Below, piece after piece: positions 1-64,000 of a stretch of DNA of 64,000 nucleotides (positions within the stretch are counted from its first letter, which is position 1; the number at the start of each line of letters is the position of its first letter). Below the pieces are notes generated by a model. That model worked only from the letters and a program-made list of their open reading frames with translations. It was not told the origin of the DNA and ran no database searches. Both the position numbers and the translations under genes were made by a program. This DNA is from Oculina patagonica (taxonomy: Eukaryota), in contig NC_135762.1 of NCBI RefSeq assembly GCF_052425735.1, forward strand, positions 33,480,001-33,544,000, written 5' to 3'.

Positions 1-489
1 GATACGATACTTGCTTCCATAAACTTCTGCCAGCTTCTTTTCCGCGTCAACTCCTGAGGTTTTTTTGTCACCAGCGTTTGAACGGATTTTGCATAAATCC
101 TCGGACTGTATACCTTCAAGAAACATGTTGCTGCGCTTTTCTACCGGCAGAAAAAGGTCCTCGAAAAGTTTGTAGACGTCGTAAGCGTTCGTATCCTGCA
201 GAGTATCTCCTGCAAACTTGACCACCATCCTTGAGACAAGCGCCCGGGTGACGTTGTTTACGAGAAAGTTGTTGGCATGGCCGCTCACCGTCAAGTTGAA
301 CACAAGAGCCAGGGAGCCTGGCACGAGAACGACGCCTTCTTCAAGCTTTGGCACAGCAACTCTCAGAATTTCTTCTGGAGACGCTTTATTCGGGTTAAAT
401 GTAACGCGATGTCGCACTCTGTCTGCCTTGAGCGCGTTTGGAGTTTTCTCTTCGAACGTTGGTTGGTGTCTTTCGCTCACGACAGCCAT
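1..489 (-). CDS. Probable major capsid protein (double jelly-roll), N-terminal 163 aa; runs off the left edge and is missing from the ORF track
   Basis: My translation from ATG at 489: MAVVSERHQPTFEEKTPNALKADRVRHRVTFNPNKASPEEILRVAVPKLEEGVVLVPGSLALVFNLTVSGHANNFLVNNVTRALVSRMVVKFAGDTLQDTNAYDVYKLFEDLF..., open to base 1. The beta-strand pattern resembles the first strands of Polinton-like MCPs (pattern recognition only, no search run). Confidence 0.65.
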   Translation of the reverse strand, partial: MAVVSERHQPTFEEKTPNALKADRVRHRVTFNPNKASPEEILRVAVPKLEEGVVLVPGSLALVFNLTVSGHANNFLVNNVTRALVSRMVVKFAGDTLQDTNAYDVYKLFEDLFLPVEKRSNMFLEGIQSEDLCKIRSNAGDKKTSGVDAEKKLAEVYGSKYRI

Positions 490-528
490 TGTATATTTAA
501 ATTAAAAAATGTATTTATTTAATATAAC

Positions 529-1721
529 ATGGCGGCAGAAGGTGGCTTTGGTGACAGAGATCCTCTTTTGGAACATACAGACGACCGTGACGACCGTAAT
601 GACAACGATGACAGCGATACAACAGGCCCATTCCAACCTGGAGGGGCATCAACGCCCGGACCTAGTGAAGGAATACCTGGGAGAAGAACCACAATGAATA
701 GGCCGGACGAAACAACAACGATGTTTCCTGAAATCCCCGACGATAGTGCGACAACAACCTTCACTGCTTCGAGTTATCTTGACAAAGAGTTTCCATCAGC
801 TGACAAATCAAAGATTAAATACAAAATAGATGGAAATGGAAGGCTGCAAGTCGGGTTAATTAAACCAGGTAAGCCTTATTATAATTTAACAACCAAAATT
901 CAAGGCAAGGAAGAATACCAGATAAATATAAGACTTCCCAAAGAAGTTTTAAAAGCCCTTGGTCCAAGTCGTCGATTAACTCTTGAAAATGAAATAAGAG
1001 GTCTTTCAGAAGGCATCAATAACAACAAAAAAACAGCAGAAGATAACAATGAAAGCCCGGAGGAAAGAAAAAAGCTAAAGAAAGAGCAAAACTACAAATT
1101 GAAAGGCGCACTGATCTACAGAAAGAATTAGATCGGTTGAAAAAAGTAGAGTACGAGCCTGTGATTGGGGTAACAATACCTTTACAAGAATTCCAGCAAC
1201 ACGAAACAGAAAGGCAAGAAAAGGAAGAGGAAATACAACAAGAGAGACAAGAACAAGAAAATATTGCAAACGACGAAAACAGGCCACAAGCGGAAAGACA
1301 ACAAGCTCGCGAAAGAGTTGATAACTTGAATCAAGAAATTAATGAAATAGAAAATGAAAGAGAAGAAGAGATCGAAAGATTGTCTTTAACAGACAAATTA
1401 AGAGAAAAGGTAAAAGCGATTTTCAAAAAATATGGCTTCACCGTCACAGCAGTTTTGCTTGCCGTTGGCACGACTATTGGCGTAATTCTGAGTTCTCTCT
1501 CAAACGGTTTAAAAGGTTTAGCAAAAGGTGTTGGTGACGGTCTTCAGACACTTGGCAAAAAAATTGCAAGTATTCTGCCGGGCCTCCTTGGCTCGATCGC
1601 CAGTTTTGTGTTTCGAACGGCCGGCCAGGTGATCAGCTTCCTCGGCAAGAATGCTTGGCTTTTGATTGTCGGTGTTGTTATCTTTCTTATCGAGCGAGTT
1701 ACAAAACGAAGCGAGCGCTAA
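529..1721 (+). CDS. Viral coiled-coil protein with C-terminal amphipathic and transmembrane helices (~397 aa), split by a -1 frameshift at 1068-1074
   Basis: ORFs 529-1131 and 1137-1721 join seamlessly (..EERKK/AKERAKLQIERRTDLQKELDRLKKVEYE..) if one A is added to the A6 run. Acidic N-terminus, Q/E coiled coil, hydrophobic C-terminus (FTVTAVLLAVGTTIGVIL...WLLIVGVVIFLI). Confidence 0.7.
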
Positions 1722-1768
1722 GCGCTAGAGGGAAAACCCGAAGGGTTTCCGGTGCCCCTTGGACACCC

Positions 1769-3418
1769 TCAAAGAGCTCGGCTGACTGCAAACGCAACAA
1801 TAACGGCACCAGCAATAAGGTAGGTTTTGTTTTTTTCGTGTGCTGTATCTTCAGTGTCTGGCTTCTGCTTTTCGTCTGTTTTTGTCACAGTACCCGCTGA
1901 AGGCGTATGTGGCGCCGGCTCTTTTTTTGCAGCTTTGTGAATCGGGTTTGAAGGATGACTTGTTGGTCTATTAACTTTTGATGGCCCACCGCTCATACTT
2001 GTTGCGCCCACTTTTTTTGTAGAGGTATTAACATCAAGATTAACCCCTAATTTCATCCCAACAACAGCCTGCTTAAGCTGGTTATTGTAGCCAACAACGC
2101 TTTCTGTGTTTATCACCATACGAGCGGGCATCAGCCAGGCACCTGGGCAGACGGCAAGGTTAAGCTGAACCTTAGCCTCATCGATTGCGAGTTGGTATCT
2201 TTGGACCGACTTTGCCAGATCAGGTTGCCTTATAGCGTCTTCAACCAACACGAGGAACTCACTTTGAGCCTCCTTTGCGCGGCCGCCTGTGCCAAGTATG
2301 CTACTTCGAACGTTCACCTGCGAACCGAGAATACAGTAAACAAAAGCCTCTATCGACTGGTTTACTCTCGACAAACCTGCCTGAGTCAGCCCTTCCGTGC
2401 CTTTTGGACAAAACCAGTCTGCCTGTGCATATGCAGCGTCGTCTGGCTCGATGTATTGAATCAAGTTACCTTTGCTTGCAGTTCCACCTTCATCCGAAAA
2501 TTTATCGTAATCGGGGTATTTTGCCCCAGAATTTTTCGGACCAATATTTGAGATCCAGATATAAACGTCACCCAGTCCGTGGTTCGCGCCTCTTGTGAAA
2601 CGAAAATCGCTTGACGGGTCGACACCGAACTCAGCGCATATTCTTTTGTAAGAAGCCACGTCGTACTTGTTGTCAAACTGGCTAAACGTTGGGTCGCCAG
2701 GCAAGGCGCTTACGCTCTGAATCCCCCCCATCTGAAACAATATTCGCCTTATCGTGAAATAAACGTGAAAAAGGTAAAAATTTCGCACAATCGGTGGCAA
2801 GCTAAGAGATGAGTGTTCTTCATCGAAAATTTCTCGGCTTACCCCACTGCCTGTTGTCGCACACCAAACAGCAAAGTTAAGTTGCTGAGGCCAGTAGCCC
2901 ATATTTTGGCTAGCAAGCCACCTTTTTGACTCTTTTCCTGATGTATGCTTCAGTTTTGTTTTTTGAAAAATCTCTCTTAATTTCGTTGTGAAATATTGGT
3001 CTGGTGTGACGTAGATGTTGATTTGGCTGTTAAATATTTTTTTCAAACTCGGTGCGGCTTCGTGAAATCCAACCGCGGGAATTGGCAAAGATGAGCCTTT
3101 TGCGCCGCTTGGTGACAGCTGTTGTGGAAAACCGCCTGAAATTTGATTCACCCCCAGTGCTTTTTTCATCTCTGGGCTCCAATATTTGCTGTCAGAGCCA
3201 AAAACATTTATCAAATGGCCTTGCCCTGCCTTGTAATAAATGTCTGCCGTTGCTGTGTGGTTGTACGCGAACTCAACCTGTGCAACAAATTTTGTTCGGT
3301 CAGCGTTTGGATATTTTGCAAGAAAAGGTTTCCATGCATTGTCTTTTGCCGCTTCAGAAATTTTAGTTGCTTCTGGGGTTTTCATCCACTTCATAAAATC
3401 TCTTGTTTTCGCATCCAT
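1769..3418 (-). CDS. Viral protein of unknown function, 549 aa, C-terminal membrane anchor
   Basis: Long intronless ORF with motifs WPQQLNFAVWCATTG and FHVYFTIRRIL; tail YLIAGAVIVAFAVSRAL. Confidence 0.8.
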   Translation of the reverse strand: MDAKTRDFMKWMKTPEATKISEAAKDNAWKPFLAKYPNADRTKFVAQVEFAYNHTATADIYYKAGQGHLINVFGSDSKYWSPEMKKALGVNQISGGFPQQLSPSGAKGSSLPIPAVGFHEAAPSLKKIFNSQINIYVTPDQYFTTKLREIFQKTKLKHTSGKESKRWLASQNMGYWPQQLNFAVWCATTGSGVSREIFDEEHSSLSLPPIVRNFYLFHVYFTIRRILFQMGGIQSVSALPGDPTFSQFDNKYDVASYKRICAEFGVDPSSDFRFTRGANHGLGDVYIWISNIGPKNSGAKYPDYDKFSDEGGTASKGNLIQYIEPDDAAYAQADWFCPKGTEGLTQAGLSRVNQSIEAFVYCILGSQVNVRSSILGTGGRAKEAQSEFLVLVEDAIRQPDLAKSVQRYQLAIDEAKVQLNLAVCPGAWLMPARMVINTESVVGYNNQLKQAVVGMKLGVNLDVNTSTKKVGATSMSGGPSKVNRPTSHPSNPIHKAAKKEPAPHTPSAGTVTKTDEKQKPDTEDTAHEKNKTYLIAGAVIVAFAVSRAL

Positions 3419-3464
3419 GGTCCTCTTTTATATTAAACATTTTTTATTTTTATTTAATATAAAG

Positions 3465-4160
3465 ATGGTTGTGCTCACTGTCACCACAACAGAAAATCCT
3501 CACACTGTGAATTTCGATTATCCTATTCCAAAACCGAGCTATATCCGGCTTTTAAGTTGTTCTCTTTACAACAGCTGGAATAGTTTAGAAAAGGATGGAA
3601 TAGTTTTTTATAAACAAGTGAACAAGGAAGAGAAGGCGCGTTATATACGGCAAGGAAACTACTCACTCGATGACATTGGGAGTATTTTTGAAAAAGGATT
3701 TCCAGAGAAAAACATGTTTTCTGTAACAAAAGGCATTGCAGGTCGTTCATTGATAATAAAAGCAAAAGAGCCCAATTTAAAAACTTTTGGACTGAATGGA
3801 AGTCTTATTAAGTTCTTTAATTTGCCTGGGTTTGAGAATTACGCAAGTATTGAAAAGGAATATTTTGAAACAATTGAGGTAAATAATGTTTCAAATCCTA
3901 AAAATTACTTCATCAACTGTGACCTTATCGACAAGCAACAAAGCTTGCTAAATGGTAAGCCATCAAGCCTTTTAGCGTTTTTTGACATACGTGGAAAACC
4001 GTATGAAAAAGTTTATTACCAAAATACACATTTTAACGTCTTGCGCGACGTTTCTGCTGAAGAAAATGTATCATCTCTGACTCTTTCGATTAGAGATGAG
4101 AATGGAAAGCCATTCGATTTTAACGGCTCAAATCTTACATATGAGTTGGAATTGAATTAA
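3465..4160 (+). CDS. Probable minor capsid protein (penton, single jelly-roll), 231 aa
   Basis: True ATG at 3465, after an AT-rich spacer. The C-terminal pattern YFINCDLID..LLNGKPSSLLAFFD...LTLSIRDENGKPFDFNG..LTYELEL is typical of Polinton-type pentons. Confidence 0.72.
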   Translation: MVVLTVTTTENPHTVNFDYPIPKPSYIRLLSCSLYNSWNSLEKDGIVFYKQVNKEEKARYIRQGNYSLDDIGSIFEKGFPEKNMFSVTKGIAGRSLIIKAKEPNLKTFGLNGSLIKFFNLPGFENYASIEKEYFETIEVNNVSNPKNYFINCDLIDKQQSLLNGKPSSLLAFFDIRGKPYEKVYYQNTHFNVLRDVSAEENVSSLTLSIRDENGKPFDFNGSNLTYELELN

Positions 4161-4196
4161 ATTAAATACAAAAATAACTTTTATGTATACGAGACC

Positions 4197-4856
4197 ATGT
4201 CATCTGCTAATGTTCTCCCGAGTGCCCCTGCTTATGGTGATCGCGAAGAAACACAACTTTATCCAAGCCTCCCAACAAATGCCGAGAATTTTCGGCTGAC
4301 TGAAATAAGTAAAATTGAAAAAGAAATATCCGCTGAAGCTGAGCATTACAGGCTTGTGTTAAAAAAATATAAAAAAGTCCGGAAAGTTATTCACTATTCC
4401 GTGGTCTGTCTTGGCGCCGTGACGGCAGCTCTGTCTTCTGGAGCTGTTGCAACTTCACTTACTGGTGTTGGAATTGTTATCGGCGTGCCTGTTGCAGCAG
4501 TAGCAGGTATATCTGGCGCAGCTTCCACTGGCCTGTCAGTTATCAACAAAAAGCTTGAACGTAAAGTTAATAAGCACTCAAGAATCCTCGCTCTGGCTGT
4601 TGCAAAACATGACTCGATAAACAGCTCTGTCTCACAAGCTCTGAATGATAATCTTGTTTCTGACAAAGAGTTTCAACTGATCTTACGAGAAATGCAGAAA
4701 TATCGTCAACTTAAAGAGACTTTACGTTCAAGCTTTGCACACAAACAAACAAATTCACAGCCAGACATCGAAAAAATACGACAAGAGATCATGAAAGCAG
4801 AAAGACAAAAAATGAAAAAAAAACTTCTCGAAAGCACCACCGACATTTCGAAATAA
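4197..4856 (+). CDS. Viral membrane-active protein, 219 aa (helix / Gly-Ala-rich hydrophobic hairpin / helix) with N-terminal PSAP and LYPSL motifs
   Basis: Central hydrophobic segment VVCLGAVTAALSSGAVATSLTGVGIVIGVPVAAVAGISGAASTGL is flanked by basic coiled coils. The layout is like small membrane proteins reported from animal Polinton-like viruses (from memory, unverified). Confidence 0.75.
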   Translation: MSSANVLPSAPAYGDREETQLYPSLPTNAENFRLTEISKIEKEISAEAEHYRLVLKKYKKVRKVIHYSVVCLGAVTAALSSGAVATSLTGVGIVIGVPVAAVAGISGAASTGLSVINKKLERKVNKHSRILALAVAKHDSINSSVSQALNDNLVSDKEFQLILREMQKYRQLKETLRSSFAHKQTNSQPDIEKIRQEIMKAERQKMKKKLLESTTDISK

Positions 4857-5416
4857 AATTTCAGTCCAATAGAACATTTTTTCATTTAATGAAAGAATGA
4901 TTGTCTGCGCTCATCTTGTTGTTTACTTTGTGATGGAAGCATTGTCGTTCGAGTTGCAAAAAAATGTTCGAGACATAACCCGCGATGTTGTTAATTGCCT
5001 GAACGAGGCAAAATAAAATGTTACAGCGCACTTAAAGTCACTTTCAGCCGAGTCGAAAGGATTAAATCTGAGTGTCAAAAAATACAATTAAGTTGAAGCG
5101 AACAGCGAGAAATTGCGTGACCCACAGCGGCATGCAAATTTTTTTTGTGTTTGCGTGCGTGGGCGTACAAAGTCGGGGTATTACCCGAATGATATTTTTA
5201 GACTTTTGTAAGTTGTTTTCATTCCTGTGTGCTTAAAATCTGAGTTCTAAGCACTCAGGAATGTAAAATCTATTGTTTTACACGTGCACAACTATTGTTC
5301 TTTTGATTTAATGCACGTGACGGCCAATTGTGAGTCATTGTCACTAAAAATAGCTTAATGATGTCATTTTCTTTACTCTGTATATAAATCAAGCTAACAC
5401 CTGGATATCATAAAGA

Positions 5417-5569
5417 ATGACGAGCCAAACGCCAACAGAACGTGTTTTACTTCACAATCCTCGAGTTTATCAATTTTTGGAAGAAGTGGCAACACAAACA
5501 GTTACTCCACAAGAGAAACGACAGATAGAATACCAAAGAATCTTTATTGCAAGAAAAAAAAAAGCCTGA
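5417..5569 (+). CDS. Small hypothetical viral ORF (50 aa; may be longer, since it ends just after an A10 run)
   Basis: ATG at 5417 preceded by TATATAAA about 30 bp upstream; MTSQTPTERVLLHNPRVYQFLEEV... Confidence 0.35.
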   Translation: MTSQTPTERVLLHNPRVYQFLEEVATQTVTPQEKRQIEYQRIFIARKKKA

Positions 5570-5644
5570 AAAAGATCAACAACATCGAGGCAGCAATACG
5601 CGGAAAACTTAATTTATGCACTCACCGGAGCGTGCAAGCTTTGT

Positions 5645-5839
5645 TTAGCTTGTTAAAACGTTTGCGACAACACTGCTGTCTAATTTTTTTAATTTTTCAA
5701 TCAGCTCGTCTGTTAAAAAGATTGTTATTTGTTTTTCATTTTCCTTAGTTTTTTTGTATGTTGTAAAAGCTTTTCCACGAGATCTTTTCAAGTTTTTCTT
5801 TACAGACAAGTTAATTTCTCCAGTTCTCCCTCTTCCCAT
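5645..5839 (-). CDS. Small basic viral protein, possible ribbon-helix-helix DNA binder (64 aa)
   Basis: K/R-rich N-terminus followed by KQITIFLTDELIEKLKKL (strand-helix pattern). Confidence 0.35.
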   Translation of the reverse strand: MGRGRTGEINLSVKKNLKRSRGKAFTTYKKTKENEKQITIFLTDELIEKLKKLDSSVVANVLTS

Positions 5840-6030
5840 CTTCGTTTACTCAATAAGAGCATTTGTTCAATAGGAATTGTTTCTGGCACAGCAATTAAAG
5901 GTTGGTTGTAATTTAATACAATGGCGCCATACAACGATTGGTACACTGTCGGGTCCGGCGAATCTGCTTCAGGAAGTTAGGAATGTGAAAGCCACTCACA
6001 TTTTCCTCCTTTCACACAAAAGGGCTGGCC

Positions 6031-6209
6031 TTGCGGGCCCCACACACATGAGAGTTTTGGCATTGCGACCCCCACACACATGAGAGTTACCGGTTGTGGA
6101 CACAACTTGCAAAAAATAGCGAGGCGAGACTGGCGAGCCAGCGAGCCAGGCGAGCCCGAGCGGTTTTTTTTGCAAGTTGTGCCACAACCGGTAACTCTCA
6201 TGTGTGTGG
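6031..6209 (+). repeat. Terminal fold-back hairpin (6072-6209) preceded by a 32-bp-period direct repeat
   Basis: 6072-6116 is the reverse complement of 6166-6209 apart from one bulged A. TTGCG..CCCCACACACATGAGAGTT occurs at 6031-6056 and 6063-6088. Confidence 0.9.
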
Positions 6210-7345
6210 TGTAAATGCTCACGTCAATATAATGATGACCTTTTGAACGCTGGAAACTAGGCAATTATTATCGAGCTACCATACACAGGAGCGAAGACTG
6301 TTTATCATGATGTACAAATTTCGCGAATCATCACTTCCATATCAATGTAACCATTTTATGATTTTTCTAGCTGTAAGAAGAACTTAAGATCTCTGAGAGT
6401 CGTAAAAGCATGAAATTCGATTTCAGTGTATGACAAAGGCCGGGACAGTGTAATACTGCAAAGCGGCCAAACAAACGCATTTTGATTTAGTCGCGTAACT
6501 TGATTTACATTTATCCATGTACATCTTTTATTTTTGAAGGTTTTTGTTTGCACTGTAAAGAAAAAATTGGTCAAAATTCGAAATACAAAATACGAGGTAA
6601 AGTTTTCTATTTTTTAAAACAAAATAAATATTTGGTCGCATTGTGTAAATAAACGCGAGTCGCCGTCGAAATATTTTTTCTCAAAGACGTCTTGCTTTTT
6701 AAGCAAGACGAAAACACAAGTTCTTAACTGAACTGAAAACGAAGATTTATTTTCACAAAAAGCTTACAAATGTCTTAACTGGAAAATTATTACGTCCTGT
6801 TCAAGTGTTGAATAATCGTGACTTGAGAAAGAACTTTTAATTATGCGTGGGAACACGTGTCGCTAATTGGCTGTTTTTAATTGAAACTAATCGTGCGTGT
6901 TCGTACGGAGTCCGTTCTTGCAGCTGATCATTGTTTTCTACATTATAGCGAACGATTATCGATCCCGAACCATTCCCTTGGGATTGCTAACAGCTTTTTT
7001 CATATAACAAAGAGTCTAATGCGCATGCGCAAAGCGCACGCAAGCATTAGACTCAAAAAATTGTTGTTTTAGTTGCACATTGAATCTATGCGTGATTTGT
7101 GTTGATTTGTAGGTAGTCTATATAAAAGCGTTAACGTTGGAAATGATGCCATTTCACGGTGAATAATCGTAGGGTGAAGAACAATGTTTCAAACCGACAG
7201 TTTTCTGTTGTTTGTTATCTGTCAATTTCTTTAGTTCTTCTTTAAAGTGAATGAAGTGGTTAATAGTACTACTGTATGTGCTTCCTGTTCCCAGCTAGTG
7301 AAATGTTCTTGTTTTGAAATTCATTTTCTTTATCGTTCAAAACAG

Positions 7346-10300
7346 CTGACCGTCAGAACGCTTGCCCTCCCCAGTCCTGTGGTAGAGTCCATTCAATCAT
7401 GTCAGTGCGATGCAAAGGATGTTGTAGTTCGACTACAAGAATGTATGGATTTGGATCTAGTATCACTGGCTGAACCAGATCTTGAGACCGCACAAATGAT
7501 CCGCTGTGTTGCTAAAGCAGCTAAAACTGAAGACAGGCTTGATGTGGTCAAGCACTTGAGAGAGATCACACCTGCTGGCACAACTGGTAAGTTTGACAAA
7601 ATACTATGAAATGACAAGAGCAATTTTCCCATGGATAACCCGTTCTGTTTATAGTCCCTCTTTTGTACTCCATGGGTACGACCACAACCTCACAAACAGT
7701 ATTCAATCACCAATTCCTACACGACGATCATTTACCGTTTTTGAGATTGCTGTGTGGTTCAGATCCGTAAATAATACTCGTGATCATGGTCATTCACCTT
7801 GTTCAAGCTAAACTATAACTGGAGCACCTAAAAAACTGTTGAAACCCTATTTCTTTCAATTTTGTTCCATTGGTAAGCAGCTTCTGTGCTTACATATGAC
7901 TAGGTTTAAGTCAATACAGCAGTTTTTGGGCCGATACCAAACTTATCAATCAGTTTTTCAGCCGTCCTTCTCTCATCGAATTGATATGAAAATTACACCA
8001 GTTGTTGCTCTTAATTTGAAATTCAGCAAGGTGCATCTTTTTTTAAGGAAACGGATATTGCCATGACAACGATAAACAGAAAACTAGAAATCAGTAAAAC
8101 TTGAATTTTGCACGATCCAGATTTCATGTCAAGAAGCTATTACCAATACGGTAAACTACGGTGCATTGGCTATGAAAAATCTTTACGTTTAATTTTGAAT
8201 GAATCGCAAAAATCAATTTCTTTCACCAGAACAGTAGCTTTTTATATTTCTTTACGAAAAATGTTGCCTTGCTACAATTACTAACACAGATGAAATCTTA
8301 AATTTACGATCCCGTAAACGTGCCGTCTAGAAAGCGTTAAGATCCTCTTTACGAATCTATACGAACCTCTTTACACTTTCGTAAAGAACGTCTATACGCA
8401 TTAAAAACCATAGTGCATAAAGAGTGCGTAGTGAGACTCGAAACGTATCTTTACGCGTGTTGTAAAAATCGTAAAGAGATTGTTAACGAAATTTTACGGC
8501 TACTGTAAGGCGATCGAAAGTCGATCTTTACGCATTGTTAAACTTTCGTAAATGAGCAGTATTTAAAAGCCCATTGACGGCTTTGTATCTGTAGCATATC
8601 AATAAAGATAGCTTCCAAACAAGTAAACAACACAGCTTCAATATGGCTGAACAACACAACACTTTATTCGCTAAGCATCCTGGGTACATATGGTGCAATA
8701 GCCTAACACAACTTCCGGTTATGTAACAGTAGTCTAAATATATTACACTGCTTCCCCCTAAAAAGAACTAGCAATGTACTTCTACTTAAGGCATAATCTA
8801 CTGCTACAAGTCAAGTTTAATAACTGGTTTTCTAACCCTCTGAGATCTTCGCAAAACTAGTGGCGTGCTACTTTCAACTGTTGAAGATGCAATAGGATCC
8901 TCAGTTTCAGAGGAAGTTACACCTGGCTCGGAAATACTAACACTATCATCAGTAGCAATCTGATCACTTGACTCAGGCATCATGACCTCTGGTTCACTCA
9001 CATCATCTGGTACATTATCATGTGCCTTTATCATATGATCAGTGTGGACATATCTGGTTTTGTGTCCTGTCCTAACTACATACGTTCTAGGTCCACAAAC
9101 TTTAATTACAGTGCCAGGAATCCACTTATCCGTCTTAGAATTAGCCCTTGTGTTTCGTACGCGCACCCTGTCATTTCTTGTGAATGGCCTATCCCGCTTA
9201 CATTTCAGATCCTTGTACATTTTCTGTTTCTCCTGTTTATCTTCAACGACCTGTGCTAGATTAGGCTTAATTAAACTTAACCTTGTTCTTAGGCGACGCT
9301 TCACCATCAACTCAGCAGGGGTAACCCCGGTTGTACTATGAGGGGTAGTGCGGTACCTGAATAGAAAATTTGCAAGTCTATGTTTCATAGACATTCCCTT
9401 TTTACCCTCAAGCACTTGTTTGACCAATGCATCCTTAACGACTCTCACGGACCTCTCTGCTGCCCCATTGGATTGAGGGTGATAGGGTGGAACTAAGGTG
9501 TGCTTGATACCATTTTTGCGCATGAACTCAGAAAATTCAGTGGATGTAAATTGTGGTCCGTTGTCAGATACCACTTCTTCGGGTAGGCCATGAGTAGCAA
9601 AAATGAGACGGAGTTCATTGACAGTCCGTTCAGTAGTTGTAGAGGTCATATGTTGCACCTCAATCCACTTAGAGTGGCTATCAATTACAACAAGAAAGTA
9701 ATCATTACCCTTTTGACAGAAGTCAATATGAATCCTCTGGAATGGTCTGGTTGGCCACTTCCATGGGATCAGGGGTGCACTAGGTGGGGCATTTCTAACA
9801 TTTTGGCATACTGTGCAAACTCTCACTTCTTCCTCAATTTCCTGATCCATTTTTGGCCACCACATACACGTACGAGCAATTGCTTTCATACTACATATAC
9901 CAGGGTGCTCCCAGTGTAGCTGCCCCAACATCTTGGTTCTAAAGATCGGTGGAATAACGACCCTAGAACCCCAAAGAACACAATCCTGTTCACAGGACAA
10001 CTCATTCCTTCGGTTATGATATGGTTTCAGGGTCTCATCAGGACAACTCTCTGGCCAACCTGACATCACAAATTGATGTACTTTACTCAGAACAGGGTCC
10101 ACAAGTGTTGCCTTTCCTATATCCTCTGCCGTTACTGGAAAATCATCATCAATTGCACTCACACTATAAATTGCACTCTCACTTCCTACAGTGGAATTCC
10201 CATGTGGTAACCTTGAAAGTGCATCACAATTAGCGTGGTCTTCAGATCTTTTGTACTCAATCTCATAGTCATATGCTGAGAGTACTAGGGCCCACCTCTG

Positions 10301-13300
10301 CATCCGTGCTGCCGCTAGTGTTGGGATAGCAGATTTTGGACTGAGAATTGCCAACAATGGTTTGTGATCAGTAATCAAAGTAAATTTACGCCCGTATAAG
10401 AACTGATGAAATTTTTTTACACCAAAAACAATTGACAACGCTTCGCGCTCAATTTGTGCATAGTTCTTTTCACTTGAACTCAGTGTCCGAGACGCATAGG
10501 CAATTGGCCTTTCCTGGCCGTCGTCCATCACATGGCTGATGACAGCTCCGAGTCCATAACTGGACGCATCACATGCAAGTCTTAGTTCACGGTTCCCATC
10601 ATAATGCACCAAAAGTGCATCGCTGGTGAGACTTTGTTTACAAGCTTCGTATGCTTGCTGACACTCTTTTGTCCATACCCACTGGACACCTTTTTTTAGG
10701 AGCTCATGTAATGGTGCTAGTGTAGTTGCTAAATCAGGTAGAAATGGGTGGTAGTATTGGACCATACCCAAAAAGGATCTTAGCTCGCTTACATTCTGTG
10801 GTACTGGTGCTTTCTTTACAGCATCCACCTTCTCTTCAACTGGATGTAGGCCTTCAGCATCTAATTTCAGGCCTAAGTAGACAACTTCTGTCTTCAGGAA
10901 TTCGCACTTTGGCAATTTCAAATGAATGTTATATTTGTGCAGCCTTTCCAGGACCTCAGCTAGGATTTTGATATTTTCTTGCCAACTGACACCACCAATA
11001 AGAATGTCATCCTGCTTACAAACACATTTTTCTACCCCTTGCAAAATCATATCCATTTTAGCTTGGAAAATCTTAGGCGCTGATTTAACCCCATAGGGTA
11101 ATTTGGTGTAGGAATAGAGTCCTTTGTGAGTGCTTATAGTTAGGTACTCAAGGCTTTCGTTATCAACACTTAACTGCGCATATGCATGCGACAAATCAAG
11201 TTTGCTGAAAACTTTGGATCCTGAGAGGGCAGCGTACAAGTCTTGTTGGGTAGGGAGGGGATATTGTTCATCTTCTACAGCTGAGTTGATGGTTACTTTG
11301 TAGTCCCCACAAATTCTCACTGACTTGTCAGCTTTTGGTACAACTACTATTGGGCTTGCCCAGTTTGATCTTTCAGTTTTTACTATCACCCCATGCTTCT
11401 CAAGTTTATCCAACTCCTTTTCTACTTCTTCTTTCAGTGCATAGGGGACCCTTCGTGGTTTGATAAATATGGGCTTTGCACCATCTTTCATAGTGATGTG
11501 TGCTTCCAACCCTTTCATACCCTCATAGCTCTCTTCAAATAACTCACTATGTTTAGCTAAAAGATCATCAATTTGCCTTTTGGCACTAGTTGATTCACAA
11601 CTTGTTACACTGAATATTTCACCCCACTCAAGCTTCACATGTTTGAGCCAATTTCGACCCAGTAAAGTAGGCTTATTGTCATAGTTAGCTACAACCATGG
11701 GCAGTGTATACTTTTGGCCCTTGTACACGACATCACATTGCATCTCCCCACACACTGCAAGGGTTTCACCCGTATAGGTTTTCAATTCAACTTTTGATGG
11801 ATAAAGTGGGTAGTTACTGAATTTCTGAGTATACATACTCTTACTCATTATTGAGTAATCGGCAGCAGTATCTACCTCCATTGCACATGGTGAACCATTA
11901 ATGGTTGTTTCTACAGTATAACCTTTGTTGGTAGGATTATCTGTACCAACTGAGTACAAGGAATATATACCCAACTCATCATCGTCACCACACTCTTTGC
12001 GTGGTTCTAACAGAGTATGAACATTACCTTTACCCTTACTAGACTGATCTACATTTTTACTTTGGCACACCGATGCAATGTGACCGATTTTCCTACATTT
12101 ATAGCATGTTGCTGACTTAAACTTACACTTTGGTGCAGCATGCTTACCACCACATCGATAACATGAAGGTTCATTAGTGTTTACAGTCTCCAGTTTGTTC
12201 ACAGTTTCCAGTTTATTCACAATGCCTTCGCTGTCAACACTTGCACTGACAGGGCGGAATTCTTGGGTATTCTTCTCTGCCATCTCCATTGACTTTGCTA
12301 TCTGGCAAGCTTTCTCGAAGGTAAGATCTTCGGTATTCAACAGCTTATTCTGGATTTTGGGATTGTTCAATCCGCACACAAAACGGTCTCTCAGAGCTCG
12401 ATTTAAAAACTCTCCATAGTTGCAATGAATTGATAGCTTCTTCAATGCCACAATAAAGTCACTGATGGGCTCACCTGGTTTCTGGTGGCGTGTGCCGAAA
12501 TGAAAACTCTCCGCAATCTCTAATGGCGCTGGATTGTAATGCTTCTCAAGTGCCTTAACAATATCAGCAAAAGGAGTGTCTCTTGGTTTTGCTGGCACCA
12601 ACAGATTGCTCAGGGTAGAATATGCTTCAGGTCCAATCTCAGTCAGAAAAATAGCACGTTTCCTTTCTCTTACGGCGAGATTGGCATCCTCGTTTCCCTC
12701 GCCTGTTTCTTCTCGGATGTTATTCGCTAAGAAAAACATCTCCATTCTTTCAACATATGAGCGAAAAGTCTCTCTCTCTTGAACAAATTCGCCAACACGA
12801 CCGAATAGTACATTTGCCGCCATTCCGATAGGTTGCACGTGTTGAACGACTCGAAAACTTTAGCCAGCCGACTACTGTCAAAAACACACTTTTTCCTCAC
12901 ACAGAGAAAATCAAGGCTTCGTAGGGTTTCTCATGCGTCTTAGTGCATGTAGAGTGTAAGATCCTCGTCGCCAAAATGTAGCATATCAATAAAGATAGCT
13001 TCCAAACAAGTAAACAACACAGCTTCAATATGGCTGAACAACACAACACTTTATTCGCTAAGCATCCTGGGTACATATGGTGCAATAGCTTAACACAACT
13101 TCCGGTTATGTAACAGTAGTCTAAATATATTACAGTATCTTTCTGTATTCTTCGGCAATATTTGCTTTTTGGTAACCCGACTTTTATAAATGCAGGTTTC
13201 TGACAACATCTACATAACGCGCAACGCGCGCAACGTAAAAAGCCTATTCAGGACGTTTACGATATTTTACGCTTCCGTAAACTGCGATATAATTTACGCA

Positions 13301-16300
13301 CATGTATATATGACTCCCAAGTACTGACCCAGCCCCAACAAGAACAGGAATACATGTTTAATACCTTGTAATTAATTTTATTGTCAAAACTCAAACAAAA
13401 CATACATGTCTGTTATTTCAAGAATGAACGTTTAGCCTGTCATGTAGGAATGAGTTTTTACTTTGCAATGCACGTGGTTTCATTCTTTTTTAACTTATCA
13501 CTGATTATAAATAACAGTGAATTTATACTAAAATACTTGGAAACAATAACAGGTTTTTTAAAACTTGACTGTCCAGCTAAGTTTGCATTCTTTGTGTCCA
13601 CTGTTCAAGGTTGTTTGGCTTAAGTGCCTACATGTATGTGACAGAAAGTAATTATTGTTACAGTACTGTAAAATATATACTAGTTATGCAACGCTTTCGA
13701 GTGGTATACTTTGAAAATCCCACGAGTTACTTGTATTTTCTCGGTATACACACGAGCCTTTAGGCGAGTGTGTATACGAAGAAATTACAAGTGACAAGTG
13801 GGATATTCCATAGTATACCACGAGAAAGTGTTGTGTAACTATTTTATACCATGCCATAGAAAATACGCTCACTAAATTTCATCGAGAATAAGATCGCAGC
13901 GCACGATGGGAAGGTTGGGTTGAATACCGTCGAATATACAACGGCTTTCCTGTATTCTGATTGGCTGTATTTTCTATGGCATGGTATAAATCTTATTAGC
14001 AATTATACATTTCCTTTGGCAATAATACATTTCCTTAGAGATGTGTCCACTTATTTAAAGCTTTGTACAGGTAATTAATTTCACTGAATTTTCAGCATTG
14101 CATGGTTAAGGGAAACTAAGTTAAAAGCACAAACAAGATTTTTTTGGTGAAATTCCTAATCATGTCCACATTAGTGTCTACTGTGTTGTGATGTTCCTTA
14201 CAGGCCCAAAGTGGGCCAGCAGTTGCAGGCCTCTGACTCACCATCAACATCTCATGGTTTTGTCATTGCCCTTGCATATGGCATTAGAGTGTTTCCATGG
14301 GGGTGCTAAAGTTAAGCTTTTGCTTTTGTAAGACTGGCCCTCTCCCATGGTAGCTGCATGGTAACATGTCACATAATTTTTTAGTCTGCCTTACCGATAA
14401 TGAAGATCACTCATGGAGAGTAAAAATTCTGTGATTCAAATGAGTCAACGATTATGAGTCGAATGTTAAATTTGAAAATAGTGTTGCCCTTACTAATAAA
14501 TGAAAGCTACATGTAACTGCAAGCAAACTAGAGTGGAACTAGCTGCAAGCAGACCCGAATAAAACTATCGGCAAGTAAACCAGAGCGGAACTATCTACAT
14601 GTACAAGCAAACTTAAGTGCAACTAACCGCAATCAAATCCGGGTCGTAGAACTAACCATAAGCAAAGTACACGTACAGTGCATCTAAGCTAACTTGTATA
14701 AAGGGAAACTATGGTTTAATAGACAATAACCCACTTTGTGTAAAATTCACCTTGACTCACGACTCATAGAAACTTTACTCTGCATGACGAGTGGTCTTCA
14801 TTTTGGGAGAGACACCTACCATGGGAGAGGGCCAGTCTTACAAAAAGCAAAAGTTTAACTTCAGCACACCCACAAAAACATTCTAATGCCATGCAAGGGC
14901 AATGACAAAACCATGAGCTGTGATAGTGAGACCTCCCACTCATGTAGTCTCTGCAGTGTCTTTCTTTTGGTGTGATCATGTCCTTCAATTATGTACATGT
15001 TGTATTGTATGCAGAGTGATGCCTTTCCAATTTCTATTAATAAAATGGAATAAAAATAACAATTCAGTCACAGTGTCAGATTAGATTATGTGAGACAATT
15101 ATTAACATCAACTCTATTGCTATATTATAAGAACTTTCCCCATTCATTTAAGGGACTAGGGTATGTCATGGGGGTTTCGCAGATTTTTGGTCTAAACTGT
15201 TCTGAAATTAGTGGTAGGCAACTTTACCCATGAAAACATTGTCTTTGAACATTTAACGAAAGATGTAACCTTAATTTGGGGATAGAAATCAAACTTCGGC
15301 TATAAATAGCAATTTTTTTTAAGGCGCATGGAAACAATTTGAAAAACATTGGCTAACGTTTGCATTGTAATCAAAGTGGTATGCTTTTTTATTAAAGGAC
15401 CCTAGCCAGCCTCTGCCACTTTCAGTGGCATCAAAATTATGAAAACTGTATTGTGAAGCAAAATCTTATTGCAATGCTGTACATACAGTGTATACTGTAA
15501 GTTGTATTACTAGAAGTTTGCTTACTTACCTTTAGCAGTTTCACCGTTATCTGTTTTGTTTAGACACGCTCCACATAAAACATAACACCGAAATTCTTGT
15601 AAGGGTGGCTGACAGGAGTCCTTTAAGATTTTAGTGTGTAACAAAAAGTTTTAATCAGAAACTGGATTACATGACACATGTGTAATAAGTGTGAAATAAG
15701 AATGCAAAATGCAAAAACAATGCACTCTGGGAGAGTAAGAGTCAGAATTGAAGTGAATTTTTTATTATTCACAAATCAGTCAATTTATGACTCTCGATCT
15801 CACTGAACTTTTTGATTTCTTACTTAACCTTTTCTTGTTTCATTACTTAGATCAATCTTTTTTGTGTGGGTACATGTAAATTTGTCTAACCTCAAAAAGG
15901 GCAAAAATGTTTTTGATGATAATCAATAGTAACCGAAATCAATCAGTGACTCAGGCTTTACAGGGATATAAAATAATTGTAGCTACCATTCGATTTACTA
16001 TTGGTGGGTATTAGCAAAGGAAAGGTCATGGCTAGATTTCTGCACAGCCCCAGACATTAATTATGCACACAATTTTCTGATTGACTCATTCTTTTCAGGG
16101 TAAAGGTCTCCACAAGGACAAGATGCAGGGGCATGTTGCAACAACATGTAGCAGTGACAAACTCATGTGTTGTTCACACTGAGGGGACATGTAGTGAGGA
16201 CATGGAGCAGAAAAAATTAAATCAAAATGTGTACACACAAATAACTGTAGTGGGGATATGTGACATGTGATAGTGACACATCCCCTTGTGTGTGCTGATA

Positions 16301-19300
16301 ATTTTTGGCATGTGCAACAGGAATTCCTGCAACAGTTTGTCCCTGCGACATGTTGCACGAAGTTCAATGAGTTGAATTCCGTTCAACATGTCACAGGGAC
16401 AAAACAGCTTCAAAGATCGTGTTGCACAAGCCAAATATGTAATCAGCGATTACATATTTGTTGTTGCTACATGTCCCGCTCCACTTCCCCTCAGTGTAAA
16501 CAACACATGATTTTGTCGTTTCTACATGTTGCTGCGATGTGTCCCTGCGACATGTCCCCATGTGTGGAAACCTTAAGATTCATGCAACAAACAAACAATG
16601 TATTCTTATCCACCCAGCTCCCAGCTTTAATCTGTATTCCCTCCTTATTATTTTCTTTTAGCAATCAAAAGCAATTGAAATCACAATAATTTTGTTTCTT
16701 TGAACATTGATTTTCATTGATTGTTATCAACCATCTGTTTATCAATTGACTATGCCGGGTGGTTGATGATCAAGCAAGATTTCAAAAGAATTCAGTTTGA
16801 TTAATGTGTAAATGGGTGAATGGTATCCGGTCGTTTCGAGACAAAGTCGTTTCGAGACAAGTCGATTCAAGACACATGTAAAGTCGATTCGAGTCAAGCT
16901 CCATTACTTGAAGTCCTTTCGATATACAAAATACTATACTATATATTAAGGTAACCTATATTAATGATCAAACAAACCTTCGAAGACGCGGAATCCGGTA
17001 GTTTCGCCTACAAGTATTTTCGCCTACAGGTCGATTCGCCTACACAACCTGAGTTGTTTCGCCTACACCAAAGTCGATTCGCCTACAACAAAGCTTGCTA
17101 TGTTCCGAAAGATAGAAGAGAGGAATACCTAAATAAAGAGTTTAAAAATCTTGTCAATAATAAGCTAGGTTAAGAACAATTAAAAACCAAAAGTATTTGT
17201 TTAACGCTTAAATTTAGTCCTAGGATCGCGCACTATGTCAGCCAGAGTTACGGAACTAAAAGTTGTATTTTTTAACCATTAGGAAACAATAAGGGTCTTA
17301 GGAATATCTATTTAATAGTAGCAATCAATAGCATTTGCCACGTAAGAAATTGTAGCAAAAGTTAGTTTGAATTAAGTACAAAGAGTAAGATTAGAACTGT
17401 TGTCAAAAACTAGTAAGAGCCACTGAACTAAAATAAAAAAGTTATTTAAGTGTGAAGACGTAGTAAGCTTTATTGTAAAACCGGTTCACCCATGCATTCT
17501 CTTGAAAAGATGTTCTTGCGACTTTAAAAGCAATCAGAGTAACACATTTGTTTCATGTCTTAATGAAAAAAATTATTTTCGTAGGTAGCACCGCTAAGTT
17601 ATGCGCGATGCGAGAACATCCTTTCTCAGTCCCAGGCCTTGTGTCTTCCCCTAGTCCATACTAGTCAAACATTACGCGTGATCAGCGAGTATATAAAAAT
17701 CCCCGATCGCAACCTTAAGAAATACGCTCTACTAAAGATGAAGTCTTCAAATTTGAGAAAAAAAAAGTGTAGGCGAATCGACTTTTGTGTAGGCGAAACA
17801 ACTCAGGTCGTGTAGGCGGCGACTTCACTGTAGGCGAATCAACCTGTAGGCGAAAATACTTGTAGGCGAAACGACTGACATTCGAAGACACTTGCTCGGG
17901 CGAACATAAACCTTCGTTGTAAAAAAAAAACGAACACACAAACGAGACCGAGTTTTGGTCATGTTTATTTACAAAAGTGTTTGTCTCAATATATTTTTGA
18001 GACTTCCTCTATAACTTCAGAAAATATGTTGCCTACGATCAAGAAACACAAATCACACCACGACTGTTACCAAGAGTTACCGAGTTACAACTAGCTATGT
18101 TACAACTTAAATATCAAGATGGCCTCCGCGCAGATTTTATTTACGTCGATCGATCAAGTCGCTTCCGCGAAATATTTAAGCTTATTTTACAGAGATAACA
18201 AAAATTACCAAACTATTAAAAACAGTCATACTGAACTTTTCTTAGTTTGTCTCGAATCGACTTTACATGTGTCTTGAATTGACCTCGACTTGTCTTGAAA
18301 CGACTTGTCTCGAAACGACTTTGTCTCGAAACGACCGTAAACTGAATGAGTGTCATGAACTTCTGGGGATTCGAACAATGATGATAAGTAAAAATTATTG
18401 CTCAGCTCTAACATGTAAAGAAATAGAAAGAAAAGGTAAGAAACTATACATCGCTTAAGACATAAAAAGAGAATGCCTACTCACCTAAACATACTTTGTG
18501 TTGAATTGTTCCTCGCTGTTTCGCGCGAGCAATTCTTGTCGACTCGAAGTCATAGAATTACTTAAGGAATAGAACGATGTACGCGTCCACCACACATTCC
18601 ATCACAACCTTTTTCTTGTCCAAAGGCTTGTATTGTATGTTAGGACAAGGTTTCGATAAACTAAGCTCAACAACGACAGGAGAGAAGACTTCGCAATGGA
18701 CCGTTGAACAAGTTGTGAATCATTGTCACTTTCAAAATCAGGACAACTCGGATTAATATTAATCGGATTAATATTAATCCTAATGATTATTATAATCCGG
18801 TAATAGATTATTGTAATCCAGTAATAGATTATTATAATCCAGGTATAGATTATTATAATCTATTACTGAGGTTTGAGCCGTGCCTTAATCCATTAGGATT
18901 AATATTAATCTTATGTAAGATTAATATTAATCCGATTAATATTAATCTTAATAATAAATCTCAACAACTCAATCCTAGTCCAAAGCTTCCGAAGATTGAC
19001 ATTATTTAACGATCTTAGGCGACCTTATCAATATCTTATGCATTCTTGGACCTACGCGTACTTTGTGCGCCCTTGCAGGTCGACCGGAATCTCCCCTACT
19101 CCACTTTCATCTTCCAGCACTAAGCTAGGAATAGATACGAAGCTTGATGTAAACATACTTTATTGTTTGAAGCAGCTGAAATAGTTTTTTCGTGAACTTG
19201 ACATCATATACAATATGCTAACCATGTCAGTTCACAGATAATATTTTCATCAACAAAAGGCGCCAAGAGACGGGAGAAATTCTTGTTCATAGTTGCCATT

Positions 19301-22300
19301 GTGATATACCGACTCCGAACATAGAAACAGTTGGTGTGTTTGGGTTTGTCGCTATTTCTTCGCGGCTGGTAACGATTCCCTGTCGTTAGGTCTCTTTTTT
19401 TGTAAAAGAACATGCCCGCGGCACGGATTCGCTGACCCAGAGACGCTTGATCCTTTTCTTTTACTTCTAGGGTCAACAACATCGTCTAATCTAGCTTTAG
19501 CATATGCAAAAGTGATCGTCATGTGACGGATGTGATTAGTGACTTATGTCCTGTCAGTCCTGTGTTGTAAGTCTACAGTGTGTTTGTCATGTACATATCT
19601 GTCAGATAGTCAAATAGACATATCTGTTATCCGAACATTCACGGAATTTTATCGGGATTATAATAGAGATTAATATTAATCCGGATTATAATATTAATAA
19701 TAATCTAATCCTTCCAATTTTTTGCCGTGCCTAAATCTATTACTGGATTATAATAATCTAAAAAGAAAAAAAAGGCGCGTAAAGGTTGACTCTGCGTAAA
19801 GGAAGTTAAAGGTCCGTAAAGAACGGTACGTAAAGAATCGTAAATAATGTTAAAGACGCGTAAAGTGTTAACAGCGAAGCTGATCAAAATAACTCTAATT
19901 CTACTTAAAACGGATGATTTTTCACTTATTTCGGTATTTCTTTTCATAGAAAGTAGTGAATTAGATTGAATTATAGCCATCTAGATCTTCATCCTTTACG
20001 AACATGTAATATCCTTTACGCAGTCTTTACGAGTTCTCTGCCGTTTACGCATCTTTACGGAATGCGAACTTGTCCGTAAAGAAAAGGCCATATATTTACG
20101 AATATTTACGCAAGCGGTAAAAAATACGTAAATTCTTGTTTTCATGCTGTGTAAGACAAATTTGCAGTGTGTTAATAATCCAATCCAACTGTAATTATAT
20201 AATTATAATTACTCACTTTTGAGCGTAGTAGCCGATTGATTGCCATTCACAATAGTAAATTTTCTTTTTGATGTTATATAGTTGGGAAATTTTAAAACTT
20301 GGCCTTCCCAAAGAGTTCACGCTGTTTTGATTTGTAGAGTAGCCTTTTACACTACTGATTTGTAGAGTAACTTTTATCATCTTAGATACAAGTACCGTTT
20401 ATAGTAAGCTTTCGTTTGCAATGGAGTTTTTCATGTGCGGTCATTTCAATTTTTTTTTTCGTGTGTAAACTAGGGCCTCTGCTGGATGAGGATCTTGATG
20501 TTCGATGCATCCCTTTTCCCCAGAGAAAAGATTTAACATTCAGCCTCAGTGGTAAGTAGGAAAGTACTGCACTAGGGAAAATACACATTACCCTTTAGGG
20601 CCATAAATTTCACAATTAGCAAAACCTTAACCTTTGCCCACAAAGTACTTTGCTATATCTTTATGTGTATCAAGTGATATTTATTCCCTGTGCTTGTGCT
20701 TCAAACGTTGTGAAACGTTTTGTATACACCATAACTTGTAGTATTTATACCTAAACACCACATTGCTATGTTCACACACATTTCAGACTAAGGGAAGTTT
20801 GTGTTTGTATTTCATGTTATTTTGGGGCCAAAGCCGCACTGGTTCTTGGATAGTTTAGAACATGAGTTTTGCTATGTACATGGTTCGTACAATCTTGAAA
20901 AGGTCTTGAATTTTAGCAGTCGTCTTGAAAAGTCCTTGAATTTGGTTAAGTCCTTGAAAAGTACTTGATTTCTTCATTAGGTCTTGAAAAGTCCTTGAAA
21001 TTTAGGACTTCTTGCACGCCCTATTTCTTTTCTGATAAATTAAATGCTTTTGGTAAGAAAAATTTGTTCACAAACGACTTCTAAAATGAGAAATAACTTG
21101 CGAAAATGTCGGTATAAAACGCGAACCCCTACATGAAGCATGATTTAGATCTTTGCCTCAATTTCATGCACCAGGGCTTGCACCAGGCCTCTGATGTGGG
21201 GTTGTCCACCATGTGGTTTTGTTGGAAGGGGCAACATGGCCGATAGTGAGTAAACATTTCGCGTTGTTTTGAATTCCTTCGTTTGCAATTCAAATTAGCT
21301 ATGGTCAAATGTGTATTCAATCGTAAATGGTTAAGTGATGAAAAGTTCAGCTGGGTTAAAGAATTTAAAGGCGACAAGCACAAGGTGTGTGTTGTGTTTA
21401 CAACAAAGTGATCGACATCGAACGCCGAGAAAGCGCTTTGAGGAGCTCAAAAAGAAGAAGAAAAGGATGGAACTGGACATAGACACACTTGTCCAGTCAG
21501 CAGATGATTTGGGTGTCAAAGCCAAGAAACTGGAAAGCTCACTCTTATCACCAAGTCCAATTCCCTTAGAAAGGCAGCCAAAGAGAAGACTCTTCAACTG
21601 CAAGACGTTGAGGGCAAACTGAACAAAAAGTTAGAAACGCTAAAAACATGCTGAAACATTCTGCTGTGATAAATCATTGTGAACAATATCAAGTATTGCT
21701 GTGTCTGTACTTTGTTTCTGTACTTCTGTACTTTGTTTCTGCACTTCAGACGTATATGATAGCCGTCAAATAGCCAGTGAATGTTGTCGTTTTAAAAATG
21801 TTATAAAATGCGATCACGATGATCTCGTTAACCAAGCCTGAACAATTTAAAAGTTGTAGATGACTTAGTTGAGTGTTTAAGAAATGAAAGAGAGGACGGA
21901 GAAATTGGAGACTTTTGATTTTGTGAATAAAACTCAGTCCTTGAAAACAATTTTTTGTCCTTGAAAAGTCCTTGAATTTTGTTTGTCTGAAGTTGTACGA
22001 ACCATGTATGTAGCTAGTCATCCTCACAATTACTGTAATGTCTTGAACTTTACGTTTTGTGAAAATCCACCTTCACAACCATCGCTATATGTGTCTCAGT
22101 CATTTATTCTTTTTGTTGGTCTTCCATGATAAAGAATTTTCTGGGACTCAGGACCGTTTTTGACTTTGATCCCATAGTCATGTGAATCACTTATTGCATA
22201 CCATATTTATTGGATGCGCCACGTGATACGTTCTTGTCCGTTTGAAAAAGCTGTTCCATTTGGGATACAACAGCATAAATTTAACTTTTTTCTTTAGCTG

Positions 22301-22491
22301 GAGAAGAGTGGAAACTGCTTGCAGAGAAGCTAGGCTTTTCTCCAATCGAAATTCGCTTCCTCGACAAGAGAGTCACTAACCCAGCCGACGTTGTTCTTGC
22401 TACCTTGGGAAATCACCGCTATCTAAGTGTGGGAGAAGTCTATGATGAATTAGTCAAGTGCGAGCTTCCAGCTTTGGCTGACATAATATAA
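7346..22491 (+). CDS. Host death-domain-containing protein, last three coding exons (7346-7586, 20474-20551, 22298-22491); 5' exons not found
   Basis: AG/GT sites with consistent phase 1 give ...DVVKHLREITPAGTT G PLLDEDLDVRCIPFPQRKDLTFSLS A GEEWKLLAEKLGFSPIEIRFLDKRVTNPADVVL...VGEVYDELVKCELPALADII*. WKLLAEKLG is a death-fold signature. Confidence 0.82.
8590..8747 (-). repeat. 3' LTR
   Basis: Matches 12977-13134 with one substitution; preceded on the minus strand by the polypurine tract AGGGGGAAGCAG (8748-8759). Confidence 0.97.
8804..12823 (-). CDS. Gag-Pol polyprotein (Gag, two zinc knuckles, aspartic protease, RT, RNase H, integrase)
   Basis: First ATG at 12823 (MAANVLFGRVGEF). Motifs: LRDRFVCGL; CYRCGGKHAAPKC and CYKCRKIGHIASVC; EVDTAA; RICGDYK, LPYGVKSAP, KQDD; LACDAS, TDHKPL; HHCC, IHIDF, VSDNGPQF, SNGAAER. 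Confidence 0.97.
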   Translation of the reverse strand: MAANVLFGRVGEFVQERETFRSYVERMEMFFLANNIREETGEGNEDANLAVRERKRAIFLTEIGPEAYSTLSNLLVPAKPRDTPFADIVKALEKHYNPAPLEIAESFHFGTRHQKPGEPISDFIVALKKLSIHCNYGEFLNRALRDRFVCGLNNPKIQNKLLNTEDLTFEKACQIAKSMEMAEKNTQEFRPVSASVDSEGIVNKLETVNKLETVNTNEPSCYRCGGKHAAPKCKFKSATCYKCRKIGHIASVCQSKNVDQSSKGKGNVHTLLEPRKECGDDDELGIYSLYSVGTDNPTNKGYTVETTINGSPCAMEVDTAADYSIMSKSMYTQKFSNYPLYPSKVELKTYTGETLAVCGEMQCDVVYKGQKYTLPMVVANYDNKPTLLGRNWLKHVKLEWGEIFSVTSCESTSAKRQIDDLLAKHSELFEESYEGMKGLEAHITMKDGAKPIFIKPRRVPYALKEEVEKELDKLEKHGVIVKTERSNWASPIVVVPKADKSVRICGDYKVTINSAVEDEQYPLPTQQDLYAALSGSKVFSKLDLSHAYAQLSVDNESLEYLTISTHKGLYSYTKLPYGVKSAPKIFQAKMDMILQGVEKCVCKQDDILIGGVSWQENIKILAEVLERLHKYNIHLKLPKCEFLKTEVVYLGLKLDAEGLHPVEEKVDAVKKAPVPQNVSELRSFLGMVQYYHPFLPDLATTLAPLHELLKKGVQWVWTKECQQAYEACKQSLTSDALLVHYDGNRELRLACDASSYGLGAVISHVMDDGQERPIAYASRTLSSSEKNYAQIEREALSIVFGVKKFHQFLYGRKFTLITDHKPLLAILSPKSAIPTLAAARMQRWALVLSAYDYEIEYKRSEDHANCDALSRLPHGNSTVGSESAIYSVSAIDDDFPVTAEDIGKATLVDPVLSKVHQFVMSGWPESCPDETLKPYHNRRNELSCEQDCVLWGSRVVIPPIFRTKMLGQLHWEHPGICSMKAIARTCMWWPKMDQEIEEEVRVCTVCQNVRNAPPSAPLIPWKWPTRPFQRIHIDFCQKGNDYFLVVIDSHSKWIEVQHMTSTTTERTVNELRLIFATHGLPEEVVSDNGPQFTSTEFSEFMRKNGIKHTLVPPYHPQSNGAAERSVRVVKDALVKQVLEGKKGMSMKHRLANFLFRYRTTPHSTTGVTPAELMVKRRLRTRLSLIKPNLAQVVEDKQEKQKMYKDLKCKRDRPFTRNDRVRVRNTRANSKTDKWIPGTVIKVCGPRTYVVRTGHKTRYVHTDHMIKAHDNVPDDVSEPEVMMPESSDQIATDDSVSISEPGVTSSETEDPIASSTVESSTPLVLRRSQRVRKPVIKLDL
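12961..12973 (-). promoter_or_regulatory. Primer-binding site, tRNA-Ser(GCU) type
   Basis: TGGCGACGAGGAT lies 3 nt after the 5' LTR and is complementary to a tRNA 3' end ...AUCCUCGUCGCCA. Confidence 0.85.
12977..13134 (-). repeat. 5' LTR
   Basis: Partner of 8590-8747; followed by the PBS on the minus strand. Confidence 0.97.
13681..13990. repeat. Two abutting inverted-repeat (hairpin) units; dispersed non-autonomous repeat
   Basis: TAGTTATGCAACGCTTTC...GAAAGTGTTGTGTAACTA (13681-13841) and TTTATACCATGCCATAGAAAATAC...GTATTTTCTATGGCATGGTATAAA (13843-13990). Confidence 0.75.
14237..14930. repeat. Fold-back element with ~200-bp inverted arms and a central ~25-bp minisatellite
   Basis: CTCATGGTTTTGTCATTGCCCTTGCAT..GACTGGCCCTCTCCCATGGTAG is mirrored at 14755-14930; AACTA.C.GCAAGCAAAC units lie at 14515-14670. 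Confidence 0.7.
16104..16573. mobile_element. PIF/Harbinger-like MITE
   Basis: Ends AGGTCTCCACA / TGTGGAAACCT with TAA on both flanks; long imperfect internal inverted repeat rich in ACATGT. Confidence 0.7.
16823..18342. mobile_element. Mutator-like/fold-back non-autonomous element (outer)
   Basis: TIRs built of GTCGTTTCGAGACAA tandem units; TGAATG on both flanks. Confidence 0.7.
16990..17883. mobile_element. Mutator-like/fold-back non-autonomous element nested in the previous one
   Basis: TIRs built of TTCGCCTACA tandem units; flanking GAAGACGC / GAAGACAC (TSD, 7/8 match). Confidence 0.75.
18750..19760. repeat. Two arrays of AT-rich palindromic units (GATTAATATTAATC / GATTATTATAATC)
   Basis: Arrays at ~18750-18960 and ~19655-19760. 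Confidence 0.75.
20879..22006 (+). mobile_element. Internally deleted hAT-like transposon
   Basis: 14-bp TIR CATGGTTCGTACAA, TSD TATGTA, subterminal CTTGAAAAGTCCTTGAA repeats. Relic N-terminal zinc-finger-like coding (MVKCVFNRKWLSDEKFSWVK..., from 21301) is fused to a C-terminal coiled-coil relic. Confidence 0.8.
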
Positions 22492-23847
22492 ACGTCATTT
22501 CAGGTGAAGTGAATTGTGTTTTTAATGCCATTTTATGGCATAAAACTCGTTACAATGATCACCACCTATTATTAAAATGAACAATTATTGTATTTTTTTT
22601 ACTTTGTTTTAGTTTATATTATTTTCTACTTTACTAGTTATGATGTAATGTATATGAAATGATTCATATATGAACTGCGGATGTATATGAGAGTGATAAA
22701 TGATCGTCGCAGTGAATTTCCAATTTTAAGCAATTGGAATAAAGAAGCCTGAAAAAAATTCAGGGCTTCAACGGGATAGTTATCTTAGTTAATGAAATAA
22801 TAAGTAATTAAATTTAAGTAGCTTTTGCAATACTACTCAATTCCTATGTAGACATGCAAATAAAGCTTGTTGGCATAAGTTTATTATTAACGACAGGTCA
22901 TAGACTGACAGGGGGCGGAAATGATTTTCCCGTTTCCCCTATTTTCCCCGTAGACGTGAAAGGGTTAAATAGCTGAAAAAGATCTTCTTTCGCGGCTCTC
23001 AGAGACAATAAGTATATATGAGTATAAGAACGGCCTTCCACTGCTTGCTTTCCTAACGGTGGCCACAGCACGTTAACAGACTACAGTACGTGTAGTCCCT
23101 ACATCGAGATCAGATCTTTAAGCGAGAAGCGCAAAAAAAGAAAAAAAGGAAACGGATGAAAACTGGGAGCGAGAAGCGGGGGAAATTAGAATTAGGGAAA
23201 GTAGGGGACTTCCAGAGGATTGCCACGCACTTCTCCGCGATTGTCATTTATAATAAGTTAACTTTCTTGCATTTCGACAATAAGGTGTGAAACAAATAAT
23301 TATGATAAAGTTTAAAGTAGCGATTGCTTAGTATAACATCATAGCATAATAGAGATTATGAACAGTCCCTTTCCCCTAAAGGGTGTTTTAAACATTACAG
23401 TAGAGGATAATACTCTTAGGAATTTAATGAGGCAGGTAATGCCATTATGAAACATATTTTATCTTTACTTAATTTTCTTGATCTTCGATTATTGTTTACC
23501 CGATATGCAATAATTATAGGTATTTAGTTATCTTCTAGCTATTCTATAGAGTTTTAAATTTTAATTCGTTTGAATACCCCCCTCCCCTCCGGGGGACGAA
23601 TTTTCAAATAAGCGCTGAGTGCTTGTTCCATTCTCGTCACTAGAGCCGTTTGTCCCTCTGAGCCGGCTGACTGGCTGGGGCACGAGACACAAGTGACTCT
23701 GGGGACACATGATCTGATTGGCTAGATCTTTAACAGAGAGAATTTTAATTCTAGCCAATCAAATCAAAGTATTTTAAAACGGTTGATATGATTGGCCATA
23801 TTTTAAATTCCCTTTGTTATAGATCCATCCAACCAAATATGTGTCCC

Positions 23848-23944
23848 TACCCTGGGTACCAGAGGATTTTTTTCTCGCGCGCGGTGCTTAGAGACATGAC
23901 CGACACCGGAAACCGCGCAAGAAGAACCTCTGGCACCCAGGGTA
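23848..23944. mobile_element. Short MITE
   Basis: TACCCTGGGTACCAGAGG ... CCTCTGGCACCCAGGGTA inverted ends. Confidence 0.65.
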
Positions 23945-24139
23945 ATGTGCAGGCTCTGCCGGCTAGGAGGAACAGGTGGCTCTGCGGATAAGAATGTACC
24001 CACAGCAATCTGTAAACTTTAATGTAGGGAACATTTGCAATGAAATTGTGAAGATATATCGAAAAGTATGCTTGAGATAATCAACATTTGTATTATCAAC
24101 ATCGAGGCCTTTTATCAATCAGAGTAACCCATCGTCAAG

Positions 24140-24497
24140 TGAAAGTACTTTGTACCTAATGGCTAAGCGGTGTAGCATATCAAATAGTTTGGCATTGAAA
24201 TATCGTCGTCATTTTCTGTCCATTTAACACTAGGCGACGCAGAAGGCTTCTCATTGAAGTTTGCTTCTCATTTGAAAGAGCAAAGCATTAGGAAATTGAA
24301 AGTACTTTGTACCTAATGGCTTAGCGGTGTAGCATATCAAATAGTTTTTTTTTTTATAAAAAAAAAGTCAAAAAGTGTGCAAATTATATGGCATTGAAAT
24401 ATCGTCATTATCTTCTGTTCATTTAACACCAGGCGACGCAAAAGGCCTCTCAATGAAGTATGCCTCTCATTTGAAAGAGCAAAGCATTAGGAAACTG
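24140..24497. repeat. Diverged two-copy tandem duplication (~160-200 bp unit)
   Basis: GAAAGTACTTTGTACCTAATGGCT...GAGCAAAGCATTAGGAAA occurs twice; the second copy has a ~40-bp extra segment. Confidence 0.85.
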
Positions 24498-24823
24498 CAG
24501 TTTGATCGAGGATTATGCGCCGCCCCAAACCAGACAAAATTAATTCAAATGTACTGTGGTTTGATGTAGCGGCCATGGCAAGCTATTCCATGCTTGAATT
24601 GTATACTTGACTTTGTTTAAGCCGAGCGTAAAGATTATTCACGCGCGCGTTGCTCTTTACATGGTCAATTTTTCTTGATTTTTGGCTTAAAGGTACATAA
24701 AATTGTAGGTTTTGGACTACAATTCTTTAGTTTCTAATAAAACAATTAGACTACTCGCCATCGTTTTCTATGAGTGATAATCAACTCGTTGACTATTCGC
24801 TCATGGAAAACTCGGGTCGAGTC

Positions 24824-26253
24824 TAATTGTTTATTAGATTAAAAACCTAAGTTACGATTTTACTAACTTTTAATTTAGCTTTGTTTTGGTAGGAGGACCA
24901 AAGGTTTGCTAGTTTTGTAACTATTATGTGCTACAATCGTTAAATAAAGTTGACTTGGTTTGATTTGAGGTAAACATTTGACTGGCTCTTTACTGGCCGG
25001 GGCTTTAATAATACAGTGAGTTATCCTTGGTGAGTTTAGTGAGGAATACTGAACTAGTGAGTTGCAAAAACTTGAAAATCCACAATCAGAAAATCATATT
25101 TTTCTACCCTGAACATAAGTGAAGGAAGTTTTACACTTAATTGTTTCGGATTATTCGCTCCAGAATTCTCGCATTCTGATTGGCTAACGGAGTGTAGCAT
25201 CGATACTTGCCGCAGATGAGCATACCATTTACTGGCTAAATTAAAGAATTTAATTGTTTTATCTTTCCTGGTAAAATTTACTCCCTATTCCCCTAAAAAT
25301 TATGACATTCTACTTGTCGTCATATCGCCGGTTGTTCGCGATATGTTTGACGTTGAATGCCCTCGTCATCTCTAATCTTTCTTATTAGTTCACTGGTCTT
25401 TATTAAGACTGATCCAGACTCGTTTCCAGTCGCTCCCGAGACGGTTTTGACTGGAACAGCCTGCCCCGCAACCTTCGCCTCATTCCGCCCCAGTCTTTTA
25501 TCACCTTTAGGAACAAATAAGTAGGGACTGGGAACGAGTAATTGTTTATTAGATTAAAAACCTAAGTTACGATTTTACTAACTTTTAATTTAGCTTTGTT
25601 TTGGTAGGAGGACCAAAGGTTTGCTAGTTTTGTAACTATTATGTGCTACAATCGTTAAATAAAGTTGACTTGGTTTGATTTGAGGTAAACATTTGACTGG
25701 CTCTTTACTGGCCGGGGCTTTAATAATACAGTGAGTTATCCTTGGTGAGTTTAGTGAGGAATACTGAACTAGTGAGTTGCAAAAACTTGAAAATCCACAA
25801 TCAGAAAATCATATTTTTCTACCCTGAACATAAGTGAAGGAAGTTTTACACTTAATTGTTTCGGATTATTCGCTCCAGAATTCTCGCATTCTGATTGGCT
25901 AACGGAGTGTAGCATCGATACTTGCCGCAGATGAGCATACCATTTACTGGCTAAATTAAAGAATTTAATTGTTTTATCTTTCCTGGTAAAATTTACTCCC
26001 TATTCCCCTAAAAATTATGACATTCTACTTGTCGTCATATCGCCGGTTGTTCGCGATATGTTTGACGTTGAATGCCCTCGTCATCTCTAATCTTTCTTAT
26101 TAGTTCACTGGTCTTTATTAAGACTGATCCAGACTCGTTTCCAGTCGCTCCCGAGACGGTTTTGACTGGAACAGCCTGCCCCGCAACCTTCGCCTCATTC
26201 CGCCCCAGTCTTTTATCACCTTTAGGAACAAATAAGTAGGGACTGGGAACGAG
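24824..26253. repeat. Apparently identical 715-bp tandem duplication
   Basis: 24824-25538 repeats at 25539-26253; no differences seen by eye. Confidence 0.93.
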
Positions 26254-27274
26254 TCCGAGACTGATCTAATGAAAGGACCCTGTTAAGCTTCTGATTTAAT
26301 TTCTTTTGCCCCGTTATCATCAACATTCATTTTATCAAAACTTGCAGCAAGTTAAGTAAAATACAGCGACTTTGACAAAAAATCATATTTTCTTGATCCG
26401 AAAGTAAATTCCTACTTTCCCCCCTGATCTTGAAATACAAAATTCCTGGCCTTTTTATCTGACCTGTGACAACCCTGTGATCATCCTCCCCTATAGCTTT
26501 ATCAAAGGAATAACGTCTAACCAAAATTAATATTGTCAGTCCTGAACATGAATTACAACTGAATAACATCGAGGATGCCTAAGCACCAAATTTTCTTGCC
26601 TTTAATTCCAATATTTTCGCATTTACATCCAAGAGTAAACATCAAGGACCTACTTTACTAAGAATAGAGCGATCACCAATCATTATACATCTGTATAAAC
26701 TGTAACTAACTTCGCCAACGCAAGCGGCATGTCATGCAGCAGCCTAAAGGTACAGATCGTATTCTTAACATGGCTAGCAACCAAGAAATAGCATACTCTG
26801 TAATAAATTTATGTTTTCGCTTTGTTAAATAATTTATATCTCTTACTAATTACTCTTCTTGTAAAAAAGATCCGTTCCTGATAGTTATTATATTTATATC
26901 TTTTTTGATTTATTTATACATAAATTTTCAGTTGATTAAGAGTCATATAATACAACAACATCAATGCGTTCTAATGGCTGCAGACGCCCGACTCCGCCGC
27001 GGCAGCGAGGGAGGAGCAGCACGAAGGACAGAGACGAGGGACGATATAGAGAACCAGGTATAGACGAAATGAACGAGAACGCAAATAAAATTATCCACAA
27101 GTAATGTGAAGATGATGTCCGTGGTTTTAAAAACACGACCGGGGGGGGGAAGAGGAAGGAGAAGCGAGTAGCCAAATTGACATACAACGAAATTATTTAA
27201 TTAATTGACAGCAAACGAGTGGTGTTCATCACTTCACTGTATGACGTTGAAACTACCCGACGTTTGCGGGTTCA

Positions 27275-27577
27275 CTATTCAAGATGAACATTTCCCGGCC
27301 TTCCAACGTGTCGTGGTCTTTTAAATTCTCTTCTGACACTGGCCGGGATGGAACTGGGGAGAGGAGATAGAGGCGGTGGCTCAGCGATGCTGTCTAATAA
27401 CTTTCGTTTTGTTGGCCTCGATTTCGGATGGGCACTGGCACTAGACGTGGCCTGACGAGCGGGTTCTTCCAAGCTGGAGACACTGGACTGTGTGAGAACC
27501 ACGTGATCGCTACATGGCTTTGATTGAGCGAGTCCAACTAAGCGGTGGTCTTGGCCGTTAAAGGTTGAGCTGTTTTC
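27275..27577 (-). CDS. BRCA2: BRCA2 last exon with TR2-like C-terminal RAD51-binding motif
   Basis: [33 protein letters not shown] aligns with human [24 protein letters not shown]. Confidence 0.85.
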   Translation of the reverse strand, partial: ENSSTFNGQDHRLVGLAQSKPCSDHVVLTQSSVSSLEEPARQATSSASAHPKSRPTKRKLLDSIAEPPPLSPLPSSIPASVRREFKRPRHVGRPGNVHLE

Positions 27578-30500
27578 CTGGAATAGACACAGTATATAAA
27601 AAAACAAAAACAATAAATATCTCTCTAACATCGTGAAATATTGGGATTTGGTAGTACTTTTTATCGTGTTGTAATGAGAAAGAAACCGTTTTGGCTTGGT
27701 TTAAGCTCATCAACTCTTTCAACCAGCATATCGAATCTAATTTTAAAGGATTTCTCCTTTATTTCACACGTTTCGGGGGTGAAATGCAAATTTATATTCT
27801 TATAAATTTTCTTGGACTCAACAGTCGTTTAAACTAAACGCGCCTCAAAATCACGTTAAACCCAAGTTTAACCTTAAGCAGTTCAAAATTCTCCAAAACT
27901 TTTTTTTTTTCCCCACCCAACCTTTTTGTTTTTTCTCTTTTTTTTTTAAACAAATATTTGTTTTAAAAAAAAAAAAGGCGCCTAAATTGAGGGCCGCCGG
28001 AGGAAAAAAGGAAGAGATTTTGGGAGAGCAGTCACAAGGAAAGCAGGAGACAAAAAGCAGTCTAAAATTTTCCTGAAGCTAATACGTACTTTCCCACTAG
28101 AGTGTAATGAATCCATGACATTCGAAGACCGCTTTCCCAGCGTAGAATCATGGCTTTGTACTCCGTCTGGAGATTGTCCATACATACGGACCGTGTTAAC
28201 TTTTACGTCCAGTGACGGAGAGGCTCGATTCGGGCGAAGAATGGTATTCAGCGTCTGCTGAATGTTACTCATGAACAGATTTAAGTCCTACAAATAATCA
28301 AATGAGATAAGAAATGCATGTAGAACTATGGCACGTTTTTGCTTGGATACTTTCACTGGATTATTATTGCGAGCTGAAAATGGAAAAAATAAATAAACCC
28401 ACTTGGAGGTTCAAAAAGCGGAAAAATGAGCCGTCACGACTAAATCACGATTGATTTATTGATTGATGATCNNNNNNNNNNNNNNNNNNNNNNNNNNNNN
28501 NNNNNNNNNNNNNNNNNNNNNNNNNNNNNNNNNNNNNNNNNNNNNNNNNNNNNNNNNNNNNNNNNNNNNNNNNNNNNNNNNNNNNNNNNNNNNNNNNNNN
28601 NNNNNNNNNNNNNNTTCTTAGGCAAATTTCAATGTTTGTCTATAGGCGGGCAGTCTTTTCAATCCAAGTTCTGTTGTTGCGCCATAAAAAAGCCCAGCCG
28701 ACGGCTTTGGAAGTTGCCGAGACCACAAAATTTGTTCCTAATATAAAGTTGCTCGTTGAATCTAGGCAGACACTTAATCACCGTTATCGTACATACCGGT
28801 ATATTCTGCTGAAGATTGTTCAAAGCAGTCCGTAGGTGGGGCTCACGAGGCTTTAGAGTCAGCGTGGACAACTCGCTGAACGTTAGGGACGGACACATGG
28901 AGCCGGTCATCTGCACGAACTGTCAAGTTACTACAGCAGATGAAACTACGAGGCTTGACAAGGTCTTCCACGGCAACCGCCTGTGTCAAACAAAAAATAA
29001 TTTATTCTTTACGAAAATAAGGAGGTTAATCAATAATGTATGCTTCGCTGAAATAAAAAAGGAAAATGGGGAAACCTTTAGTCCTCCCCAGAACTTTATT
29101 GCCACTAAATTGCACTCCTCGTCTGACAGATAAACGTTTTGAACGCTGGAAATAAAAACAAATAGCATTTCATTCAATTAATCAACACAAAATACAACGA
29201 CAAAGTAAAATCTTGGTTCTTCAGTTTTCGTTGTGATAAATAAGAGTGAATGCTGACGTTACCTCGAGCTGGAGAAAGAAGACACAGGACTGCAAAATAC
29301 CACTAAGCCAACAACATCTACTTCTGAACAGGACTGGAACGAACCACACCGCAACTCATCAAAGGAACAGGCCTAGAAAAGGAGTAATGTCGAATAAATT
29401 AACAATGAATCCACACAAACTGTCTGGTGGTTTATTAAAAAACGATTGCGTATGAAGTTTGATGCGTCGGCAATAAGTATCTAAAGAGAGTGGGCAAACT
29501 GCAAACTGGGAAGGCTGTTGATATTACCGGCGACTCGTAGCTACCAAATTTATCCATAATAAATCGACCCTGTCCTACCACGAGTACCAAAGATCGCTCT
29601 AAAGGGGGACAGATGCTCGAAATGCCAGGTCTTTAAATCTAAAGTGAAGGGTGCCGCATAATTACTAACTTAATAATAAACTGTGTCCCCTTAAACATAC
29701 AAATTTCAACTTCGTGTTGAAGCTCAACTAATCACATACTAGACTTGCACCAAGACGCCTTCTGAGCGAAGCGAGCCGAAAAGCGTCGCGAAGCGACGAT
29801 TAACCGCGCGTCGAAGAACTTAAGAAAGTCTTATCACATACCTGACGAGGCACGTAAACCATTCTTTTGACATCCGGGTTACTTGGTAGCTCTTCGTATC
29901 TTGTCGTTCGTGTTGCAGAGAGCTTTTGTAAGAATACGAAATTTCAGTCTAGAATAGTCACTATTTGTACAGGGCTCAGAGGAGTCAAATATCACGGTAC
30001 GTAGAAGTATCGGATCCTGTAAACAGGCTTTCAAACAGAAGGTAGAAAACGCTCCCTTACTAAGCAGGAAGCTGATTCTTCAAAGGGCAGGCAGTACTTT
30101 AGTTTATATTCATGGGAGCTTACTCCATGTCATGTTGCACGCAGGGTAGAGGGCTAAAAAAAGCTGTACAGGCTCCGTTTTATACAGCATTAAAAACCAG
30201 TCAATCGGCAAATCCAACGCCCGCAAAACCACACAAAAACTGTGACATCAAGTAACGTCAATCCAAAAGATAAGTCATTAGGAAGTGCAACAGGGGAAAA
30301 TGTACTCAAGAGAATCTACAGTGGATTTGAACTACTGGCTTGTATTTAAACATTTTCTGATTTGTACTTGCCTGTAGTTCAGAGGCGCCTTGTCGATTCC
30401 TGAAAAGAAAAGAAAATTAATACTCCACATAAAAAATCATAATAAATAAAAATAAAAAAGGTATACCATTGACATGGAAGAATGTCATTCACAAGTAACG

Positions 30501-33500
30501 AGCAGCAAATTGATTTTTTTTTTAAAAAGAAAAATAAAAGAAAAATAAAAGGTGAAGGGGATTTTTGACAAATTTGGCGCGAAAGATACAAAATAAGGTG
30601 TTACCTGACACCAGATGCCGTAAGGTGATAAATCCTTAATCGTGATCCTTCGCTCAACAGATGCATGACATCCTCGCTGGGCCGCCAAATGCTTAACACT
30701 GCATCTAAAACGATCATTGGTTATTAAACAAAATTAAAGCATATACTGGCATCGTTTCCACTTTGCATGCAGGCTTTCTAACTAGTCTCGCATTCAAACA
30801 ACAACTACACACATCAAATGGCATGATAACAAAGGTAGAATCTCTACATCGTGCCATCATCAATATTTCTTGGCTATATTGAACAAAAGATGTACTTACT
30901 TTGCCTGACTTGACCTTTGCACAAGTAGTCTGCAATCAGAACTTTCAGTAGAGGCACCACGTTTCTTTGGAGCTGGTGCTGAGAAGACAAATAATTGGCC
31001 AATTACTATCGCGCACCTGGTGCAGTTTTCTGGAAGTTTTCTAGCTTTCGCTATACAAGCTGGCTTCTTGCTATCGGGAAAAGTCATTTGACAAATGATT
31101 TTACTTAGCAACATCAATGCCGATAACCGCGCACTCCGCAAAGGCGAATTTCCAGCGACTGAAAAACATTTTGGCACAAGAAAACATTTTGTTGGTGTAA
31201 CATCTTAGTCACAGCTAAGATGTGGACGAAAAAAATGCCAAATAACTACAATGTACATACTGCGATTATCTTTCATGTGTTGAATCTTTCTGCCGCAGTT
31301 CAGATATATAAAATTTCATATAACCACTTTCATAATGTAAAACATTATTGTAAAACACAAACAATTAAATGAAGTCCCAATATGGTCTGCGGCACCATAG
31401 CCCAGTTGACAGAGCAACACAGTTAATGACTGATTTCATTCACACACATTACTTGTCACAACTTTAACAACAATAACCTGCTCCTCTTCCCGTTCCTTCC
31501 AAACTCGTTCAAACTTGCTCTGCAATTCTGCAAATTTCTTCTCCTGCAACAATCGCCGGTAATCGTCTAATGCTCTTATTTGGCGTTCAGAGAGACACTC
31601 CTAAAAGAAAAGAAAAAAATGAGAGGAGAGAAAAACACTTCACGGAAAACGAAAAGAAAAGCAGTCATAAGGCTGCGGGCTTTAACGGTCGTCTAGTGAT
31701 TGACTTCAAATGCTACACCCACTACTGGGGTGCCTGTGAGTATAAATTTTAATAATTTCTTTTAATTTTGTAACAACGTGGTGCGTAATATTGTGAGATT
31801 TCTATAAGTTTTATATAACAAAAGAAAACTTACTTTGACTGCATCAGGATCAGAGGCCTGGTTCAGAGCTTCATAAATTTCCTTCCCGTCATGCAAGTCG
31901 TCTAAATCACGTGACGAAAATGAAGGCCGACGGAACCTTGCGGATCTTCTCCTTTCTGCAATTTAACAAAAAGGAACACAATAACAACACTAGTTCACAT
32001 TGGTCTCTTAAAGAAATGTGGGTCTCCGCCATTCAAAAAAGTAGCCGGCGAAAAGACCGACTAATCGATCAATTTATCCATCTATCGATGGACAGTTACA
32101 CAAAGTCAAAAGTTGCACTTTGGTTCGAGTTGCAGCCGACTGACCTGGTTGTTGACATTCTTTTTCAAACTCTTCCTGTATTTTCAGGAACAGCTTTTCC
32201 CTTCGCTGATGTCGATCGGCTTCAAACCTTTTAGCTTCTCGTTCCTCGAGGCGAGAGTTACGAAAAATGTTGGTACCATCTGCCATCTTTTCCATCCACT
32301 GTGAATATAAATATGTAACAACACTGTGAATTGGCGTAGGAAAAAAAAAACACTGTTTTGCGCTCAAATATTTTTCTCTTTTCCATACCCAACCACAGAG
32401 TGATTTACTTTTTAAGTTTCGTCGCTTTGTCTATTACCTGTACAGGATACTGTCTCAAAACAATGACATCCACACAGCCTGTGAATCCTCCATCACCAAA
32501 CAAAGAGTCCAGCGGTAATGGGAATGCATGCGTGTGGCTATGGAATCCAAGTTTCACATCCCATCGTGCACGCCGGGTGGAGTTGGCATGAAGTCGCAGC
32601 ATCAGCGACGAGGGGGCCTGGTACATTAACAAAATAAAGAACCCTGAGTCAGGTTAAAATATACCTGGGGTTAAAACTGCTAACATTCAAAAGGATAAAA
32701 ATATGTTAATTACTTCTGCCCGCTAACAAAAGTTATCTATACCACCGACAATCGCAGTTCTTTTACTACAATTTTTTTTTCTTCTTTTTCTGAGCATGAA
32801 TATTGTCACAAAAGAATATCAACAACTCGCTCCCCTCTACACCCTCTTCTCCCCCGCCTGGTAGCACATATTCATGACGACTCACGTGTACCTCAAGAGG
32901 GGAGACAGCCTGTTCGGATCCTATCAGCTCAGCCCCATGCACGAACAGCTTTTGCCCCACAACAATCTTCCCGTCATGCAGCAGTCTAGCAAGCGGTCTG
33001 TCCAGCATGGCCCGGATGCTATACCAACCATCTGTTACCTCTATGATGGCACAACTCTGCAATAACAATTTAAAGAATTGTTTTAAAAACAAAAGGCTAT
33101 TGAACAAAAACCATCTATTGCAAACGGGAAAGAAGCCCAATAGTAGTATGCTCGCTTTCGGGTTGGCTATTAAAAAAGCTACAAAATCATTAAAAAAGCT
33201 TCTCATTTAATTTGATGATTACTTTAGCAAACGATCAGAGAATCACTGAAGGATTTTCAATGTGTCAACGTAAAATTTTCTGTTACAATATCACTTCAGA
33301 GCTGTTATCTATGGCACAGCCAATCTGAGAGTTCCATCATCCATCACTCGATGGAGTGTATTTATTAGAAATGTCCTCCAGATTGTCGAAGTTACATAAA
33401 CAAAACAAAATTAATGTAGAAGTAGCTACCTCCATTTTACTAACATTGCCCTGTCCGTCTTTTCCACCATCATCATCCTTCTGTTCTGTAGCAGTGTTCT

Positions 33501-36500
33501 CAGTTACCGTCACGCTGGACACACACAGCACCATTGTGCGACTGGATATATCATCACGTTCCATTATTTTCTTCAATGCAGACCTGAAAGTTCAAGATAA
33601 CAAATCAAAATCAGGTAATTTCGTATTTGTTCAGATCTCGTGTCGAGTCGGTGATACCTGTTGCTGTTATCGATTTCACGGTCATATCTGTACTTGAGTT
33701 GGCACAAAACCCAGTCTGGAGTCAAACACCTAAAAAACAAAAACAGAGACCACTGTAAGACGGCCTTGAAAGACAGGAAAAACGCCCCAGTAATTGATTT
33801 AGAAAAGTTTTTTACTTACTGTAAGTGTACATGCAAAGTAACTGCAATTGTAGCCACAGAAGGGCGTGAACTAATATCAAGTTTAAAACAGAATAGATCA
33901 GATGTACATTTTGACGCTCGTATCTCTAAGTACAGAGCGAGCATAAGTATAAAAACATCTATGCTTTTCTGTCAATGAAATCATGTTACTACATTTCCCT
34001 ACTTTTCCCGACTGACAACAATTCCCAGTACAAAAAATCTCACCACTTATCAATAAACTTTGTGAAACTGATCATAAAAACAGTGACTAGAGAAAACTGC
34101 ATACATTACACAGGACGTGTATACAAACGAGCCATGATATAACTAACTTCTGCTTACAATGCTCAAAGTTTTTAGTCCCAGTCTAAGAATTATCTGTAGT
34201 TTTACTTGAATTACGTAAAAGGAAAACTTGCCTTCCAGCAAATTGACGTGGAAAAGCAACTTCCATGGCGGCTAGTTTCCATACCAACCATCTGTAATGA
34301 TTAGCGATCCAGTGTTTACTGATCAACTGACTGTCCACTCCAGGTGTGCTAAGAAATGCACTGATGAAGCAAAACAAAATCTTGTCAAAGTTCTTATTTA
34401 TAACATCGCATGCTTCCACACATGGACAAAACAAATCAATCTTGAAGACAGCCTCCATACAAAAAAGAGCCGGATTTTTCTGTATTTTCAAGTGCGGGAC
34501 AACGAGATATTTGTCACAACGGGACAAAGTGTACTGAAATGGCCTAAAAAGTCACCTGAAGTTCGGTTGTAGCTCCAAATAGCTTGCATTTCTCATCGTT
34601 TTTACAAAGCTTTACATATACCATCATTTCTCGTTTCGGAACAGTCATGTCAGGTTGAAATTGTAAGATTTTATAGCAAATTTATTTCACTACGATGGCA
34701 AGCGTTCCAAAATAAAGGCACAGACTAATAAATAAGCAATATTACATGATGCAGTGGTTGCAAATTTTTGTCTGTCACACAGCGTCAAGGATTGGAATGT
34801 CGAATAAATATTCTCATTGCTCTTTTTTTTTGCATTCACTTACTTTTGTATTTCTTCCAGGGCCACGCAGCCATCATTCCCGGCATGCAACACTCCCCCG
34901 TCCTCTGTCCTAACACTAGCCTCGCTGGACAACACAGATTCACTGAAATACTTAATTCCCACAAACCGGAATGATTCCGCATTGGAAGAAGTAACAGAGA
35001 TGATCTCTGGAGACACACCCAGTTCAATCAGCTGAAATTTGAGTAAAGACAAAAACCCATTAATATTGTTGATTAGTTTACCTTAGCAGCTCAGCTTTTT
35101 AGCTTGCCATTTGTGAAGGCCGTTTTTAATTATAAACGAACTCTTGTAGATTGGATAAGACAAGCCACCTTACCTCTGCATTTGTGTATTTTCCTGGCAG
35201 TGTGCCGTGTCCAACATAATCTTTCAGCTTTATCCTTTGATTGTGTTGACGCAGTTGAGACAAGAAACCAGGCTGCGGTTTGCATTTGCACTCGGTCTGA
35301 AATAGAATACTCAGAGTAGTGACCTATTATCATCTGACCATTTGAATCAGTAGTTACAAAAGGTGGTATCAGACTGACTAAGCTGGTATCAGTCTAAAAG
35401 CCTCAATAGACGGCTGAACTTGCTAATTCAAGTGAAGATAATGGTAACGTCCGTTTCAAGCTCAGGGATCGGTGAGTCCCAGAGGTTTCCCTTTGCCGTT
35501 TGTGAAAACAGTCATGATACAGAATATATTCCCCAAAAAAATGTGAACTACGCTAACCTTTGAAGCAGTTTCACGATGACCGCTCTTCGTGTTCAATGAA
35601 CTATTAGGCGTTGAGATTCTTGGTTTCTTTGAAGACGGTTCCACACAATCTTTACCTTGAACCTCTGATGAACTACTGACCGGTAACCTGGAGCTGCTAC
35701 AACGTGCAAGAGGAGAGACTTCTCTACCAGCTTCTTGTTTTCTGTAAGGCGTGGTAAACTGAGGGCGAGGACCACACATCCTTCGGTTTGCGGTGGAATT
35801 TAAAGGAGTGCTAGTTCTTGGTAAGGGTGCAGATTTGGACCTGAAGCAGCCTGGTGTAGTAACTCGAAGTGGCCTCAGTGAACGATTGCCATCTGACCCT
35901 CTGGGCAAGACGACAGTTAATAAACATTTTTATAGTTATTGAGAAAAAAGTTAAGATAAAATCTGCGTTCGGGCCTAGTGGCCCATCAGGCTGGAGGTTT
36001 ACGTGGCATTAAACGAATAGGAGGATTTCTACACCTCCCTGGATGATGGAAAGCTAGTCCATCGCAGGGCTCCCTCCCTCCTCCCTCCCCCCCCCCCCCC
36101 CCTCCCCCCATTAATTTCGTGTGAAATTTTGTTTGAATGAGTCCAACAGTTAGCCGGTGCTAATGCTGGTTTCCATAGTATAAATCGCTACTCTCCCTGG
36201 ATGGGATGCTAGTCCATCGCAGGTACAATGTGCACTGGTTCATTTATCTATGGTGGAGAGGAGTGAAAGAGCAAAGTATCTTACCCCCAAAACAAAAAAC
36301 CTTAAGACTACCCCCCAATAATACAAATAAAATTTAAAGGGGACCTTTTTTTGGGGCTCTCAGCTTCCTTACTTTCCAAAAAAAAAAAAATTTTTAAAAA
36401 TTAAAAAAAAAAATCAAATGTTTTGGTAGTAGTACCTTGGTGAACAAGTGCTTTCCACAGTCGTCAGGCGTGCCCGCAAAGGAGGATGGAACCGTGCTCG

Positions 36501-39500
36501 ACGATCATGCAAAACACCTAACATAACAGAAAGATAAAACATCAGAAAATGTCACGAACACTTAAAATAAGAGAAAGCCTCGTGTAGTGAACAGATAAGA
36601 CAGTTGTCAAAATAAAATTAAGGCGGCGATAATTTAATAGGTAAAACAAACGGTAGGTGAATTGTGAGACTACCGTGGAAGTCAAAATCTAACTTAGGCC
36701 CTTGAAATGAGGTAGAGAGCATACACATACACTGTACCTGATGGAGTAGTTGAACAAGGTTTCATCCCATCCCGTGTCTCTGAGTGATTTGAATTGAACA
36801 TGTCCTCACTACATCGTAACTTAAGATGAAATACAGTTAAGAGCATGTTAATACAAAGCATTTACTTAAACATCATGAGGCAGTTTAGCAAACATGGGCT
36901 TGTCTGGTAGAGGTTAACTTCGGTGTAAAACCAGTGGAAAATATTCCACGAATAATACTTGAGTGTTCCTTACCAAGAAATGAACAACATGAACAACGCA
37001 AAACACGCGAACAACCCTTTCGCCAAATTAAACGAAACGCCCTAAGCAATAAGATACATGTATTTACTTGCATACCATATAAAAATCAAGCAAATTAAAC
37101 ATTTTTACTACACCCACCCACGTACATGTATGTCCCCGTGCGGTTCTGGTGGTCACGTGTGGGAACGTTTCAGACCATAGTGTACATGTAAATGTGACAA
37201 AGAAAAATATAAAAGTGTGAAGTGTGACACCGCACTAAGATACTACATGTCTACCAGAAAGAAATGATCGGCCGTTTTTCTCGAACGTTTTTTTAGAAAA
37301 TTTACTTCACAGCGCCCACTCTAACGTTTCACTCGACATACCAGTATACATTAGCAGTACATCATTTTATCCAAAAAGGTTACTTACCGGTGTTGAGCAA
37401 CGCCTTGGAAAGTTGTGGTTAGAAGTAAAAGTAAGTCCTGCTGATTCGTAAAATAAGATGAAAATTAGTTTATTTGTACAAACTACTCTGGCCGGGCTTT
37501 TGAGATACCCTTTTTGTGATGTGGCACTGTTAAATAATCTGCATTGGATTTACCTTTCTCCCTTCCCAATATAAATGATCCTTCAGACGTGTTAAAGGAA
37601 CTCCATCCAACAGCAGTCCGATCGTGCACGTTCTCCGAGGTATCCATGATTGATTCATCGGCCAGCAGTGCTTCAGAACTCTCCAGAACCTCACGAGATA
37701 CCGCTTCATCATGTTCAACAGTGCAGCTTCTGCTTGGTGTAGACATGGTCCTCCCGTGCGCTTCTGTAGGAACGACAGAAGCTGCTGACTCTTCTGTTTT
37801 AGAGTTGTTAAATGTCCTGTCCGTGTCCAATAGAAATGCCTTCGCTTTGTTAAGAGCCTCCTCCGATACTGATACACTCTGGTCTCCAGCGGTGAAAAAT
37901 CCCTTTAATCCATCGCCTTGATTTCCATCTGTGATAAGCGTGCAATTCTCGTGCTCGATTATGTTCATTTGTTCTCTTGCCTTCCTTTTCGCCTCGTGGG
38001 ATATAGACGTACTATCTGGGTTATTTGTCTGAAGTTCCCTTTCGATGCCAGCCATTGTCTGTTTCGCCTTGGCAAGGGCTGATTCTGATATTTTCACTGT
38101 TTTACTACCTGCTGTTTGGAAACCAGAAAATGATGAAAAACTAGTTGAGCTCAGTTCGCTTCTAGGAACACCAGCTACAGGTGCGCTGTTGTCTTTGTTT
38201 TCATGGAGAGATTTGTCAATTTGTTGCATTATCGCCGCTCCTTTTTCTAACGATTCTTTAGACAGCTTCACGCTCTGTCCACTAGCAGTTTGAAAACCAG
38301 TAAAACCTGATGTGCTGCGTAAATGAGATACACTGGCATCCCTGTTTTGCTCGAGGGATCTGTCAATTTGTTGCATTATCGCCGCTCCTTTTTGCTAACG
38401 ATTCTTTAGACAGGTTCACGCTCTGTCCACTAGCAGTTTGAAAACCAGTAAAACCTGATGTGCTGCGTAAATGAGATACACTGGCATCCCTGTTTTGCTC
38501 GAGGGATTTGTCAATTTGTTGAATCATCGCCGCTTCTTTTTGCCATTGATTCTTTAGACAGGTTCACGCTCTGTCCACTAGCAGTTTGAAAACCAGTAAA
38601 ACCTGATGTGCTGCGTAAATGAGATACACTGGCATCCCTGGGTGTTTTGCTCGAGGGATCTGTCAATTTGTTGCATTATCGCCGCTTCTTTTTCTAACGA
38701 TTCTTTGGACAGTTTCACGTTCTGTCCACTAGCAGTTTGGAAACCGGTAAAACCTGATGTGCTGCGTGAATGAGATACACTGGCATCCCTGTTTTGCTCG
38801 AGGGATCTGTCAATTTGTTGCATTATCGCCGCTCCTTTTTCTAATGATTCTTTAGACAGGTTCACGTTCTGTCCACTAGCAGTTTGAAAACCAGTAAAAC
38901 CTAACGTGCTGCCTGAATGAGATACACTTGCATCCATGTTTTGCTCGAGGGATTTGTCAATTTGTTGCACTATCGCCGCTTCTTTTTCTAACGATTCTTT
39001 GGACAGTTTCACGTTCTGGCCACTAGCAGTTTGGAAACCGGTAAAACCTGATGTGCTGCGTGAATGAGATCCACTGGTGTCCCAGTTTTGCTCAAGGGAT
39101 TTGTCAATCTGTTGCATTATCGCCGCTCCTTTTTCTAACGATTCTTTAGACAGGTTCACGCTCTGTCCACTAGCAGTTTGAAAACCAGAAAAACCAGATG
39201 TGCTACGTAAATGAGGTACACTCGATTTGTTCGACAGGTTAACTCTGGGAACACCAGTGACATGATCAGTGTTGTGTTTACTTTCGTTAATTCCCTGCTC
39301 AAGAGAATTGTCAATTTGCTGCATAATCTGAGCTCCCCTTTGCAAAGCTTCTTCAGACATTTCTACTCTTTTCCCAGCGGCAGTTTGGAATCCAAGAAAG
39401 GCAGACGAATTACTACCTTTGTCTGTTTCTTCTCTCTTTTTCCCACGCCTTGTCTGGAATCCCAAATGATAATCCTTTCCCTTATCTGCTTCATTTCTCT

Positions 39501-42500
39501 CGAGATCTCTTCTTTCCTCAGCACCTTTGGAAGCACGGTTGTTCTTTCTACTCGTCAAATGATTACAAGCCGTAAACGACGGAGACCTCTCGTCCTCTTT
39601 ATCCAGGCAATCATGTGACGGTTCAGTGGCGATTCGTTTCATTATGTCCCTGCCTCGTCTCAGTGCCTCCTCGGACAAAGTCACCTTCTTTCCCCCGGCA
39701 GTCTCAAACCCGGAGAACTTTGACACATTAGACATTCTTCTGCAGTGGCCATCATTTTCAAACCCTTCGTCGGCTTTCTTTGTTATGGACCTGGCTGCAT
39801 TCAAAGTGCACAAAGAACTTTGCAAATTGTCAACAGCTCTAACTGGAACTGTTTGGAAACCATTCCGACTTTCAAGATCCTTGCGTTGTATTCTATCAGC
39901 TCCAGCGAGTGCCAGCTCCTGGTCTATTTTATTCCAAGTATCCTTTGCCTTGTTCAAATCTGCTTGCGATACAGAGACAGACTTGCCACTTGCCGTCTGA
40001 AATGATACGCTGGGTATTCTTGGAGTTGTCACCGCACTGCTATGAAAACATTTCATTAGCAATGTTTTCACGGTGCCCTGAAGAGTCATTGTCGTCTGAG
40101 CGCCAGCGCTTCAGGTCAGAGTCCTTATCCATGCTTGTAGGAATTCTTTGAAGATGTTCCTCGATTCCTTCATTTTCCTCGCAAATGGCGGCCAAGGAAT
40201 CTCGCCTCTGTCGCTTACAGTCATTCAACAAATCCTCAAGTAATGAGTCATTTACGTTTTCACTCTGTTTACTTTCCAAGCTCATTCAGTGCTTCTTTGG
40301 AATTTTGTAGAGCCACGCCTCGAATTCACTTTTTTTAGGGGCACTTTTTCCAGATACATCAATGTTTAACTGGTCTGATTGAGGCGTAGACTTTAGATTG
40401 CGAGGTCTTATAATTCTTTCTAGTACCATAGGAAAGGTCCGTCAGGAAGGGCATTTTCCAGCTCTTTTTCTAGGCGCCCCAGGATTCTCTGTAGTGTCGT
40501 CAGACGATTCATCAAGAGGAGCACTTCCTTTGCCATTTTCTGAGGCTCGATGCTCATTTGTAATGCTATAAGTTGTTCTTCTTTTTCACCGGTACCTTTC
40601 AAAGGCTGGCCTACTACTGCTACTAACATTCAACTCAGCATCAATTTCTTTTAAAGTTTTCCTCGGTTGTTTCATTGCAGATTCAGATACATGAACTTGT
40701 TTACCGCTTGCCGTTGAAAAACCACAAAATCCAGACACCACAGGTGATTGTTGTTTCTCCAAGCCGGACACATTTTCCCTTTTTGCAAAATGTTTGTGAT
40801 CAGCTCTTTGTTCCGCGATTTCTCCTTCCACACAGGAGGGAACGCGCACTATGTCACTGTCTGGTATTGGCTTACATGACAGACTAGCTAGCTGCCCTAC
40901 ATCACATATCTTCGAACAGTCTGAACTTTCCTGTAGTTGTCTATTTGGCCATTCATGTAAACCTAACGAATTGTCAATCTCTTTCATGGTGGCTTTCGCT
41001 TTAGTCAAAGCCTCGGATGAAATTGAAACGTGTTTTCCGCTTGCTGTATGGAAACCTGCAAACTCTGGGGCAACGCTATCCGTAATATACGATTTAACGT
41101 TGCTGTAATCAAACATATCGATCCAAACTTTCTCAACTTTATCTTCTTTTTCGGGCGAATATCTTCCAAGCTGGTGGCTTCCTATAGCCCTTTTTGAAAC
41201 GCCACCGTGATTTTCTTGTGATAGTGCCATTTCTAGTTTCGTTCCTTTGGTTAAGTTACGCCCTTCACGGACACTACCTGCTCCAACCACTTCGTCCGCT
41301 GTTGGTCCGTTATCTTGTGAAGTAAAGCTTGTTGTAGGAAGATCAAATTCCTCAAATAAAGCTAGAGCACTGCTGAGAGCTTTGTCCGATATCTCAATTT
41401 TCTGTCCTCCTGCAGTATGGAATCCAGTGTTTGATTCAGGAAGCAAAGGCAACGCGTTGTTTTGCAAGTTAGCGCAAGAAACAGGGTTTTCCATCATATC
41501 GCTTTCCTTTCGTTCGTCTTTGTTTTGCAAGGTTCTTTCAACGCTTTGCACCCCACCACCATAAATGTTCGCCTCGCCTGGTTTACATATTGTCGACGCG
41601 TCGATGTCTTGTAAAACAGTTCCAGTGCTTGTCTGCATATTCCTGATACCATCCTCCGAAGACATGACTTGTTTTCTCTGCCGTGCTGTTGACGCTACAG
41701 TTCCTACGTTCAAGGAATCTGAAACACAATTCAAAGGTGGAGGAGAACAAATACATTCCACTGGAAACTGACTGAGCGCATCCATGTCAAAAAGGACATC
41801 CTCTTTTTCAATGTGATTCGCCGCGGAAGACAACGAGCCTGTATCTCTTTCGCTTTTGAAAAACATTCCCGTCTCGCCCGACTTCAGTCTCTTAGCTACT
41901 GGCATTTCACCCTCCACTCCCTTGTCCTTATTCGTCTTACACATTGCCGTGTCGTAAAACGTCGCGCTGCTTTCTAATAAGCGCTTTTTCTCCTTCAGAA
42001 GTAGAATTTTCTTTCTCCACAACTCGCGAGGCATCGACAGTTGAAGCAGTTTTCCTGACGCGCTTGCCTGTGTCTTGTTTTGCAACTTGACTTGCGGTCG
42101 GATATGAAAATCGTTTCGTTCGCACTGACCGTCGTAATCCGGGAACTTTACAGAACGACCTCCTCCTAACAAGGCTACCGTGATCACCCGCTGACCTAGT
42201 AGTGGGCTCGCCTGCGTCTTCGCCAATGTTTTTACTGGTTTCTTCTTGGGCGTTTATTTTGTTTCTTGGGGTATTAATGACTTGTTGAGGGACCTCGGTT
42301 AACTGAAAATTGGTCGTCTTATTTAATATTTCATCAGTATGCGGTGACTGGGCGTTTAAACTCACAGATAGCGATGAACCTGCAAGGAAATAAGGGTTGA
42401 ACATTTTTAAGTCTATCTGGGACCTCTTCATGGCTAAATTGACTTATGCTCAATTGATGAGTCGCAATTATGCACACCTCGTTAAGACGTGCTGTGACAA

Positions 42501-45500
42501 GTGTGGCTATAAATTCAAACCCAGTTGAATGAATATCTTAAACGTCTTTCTCAACAGCTGTCTGAGCTTCGCTTAAATAATCGGCCCTAGGAGTTTTGTT
42601 TCCAGGCTAGACAATAGGCCTTATTCGTATTATCGGTATTGGATTAGAACTAGCTTGCAATTGAGGCTAATGCGGGTAATTTTTTCAAATGCGAATGACA
42701 TTAACCTGTTTTTAATGATATTCCCCCGCATGAGCCTCTATTGCAAGCTAGTTCCAGTCCAATACCGAGAATACGAATATGGTCTATTGATCGGTTTGGA
42801 GAAAACCTTTAATAAAGATATTCAATTCCCTGACTACGATGTAACTTTAAACGGCTATAATACGTTTAACAACACAACCACTATAATAACTAGTTTCATC
42901 GGGCATTGTGGCGTGTTTTACGGGCTAAAATGGGGAATTCCGCGGGCTAAAAAATATATTTTAGCCCGCTGCCCTGATCCAATCAGAAACATGGAAATAA
43001 CATAGCAAGCCAATCAGAATTGGAAACCATTCAAATGTTCGCGCCGCGTTCTTGCTTGCTGGCAGCACTTTAAGGGTCGTTTGACTCGAAGCTCTTCCAT
43101 CTGCAATTCTGTCTGCAAACATTAACTTAACTCTATTGTTATATTAAAACGTATGTTCAATTTTATTCAATGGTTTTTGACAAACATTTAACATTTTCCT
43201 GTTTGCTCTCCAAACCCGGCCAATCAGACTTAAGTGTAGCTTTTATGTTAAATTTCCATTTATTCCTCGCCATCCATTGGTTATTGAATAATCAAGCGGA
43301 GTCTGATCATGAAGTCAGCAGCCAAACCAGATGGTTACAGGAGCTTAGTCTTCATTTATCACAAAAACAAAGCTTCTTCGTGCAAGCTTGATCAGGAGAC
43401 AGTGATGGCGCGTTCAAACTCGCTTTTCGTTCTGCTTGTAGTAGCGCTGTCTTTAACGCTTGGTGCTGAAAGTCGACTTTACAGGCCTTTACTGGACGAA
43501 GGTAAGACTAAAAATGATTTTCTTTTAGAGAGCCTGTAAGACAAATACTGTATCGCGTGACTTAGTCTGATCATCAATTCTGGAATGAAAATTTGTTAAA
43601 AATGGTTCGCTTTGTTTAAGCAATTTCTCTTAAAAGAAAGTACTTGCGCATCAAAACATTCTGTGTTTGAGACGGCTTTTCTTCTCACTGATTCTTATAT
43701 TCGGATTCGTATCGGCTATATTGACTGTTTGAGTATATTTGGAAACCAAATATTAAACAACTGAAAATGTATGGTTCTAAAGTCTGTCTCGATTTTATGT
43801 GAACCTTCAAACTGCATCTAATCTAAAAAACTTGCAAAAGCTTAAACGAGAACATACAAGCAAAAAAAAAACATGATAAAAAAACCGTCACAGCCATTTT
43901 TATGTTCTCTTTTATGTTTAAGGCGTCGAATATAGACACTGTCATTAAGAATATTCTGCACGATAACGCTGTTTAATATACTAAAGATAAACTAAGATGC
44001 ACCAGGCGGCTAAACCGACAATTATCATAATATATATAACATGCATCGCACGCAAGAACACTTTTTTAATCAGTTTGTCTGACAAAAAGTTAAACAGGCA
44101 AAAAATGTTATAATAAGCGGGGAGATAAAGAAACACGGCATATGGAACTTAAACGGTAAAAAACACTCCAGTGACAAAACACCAACCAAGGAAAAACTCT
44201 TTTTCTAGCAAAACCGGCACCAAACAGCTGTTCCGGCTGCGGTCCTCAATATCTTCAAGCGAAAAGATTGACTAAAGATGCACCTTTCGTTTTAATTCAC
44301 TGTCGCGTCACTTTGAAGCCATCAAAAATTTGAATTTGAATGGTTTTCATTTTCCGATTGGATAATTTTGTATTTAATCGACAGCTGACATGTGCTGAGT
44401 TAAAATTCATTTCAAGTGCCCGCACGGCCAAGTGACGCTTCTTAAACACCTGTTGAATTTCATTTTTATGAATTATTTTCAGCAAACGAGAAAATGATTT
44501 CCTTCTCTTAAATGGCAATAAGAATGATTTTTGAGAGAGAGATATGTATTGAAACCTTTTTTTTTAATATGCCTCTGTTAGAGCAAAAAAGAGATAAGAT
44601 TGATAGATTATCCGATATTCGTGAAGTGAAATCGGCATTTAATTGGGCATTTCCACTTCAACATAAAGAAGTTCTAACAATTCTGGTGCAGTTGAGGCCT
44701 ATTTTAACAATGAGTAATTTACTCTCGAACAATGCAGTCTATCTTGAAACATGTAATTTAAAAATTACATGTAGCTTTGTCAGGGAACTGTTTTGCGATG
44801 AAAAAGTTGCCTTCAGATTGAACGAAAACCTCGAGTGAACCAGTTAACTAAAGTACAAAAACACCAACGAAGTGAGTAAATGGTTAAATGGTGCATTGAT
44901 GGCCAAAATTTATAAAAAAATTAATGACGCGAAGAGAACAAAGAACCTTAATACTAAGTAGACGCACGTTTTCCAGATGTGCCATCCTTACGTACCCAAG
45001 CGTCTTTTGTTCCCGCAAAGATTAAAATGTGTAAAAAAAAAAACAAGCTAGGAAAACTTATGTGGTTTAGATTTCACAGGGAGCGAATATTTATATAAAA
45101 TGTCATCTATAAAAAAAAGAAAAGTTTCGGGCATATGAATACGATCGGTCAGTTTTTCGAGTTTCTACAGTTGATAAAACTTCAAGGTGATCATAATTCA
45201 TTCAGAATAAGGCGCCGTTTTACGTTTTGTTCTAGATTCTGCGTGTAGTTTGAAAACGGGAAAACCCCGCTTAATTGACCTCCATACCGACAAAGGTATA
45301 AGAAATTGTGTTCTTACACCAATTTTTCTTGACATCTACTTAAGGAAAAAAATTACGATACGGCAATTTAAGGAAGAGGAGTAAGGAATATTTGACAACT
45401 TGAACTTTCCTGAGCGCCCTGTGTTCAGTAAGAGAAGTTCCCTTCCCGTCACTTTTCCGTTCAAGGCGTAGAAAACGGCGTAATTTTAAATAAAAACAAT

Positions 45501-48500
45501 CTTCATGTTTATACGTTACACTGTAGGTGATAAAATTAGGTGGCTCTGTGTATAAATAGACACGCACTCGCGCATTTCGAGATCTTTAGAATGTATTTAT
45601 TTCGTGTCCGAATTTTTTTTTTTTTAAAATCCATGAGTAATGTGCTGTCTGTAAGAGTTCGAGGATGTGGCTTCTGTTGCCGTATCAGTAAGTGAGCGCT
45701 AAGTTAGCTCCCGGAAATGGGAAAATGATGGACAAAAGATGAAGGAAAATATGACTGCTAAGTTGAAAGTCAATACAGCATTAAATTAATTGATATGAAG
45801 AACCACGCCAGTGTGACACATTAAAGATTAGCTCAGGATTGGCTTTGTATGATGGCGTCTGAGTGCTAACATTTTTCATTTTTATTCAACAAAGGCGATG
45901 ACACAGAGGAGGTGGAAACGGACTACCTTAATTTACGTAAGTTTAAGAAAATATCTTTTGGTTAATGCAAGGTTGTTTTGAAGTGATCATTAACTTTTAG
46001 ATTCTGATTTAACATCACAGCCACACCAATAAAGCACTTTAACGTAGTTTCAAAATTTTAACATTTAGTTAATTGATTGAAGAACCACGCCATTAAGACA
46101 TGGATTTGGTTACGGATTACTAACATGTTTCTTCTTTATACAACAAAGGCGATGACACAGAGATGGTCGGAGCAGATTACATTAATCTACGTAAGTTGAA
46201 AAGTATGATTGTTGGCAAAAGATTTGCAGCCATCATTTCTTTTAGATCCTGACTAAAACGATCAGTAAAAAACTACAAAGCTAAGCGTTCACTGACTATT
46301 TCTGTGAAAAGAATTGTATATCGGCTTGGTAACGGCAGTAAGCTGTTTCAAATGAAAATATTTAACAAAGGGGGCCATTATTCTAATGCTTTGCAAACAC
46401 GAAAGGAGCCTTTGCCTATCTTTTGGGAATAGGCTTCTTCTGATGTATTAAAATTCAGCTTGGTAGCGAGGCCTAGAGGACACAAACAAAAGAAATGAAC
46501 AAACATGCTTGTAAAATTTCTTTCGTTTATGTCCACTAGGCCTCGCTCCCAAGCTGAATTTTAAAAGAAAGAAGCCAATTGAATGATAGCAAAATACAAA
46601 ACAGTTGCTCATATTCTCTTTTTCGATATTCCATCTGTGCACGTGATCTGCACCTGGCAGCCACGTGTGGCAAGGCGACAGCAGCAGGAAGCCGCGTGAT
46701 TGCTGGCACGGACGCTACTCCAGGTGAATGGCCGTGGCAAGCCAAGCTTAGAACCAAGGAAGGATTCTTCTGCGGCGGTTCACTCATCACACCAACATGG
46801 GTTATGACCGCTGCCCACTGCGTCTCAGGCAGTCAAGATCCTAGCAAGTACACGGTGACACTTGGGGATGTGAACAGAGAGAAACCCGAGGGAACAGAGC
46901 AGGAATTCAACGTGATAAGAGTAGTGGTGCACCCTAAGTACGAATCGCCTGTTGCCATCAACAACGACATAGCCTTGCTGCAGCTGGCTCGTGAAGCCAG
47001 CAAGACTTCCTTTGTAAACACAGTGTGTCTACCTGAAGAGTGGAGAAGTGGTGCCAGTGGGGACCAGATGCTACATTTCAGGTAAAAATAATTTCCATAG
47101 TATTTTTTCTCTATCAACATGTACTTGAGTTCAGAACTGCACTTCACCATCAAGCATAATTCTGCGTCGTTTTAGCGTCTAGGTACAAGATAACGCAGAA
47201 AAACTAAGTGTGTAATACCGTAGTATCCTGATTTAGACCAACAATGACCTATAAAGACTAACCGAGAAAGTTCCTTCCATTAAAGAAATAGAGCTGAGAA
47301 AATAGAAAACATGGAATAATAAATCTTAATTCGAAGGATTGGTAGATAATTCATGCGGACATTTCACGTATCGCTGCGTAAAAAATTAACCGTTTTAACG
47401 AAGACGGCTAGGTAGTAGTTGCGGTAGACTCTGATGACTTCGTAATTTTCCGTCACATAAAAATGAATCTGTTGCCCAAGAAAAAAAGCATTGAAACAAA
47501 CAATACTCAGTTCTACTTCTTGCAAGAACTGTGTGTGACTTTCATGAATCACGGTGATGCTGTTTATGTTACAGGTTGGGGACAAATGACTCATCCCGAC
47601 TCTTCCGCCATTAAACTCCAACAAGCCGCCATGCCAGTGGTGTCCAACCGTGTATGCCAAGCCAAGCACATGAAGTCACCCGTCAGCAGCGCAGGGGAGA
47701 CCGCTGTCACTGCAGCCATGCTGTGTGCAGGCGATGCTGGCAAAACTAAGACCAGCGGGTGCTTTGGTGACAGCGGAGGGCCCTTTGTTTGTAAAAACTC
47801 CGCTGGCCAGTGGGTACAGCAGGGGATTGTAAGCTGGGGGGACACGACCTGCTCGTCAAAGAGTCACTTCACTGTGTTTGCTCGAGTGAGTGTGTTCCGA
47901 CAGTGGATTGAGGATATAATCAGCGAGTAAACTCAAGGTGTTATACGAATCGCTTTAACACGAACAAACTACGTTAAATTAAATTGCACGTATAAAGAAA
48001 ATCTTAAAAGTGACTACTATCTTAATTAAGACTGTATTAAAATACCTTTACTAAAGATAACAAGAATAAAGCGATGGATGTGTGGATTTAGTGTTCTTTG
48101 TTTTTGTTTGTGTTGTTTTCTTTACTTTTATTTTTTCCACGGGAGTGGTCTGTAACAGATACCCGTTGAAAACCTGAATGGTCCTGTAGTGTTCACGGCA
48201 AAAATGGACGAACCAGAGAACCGAAGGCGATTTGGCGGCAAATAATATGGACGCGGGCTTTGACAGATTATGATCTTCGATTCACCCACACGAGGCTGTT
48301 TCTTTATTTTTTAAGGCATTTCTACGCCATATTTAAAGGATCAGATTGTTACCTCGATTTCAATTTTAAGAATTCAATTTGACAGCCACTCGTCTAATTT
48401 AATTTATCGGAATTAAATTTCTTCGCCTCCCAAACTATGAGGTGTTTCATTTATCAAGTAATAAAACACATCGAGAAAACTAACAAAGAAATCTTTATGA

Positions 48501-51500
48501 TTATCGGGTTCTTGCTGTTGGCCGCCGGCATATTTACCGTGATTGGTTAATACAAGTAACCACTGCACGACTTTTCAGCCAAGTACACATCCTAACAAAC
48601 GCAAAATCAAGGCGAACAAATGATAGGCCATCTAAGTCTGTTTAAAAATGAAGCCTGATGCAAACTGTCACATGAAAGTGGACGTAAGCAAAACTCATTT
48701 TCACGTTTAAAGCTCTTCACCCACCCTCATTCTGATACCGTGGCAAACGGCAGCTAAAAATGGCCACCGTATAGCTTGCCTCACTACAAGAAAATTAAAA
48801 AGACGAGTTTCTGTACTCTAAAGAACTTTAAAACACAACATACCTAGTCCCGAGGTTCGCGAATCTTTTTCTACCCCTGAACACAGCTTGTCCGCCTCAC
48901 GAGCCATGGCCAGTTCAAAGGACCTCGACGGGGAACCAAATGTGTCATCAGAAACTTCAAGTTTGTCATTCACATCTGTAGCGTGACAGGAAACGTCGCA
49001 CGTAGCCTGGACTTGCGCTTTGTCACGCAATGGGCTGGGCGAGCCAGAGAGAACGTTTGCATCACGTGTTAGGCTCGTGTCGTAATCTTTAAGCACGCTC
49101 CGGTCATGAAGTCTGGTATTAAAACCGGTTGAACAGGTAATACCGGTTATTACTTTGTCGGGATTCTCGCTGGATATAGGTTTTGGTGTGGATTGGGCCA
49201 GAGCTTGGAACGGAGTCTGAGTCGTAGGTGAAAAAAAGTTGTGTGGATAAGGCGACTGTGTCAGGATTGGTTTGGGAGATGGTGGAGAGAACTGCATTGT
49301 AGCAGCGTCAACATGGGATGATGGAGAAATCAGGTTATCGTCCAAATCTGCTTCGGACCGGGAGGGTTTATTGAGAGGCGGCGGAGGTCTCAATGGGTCT
49401 TCAAGCAACGTTTTAGAGAGATTATTGTCGTCACATTTAGAGTCATCCTGACAAGAATACTCCAGCAAGAATTCCTCAACTATGCATGAGTTATCTGCCC
49501 TCTGTGCTCTGTCAAGCATAGCGTCCTTTGCCTCCAGTGGTTCTAAAGGCTGATCTACCGTGTTAACATCGTCCACGGATAGCTCCACAGGTTCCATGGA
49601 CTGATTCGTGGTAGACCCTGAGAACAGCACTCGAGCAATTCGCTGAAAAAAAAAATAGCATGTTCTCAGCTATCGTATGGCACGCTTTACTTTCTTAATA
49701 AGCCTACTAAAACTGGAATCAACCTTTATTCTTTCTGCTTCAAGGGATTTGTACTGTCGTATTTTGGTTTCATCACATTAGTTTTTAATCAATATGCACG
49801 ATAGAAGTATCGAACTTTCAGTAATTCAATATACAAAAAAATTAAGATTCGAAAAAGGCCAGCTTTTGGAGATATACATTTTGGAAAATTCTGCGCACCT
49901 TAGCCGGCGGCTGCCCCTCTTCCTCTGTCACGTTTTCATCGATTTCTTCCAAGTGTCCTTTGTCGCCGTCAGTTTCATCTGTAAAATACAAAGCAAAATT
50001 AATGCGAGGGGAAAAAAAGCAGTTGACAGGGCTCAAAAAGGTGCCGTTTGGCCGTCCCATACTAGATTTTCCTGTCGGGCAAGTAACGTTTCATCTCACT
50101 TGCCCAATGAGTAAAGGCCCAAGCAAGTCATCTATCTGCCCACTAACTAAAATTAAAAAAGGAAAACAAAGACAAGCATGTAACTGCCCCGGTTGAGCAA
50201 AATTTGAGAGCTGTGCTTGTCTCGAAGGGCGAGCTGGAATATGAGTTTTCTTCAAGCCCTGAGTAGATTGCTCATGGTTGATGTTTTTGTGAGATCCATT
50301 ATGGAGCACAGAGTCTGGTCTGCAGTCTCGACCTATCTTCGCATTACTTTTTTTTCCCGCAGGGGTCTAGAGAGAATGACAGAGGATAACGCATGGAAGC
50401 CATATCCAGTAGATCCCAGTAAACGCGCCGCGCGGCCGTCAGGCGGATGTCTGCGTTTAAATGTGTTTGCTCCAATTATTTCTTTTAGTCTTATCACGAA
50501 GATGAAAGCTTTCAACTCAAGCGAGATTTGTTAAAAAGCTTTCTGCAACACACGCTGATGAATAAAAAATAGACAAGACGCTTCAAGCGACATTAACAGA
50601 CACTTTTCCGGTATCATTTGATCGATCATCCATTTTACCAGCGACACCTGCGTCCAGCAGAGCGAAGAGTAAACTACATGTAAAATAACAAAATAAATAG
50701 CATTCGCTTTGAGTTTTTACACTGCACATAAAATATCAGAGAACATATCTTAAAAAACGCTTGGAACCAATTTCAAGCAGTGACGAAGTAATTTCTTATC
50801 TAGAAAAAGCTGTGGAGATCTATGCCGGTTTGTATTACTCATTCTAAACAATGCTCGTTAGATGATAAATAAAAAAACATAGCGTGCCTTTCCACGGAAT
50901 AACCTTTATTTCAGAAAAAATAATGGATATACATCTGCTCTGCTTCCGCGCGTCAAACACGCACATCATGAGAAACGTTTCAAATATGTCATTAAATTCT
51001 CCCAAATTAGTCGATAGGAAATGTCTGCAGGCTTGTTTGGAGAATTCGTATGTTAACAATGGGTTAAGAGAGTTATGTTGGTTGCATAAGGTGACTATTT
51101 AACACCAATTCGAGTAGGAAGGGAACACTTGAACTACATTTCACTGTTCAAGAGCTTGACGAAGCTTTCAGTTACCTACGAGAGCGCCAAAGAGTGTTCA
51201 AAATGAAATTTCTCCCTACAATAACAATACAACGTCAAGTAGACAGATAGGGAGAATATAGAAAATCATCAACTATGGGAGACACGAATAACGGTTATGC
51301 ATGACCAAATTCTTATAATGTCAGAAAAAAGAAATGTGTGGATACCGGTAAGGACAAATTAGGAGTCAAATAAGGCGGTATGTTACCGCCTGCAGGCGAT
51401 ATGTGTTGTAAACTACGGTATAGCCTAAAGACGCGTGTAATAATTAAAACTCAAGGTGGAATCGTGAAAGAATCTTTGGTATGTCCAAAGTGGTCTTATA

Positions 51501-54500
51501 ACTGCTTGCCAGAGACCTGACTCAAGTCACTTAATTTCATACGTTGTTGATAACACAGTGAAGATATGTAGATCTTTGCCGTGTCCGATGGTGGCTTTAA
51601 TTAATGCGCACCGCTTTTGGCGGCTTGTTAGTTAAAACTTTATAGAGTTTAATTACTTTCATCTTCTTAAATCCTAAGATATTTTGTCTCCAGCAGACAA
51701 TATACATGCCATCAGTTTTCGGGGATGTTGTGGCTTTGCAAACGAAGTAACATTCGCTTCGACCCGAAGGACACTCAAGGCCTCGGAATCAAGTTTTTAT
51801 AAGAAAAATAAGAATTATATCAAAACATGAACAACTCCAGCAGAAAAAATAACCGTTCCCTTCATATTGCGTGCGCCTATCATGAGAAAATTTTGGAAAA
51901 ACGCCGGCGACGGTTTTTTAAGAGCTCGTGTTAATTAATTTAAACGGCTTTTAATCCCTTACAAAGGTAGCGTATGATAAATAATTGAAATACACTGGCA
52001 AGGAAGAATTAAGAAGCGGGAAAGGGGGATTATTGTCAAGAATAGCTGTTTTAACGTACTGTAGCAGGTGCGCTCAGTTTACAAAACAAAATGGAACATT
52101 TCTAGGAACTTATTAGAGCGCCGGGTACATGACATGCTCACGAATAATTAACAGATGTATAGGAGCTCCCCGGCGGTATATCTGCAGTAGTCTTCTCAAT
52201 AGGAGAATCTCCCGGGGATTCCCATAGCCGTCGGGTATGGTTTAACGAAATGGCGAAATCTCGCGGGGATTCCCATAGCCGTGGGGTATGGTTCCGTTAC
52301 ATTCCAAGGTTTATAGTCGTACTAAGGGTTTCTAAATTTAACCGCTCCCCTTCTGGAGTTGCACATATCTCATCTGTCGTTATACAAGTTTCGTGTCGGA
52401 CAGTTACATGTTCCTTCACCCAATGCCCCCCATAAGATCTAAAAGGTCGGGTTCCAATCTTTGAGTCAATTAACTGCAAATTCATAATTCCCCTGCGGTA
52501 ATATACGGATCAGTCGACGGGCCGAAGATCAAAGATAAGTATCAATGAAATATGCTTTTTGATGTGCTCTTGAGAAACCGTTAAACCCACGAAGGAAAGC
52601 AAATAAATAATATATGACACACAACGAATATTGGCCACAAGCTTTTACTGTACGTCGCGGCGAATTTTAACAAATTAGCACAAATTCGCTAATCACAAAT
52701 CAGACATTCCAAGCAAATATAAGTGTAAAGTAGCAACAAGGCCTGAGACAGCGCGTAGAAATTAAAAAAAAAAAACTCTCAAGTGGAATAAAGATTAAAT
52801 TTTGCAGTTATTTGTGTACAAATGTATACACTACATTCGTTGGATTTTCGTTGATGTATTCATAATTGATGAGCTCACAGCTTGAGAGGTACTTCTTGAG
52901 GAAAAATATGCATTTATGCTGGCGAAAATAGATGACATGAAACCCAATTAGCGCGCCGGGGGTATGAAAAAAAGTCACAAAAAAGACTTCACTGTTTTAT
53001 AAACAAGAAACAGTTAAAAGTATTTCGGTCATTAGCGAGATGGATACTGCGCGTAGGTAAAGAAACGAAAAGATAACGAGAAAAAGTTTAAAAACCACAG
53101 ATAAGAATCCCAACAGTGGTGTGTAAGTACGCGAAGGCGCATGCTACAAGAGAATTAACGCCGCCAGCACAAGTTCACTCTTCGGCTAATGGAAGGGTTC
53201 GGCAACAGCGATCATTAACACTTGAAAAGGATTTCTCCTACCTCCAGCTGGTTCGTTCGTCTTAAGCGGAGGAGTCGCCATCGATTCAGACCATTCTGTA
53301 ACATCATCATCGCTACCTCCCGCTAACAGACAAGAAAGATTCGAGGTTCTTTGGCCCTGGGAAGATATAAAAACAAATCAACAAAACACGCGACAGTTTA
53401 CATGTATTGTCTCATCACTCGCCAGATTTCAACGCTATGATAACAAAGCCAACGAGGAGCGCCACTTTAAAAAAATCGAGTTCGACGCTGTTTGATCGGC
53501 AGGGGTTAACTGCAGTGCGAGAAGTTGAGACGTGGGAGAATTGAAGATTTAATTCATTGCTACTTGCCACTGGGTTTAAATTAAGGTGAGTCACTGTATG
53601 TACATAACCATCTTTGTAACAGTATTTACGTTACTACCAGGAACGCTCAGAAAACAAGGAACATTGAAACGAAAAAGGCTGTTTAAATTTTACTTCAACT
53701 CCCTGCTGATTTCGAGCTTACAACTCAAATATATTGCGTTGTAATGGATACCTCATCCGCAAGAAAATTTAGCAAAACAGTGCTGTTTCTGAAAGATCGT
53801 CGTTAACGTCTCGAAGTTTATAATCAACTCAGTCGCTTTAACGCCACATCAAAAAGTTTAAAAATGAGTTATGTCAAATTAACAAATCTACAAATTTGTA
53901 CATTGTAAAATTTAGGAGTGATCTCACTTTAGTCAGTGGAAGCTTCACGAGCGCAAATATATTTTCTTGGTCGTTGAGGAAAGAATGTACAGAAGAAGGA
54001 AACACTTTCAGAACAAGTTGATCACGAAAAGAAGATGTTTAAAACAAGGAAATTCAAACAGTAAAAAGATTAATTGTTGTATATACGTGTATGTATACTA
54101 TATTTAAAAAAGGTGTGAGTTTGTTCAAGAAGTTTCTAATAAGTGACCACCATGAGTATCTTTCAAATAGATCACTCAAACAATAAGTATAACATTCATA
54201 GCATTATTTTTTTTGTTTGGAAGGATTTTATAACACTAGCTTTTCACCGTGCTTCGCTTTTTGGCATACGCTTTGTAGAATTAAGTGTAACTCATGAATG
54301 CAAACAGCTATATTTTTTTAATCGCAAATAAAGGCTTTTTGATGAAACAATCGAAATGCACTGTACATGAATTTTATCAGGCCGATAAGCATAAGCATAT
54401 CAACTGAAAACGCCTGCTACAAAAAATATTTGCACCACGACGTACATGAAATCGTAAGAAAATTTGCCAATCGCGTACAGGAAGGTCAAGTTATTTTGTC

Positions 54501-57500
54501 TTATCAGTAAAAAATATAACGTGGAGATAAAAATGCCGACACATGTTATTATTATTACTATTAGAAGTAAGCCCCAAAACGGAATCGTGTCTGAGTCTCG
54601 GCATACAAAATGTCATATTTTAGCATGGTTTTAAAACGCTCTTGACACTGTAGTTACCTAGGACTATGAAAACATTCATGCAAGTAAGGTTTTAAGATGC
54701 AAAACTCTACACAAAAAATAATGGTAGGATTAAGTTGAACAGAAGGTCAGATAAATGACACAAACCATTAGGACGTGAGGATAATCAACGATGATAAAGA
54801 TGGAAAATAATGGAAAAACTCGAAAACGTTACATGTACATAAAACTGCTGGAGCGATCTGTGGTCATAGCTTTAAATTTTTGTGACATCTTAGCTTTTTA
54901 GATCTGTTTTAAACGTTTGTTGCATGTACAATTATATTGTAGTATAAAGGCGGTGTTACGCGGGACAACTTGCAACAACGATTTTTTGCGCAAAAAATCA
55001 AACACCGTGCAACATGATACCGGGGACGATTTTTCGCGCAACTTTTCACTCGGCAACACGTTGCGAGTTTTTTAACCCAAGTAAGAAACCCCCAACGTTT
55101 TGCCAACATTGTTGAGCGAAAAATCGCTGTTGCAAGTTTTTAAGTGTAACAAAACCTTAACGGCCTTACGTTTCCTAGCTTGTCTGGCATGACTTTGGAA
55201 ATTTGCAAAACTCTTGGATATTTTTTCTGTTCATAAACATTGCATGTCCATAATTCGAAAGACCATTTAACAAGTTTTAATTATTAAATTTCAGCTATTG
55301 AGCTTCTTTCAAACAAGGCTCAGATTACTGGCAACAATTCATTTGTGACATCTAAACTCACAGTAACCAGTCACGTGCTAATTTACAAACACATCTACAT
55401 GTACATACTTGTTACATACACAGACGCTTTTGTTTTGCTTTATTCTTTTCAGTAATCTTAATATAATTGTCATAACTTCTGTTTGTTAGTAAGTTGACAT
55501 TACTTCTTAAAATACTGTAGATGTCAACAGGGCATTGCAAAAGGTAAAGGTAAGGGGGGTAGGGTGGGGTGGGAAAGGGCACTGGTAGGGGTAAAGGGTT
55601 TCGACTCAATGGCAATCAGTCTCCACAATTTTCTATTGGATCATCTGTTTACACTCACCCCTGTTAAAATATTTCTGTCTGTATCCTGCTGGAAGAAGTT
55701 TGTCAAATTCGAAAAAAAAAATCAAGTAAAATAAGCATCAGGAAAATTAACTAAAACCCAGGTTTGTGTACTTGTCCCTGATTAACTTCTATATTTATTA
55801 TGTGGGTAGAATTTTTTGTCAAAGTTATTGTATTGTTATTGGTATTGTTATTAATATAGTTGTTAATTCAGAAAATATCCATACTCCCCAATCCCCCTGG
55901 AAATTTCAGTTTGACTTAATTGTTTCTTTTGAAACTTCCCACCATCTTCAATTTCCAATAACCTTCCATGAGGTGGGTATGGACATTTTCTTGGAACTGT
56001 ATAATTGAGTTACCATTATTTCTGCTAAAATGTCTGGTGTTGTTGTTCTTCCTCTTGACCAGTGTCTTTCAATTGTGTATCTGGAGTGGACCACTGGTGT
56101 GCTTACAATCTGAGGAGTACTTGGGCTTGCATCAACTGGCTTGTACGTAGTGTCTCCATGACAGGTAGGCTGTGACTTCAAGCCTTTTAAACAGAGAACA
56201 GATTAAATTATTTATATGTTATGTGGTTGTTTTGAGTCAATCAAAGAGCAAGCTTTGGTGATATTAAAAGGGATTTGTGTTTGGCATCCTCAAGAACTCA
56301 GGAACAGTACGTCAGGGTGACAAGGTTGGAAACTAAAATTTCGGAGCACTCGCCATCTGGGCGAGTGACCTTCGAATTGCACTCGCCCAAATCAGTTTTC
56401 ACTGACTCGCCCAGTCTCCTTAAGTAAAAAAAAAAATTGACCCCCTTGTTTAAAGCATTATAAAATGTACAACTTTAAATTTTTTTAACCACGTTTGATA
56501 CTCACTGTGCCACCGAGGTGGTTGGCCGCGATACAGACTGCAATCTATTTCTTCAATGAAAAATCGCCTAAAATAGACCTTAACTCCAAAATAAAAACAC
56601 GAACACACTTATTATAAACGCGTTTTTTCCTGTAGTTTGCAAGCAAAGAGTCGAAATTGTTCAGTAAAAGTGGCGGGAAATGGCCGTCTTAGCTAGCTTG
56701 CAGCATTTCTCGGTTCGGTAGACGAGTCAACGGTATTTTATGCCCAAAGGTATTACTTTGAACACTGATATGTCCATCATGCAACAATCACCAAGTGAAG
56801 GCCATTTTTATCTGTTACGAACACGAACCACTGAGCTTTGTTGTCTTTTTTGGAGATTTGAAAATGTTGGTAAGCTATCAGCTTGTGAACAGTGTAGATT
56901 ATTTTAAAGTGAAAAGTAAAAAGTCATGCTTATTTTGAATAATATATTCTGGATATGAAAATCGCACTCGCCAAACTGGGCGAGTGATCCGTGATTTGTA
57001 CTCGCCTGACCGTTTTCACACTCGCCTGGGCAAGCGCTAATTTCCAACCCTGGGGTGAGAGGATGTACCTATAAATTCATTGGCAAAATAGATTTGATGA
57101 AAGTTTACAAGTATCCTTGCTCCTCTTGCAAACTTTAGTTTCACCCTGACTAACTGTACCTGTGACTTCTCAAAGAGGCTTGGAAGGTTACTGCAATAAT
57201 TTACAAGTACTCATTTTAAAATCCTGGTTGAAATTGGTGCAAATTATAATGGGTGAACACAATTTCTGGTACAAAGAGTAGTTTACAGTACACATAGATT
57301 TTGAGCCAGAAAGTGGCTTGCCTTGGAACACAACACAATAACCCCCATACATCATGTGTAAAAAAAAATACATTTAATACACCAAAAAAAGCCAAAAGGC
57401 AAAATCTTTTTCCTATTTCGTACTGAAATAGCTCAAAAACCTGGCCTTATATCTATTCAACTATGCTTTAAGATTTACAGTACACCTGTACGTCTATAGG

Positions 57501-60095
57501 CAAGGAACACAGCCTTTCCCATATTGGATATGAGCAGTTGCATGCACACTGTACATTGCACATACATGTAATATAAGCAAAAACAATTAACTCACTTGAT
57601 GTTGGTGTATTATTAATTGATTCATCCTGTGAGAATAAACATGGTGTTTCAGAAATCTTGTGCTTGTATCTTGAAGTCAGTGGAGTCTTGAATTCATTAC
57701 AGTCCACTGTCTTGGGGCTTGTAAGGCAATCATTACTGCATGCAAATTGTTCTGAAGTGCTGACATCTGGCAACACAATCTGATCATCAAAGAAATCTGC
57801 TGCTGAAAGATCACCATCATTCACTAAACTTTCAGCGACTTCACCAAGCCCTGTGAAAACAAAAAGATATTATGAACAGGAAATTTATGTTTTATGATTT
57901 GTTGCCAATTGTAGCACCTAGCCAGAATACCAGTGCTTGAAATTAGCGGTTGTCCGGTGACCGTCATCCGAGACGACTAAAAGTGCTTTCGACAACCAGA
58001 TTTTTAAAAAATTAAAGGCCTGGTTGCCCGAGAAAAAGCCGCCAGACAACCAAAGAACTTACATGACCATGATCACCCAACACAATAAACAAAAGAAGTT
58101 ATAAATATAAAACACAAATAAAAGCTCTAAATAGCCCGCTTTTATCACTATAATGCACCACAATTCTTAGAAAAATGGAAATCAAAGTTTGAAAAAGTTA
58201 ATTGGACGTTTGCCGAGTTCAATAAGCCAGCAGAATAAGCTTGCCGTGTAGTCTTCTTACACATACAGACCAAAAATATTCACAATATTATCTTAGCGGG
58301 TTTTAAATGCAATTTTGGCCTTCATCTTGAATGGGATCAATGCTGAGCAAAGTTTAATTCAAGTTTCTTTCATATTTAAATCTTAAGTTAGGAATTTTTT
58401 GCTTTTTTAAGCGAACAGATTTGACACCCACCTATAATCGGAGATGCATCTTGTCTGGGAATAATTTATATTTACCGGTAGTTGTTTTGACTTTAGTTTG
58501 TTTTTGCGGGTGTAGGGATTTATAAAATTACTACACTGCTCTTGAAAGTACAATTAAGGAGTATTTTCATTAGTGTTGTGTTCATTTATTTTAAAGGAAT
58601 TCTGCAGTTTTGTTTAGGATGAGCCTCACACCGCTGTGAATTTAAAACAAATGTTATATCATCTCACGGCCTGAGAACAAAAATTTTTACCAAAAAACAT
58701 ACAACACTTAATACGGACAACAAGTCCTCAGCAGGGCAACCAAACTCAGGGGTTAGGTTGTCCGGCATTTACCATAAGGACAACCTGGACTTTTTTCTAA
58801 TTTCAAGCACTGGAATACCACCTTCTACCACATTCACACACATGTTGACAATATTGCCTATCCTGTGACTTGCCATAGGGAGCCAAAAATTCATAACAAG
58901 TCACATGATCCATCAAATATTACTTCTTCACATGTAATTGGTTTAACTGAGCAATGGATAATATACTTCCAGAGTTTTGATTGGCTTAGCAGCCATTAGA
59001 TGTCAGACATCATATGTGCCATGTCTGACAAACTGGGGCAACAAAAACAGTCTTCCAGTCTTTTTTTACAAAATAAAATATTAAGTAAAATTTACTGATA
59101 CAGTGTATTTTATGTTTGATTTCAATAAAACAATTATTCCACTCATGCTTGTTGGAGATGAGGTGATTATAACCTATGTGGCACAGTTATCTACAATCTC
59201 ATGATGTCCAACTCATGCTGATGGAATAATCAGCAAATATAACCCCCAGTTCTTAAAATTTGCATTTAACATTCATGCATCCAAGGTTTATGTAGCAATG
59301 GAAGTCTTACATAGTCTTACATACATATACGAGTGGTATATGTAGCTGTCTGTTTCATATTAGAAATTTCGGAAAAGCGTTCTGTCACAGTCCCAACATT
59401 AAGGCCTTCCAAGGGGTCATGGCGACAGGCGACATTGCTCCAAAATAGCTAAAAATGTAGCCACAATCTTGTTCCAGAGCACCGACAGCCAACAGAAACT
59501 AACACTGAAAGGGTGTATATTTGCGACAGCGACAATGTTGTTTGCTTTGCAACTGTGCAAGCTCAATACACTCCTTCTCTCTTTAATATATAAGTGTAAA
59601 GCAAAAACATAGATTTACCTAGGATATATTCTAGTTTTGGAGACATAAGTCTCCATCAAAGTATTAAGATATCATTTGGTGGAGACTTCATACGAGTGCC
59701 CTCGAAGTTTACATTTTGTAAACAATCGATCACGATCAAAGTTGTGAAAAGTGATACAATCACTCCCTGTATGTTGTAGTGTTTATATTTACGACTCTTC
59801 TGCATTAATCCTTAGATATTTACAGCAACTTATGCACTATGAGAGAATTGAGTTAAAGGCGAAGGCAGAGAAAATAAAGTAAGCATACACAGCATTGATC
59901 AATTCAAGCTGAACGTGCAAAAACACGATCTGAATCATAAAACACACACTACGCACCTTCTGGACATTTTCTGTCCAGTAAATCTAACCAGAAGTTTTCA
60001 GGAATCTTTCTTTTGTCGATGAATGATGTTTCTGTCAGCTGTGAAGTTTTCTGGGGACACTGTTCGCTATAAGTCAGCTGAATGAAAGGCTCCAT
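27275..60095 (-). CDS. BRCA2: BRCA2 ortholog, 30 coding exons (contains frameshifts, probably consensus errors)
   Basis: Phase-consistent exons: 60095-59957, 57850-57596, 56183-56014, 53356-53242, 49978-49899, 49642-48844, 42379-37554, 37440-37388, 36819-36738, 36517-36436, 35900-35558, 35296-35174, 35031-34844, 34360-34232, 33729-33658, 33583-33430, 33056-32892, 32617-32438, 32298-32145, 31955-31834, 31600-31478, 30978-30900, 30704-30605, 30399-30372, 29922-29842, 29372-29263, 29145-29076, 28980-28797, 28287-28090, 27577-27275. Motifs: [12 protein letters not shown] Fx[67 protein letters not shown]. Confidence 0.96.
28472..28614. other. Assembly gap (143 N) inside a BRCA2 intron
   Basis: Run of N; nearby sequence (27760-28080) looks error-rich. 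Confidence 0.99.
28797..35296 (-). CDS. BRCA2: BRCA2 DNA-binding domain exons (helical, OB1, OB2/tower, OB3)
   Basis: 17 exons with canonical BRCA2 DBD motifs, e.g. [61 protein letters not shown]. Confidence 0.95.
37554..42379 (-). CDS. BRCA2: BRCA2 giant BRC-repeat exon (~4.8 kb, equivalent of human exon 11)
   Basis: About 15 FxTA[SG]GxxVxxS motifs spread across ORFs 40586-42226, 38578-40089 and 37483-38376; AG at 42380-42381, GT at 37552-37553. Confidence 0.92.
38205..39215 (-). repeat. Seven near-identical 147-bp (49-aa) tandem units, each encoding one BRC repeat
   Basis: CCACTAGCAGTTT recurs near 38279, 38427, 38576, 38726, 38873, 39020 and 39167. Confidence 0.93.
42613..42788. mobile_element. 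Palindromic MITE in a BRCA2 intron
   Basis: AATAGGCCTTATTCGTATTATCGGTATTGGA...TCCAATACCGAGAATACGAATATGGTCTATT. Confidence 0.75.
43405..47930 (+). CDS. Secreted S1A serine protease (chymotrypsin/elastase-like), nested antisense in BRCA2 intron 6
   Basis: Exons 43405-43501 (signal peptide [23 protein letters not shown]), 45895-45936, 46149-46190, 46661-47081, 47575-47930 (possibly also 45236-45295). Activation site R|VIAG; TAAHC, DIALL, GDSGGP; Ser at the S1-pocket position; AATAAA near 48065; one +1 indel near 47040. Confidence 0.92.
54948..55157. mobile_element. PIF/Harbinger-like MITE
   Basis: AGGCGGTGTTAC..AACTTGCAACA / TGTTGCAAGTT..GTAACAAAACCT, with TAA on both flanks. Confidence 0.65.
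56321..57052. mobile_element. hAT-like non-autonomous element
   Basis: TIR CAAGGTTGGAAACTA / TAATTTCCAACCCTG, GGGTGA on both flanks, subterminal CACTCGCC motifs. Confidence 0.75.
57931..58812. mobile_element. hAT-like non-autonomous element
   Basis: Perfect 16-bp TIR CAGTGCTTGAAATTAG; TSD GAATAC. Confidence 0.85.
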
Positions 60096-60098
60096 GCT

Positions 60099-60119
60099 TC
60101 ACTCAGCAGCCGCCATCTT
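60099..60119 (-). promoter_or_regulatory. YY1-type initiator motif AAGATGGCGGC overlapping a 5-codon uORF upstream of the BRCA2 ATG
   Basis: Minus strand reads AAG ATG GCG GCT GCT GAG TGA AGC ATG GAG, in a CpG-rich context. Confidence 0.6.
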
Positions 60120-60635
60120 GCTTTGAGCTTCGCGCCAGTTCTCGTAACCGGGCGCAGTCTCCTCGCGGTCAAGTCTCGCCGTCCTTTATTTTCGGGGAGG
60201 CCCGGGATTTTTGCTTATACCATACGGGTAGGGGAAGGGGGATTTTTCCTCGGTGCAAAGGGATCACGAGCCGTAATTTCATCCATGAAAAGCGAATCTA
60301 GTCTTCAGTTTGCCGTGATCTGGCCTTTGATCTTTGCCGTCGTCACAATTTATCATGTGACAAATTTTCTGGTCAACACACAGGCTCCCCAAGCTCAAAA
60401 TTTTTAGAAGGAGAGACAACGATTTCGAATAACTTCACTAACCGGCGCCAGAATGGCTTCAAAATCGGCACAAGAGACAAGAAAACCGGCGACAAATTTG
60501 AGGTAGGAAAACTGTATTTCAAATTAAATAGTTATTTACAGAATTTTTTTTTACGATCAGTGACTTTCCCATACAATTCTCTATATACACAAGCTGTCCC
60601 ATACACCACGTATTTTGTGCTTGGGAAGCCTGTGG

Positions 60636-61164
60636 TAGGCTTTTATAGATTGTGCTAGCATATTTTTTGGCATAATTGGAGCTAAAAAGCATAATTTGTG
60701 AAACGAGCACTGCCACGGCATAATTAGCAATTTTTAGCACTTTTTGGAGCATAAATTCATAAAATGTAGTAAATATGGTGTACTTTCTACAGAAATAAAT
60801 GAAATTTAGGTAGTTTGTTCTTGCAATGCGTGTTTTAGCTATACAATTGTGATTGTTAAGTCGTTGGAGGCATTTTACAAACGGTTTAGAGATGCGAGCA
60901 GCTAATTTGGACAGCTGACGGCCGTGATAAACTGCCATAAACACAAATAAATTTACAACAACAGTTTATTTAAAAAACATCATAATTTGGTGTCGTTATT
61001 GCGCACCTCTATGTATAGAATCTACGTCATTTTGTGAGCATAATTTCGGAAATCAGAAGCATAATTTGGGAATTCTGGCATAATTTTTGCATAATTTGGC
61101 AAAATTTTGAGCACTGCTAGTAGCATAATATGCCACTTTTAGGAGCACAATCTATAAAAGCCTA
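60636..61164. mobile_element. hAT MITE upstream of BRCA2
   Basis: Perfect 21-bp TIR TAGGCTTTTATAGATTGTGCT, 8-bp TSD GCCTGTGG, internal GCATAAT repeats. Confidence 0.92.
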
Positions 61165-63022
61165 GCCTGTGGTCAACAAAACTATCGGATAATCAGTTTT
61201 TTTCCTAACCAGCTCTGAGGATGAGTCACATCACTTTAGCCTGCCTATGCTTCGTGCTACTCTCTCTCTCGAACGATTACCTGACATAAAACAGAACTAA
61301 TGTTGGGTGGTTTGGTTTGCTTTGTTTAGTCGTTTTGAATATGTCCATTTAAATTATATTTTAGTTCTTTTGTTGCTTTTCCAACCATCAAAGTAATTTT
61401 TATGTTTTGTGCTGAAAGTGAAGATTACTTTCAGTGTTGGAATTCGATTAATAATTAATTATTTTTATCGATTACAAAAACCAAATTAAATCGCTGTAAA
61501 TTATAAAAAAAATTCCATGCAAGATTCAAGGAAAATCTGCATTTCGACAGGACACCTTCTCCCAGGTTGATATTTGCAACTGTTTGGTTCACGTAAAAAT
61601 GTACGTAGTACCCTTAGGAAAATAAAGAAGAGTTGTTGTCAGACTCTAGAGAAAAGAACTGTTAATTGCGTGAGAATTTGGTAATAACATGCATTTACAG
61701 AGTGATAATGAATAATTTTAAGTTAATTTATGCAATAAAGAAGACAAGCTGAGCACCTACTCAAGGCCGAGTAATACTTCTATAGTCTAAAGCGCCAATG
61801 AAATTAGCTTGAGGGTTGTTACTGAAGATTTCAACGTTAATGTGTTGGTACAACTAGCACATGCGAACACGTACTTGATAAAACACATGGATTCTATATC
61901 AAGCCAAAAACAAGGAGCTTGAGTATTGCACAACAAATCAGCAACTGAAAGTAAGTTGAGAAAAGTTTGTTCTTTGAAAGATGAAATAGTTGTATATTTC
62001 AGTGTGTTCGCCTTCATCCCTGAACTCAATTGTAAATCAGGTTCATTTACACCGTAATTTCCACCGGGAGGTTATTAGAACTTTGACTCAGCTTGTCAAG
62101 AAAAAACAACCAATTTGCTATCAAGCAAAGCCTCCTGGCCAGGTCAGTTTTGTAATATAATTTGACCTCATAAAATAGTTCCCAACTTTCTGAGCAATGC
62201 GGCGAATCTTATGTTGTTCTATCTACGCGACATATTTTATTTGTTTACCTTGGTTAACTTTATTTCTTTTTCGCGTGTATAGGTAGTGCTTTCAAAGTGT
62301 CATATTGCTCAATGTTTCACTGGAATATGTTTTGTTAGACTGTGTAGCTACGCCTGGATCACTGTATGTCTCTCAACGTTTTCTTTGCAGCAAGTGTTAT
62401 CCAAAGTGAAATCAAATTCTACTTACTCGCCGCAGAGATCGCGGCAGCGGCACGCTATGAACGACTTTTTTATGCGTTTCTAAAAATAAGCTTCCACGTT
62501 TCCTGTAAGATGAGTTTTTGGCGAAACTTACTGCCTTGTGTATAAACAATGTTTTTTTCTACTCGTAACAACAAAGCTAATTGGAGCCTTCCAGTCCGAC
62601 TACAGCAACCAAATTATGAGTTAGGAAAATTCAGTGCCTTTTCTGTTCATTGATGATGTTTTAACGATCTCCTACATGTATTGCTTCACTCTTGTTATGA
62701 GTCCGTGGTACAGTAGAGAGACTAGAGAATGGTGAGCATTGGTTTCAGTTGTCTGGAAAGCTCGGGAATGTTCTCTCAGAAAAACAATGTAATATCACCA
62801 AAACATGCCAAAAAAAGCAATGTTTTTTAAGAAAAAAAAATGTCACCCTTAAGAGAGATTGCTCGCAAGCTATACACTCAAAAGAAAGTTTGTAGCTGAA
62901 TCGCCAAACGTCCACAACAAACAAGATCATCTCTTAATGATTTACTGAAAAGGAGAATAGGCAATGATTAATATCTATTCTTTTTATTATCCATCCTTTT
63001 TTTACATTTCAACATTTTAATA

Positions 63023-63116
63023 CAGTGGTACCCCGCTTCACCCACTTTACGGACATCCGCTTAATACGGACACTTTTGCGTGTCTGTTTGGTGTCCAGTA
63101 TTAAAGGGTTCCACTG
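63023..63116. mobile_element. Tc1/mariner-type mini-MITE
   Basis: TA|CAGTGGTACCC ... GGGTTCCACTG|TA. Confidence 0.65.
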
Positions 63117-64000
63117 TACTACAATAATTTATTTATCATTTCCAAGGAACACAAGAAAAAAGTGATCACAGTTTCAAAAAGGACAGTGAAGACGGTTCTT
63201 CTAATTGCTGTTAAAAGACCCTTAGTGTGTTCTATTGGATGTCCGGCCCCGTTTCTATTCGTTGAGAACGCAATCGCGCGCGCTTTAAATGGAAAGCTAT
63301 TCGTGATTTTTGTCCTACAAATACAGAAATTGCTAGCGTTTTGACTGCACTCCTTTTGAGCGTCTACTAAAACAATAAGACTACTTGCTCTGGTTTTCTA
63401 TGAGTGATAGAAAACTCACTCAAATTCTCTCGTGAGGATTTAATCCAATCAGAAGTCAAGTGAAAGATGCTCCAAGGGTTCTTATTGGATTAAACGACTG
63501 CACGAAAGAGGTCACACTTTTGCGAGTTTTGGGCTCCTTGCTGTAATTCGAACGTGTTTATTGTTTCTTGTGTTTAGTTCAGTTCGGAAGTCAACTCTCA
63601 CTTACTTCCGCACTACTACCAACACTGAAAACGACATATCGAATAAGGTGAGGAAAAAGAATAATCATTATTTTGAAGTTTTTTACTAACTGTTGTGCTA
63701 AATAAAGATATATACGCGCGTTTATTGTTTGTGTTGACATTTTTTGCCGACGTTATATAGTTGCCTTGGTCATGTAGCTTCTCTCACGTTGCTGTGACGG
63801 TAGTTTATGGGCAAAGTTCGTCCGAAATGCACTGTGTCTATGGGAATCTGATTTGTTAGGTCCTCCTGATCGAAAACAAACTAGACAAACTAGTCTTCCG
63901 GAGTTGGCTTAACGCACTATGCAAATGTGTAACAAAGCTCCTTTAACTGAAATTGCTCTTGTTAGCCATCTGTGAGGCTATGGTCATTGTATCTGAGTTG

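Follow-up and report, generated by a model that had tools for sequence, protein, structure and literature searches.

The locus and the mobile element

The analysed window is a 64,000-nucleotide stretch of the Oculina patagonica genome (NC_135762.1, positions 33,480,001 to 33,544,000, forward strand). Close to its start lies a 219-aa open reading frame (ORF), whose closest named matches are hypothetical proteins from the stony corals O. patagonica (98%) and Desmophyllum pertusum (63%). The ORF belongs to a Maverick/adintovirus element of 15,275 bp, the left end of which is located ∼9 kb before the window start. The features of the element that fall within the window are listed in Table 1.

Table 1. 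Features of the Maverick/adintovirus element within the window (residue numbers refer to the 219-aa protein).
Feature	Position	Strand	Remarks
Putative major capsid gene (416 aa), 5' part	1..489	-	Runs past the window start; assignment based on its size and on its position next to the ATPase
Coiled-coil and two hydrophobic segments	529..1720	+	Disrupted in this copy (spans two frames)
Conserved 549-aa ORF of unknown family	1769..3418	-	Hydrophobic C-terminal end
Penton-like (minor capsid) gene	3465..4160	+	Weak match (HHalign E 2.6e-4, 199 columns, probability 42%) to the ATPase-adjacent gene of L139/L145
Predicted SLATT-like two-helix membrane-hairpin protein with late-domain tail (P0001)	4197..4856	+	219 aa; last ORF of the element
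PSAP, residues 8-11	4218..4229	+	Predicted TSG101-UEV ligand; optional in the family
LYPSL, residues 21-25	4257..4271	+	Predicted ALIX V-domain ligand; core motif
Polybasic stretch preceding the hairpin, residues 56-63	4362..4385	+	
Uncharged Gly/Ala/Ser-rich hairpin (54 residues), residues 64-117	4386..4547	+	Predicted: two membrane helices, 4-residue turn
Polybasic stretch following the hairpin, residues 118-127	4548..4577	+	K123, K126 and H127 near-invariant
Right terminal inverted repeat, 195 bp	6013..6207	.	100% identical to the left copy at L033:933-1127
Target-site duplication, 5 bp	6208..6212	.	Empty site visible as a loose contig end in three public runs

The first-pass annotation had placed the ORF in a Polinton, and this was confirmed by the presence of terminal inverted repeats (TIRs), a family B DNA polymerase, an integrase and an A32-type packaging ATPase. 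A 1346-aa ORF, which we take to carry the family B polymerase motifs, was 39% identical to the polymerase of L139, a TIR-bounded adintovirus-like contig that also carries a parvovirus-type phospholipase A2. The ATPase matched Pox_A32 with an E-value of 6.8e-11, and the rve integrase fell just under the cut-off (E 1.3e-6). The 416-aa capsid candidate gave no Pfam, PDB or HHalign match. A gene for an adenain protease was sought in 13 ORFs or frames of the element with no Peptidase_C5 match, and the candidate of L139 itself reached only E 0.043. None of the element's ORFs was recognisable as a fusogen or as a glycoprotein with a signal peptide.

At least 150 close copies of the element were found in this genome (150 of the 442 candidates were scored), all of them 93-100% identical and 23 with the top score. 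Given these copies and the identical terminal repeats, the element is considered to be a young, expanding Maverick/adintovirus. More distant subfamilies also retained both motifs. The gene is linked to capsid genes: of 51 metagenome loci with sufficient flanking sequence, 49 had the penton-like gene immediately before it in the same orientation, and in two distant virus contigs (L139 and L145) the homologue is flanked by penton/pX-like genes on one side and, on the other, by a double jelly-roll capsid gene confirmed with Pfam. Contigs of four public runs overlapped parts of the ORF, but they extended into non-coding and flanking sequence too, and an RNA origin is a guess for three of these runs; such coverage does not establish expression.

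Hydrophobic segments were also observed in other genes of the element (529-1720, plus strand; 1769-3418, minus strand; L033:6333-8595, minus strand). The repeat enclosing the element (6208-7059) showed deep coverage in three of the four runs examined. Just upstream of the element (L032:7919-10000, plus strand), a long single-exon ORF with P-loop and WDFGGQ motifs resembles, by eye, a ROC/COR-like GTPase. Elsewhere in the window, an unbroken 1339-aa ORF (8804-12823, minus strand) with zinc knuckle, protease, reverse transcriptase, RNase H and integrase motifs was identified by eye as a Ty3/Gypsy-type retrotransposon. A set of exons carrying numerous BRC-like repeats, together with an OB-fold-like exon (32766-42431, minus strand), is, again by eye, probably BRCA2 with an expanded repeat array, and a trypsin-like serine protease exon with a GDSGGP motif was located at 47463-47930 (minus strand). 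The sole N run of the window (28472-28614) is distant from the 219-aa ORF.

Conservation of the two motifs

The PSAP and LYPSL motifs open the ORF, and the positions originally reported for them were reproduced from the translation. When the first 30 residues were shuffled, both motifs arose in 5 of 200,000 shuffles, and neither was present within the first 45 residues of any of 183 unrelated viral ORFs. Among the element's 32 ORFs of at least 60 aa, P[ST]AP or YPx[LI] was found in the 219-aa ORF only; YPxxxL was seen in one other short ORF of the element.

Relatives were obtained by a search of 50%-identity representatives, from which the best 150 of 1143 matches were taken. Forty of these were dropped as the start of the core was unaligned and seven as the tail was shorter than 12 aa or lacked a start methionine, leaving 103 proteins. 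The null for the 74 relatives less than 50% identical was derived from 2000 tail shuffles. Among these distant relatives, drawn from the best 150 of 1143 matches, YPx[LIVM] was detected in 58 of 74 (shuffle mean 2.8, maximum 10), P[ST]AP in 36 and absent from 38 (mean 0.4, maximum 4), and both motifs in 27 (mean 0.01, maximum 2). As the motifs of the query can bias the homologue list, a motif-blind subset was also counted, consisting of the 36 distant members whose core alone clears the list cut-off; YPx[LIVM] was present in 28 of these, P[ST]AP in 16 and both in 13. Outside the tails, the rest of the 103 kept proteins (16,893 aa) contained PSAP zero times and YPxL once.

The arrangement of the motifs was variable. 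The spacer between them ranged from 0 to 19 residues across the kept relatives, and their order was reversed in 8 of the 27 double-motif distant relatives. The x of YPx was occupied by 14 different residues, position 1 of the YP motif was Ile and not Leu in 25 of 81 cases, and the ratio of S to T in P[ST]AP was 48:10, with PNAP, ASAP and PSVP as variants among the relatives. LYPxL was doubled in three members (P0049, P0050 and P0054). P23 was invariant and Y22 at least 90% conserved among 66 selected full-length distant members. PPxY occurred in 5 of the 103 relatives and is not a family feature. A second clade, retrieved with a motif-containing profile, provided 99 new proteins, 89 of them with a tail and many of them nearly identical copies; 85 of the 89 tails carried YP, 54 carried P[ST]AP and 51 carried both, the order being reversed in all 51. 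Many of the second-clade tails that lack P[ST]AP read PNAP.

A quick tree of the core was built from 77 of 81 rows (four were dropped for want of an anchor), and its starred branches require at least six changes to account for the reversed order. Seven rows of the quick-tree set have no tail, and in the tail-less homologue of L139 (L139:9887-10420, minus strand) a stop is located just ahead of the start. Since such members exist, one of them within a TIR-bounded contig, the core should have a job that does not involve the ESCRT motifs. These natural relatives offer a ready contrast for the role of the motifs. Other searches added little: protein-pattern scans of viral contigs gave zero relatives, DNA-pattern searches gave true homologues at 1 of 22 loci and at 1 of 6, and the phage collection held no match to the protein.

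Selection within the tail was assessed by pairwise pN/pS on 31 intact coding sequences (30 distinct ones from 80 loci, and the window), with kinship ignored. The linker had a ratio of 0.63 and x one of 1.0, compared with 0.28 for PSAP and 0.30 for L-Y-P-L. In the coral clade, residues 1-7 were as constrained as the motifs (0.23). Y, P and the final L are fixed and x is free, as expected of LYPXnL, and the P(T/S)AP consensus is conserved in homologues and lies in a segment predicted to be accessible and cytosolic. Conservation across homologues was the computational refutation test set by the first-pass annotation, and the motif pair withstood it through constraint across deep homologues, mobility, order swaps and a lower pN/pS than that of the linker. 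On these sequence comparisons the pair behaves as selected docking motifs, with YPxL the core motif of the family and PSAP an optional one.

The putative host partners were also sought. The coral genome contains ALIX V-domain exons and UEV exons. Alignment of the ALIX exon with human ALIX showed that the Phe equal to F676 is kept, and alignment of one of four UEV matches showed that Y68 and M95 of TSG101 are kept; we take these residues to be the ones forming the motif-binding pockets. The four similar TSG101-type UEV exons (L039-L042, located on G000 C2, C13 and, twice, C1) suggest paralogues or pseudogenes.

Predicted fold and comparison with known systems

A hydrophobic hairpin had been noted behind the motifs, and the present analysis recovered it: residues 64-117 contain zero charged residues, two hydropathy peaks (1.65 and 2.08) were observed, and a hairpin was predicted. 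A first AlphaFold model from close homologues (pLDDT 57) was superseded by one built with 66 divergent sequences (pLDDT 89.6). In the latter, helices 29-87 and 92-150 form one long hairpin, followed by helices 156-186 and 191-218. Residues 1-20 were of low confidence, and residues 21-30 had a pLDDT of 83, so that YP may pack against the protein's own helices. As the turn comprises only four residues, both hairpin ends would face one side, which the basic flanks suggest to be the cytosol. A three-copy complex prediction scored 0.00, which counts neither for nor against an oligomer.

The best structural matches were uncharacterised proteins of three invertebrate iridoviruses (UniProt S6DF61, A0A068QKD3 and A0A5B8RH66; E 6.5e-8 to 5e-7), extending over the full length at 21-24% identity and with a high rmsd (13-25 Å). 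The next Foldseek rows were giant-virus proteins, several of them SLATT-annotated (E 0.007-0.08), and rows against orbivirus NS3 were weak (E 0.18-0.37, TM 0.29-0.37). Foldseek against the PDB gave nothing at E 0.001, the 66-member profile run against PDB sequences had no match below E 0.04, and Pfam gave nothing above cut-off for the query. NCBIfam SLATT_1 matched 31 of the 66 members at E up to 0.05 (best 2e-6), all below cut-off, the query scoring 19 bits against a cut-off of 41. Pfam SLATT_1 matched 6 of the 66 and was not among the best 25 of 50 families listed for a set of 31 members. The SLATT layout, two transmembrane (TM) helices and then a helical cytoplasmic region, is present in the predicted model, and we read the protein as a probable distant SLATT-like fold.

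Other folds were considered and set aside. For a BAR or ESCRT-III fold, the VIA scan returned only generic coiled-coil/BAR rows, with Z up to 11.4, a range common for helical bundles. Weak N-terminal RTX matches in 10 of 66 members were deemed compositional, owing to the Gly/Ala-rich hairpin, and the family Pfam scans gave no gasdermin or pX match for 'GasderminX'. The ESM Atlas contained unnamed look-alike clusters (viral, mollusc-rich and Preplasmiviricota) with recognition scores below the 2300 mark, which serve as leads only.

Viral SLATT proteins of adintoviruses, polinton-like viruses (PLVs) and Nucleocytoviricota share the two-TM hairpin and helical C-terminus predicted for the coral protein (PMC12220804). 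The coral family gives sub-threshold SLATT_1 matches, below all curated cut-offs. SLATT genes are labelled on the Hydra and Stylophora adintovirus maps in PMC8502044 (Fig S2), and it is likely that the 'SLATT' of that paper is the family of the coral protein. For viral SLATTs, the available portions of the literature propose pores, entry or lysis and do not mention late domains (PMC12220804, 10.64898/2026.10.13.758929).

Orbiviruses provide a parallel in layout. The NS3/NS3A protein of bluetongue virus is ∼220-230 aa long, near the 219 aa of the coral protein. In common with the coral protein as predicted, it has N-terminal late domains including PSAP, a predicted coiled coil and two TM helices, the first of them preceded by polybasic motifs. 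By bridging capsids to TSG101 and NEDD4, it drives the ESCRT-dependent, non-lytic exit of a virus that has no envelope, through budding and release in vesicles (PMC7409164). The same source points to differences: PSAP of NS3 is paired with PPRY and not YPxL, and a 21-aa glycosylated luminal loop stands in place of the 4-residue turn. NS3 also differs in coming from a dsRNA virus that assembles in the cytoplasm. NS3, seemingly the best-studied protein with such a layout, is treated here as an analogue and not as a family member.

Retroviral Gag resembles the coral tail in carrying both motif classes, position-independent and in a flexible segment (PMC8402826 and PMC3558412). The motifs are PTAP and LYPXnL in HIV-1 p6, PSAP and LYPAL in MLV, LYPSL in RSV and YPDL in EIAV; the coral LYPSL is thus identical to the RSV late domain (PMC3558412). 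The Gag motifs, however, are on a capsid polyprotein, whereas those of the coral are on a predicted integral hairpin protein. Adenovirus protein VI is membrane-active. It is a further protein of a non-enveloped relative with a late-domain motif, but this is a PPxY that engages Nedd4 and acts at entry (PMC2841620), and there is no TM hairpin. Within the iridoviruses, one member encodes its own CHMP4 (PMC12452177).

Proposed function and rival explanations

Constraint of the motifs in deep homologues, their mobility and order swapping, and their lower pN/pS relative to the linker make ESCRT recruitment at a membrane likely. It is probable that the tail binds ALIX and, slightly less so, that it binds TSG101. 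Given binding, exit from the cell is the use we rate highest, with evenly balanced chances. The protein is probably a virus-encoded membrane adaptor that recruits ESCRT, most likely for non-lytic, membrane-wrapped exit of Maverick particles, a reading that we favour over its rivals at slightly less than even odds. In such a scheme, the hairpin would insert in the membrane with both ends cytosolic, and LYPSL would bind ALIX and PSAP would bind TSG101, concentrating ALIX and ESCRT-I at the membrane. Tethering of capsids to an endosomal, plasma or nuclear membrane would fall to the C-terminal helices or to a partner, and ESCRT-III would cut the neck, resulting in non-lytic, membrane-wrapped exit as with orbivirus NS3.

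Motif retention, the hallmarks of linear motifs, pN/pS, the hairpin model, the host pocket residues and the linkage to capsid genes speak for exit. Against it stand the absence of PSAP from 38 of 74 distant relatives, the tail-less relatives, the lack of a recognised fusogen, probable nuclear assembly and the entry precedent of adenovirus protein VI, together with the equal constraint on residues 1-7, the frequent Ile at YP position 1 and the pLDDT at residues 21-30. Regarding assembly, the element is without an RNA polymerase; capsids therefore probably form in the nucleus, which complicates budding at the plasma membrane. The first-pass annotation had proposed ESCRT-driven budding or quasi-envelopment, or membrane remodelling, for non-lytic egress. 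Its recruitment component stands as likely, while the budding step remains conditional in view of the missing PSAP, the tail-less L139 homologue and protein VI. The annotation had also called the virus group usually non-enveloped, and this needs a caveat, as nematode Mavericks with a gB-like fusogen have been proposed to be enveloped (10.1101/2022.07.12.499685).

Alternatively, the protein may be a virion membrane or entry protein, packaged with an internal membrane or as a membrane-lytic component and using ESCRT in endosomal escape or trafficking, or in assembly of an internal lipid layer. Iridoviruses, whose proteins are the best structural matches, have internal membranes, and the location of the L139 and L145 homologues, with penton/pX-like genes to one side and hexon genes to the other, also agrees with a virion role, as do the several other element ORFs with hydrophobic segments. 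Such proteins, with no maturation protease recognised, would fit a lipid-layered particle. PPxY of protein VI, moreover, is used at entry (PMC2841620), and SLATT has been proposed for PLV endosomal escape (PMC12220804). P(S/T)AP and YPxL, however, are best known in release (PMC8402826), and we consider an entry or virion role unlikely.

A SLATT-like pore or viroporin for lysis or abortive defence is given a similarly small share. Here, the ESCRT motifs would direct the protein to multivesicular bodies or vesicles, control its amount or tie up the membrane-repair machinery, with no wrapping of capsids. The 31 of 66 SLATT_1 matches, all below cut-off, the weak RTX matches from the Gly/Ala-rich hairpin (10 of 66) and the tail-less members are compatible with a pore. 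So are bacterial SLATTs, which are predicted pore effectors (PMC9226505), and polisuvirus SLATTs, proposed for lytic egress or abortive infection (10.64898/2026.10.13.758929). Two independent ESCRT entry motifs, repeatedly regained and reordered, nevertheless exceed the needs of simple turnover. As viroporin and egress roles coexist in NS3, a pore would not be exclusive of the adaptor.

Explanations outside ESCRT are, taken together, improbable. The greater part of this small probability goes to motifs that are not ESCRT ligands, YPxL packing on the protein's own helices or binding another host or viral protein and PSAP being a proline-rich by-product. The pLDDT of 83 at residues 21-30, the frequent Ile at position 1 and the PNAP, ASAP and PSVP variants would suit this explanation, but YP lies at widely differing distances from the core, some members lack the tail or carry the motif twice, PSAP is found on either side of YP, and the joint occurrence of two motifs from one pathway far exceeds chance; we rate it as quite improbable. 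Chance motifs in a disordered tail, conceivable as the motifs are short and motif-including homologue searches favour them, are very improbable and, as far as computation goes, refuted by the shuffle nulls, the motif-blind subset, the background ORFs and pN/pS.

In the literature searched, which lay mostly outside subscription journals and also takes in the available portions of 10.1101/2024.03.25.586562, PMC11131425, 10.64898/2026.06.19.733378 and 10.64898/2026.09.30.755861, no link of Polintons, Mavericks or adintoviruses to ESCRT or late domains was found. SLATT genes in adintoviruses were already known; what the analysis adds, judging from sequence, is a selected late-domain pair on a predicted SLATT-like hairpin protein of animal Mavericks. 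Two textbook docking motifs on a capsid-linked gene make it testable how animal Polintons exit from cells and arrive in germlines. A more sweeping proposition is that animal Mavericks/adintoviruses exit as quasi-enveloped DNA viruses by ESCRT budding, via a SLATT-derived, NS3-like adaptor shared with iridoviruses. We hold this as a possibility on the doubtful side; if true, it would allow spread from cell to cell, into the germline and between species with no lysis and no fusogen. The motif pair also gives a first mechanistic handle on viral SLATT-like proteins, hitherto guessed to be pores, and draws attention to the uncharacterised iridovirus proteins.

Follow-up and report, generated by a model that had tools for sequence, protein, structure and literature searches.

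A palindrome with a CGAG-block core forms the outermost part of the terminal inverted repeats in a coral polintovirus lineage

The integrated element and its genes

The window analysed in this study was the whole stretch of 64,000 nt from Oculina patagonica (contig NC_135762.1, positions 33,480,001 to 33,544,000). Judged from its similarity to other loci (designated by L numbers) and its gene content, the segment from position 1 to ~6207 is the left ~6.2 kb of a ~15.8-kb integrated element of the Maverick/Polinton type (polintovirus), and the sequence to the right of its terminal palindrome was unrelated to the element. The features of this segment and its terminus were as follows.

1..6207, no strand: left ~6.2 kb of the element, the remainder lying before the window start (similarity to L001 and gene content)
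1..489, − strand: 5′ part of the 416-aa gene of L001 (17970–19220), interrupted at the window start and putatively encoding the major capsid protein (L001 alignment)
529..1721, + strand: two element ORFs of 200 aa and 194 aa, the second coiled-coil and membrane-like (97% identical to L001)
1769..3418, − strand: conserved 549-aa element protein with a hydrophobic C-terminal tail
3462..4160, + strand: conserved ORF of ~232 aa, the later part of ORF 3240–4160 (same position as the 223–232-aa genes of L005 and L032–L040)
4197..4856, + strand: 219-aa predicted membrane protein (same position as the 207–224-aa genes of L002, L005 and L032–L041)
5645..5839, − strand: small ORF of 64 aa adjoining the terminus and reading inward from the end
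5840..5900, no strand: conserved subterminal block ...TTGTTCAAT...GAAAA..., common to otherwise divergent ends, between the first inward-reading gene and a variable spacer
6072..6209, + strand: terminal palindrome of 138 nt, the outermost module of the left end of the element (16 equivalents at other element ends)
6072..6116, + strand: inner arm, starting (CC)ACACACAT, with a bulged A at 6100
6117..6165, + strand: CGAG-block core with six CGAG units and three possible tandem G.A steps, on the + strand only (zipper scoring; published NMR of CGAG blocks)
6166..6209, + strand: outer arm, ending ...CATGTGTGT(GG), where the + strand reaches the element terminus with its 3′ end
6208..6212, no strand: probable right-hand copy of a 5-bp target-site duplication (by analogy with L032+L040 and L031+L041)

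Window positions 1–4251 corresponded to L001 18458–14222 at 97% identity. L001 encodes a Pox_A32-type packaging ATPase (Pfam), and its region 22022–23119 matched the rve integrase PF00665 with an E value of 2.4e-06, below the Pfam gathering score; weak rve matches were also found at the equivalent position in L005, L006, L031 and L032. The polymerase gene lies outside the window, in L001, and its full-length homologues (ca. 1,250–1,430 aa) carry PF03175, the protein-primed PolB domain, together with Endonuclease_7; comparison of the polymerase with solved structures returned no match. The element was identified as a Maverick/Polinton because L001 combines this ATPase, the integrase and a PF03175-type polymerase. 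It further resembles Mavericks/Polintons in its size (ca. 15–16 kb), terminal inverted repeats and short target-site duplication, which in Mavericks/Polintons is 5–6 bp long. Polintoviruses are abundant in the genomes of stony (scleractinian) corals (PMC11131425).

The virion module of Mavericks/Polintons comprises a packaging ATPase and jelly-roll capsid proteins; the putative capsid assignment of the 416-aa protein of L001 derives from a weak PHROG match to a major head protein. Searches with the 549-aa protein scored more than 2,300 homologues among 8,000 candidates, mostly from ENA assemblies, and its five best named matches were from Oculina patagonica; it had no Pfam, PDB or PHROG match, and exact look-ups of the 549-aa and 219-aa proteins of the window retrieved no record. 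The MGRGR... start of the 64-aa ORF was also found beside the inverted repeat in L005, L032 and L033. The TTGTTCAAT block occurred at equivalent positions in L001–L006 and L031–L041, at both ends, outside the polymerase gene or the MGRGR... ORF; at a guess, it may be a promoter shared by the two ends inside the inverted repeat.

The element was a mosaic, in which window 1–4251 resembled L001 (97%) and window 4152–5895 resembled L002 (ca. 94%), and the last ~300 nt of the element in the window, palindrome included, was like neither. From these similarities, terminal modules appear to have been turned over or exchanged much faster than the element body. In the L001 polymerase (23147–25960, minus strand), an Endonuclease_7 domain, similar to the junction-cutting T4 endonuclease VII, was located between the N-terminal region and the polymerase core. 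The domain was also found in L013, L015, L017, L023, L029 and L008 and is conserved in coral and metagenomic relatives; a non-exhaustive literature search yielded no paper describing such a domain in the polymerase of a Polinton. A specific tie between this domain and the palindrome was considered and dropped, since the domain is clade-wide and is also present in metagenomic relatives that yielded no such palindrome. In the NCBI gene models of L001 and L003, element ORFs were fused with neighbouring host exons into chimeric ‘genes’ (e.g., one product of 568 aa that spans 6.7 kb and another of 1431 aa that includes a C2 domain), meaning that polintovirus genes in this assembly are mis-annotated as host genes.

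Anatomy and folding of the palindrome

The imperfect palindrome of 138 nt at 6072–6209 consists of 44-bp arms, one bulged A and a 49-nt core. The outermost 28 nt of each arm (6072–6099 and 6182–6209) are 100% complementary, and beyond the single bulged A6100 the stem resumes as 6101–6116/6166–6181. Sequence and self-alignment therefore bore out the outer stem of the original prediction (6072–6116/6166–6209, 44 bp with one bulge). The stem sequence was unique among the loci compared, with no second copy of the palindrome family of the window, and an Rfam search returned only a sub-threshold hairpin-like match (MIR444, 24 bits against a gathering score of 110).

When folded as single-stranded DNA, the + strand reached −62.7 kcal/mol, compared with −26.4 ± 3.1 kcal/mol for 200 shuffles (z = −11.9), and the complementary strand reached −62.9 kcal/mol, compared with ca. 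−26 ± 3 kcal/mol for its shuffles (z near −12). The equal stability of the two strands (−62.7 vs. −62.9 kcal/mol) arises because the standard nearest-neighbour DNA model contains no bonus for tandem G.A pairs. The strand asymmetry of the fold therefore rests on published NMR of CGAG blocks, in which CGAG units in DNA hairpins form thermally stable, consecutively stacked blocks of C:G, sheared G:A, A:G and G:C pairs (PMC10085684).

The 49-nt core contains six CGAG units, compared with ca. 0.12 expected from the window background (0.0024 per nt), and no other 49-nt stretch of the window held more than three on either strand. Pairing within the core was scored with our own ad hoc dynamic program for a single hairpin, which allowed a tandem G.A step only between Watson–Crick pairs (zipper score). 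On the + strand, the program recovered the pairing that had been predicted, with three CGAG blocks, each providing one tandem G.A step, a bulged C, a single A.G and a 4-nt tip; on the complementary strand of the core it found no CGAG/G.A block. The claim that only the + strand folds fully held in the dynamic program; the energy model does not distinguish the strands. As to the claim that three registered motifs are unlikely to be chance, the zipper score of the core was above that of 1000/1000 mononucleotide shuffles, but 15/1000 shuffles in which the six CGAG units were kept intact matched it. Zipping is partly automatic because so many CGAG units are present.

Next to the palindrome, a subterminal 32-nt direct repeat with 72% identity was observed at 6013–6076 (+ strand), and a second copy of the 17-mer that opens the inner arm (CC + ACACACAT...) was located at 6040–6056. 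A locus with a different stem family, L033, carried an independent duplication of the inner-arm start ca. 31 nt upstream (8875–8930). In both cases, the duplicated unit comprised the inner-arm start plus ca. 10–15 nt upstream of it, repeated 31–32 nt further in. This duplication may be a footprint of slippage or of re-initiation at an internal copy of the terminal motif.

Palindromes at both ends of the element

In 366 kb of coral DNA from three assemblies, 17 palindromes of this type were identified, 12 at left and 5 at right ends of elements, and none was found away from element ends. The 17 ends were reached from the protein side, via element genes; all belong to integrated copies, and families within one assembly share ancestry. 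The left-terminal 248 bp of L001 and the polymerase-side-terminal 248 bp of L003 were 99.6% identical and inverted relative to the element body. L040 and L032, located on one contig, together form a complete copy. Its inverted repeat measures 329 bp and shows 100% identity over its whole length, including the palindrome, and the host sequence TCTAT is present in duplicate immediately outside ACACACAT...ATGTGTGT. Another assembly provided the second complete copy, L031+L041, with an inverted repeat of ~214 bp and the duplication TTTTG. Inverted repeats thus measured 214–329 bp, and in the two complete copies 5-bp target-site duplications abutted the terminal ...ATGTGTGT. A 6-bp target-site duplication was also considered and was excluded by L031+L041, which fixes its length at 5 bp.

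These results demonstrate that the palindrome is the outermost 115–170 bp of each terminal inverted repeat in a coral polintovirus lineage. They support the original prediction that the hairpin marks the virus end (17/17 palindromes, with abutting duplications in two copies), where it is a conserved structure that looks functional. In the proposed check of the opposite end, the same structure was present, as seen in L001/L003, L040/L032 and L041/L031. A shared boundary at ~6209 had also been proposed as a check. The copies do have a common outer terminus, but because the two complete copies end so, the last base of the element in the window is probably, by analogy, 6207 ± 2 (...TGTGTGT). If the element ends at 6207, the GG at 6208–6209 is probably flanking DNA that extends the palindrome by chance.

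One complete copy was truncated at one end. Its polymerase-side end had a full palindrome (L006 9545–9713), and its opposite end stopped ca. 44 nt into the inner arm (L005, ~7052), with no recognisable target-site duplication there. This truncation may represent deletion of an unstable palindrome or aberrant integration.

Among 24 IMG/VR metagenomic contigs of the same polymerase clade, a large palindrome upstream of the polymerase gene was found only in L023. This palindrome (4657–4840) has 45-nt arms, lies ~145 nt upstream of the polymerase start and is centred on 94 nt containing two direct repeats with small hairpins; it has neither a CGAG core nor an ACACACA end and may represent a structured terminus that evolved separately. 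The contig starts of L013 and L029 also had no ACACACA end. Since only one palindrome was found in 24 relatives, either the structure is not general in the clade or the contigs lack true ends.

Turnover of the arms and conservation of the core

Arm length ranged from ca. 45 to 84 nt across lineages and the arm sequences differed, but each palindrome was still ca. 90% or more self-complementary. Between families, inner arms were 55% identical on average, compared with 45% for shuffled arms. Covariation was counted over a 78-pair structure in an alignment (A2) of nine ends from one assembly, representing four families. Of its cells, 91.6% were paired, against 78.5% in shuffles (reached by 0/500) and 40%–52% in slid controls, and both sides had changed in 35/78 pairs, compared with 21 pairs in shuffles and 5–9 in slid controls. 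Base-pairing of the arms is therefore shown to be maintained while the sequence turns over. Mirrored double changes were also detected between near-identical copies, one in L038 compared with L034/L037 and two in L036 compared with L039. In these cases one arm could have been copied from the other, and hairpin-templated synthesis or repair fits the pattern better than copy-through.

Besides the CGAG core and an A-run/T-run at its base, the parts kept in sequence were the terminal ACACACA(T) and a short internal block; in alignment A2, the terminal 8–9 nt were invariant. A one-base bulge occupied the equivalent place in the inner arm of L001, L003 and L004, three Oculina lineages with otherwise differing stems.

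Within the central 60 nt of 15 ends, CGAG occurred 41 times on the 3′-terminal (inside-to-end) strand and once on the complement, and the orientation of the core was identical at 17/17 ends. Because the ends are inverted repeats and this orientation is constant, each terminus coincides with the 3′ end of the strand capable of G.A pairing. The sequence potential for a 3′-strand hairpin closed by sheared G:A pairs was present at every end. The register of the units was conserved as well, as had been proposed, and other lineages showed compensating changes. The paired units of L006 are GGCGACC and GGGAGCC, in which one base pair is absent on both sides relative to the commoner unit, and in L033 an A–T pair replaces the A.G of L035. 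Against shuffles that preserved the CGAG units, the zipper score was matched in 1/1000 for L002, 5/1000 for L004 and 0/1000 for L006, and the result was weak (ca. 3%) for L032 and L034; no excess over these shuffles was seen in L001 (18%) or in L031, L035 and L036, whose cores are short.

Two further suggestions of the original prediction were not supported. Flip/flop inversion is at odds with the single core orientation at all ends and with an arm asymmetry common to several lineages, and a parvoviral Rep link found no counterpart among the element genes: no Rep/HUH domain was detected in a Pfam scan of 19 ORFs or in the Pfam matches of the L005, L006, L031 and L032 genes. Hairpin-transfer replication with flip/flop is therefore disfavoured by the fixed orientation and the conserved arm asymmetries.

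Comparison with known terminal structures

A survey of coral polintoviruses considered inverted repeats of at least 100 bp only and does not mention a palindrome or hairpin (PMC11131425); unlike in that description, the outermost part of each inverted repeat here is a snap-back palindrome, and its CGAG-block centre is conserved. For this virus supergroup, our literature search found terminal palindromes reported only in a preprint of July 2026 (bioRxiv 10.64898/2026.07.28.741278). According to its available passages, endogenous virophages and polinton-like viruses of Halocafeteria contain 52-nt palindromes inside their inverted repeats, next to the target-site duplication, for which a hairpin role in replication was proposed, and these palindromes mostly accompany replication genes other than protein-primed PolB. 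Terminal palindromes adjoining the duplication are thus common to both systems, whereas the Halocafeteria hosts are protists and the coral elements have a protein-primed PolB. A conserved G.A core, covariation and fixed orientation are not mentioned in those passages. No description of a conserved, covarying, single-orientation hairpin with a CGAG-block tip at the ends of animal Mavericks/Polintons was found in our literature survey, which did not include the original Polinton description of 2006.

The nearest worked-out precedent for purine-zipped 3′-strand hairpins is the Streptomyces telomere. Its 5′ ends are capped by a terminal protein, and palindromic hairpins of the 3′ strand are closed by sheared G:A pairs; the protein that initiates terminal-protein-primed synthesis binds these 3′-overhang hairpins (PMC4513846). 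The fold of the coral ends is a prediction from their sequence. Unlike the coral ends, the Streptomyces system is bacterial, replication starts internally, the ends are ‘patched’, and several packed palindromes are present instead of one. The Streptomyces Tap/Tpg proteins are unrelated to the viral PolB of the coral element, and Pfam scans of the element ORFs returned no Tap/Tpg-type family.

In adenovirus, a protein-primed replicon, the displaced single strand self-anneals its inverted terminal repeats into a panhandle, which re-forms a duplex origin. This panhandle is a functional analogue of the coral palindrome, with the difference that adenovirus joins two distant ends, whereas the coral end could act locally. 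The hairpins of parvoviruses and the hairpin telomeres of poxviruses and asfarviruses are imperfect terminal palindromes of ca. 100–170 nt with conserved asymmetries. The repeated short motif of the coral core recalls parvoviral Rep-binding elements; unlike parvoviruses and poxviruses, however, the coral element has neither a Rep gene nor flip/flop, is dsDNA virus-like and protein-primed, and integrates with a target-site duplication. The human AUTS2 promoter contains CGAG blocks that form DNA hairpins with register shifts and stable small tip loops (PMC10085684). These blocks belong to a host promoter repeat that is not known to be linked to replication, whereas in corals the CGAG units are located at the axis of a long Watson–Crick palindrome at a virus end.

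Possible role in end replication and alternative explanations

The standard model of Maverick/Polinton replication is a sketch that relies on annealing of two distant inverted repeats, and to our knowledge neither the replication nor the end maintenance of these elements has ever been shown. Since a protein-primed polymerase initiates synthesis opposite the template's 3′ end, we propose that snap-back of the 3′-ended template strand might serve protein-primed end replication, a mechanism for which we regard the case as evenly balanced. The 3′-ended template strand would be freed as a single strand, either by displacement during strand-displacement replication or by breathing of the end, and would fold back on itself. 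Its Watson–Crick arms would restore a duplex copy of the terminal origin as a local ‘mini-panhandle’ for which the distant end is not needed. The CGAG blocks would shut the tip with G:C and sheared G:A pairs, and the resulting cap, compact and specific to one strand, could be recognised by a replication protein. The polymerase would read straight through the palindrome, and hence the orientation would never invert. Other protein-primed replicons use a sliding-back step, and the reiterated terminal dinucleotide of the coral ends would suit such a step.

The same palindrome could be read in other ways. The CGAG units might be double-stranded sites for the terminal protein, the polymerase or the integrase, with the zipper as a by-product and no need for a hairpin. 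That the core is kept in sequence and orientation while the arms are not is in line with such duplex iterons, as is the relative ease with which a zipper arises by chance given many CGAG units (18% for L001). This explanation seems unlikely, however, as it leaves the arms of 45–84 bp, which covary without sequence conservation, unaccounted for, and paired core units differ but stay matched (GGCGACC/GGGAGCC in L006; A–T in L033 vs. A.G in L035). A role in integration, in which the folded or palindromic end is recognised or synapsed by the retrovirus-like integrase and is not a replication structure, would accord with the abutting target-site duplication, the invariant terminal 8–9 nt and a reported tie between the palindromes of protist virophages/polinton-like viruses and particular integrases (bioRxiv 10.64898/2026.07.28.741278). 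The long covarying arms and the strand-specific core would nevertheless have no explanation. DDE integrases of the rve type generally need only a short duplex end, which also speaks against an integration signal, and we consider it rather improbable.

A hairpin-primed or covalently closed telomere of the parvovirus or poxvirus kind, resolved in a one-sided manner, with the polymerase's endonuclease VII-like domain as a possible resolvase, appears improbable, and covalent closure in particular is disfavoured. The position of the palindrome at the extreme end, the Endonuclease_7 domain within the polymerase and the mirrored double changes, which suggest arm-to-arm templating, point towards it, and hairpin priming has been proposed for virophage palindromes (bioRxiv 10.64898/2026.07.28.741278). 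Against it stand the single orientation at 17/17 ends with conserved arm asymmetries, the presence of a protein-primed polymerase, the fact that no Rep/HUH or protelomerase-like gene was found among the element genes, and the occurrence of the endonuclease VII-like domain in metagenomic relatives that yielded no such palindrome. A mixed scheme is similarly improbable, in which a snap-back hairpin end would be the substrate of the protein-primed polymerase and its own Endonuclease_7 domain would process or correct the hairpin or cruciform. If true, it would combine in animal polintoviruses two end-replication strategies usually thought separate, and processing by Endonuclease_7 would explain the mirrored double changes despite the single orientation. 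Finally, palindromic MITEs are common in animal genomes, and the window alone would be compatible with an unrelated foldback element/MITE or an assembly artefact beside the virus. This is extremely improbable: the palindrome belongs to the inverted repeat at either end, the entire ~15-kb element lies between the two copies of the duplication, and palindromes occupied 17/17 ends in three assemblies with no solo copy in 366 kb. These data contradict an independent MITE, which had been named as an outcome that would refute the original prediction.

For snap-back of the 3′ strand and for the general question of Polinton end replication, the conserved hairpin with its covarying arms, strand-specific tip and fixed orientation provides a concrete DNA substrate. 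It ties an animal virus-like element to the solution found at Streptomyces telomeres, i.e., purine-zipped 3′-strand hairpins. The palindrome is also a precise marker of true element ends in coral genomes, which repeat thresholds of at least 100 bp do not resolve.

Other features of the window

Several features were observed in the window to the right of the element. A Ty3/gypsy LTR retrotransposon at 8590–13134, 2.4 kb from the polintovirus end, has 158-nt LTRs that are 99% identical and a single open gag-pol ORF of 1344 aa (protease, RT, RNase H and integrase), and looks like a young insertion. Large minus-strand ORFs at 37483–42431 contain many BRCA2 repeats, with a tandem array of ~147-nt units at 38196–39222; this region seems to be a host BRCA2-like gene with an expanded BRC-repeat region. 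At 16823–18342, nested inverted repeats with arms of 40–52 nt (93%–96% complementary) are built of short tandem units and look like the ends of a non-autonomous DNA transposon.
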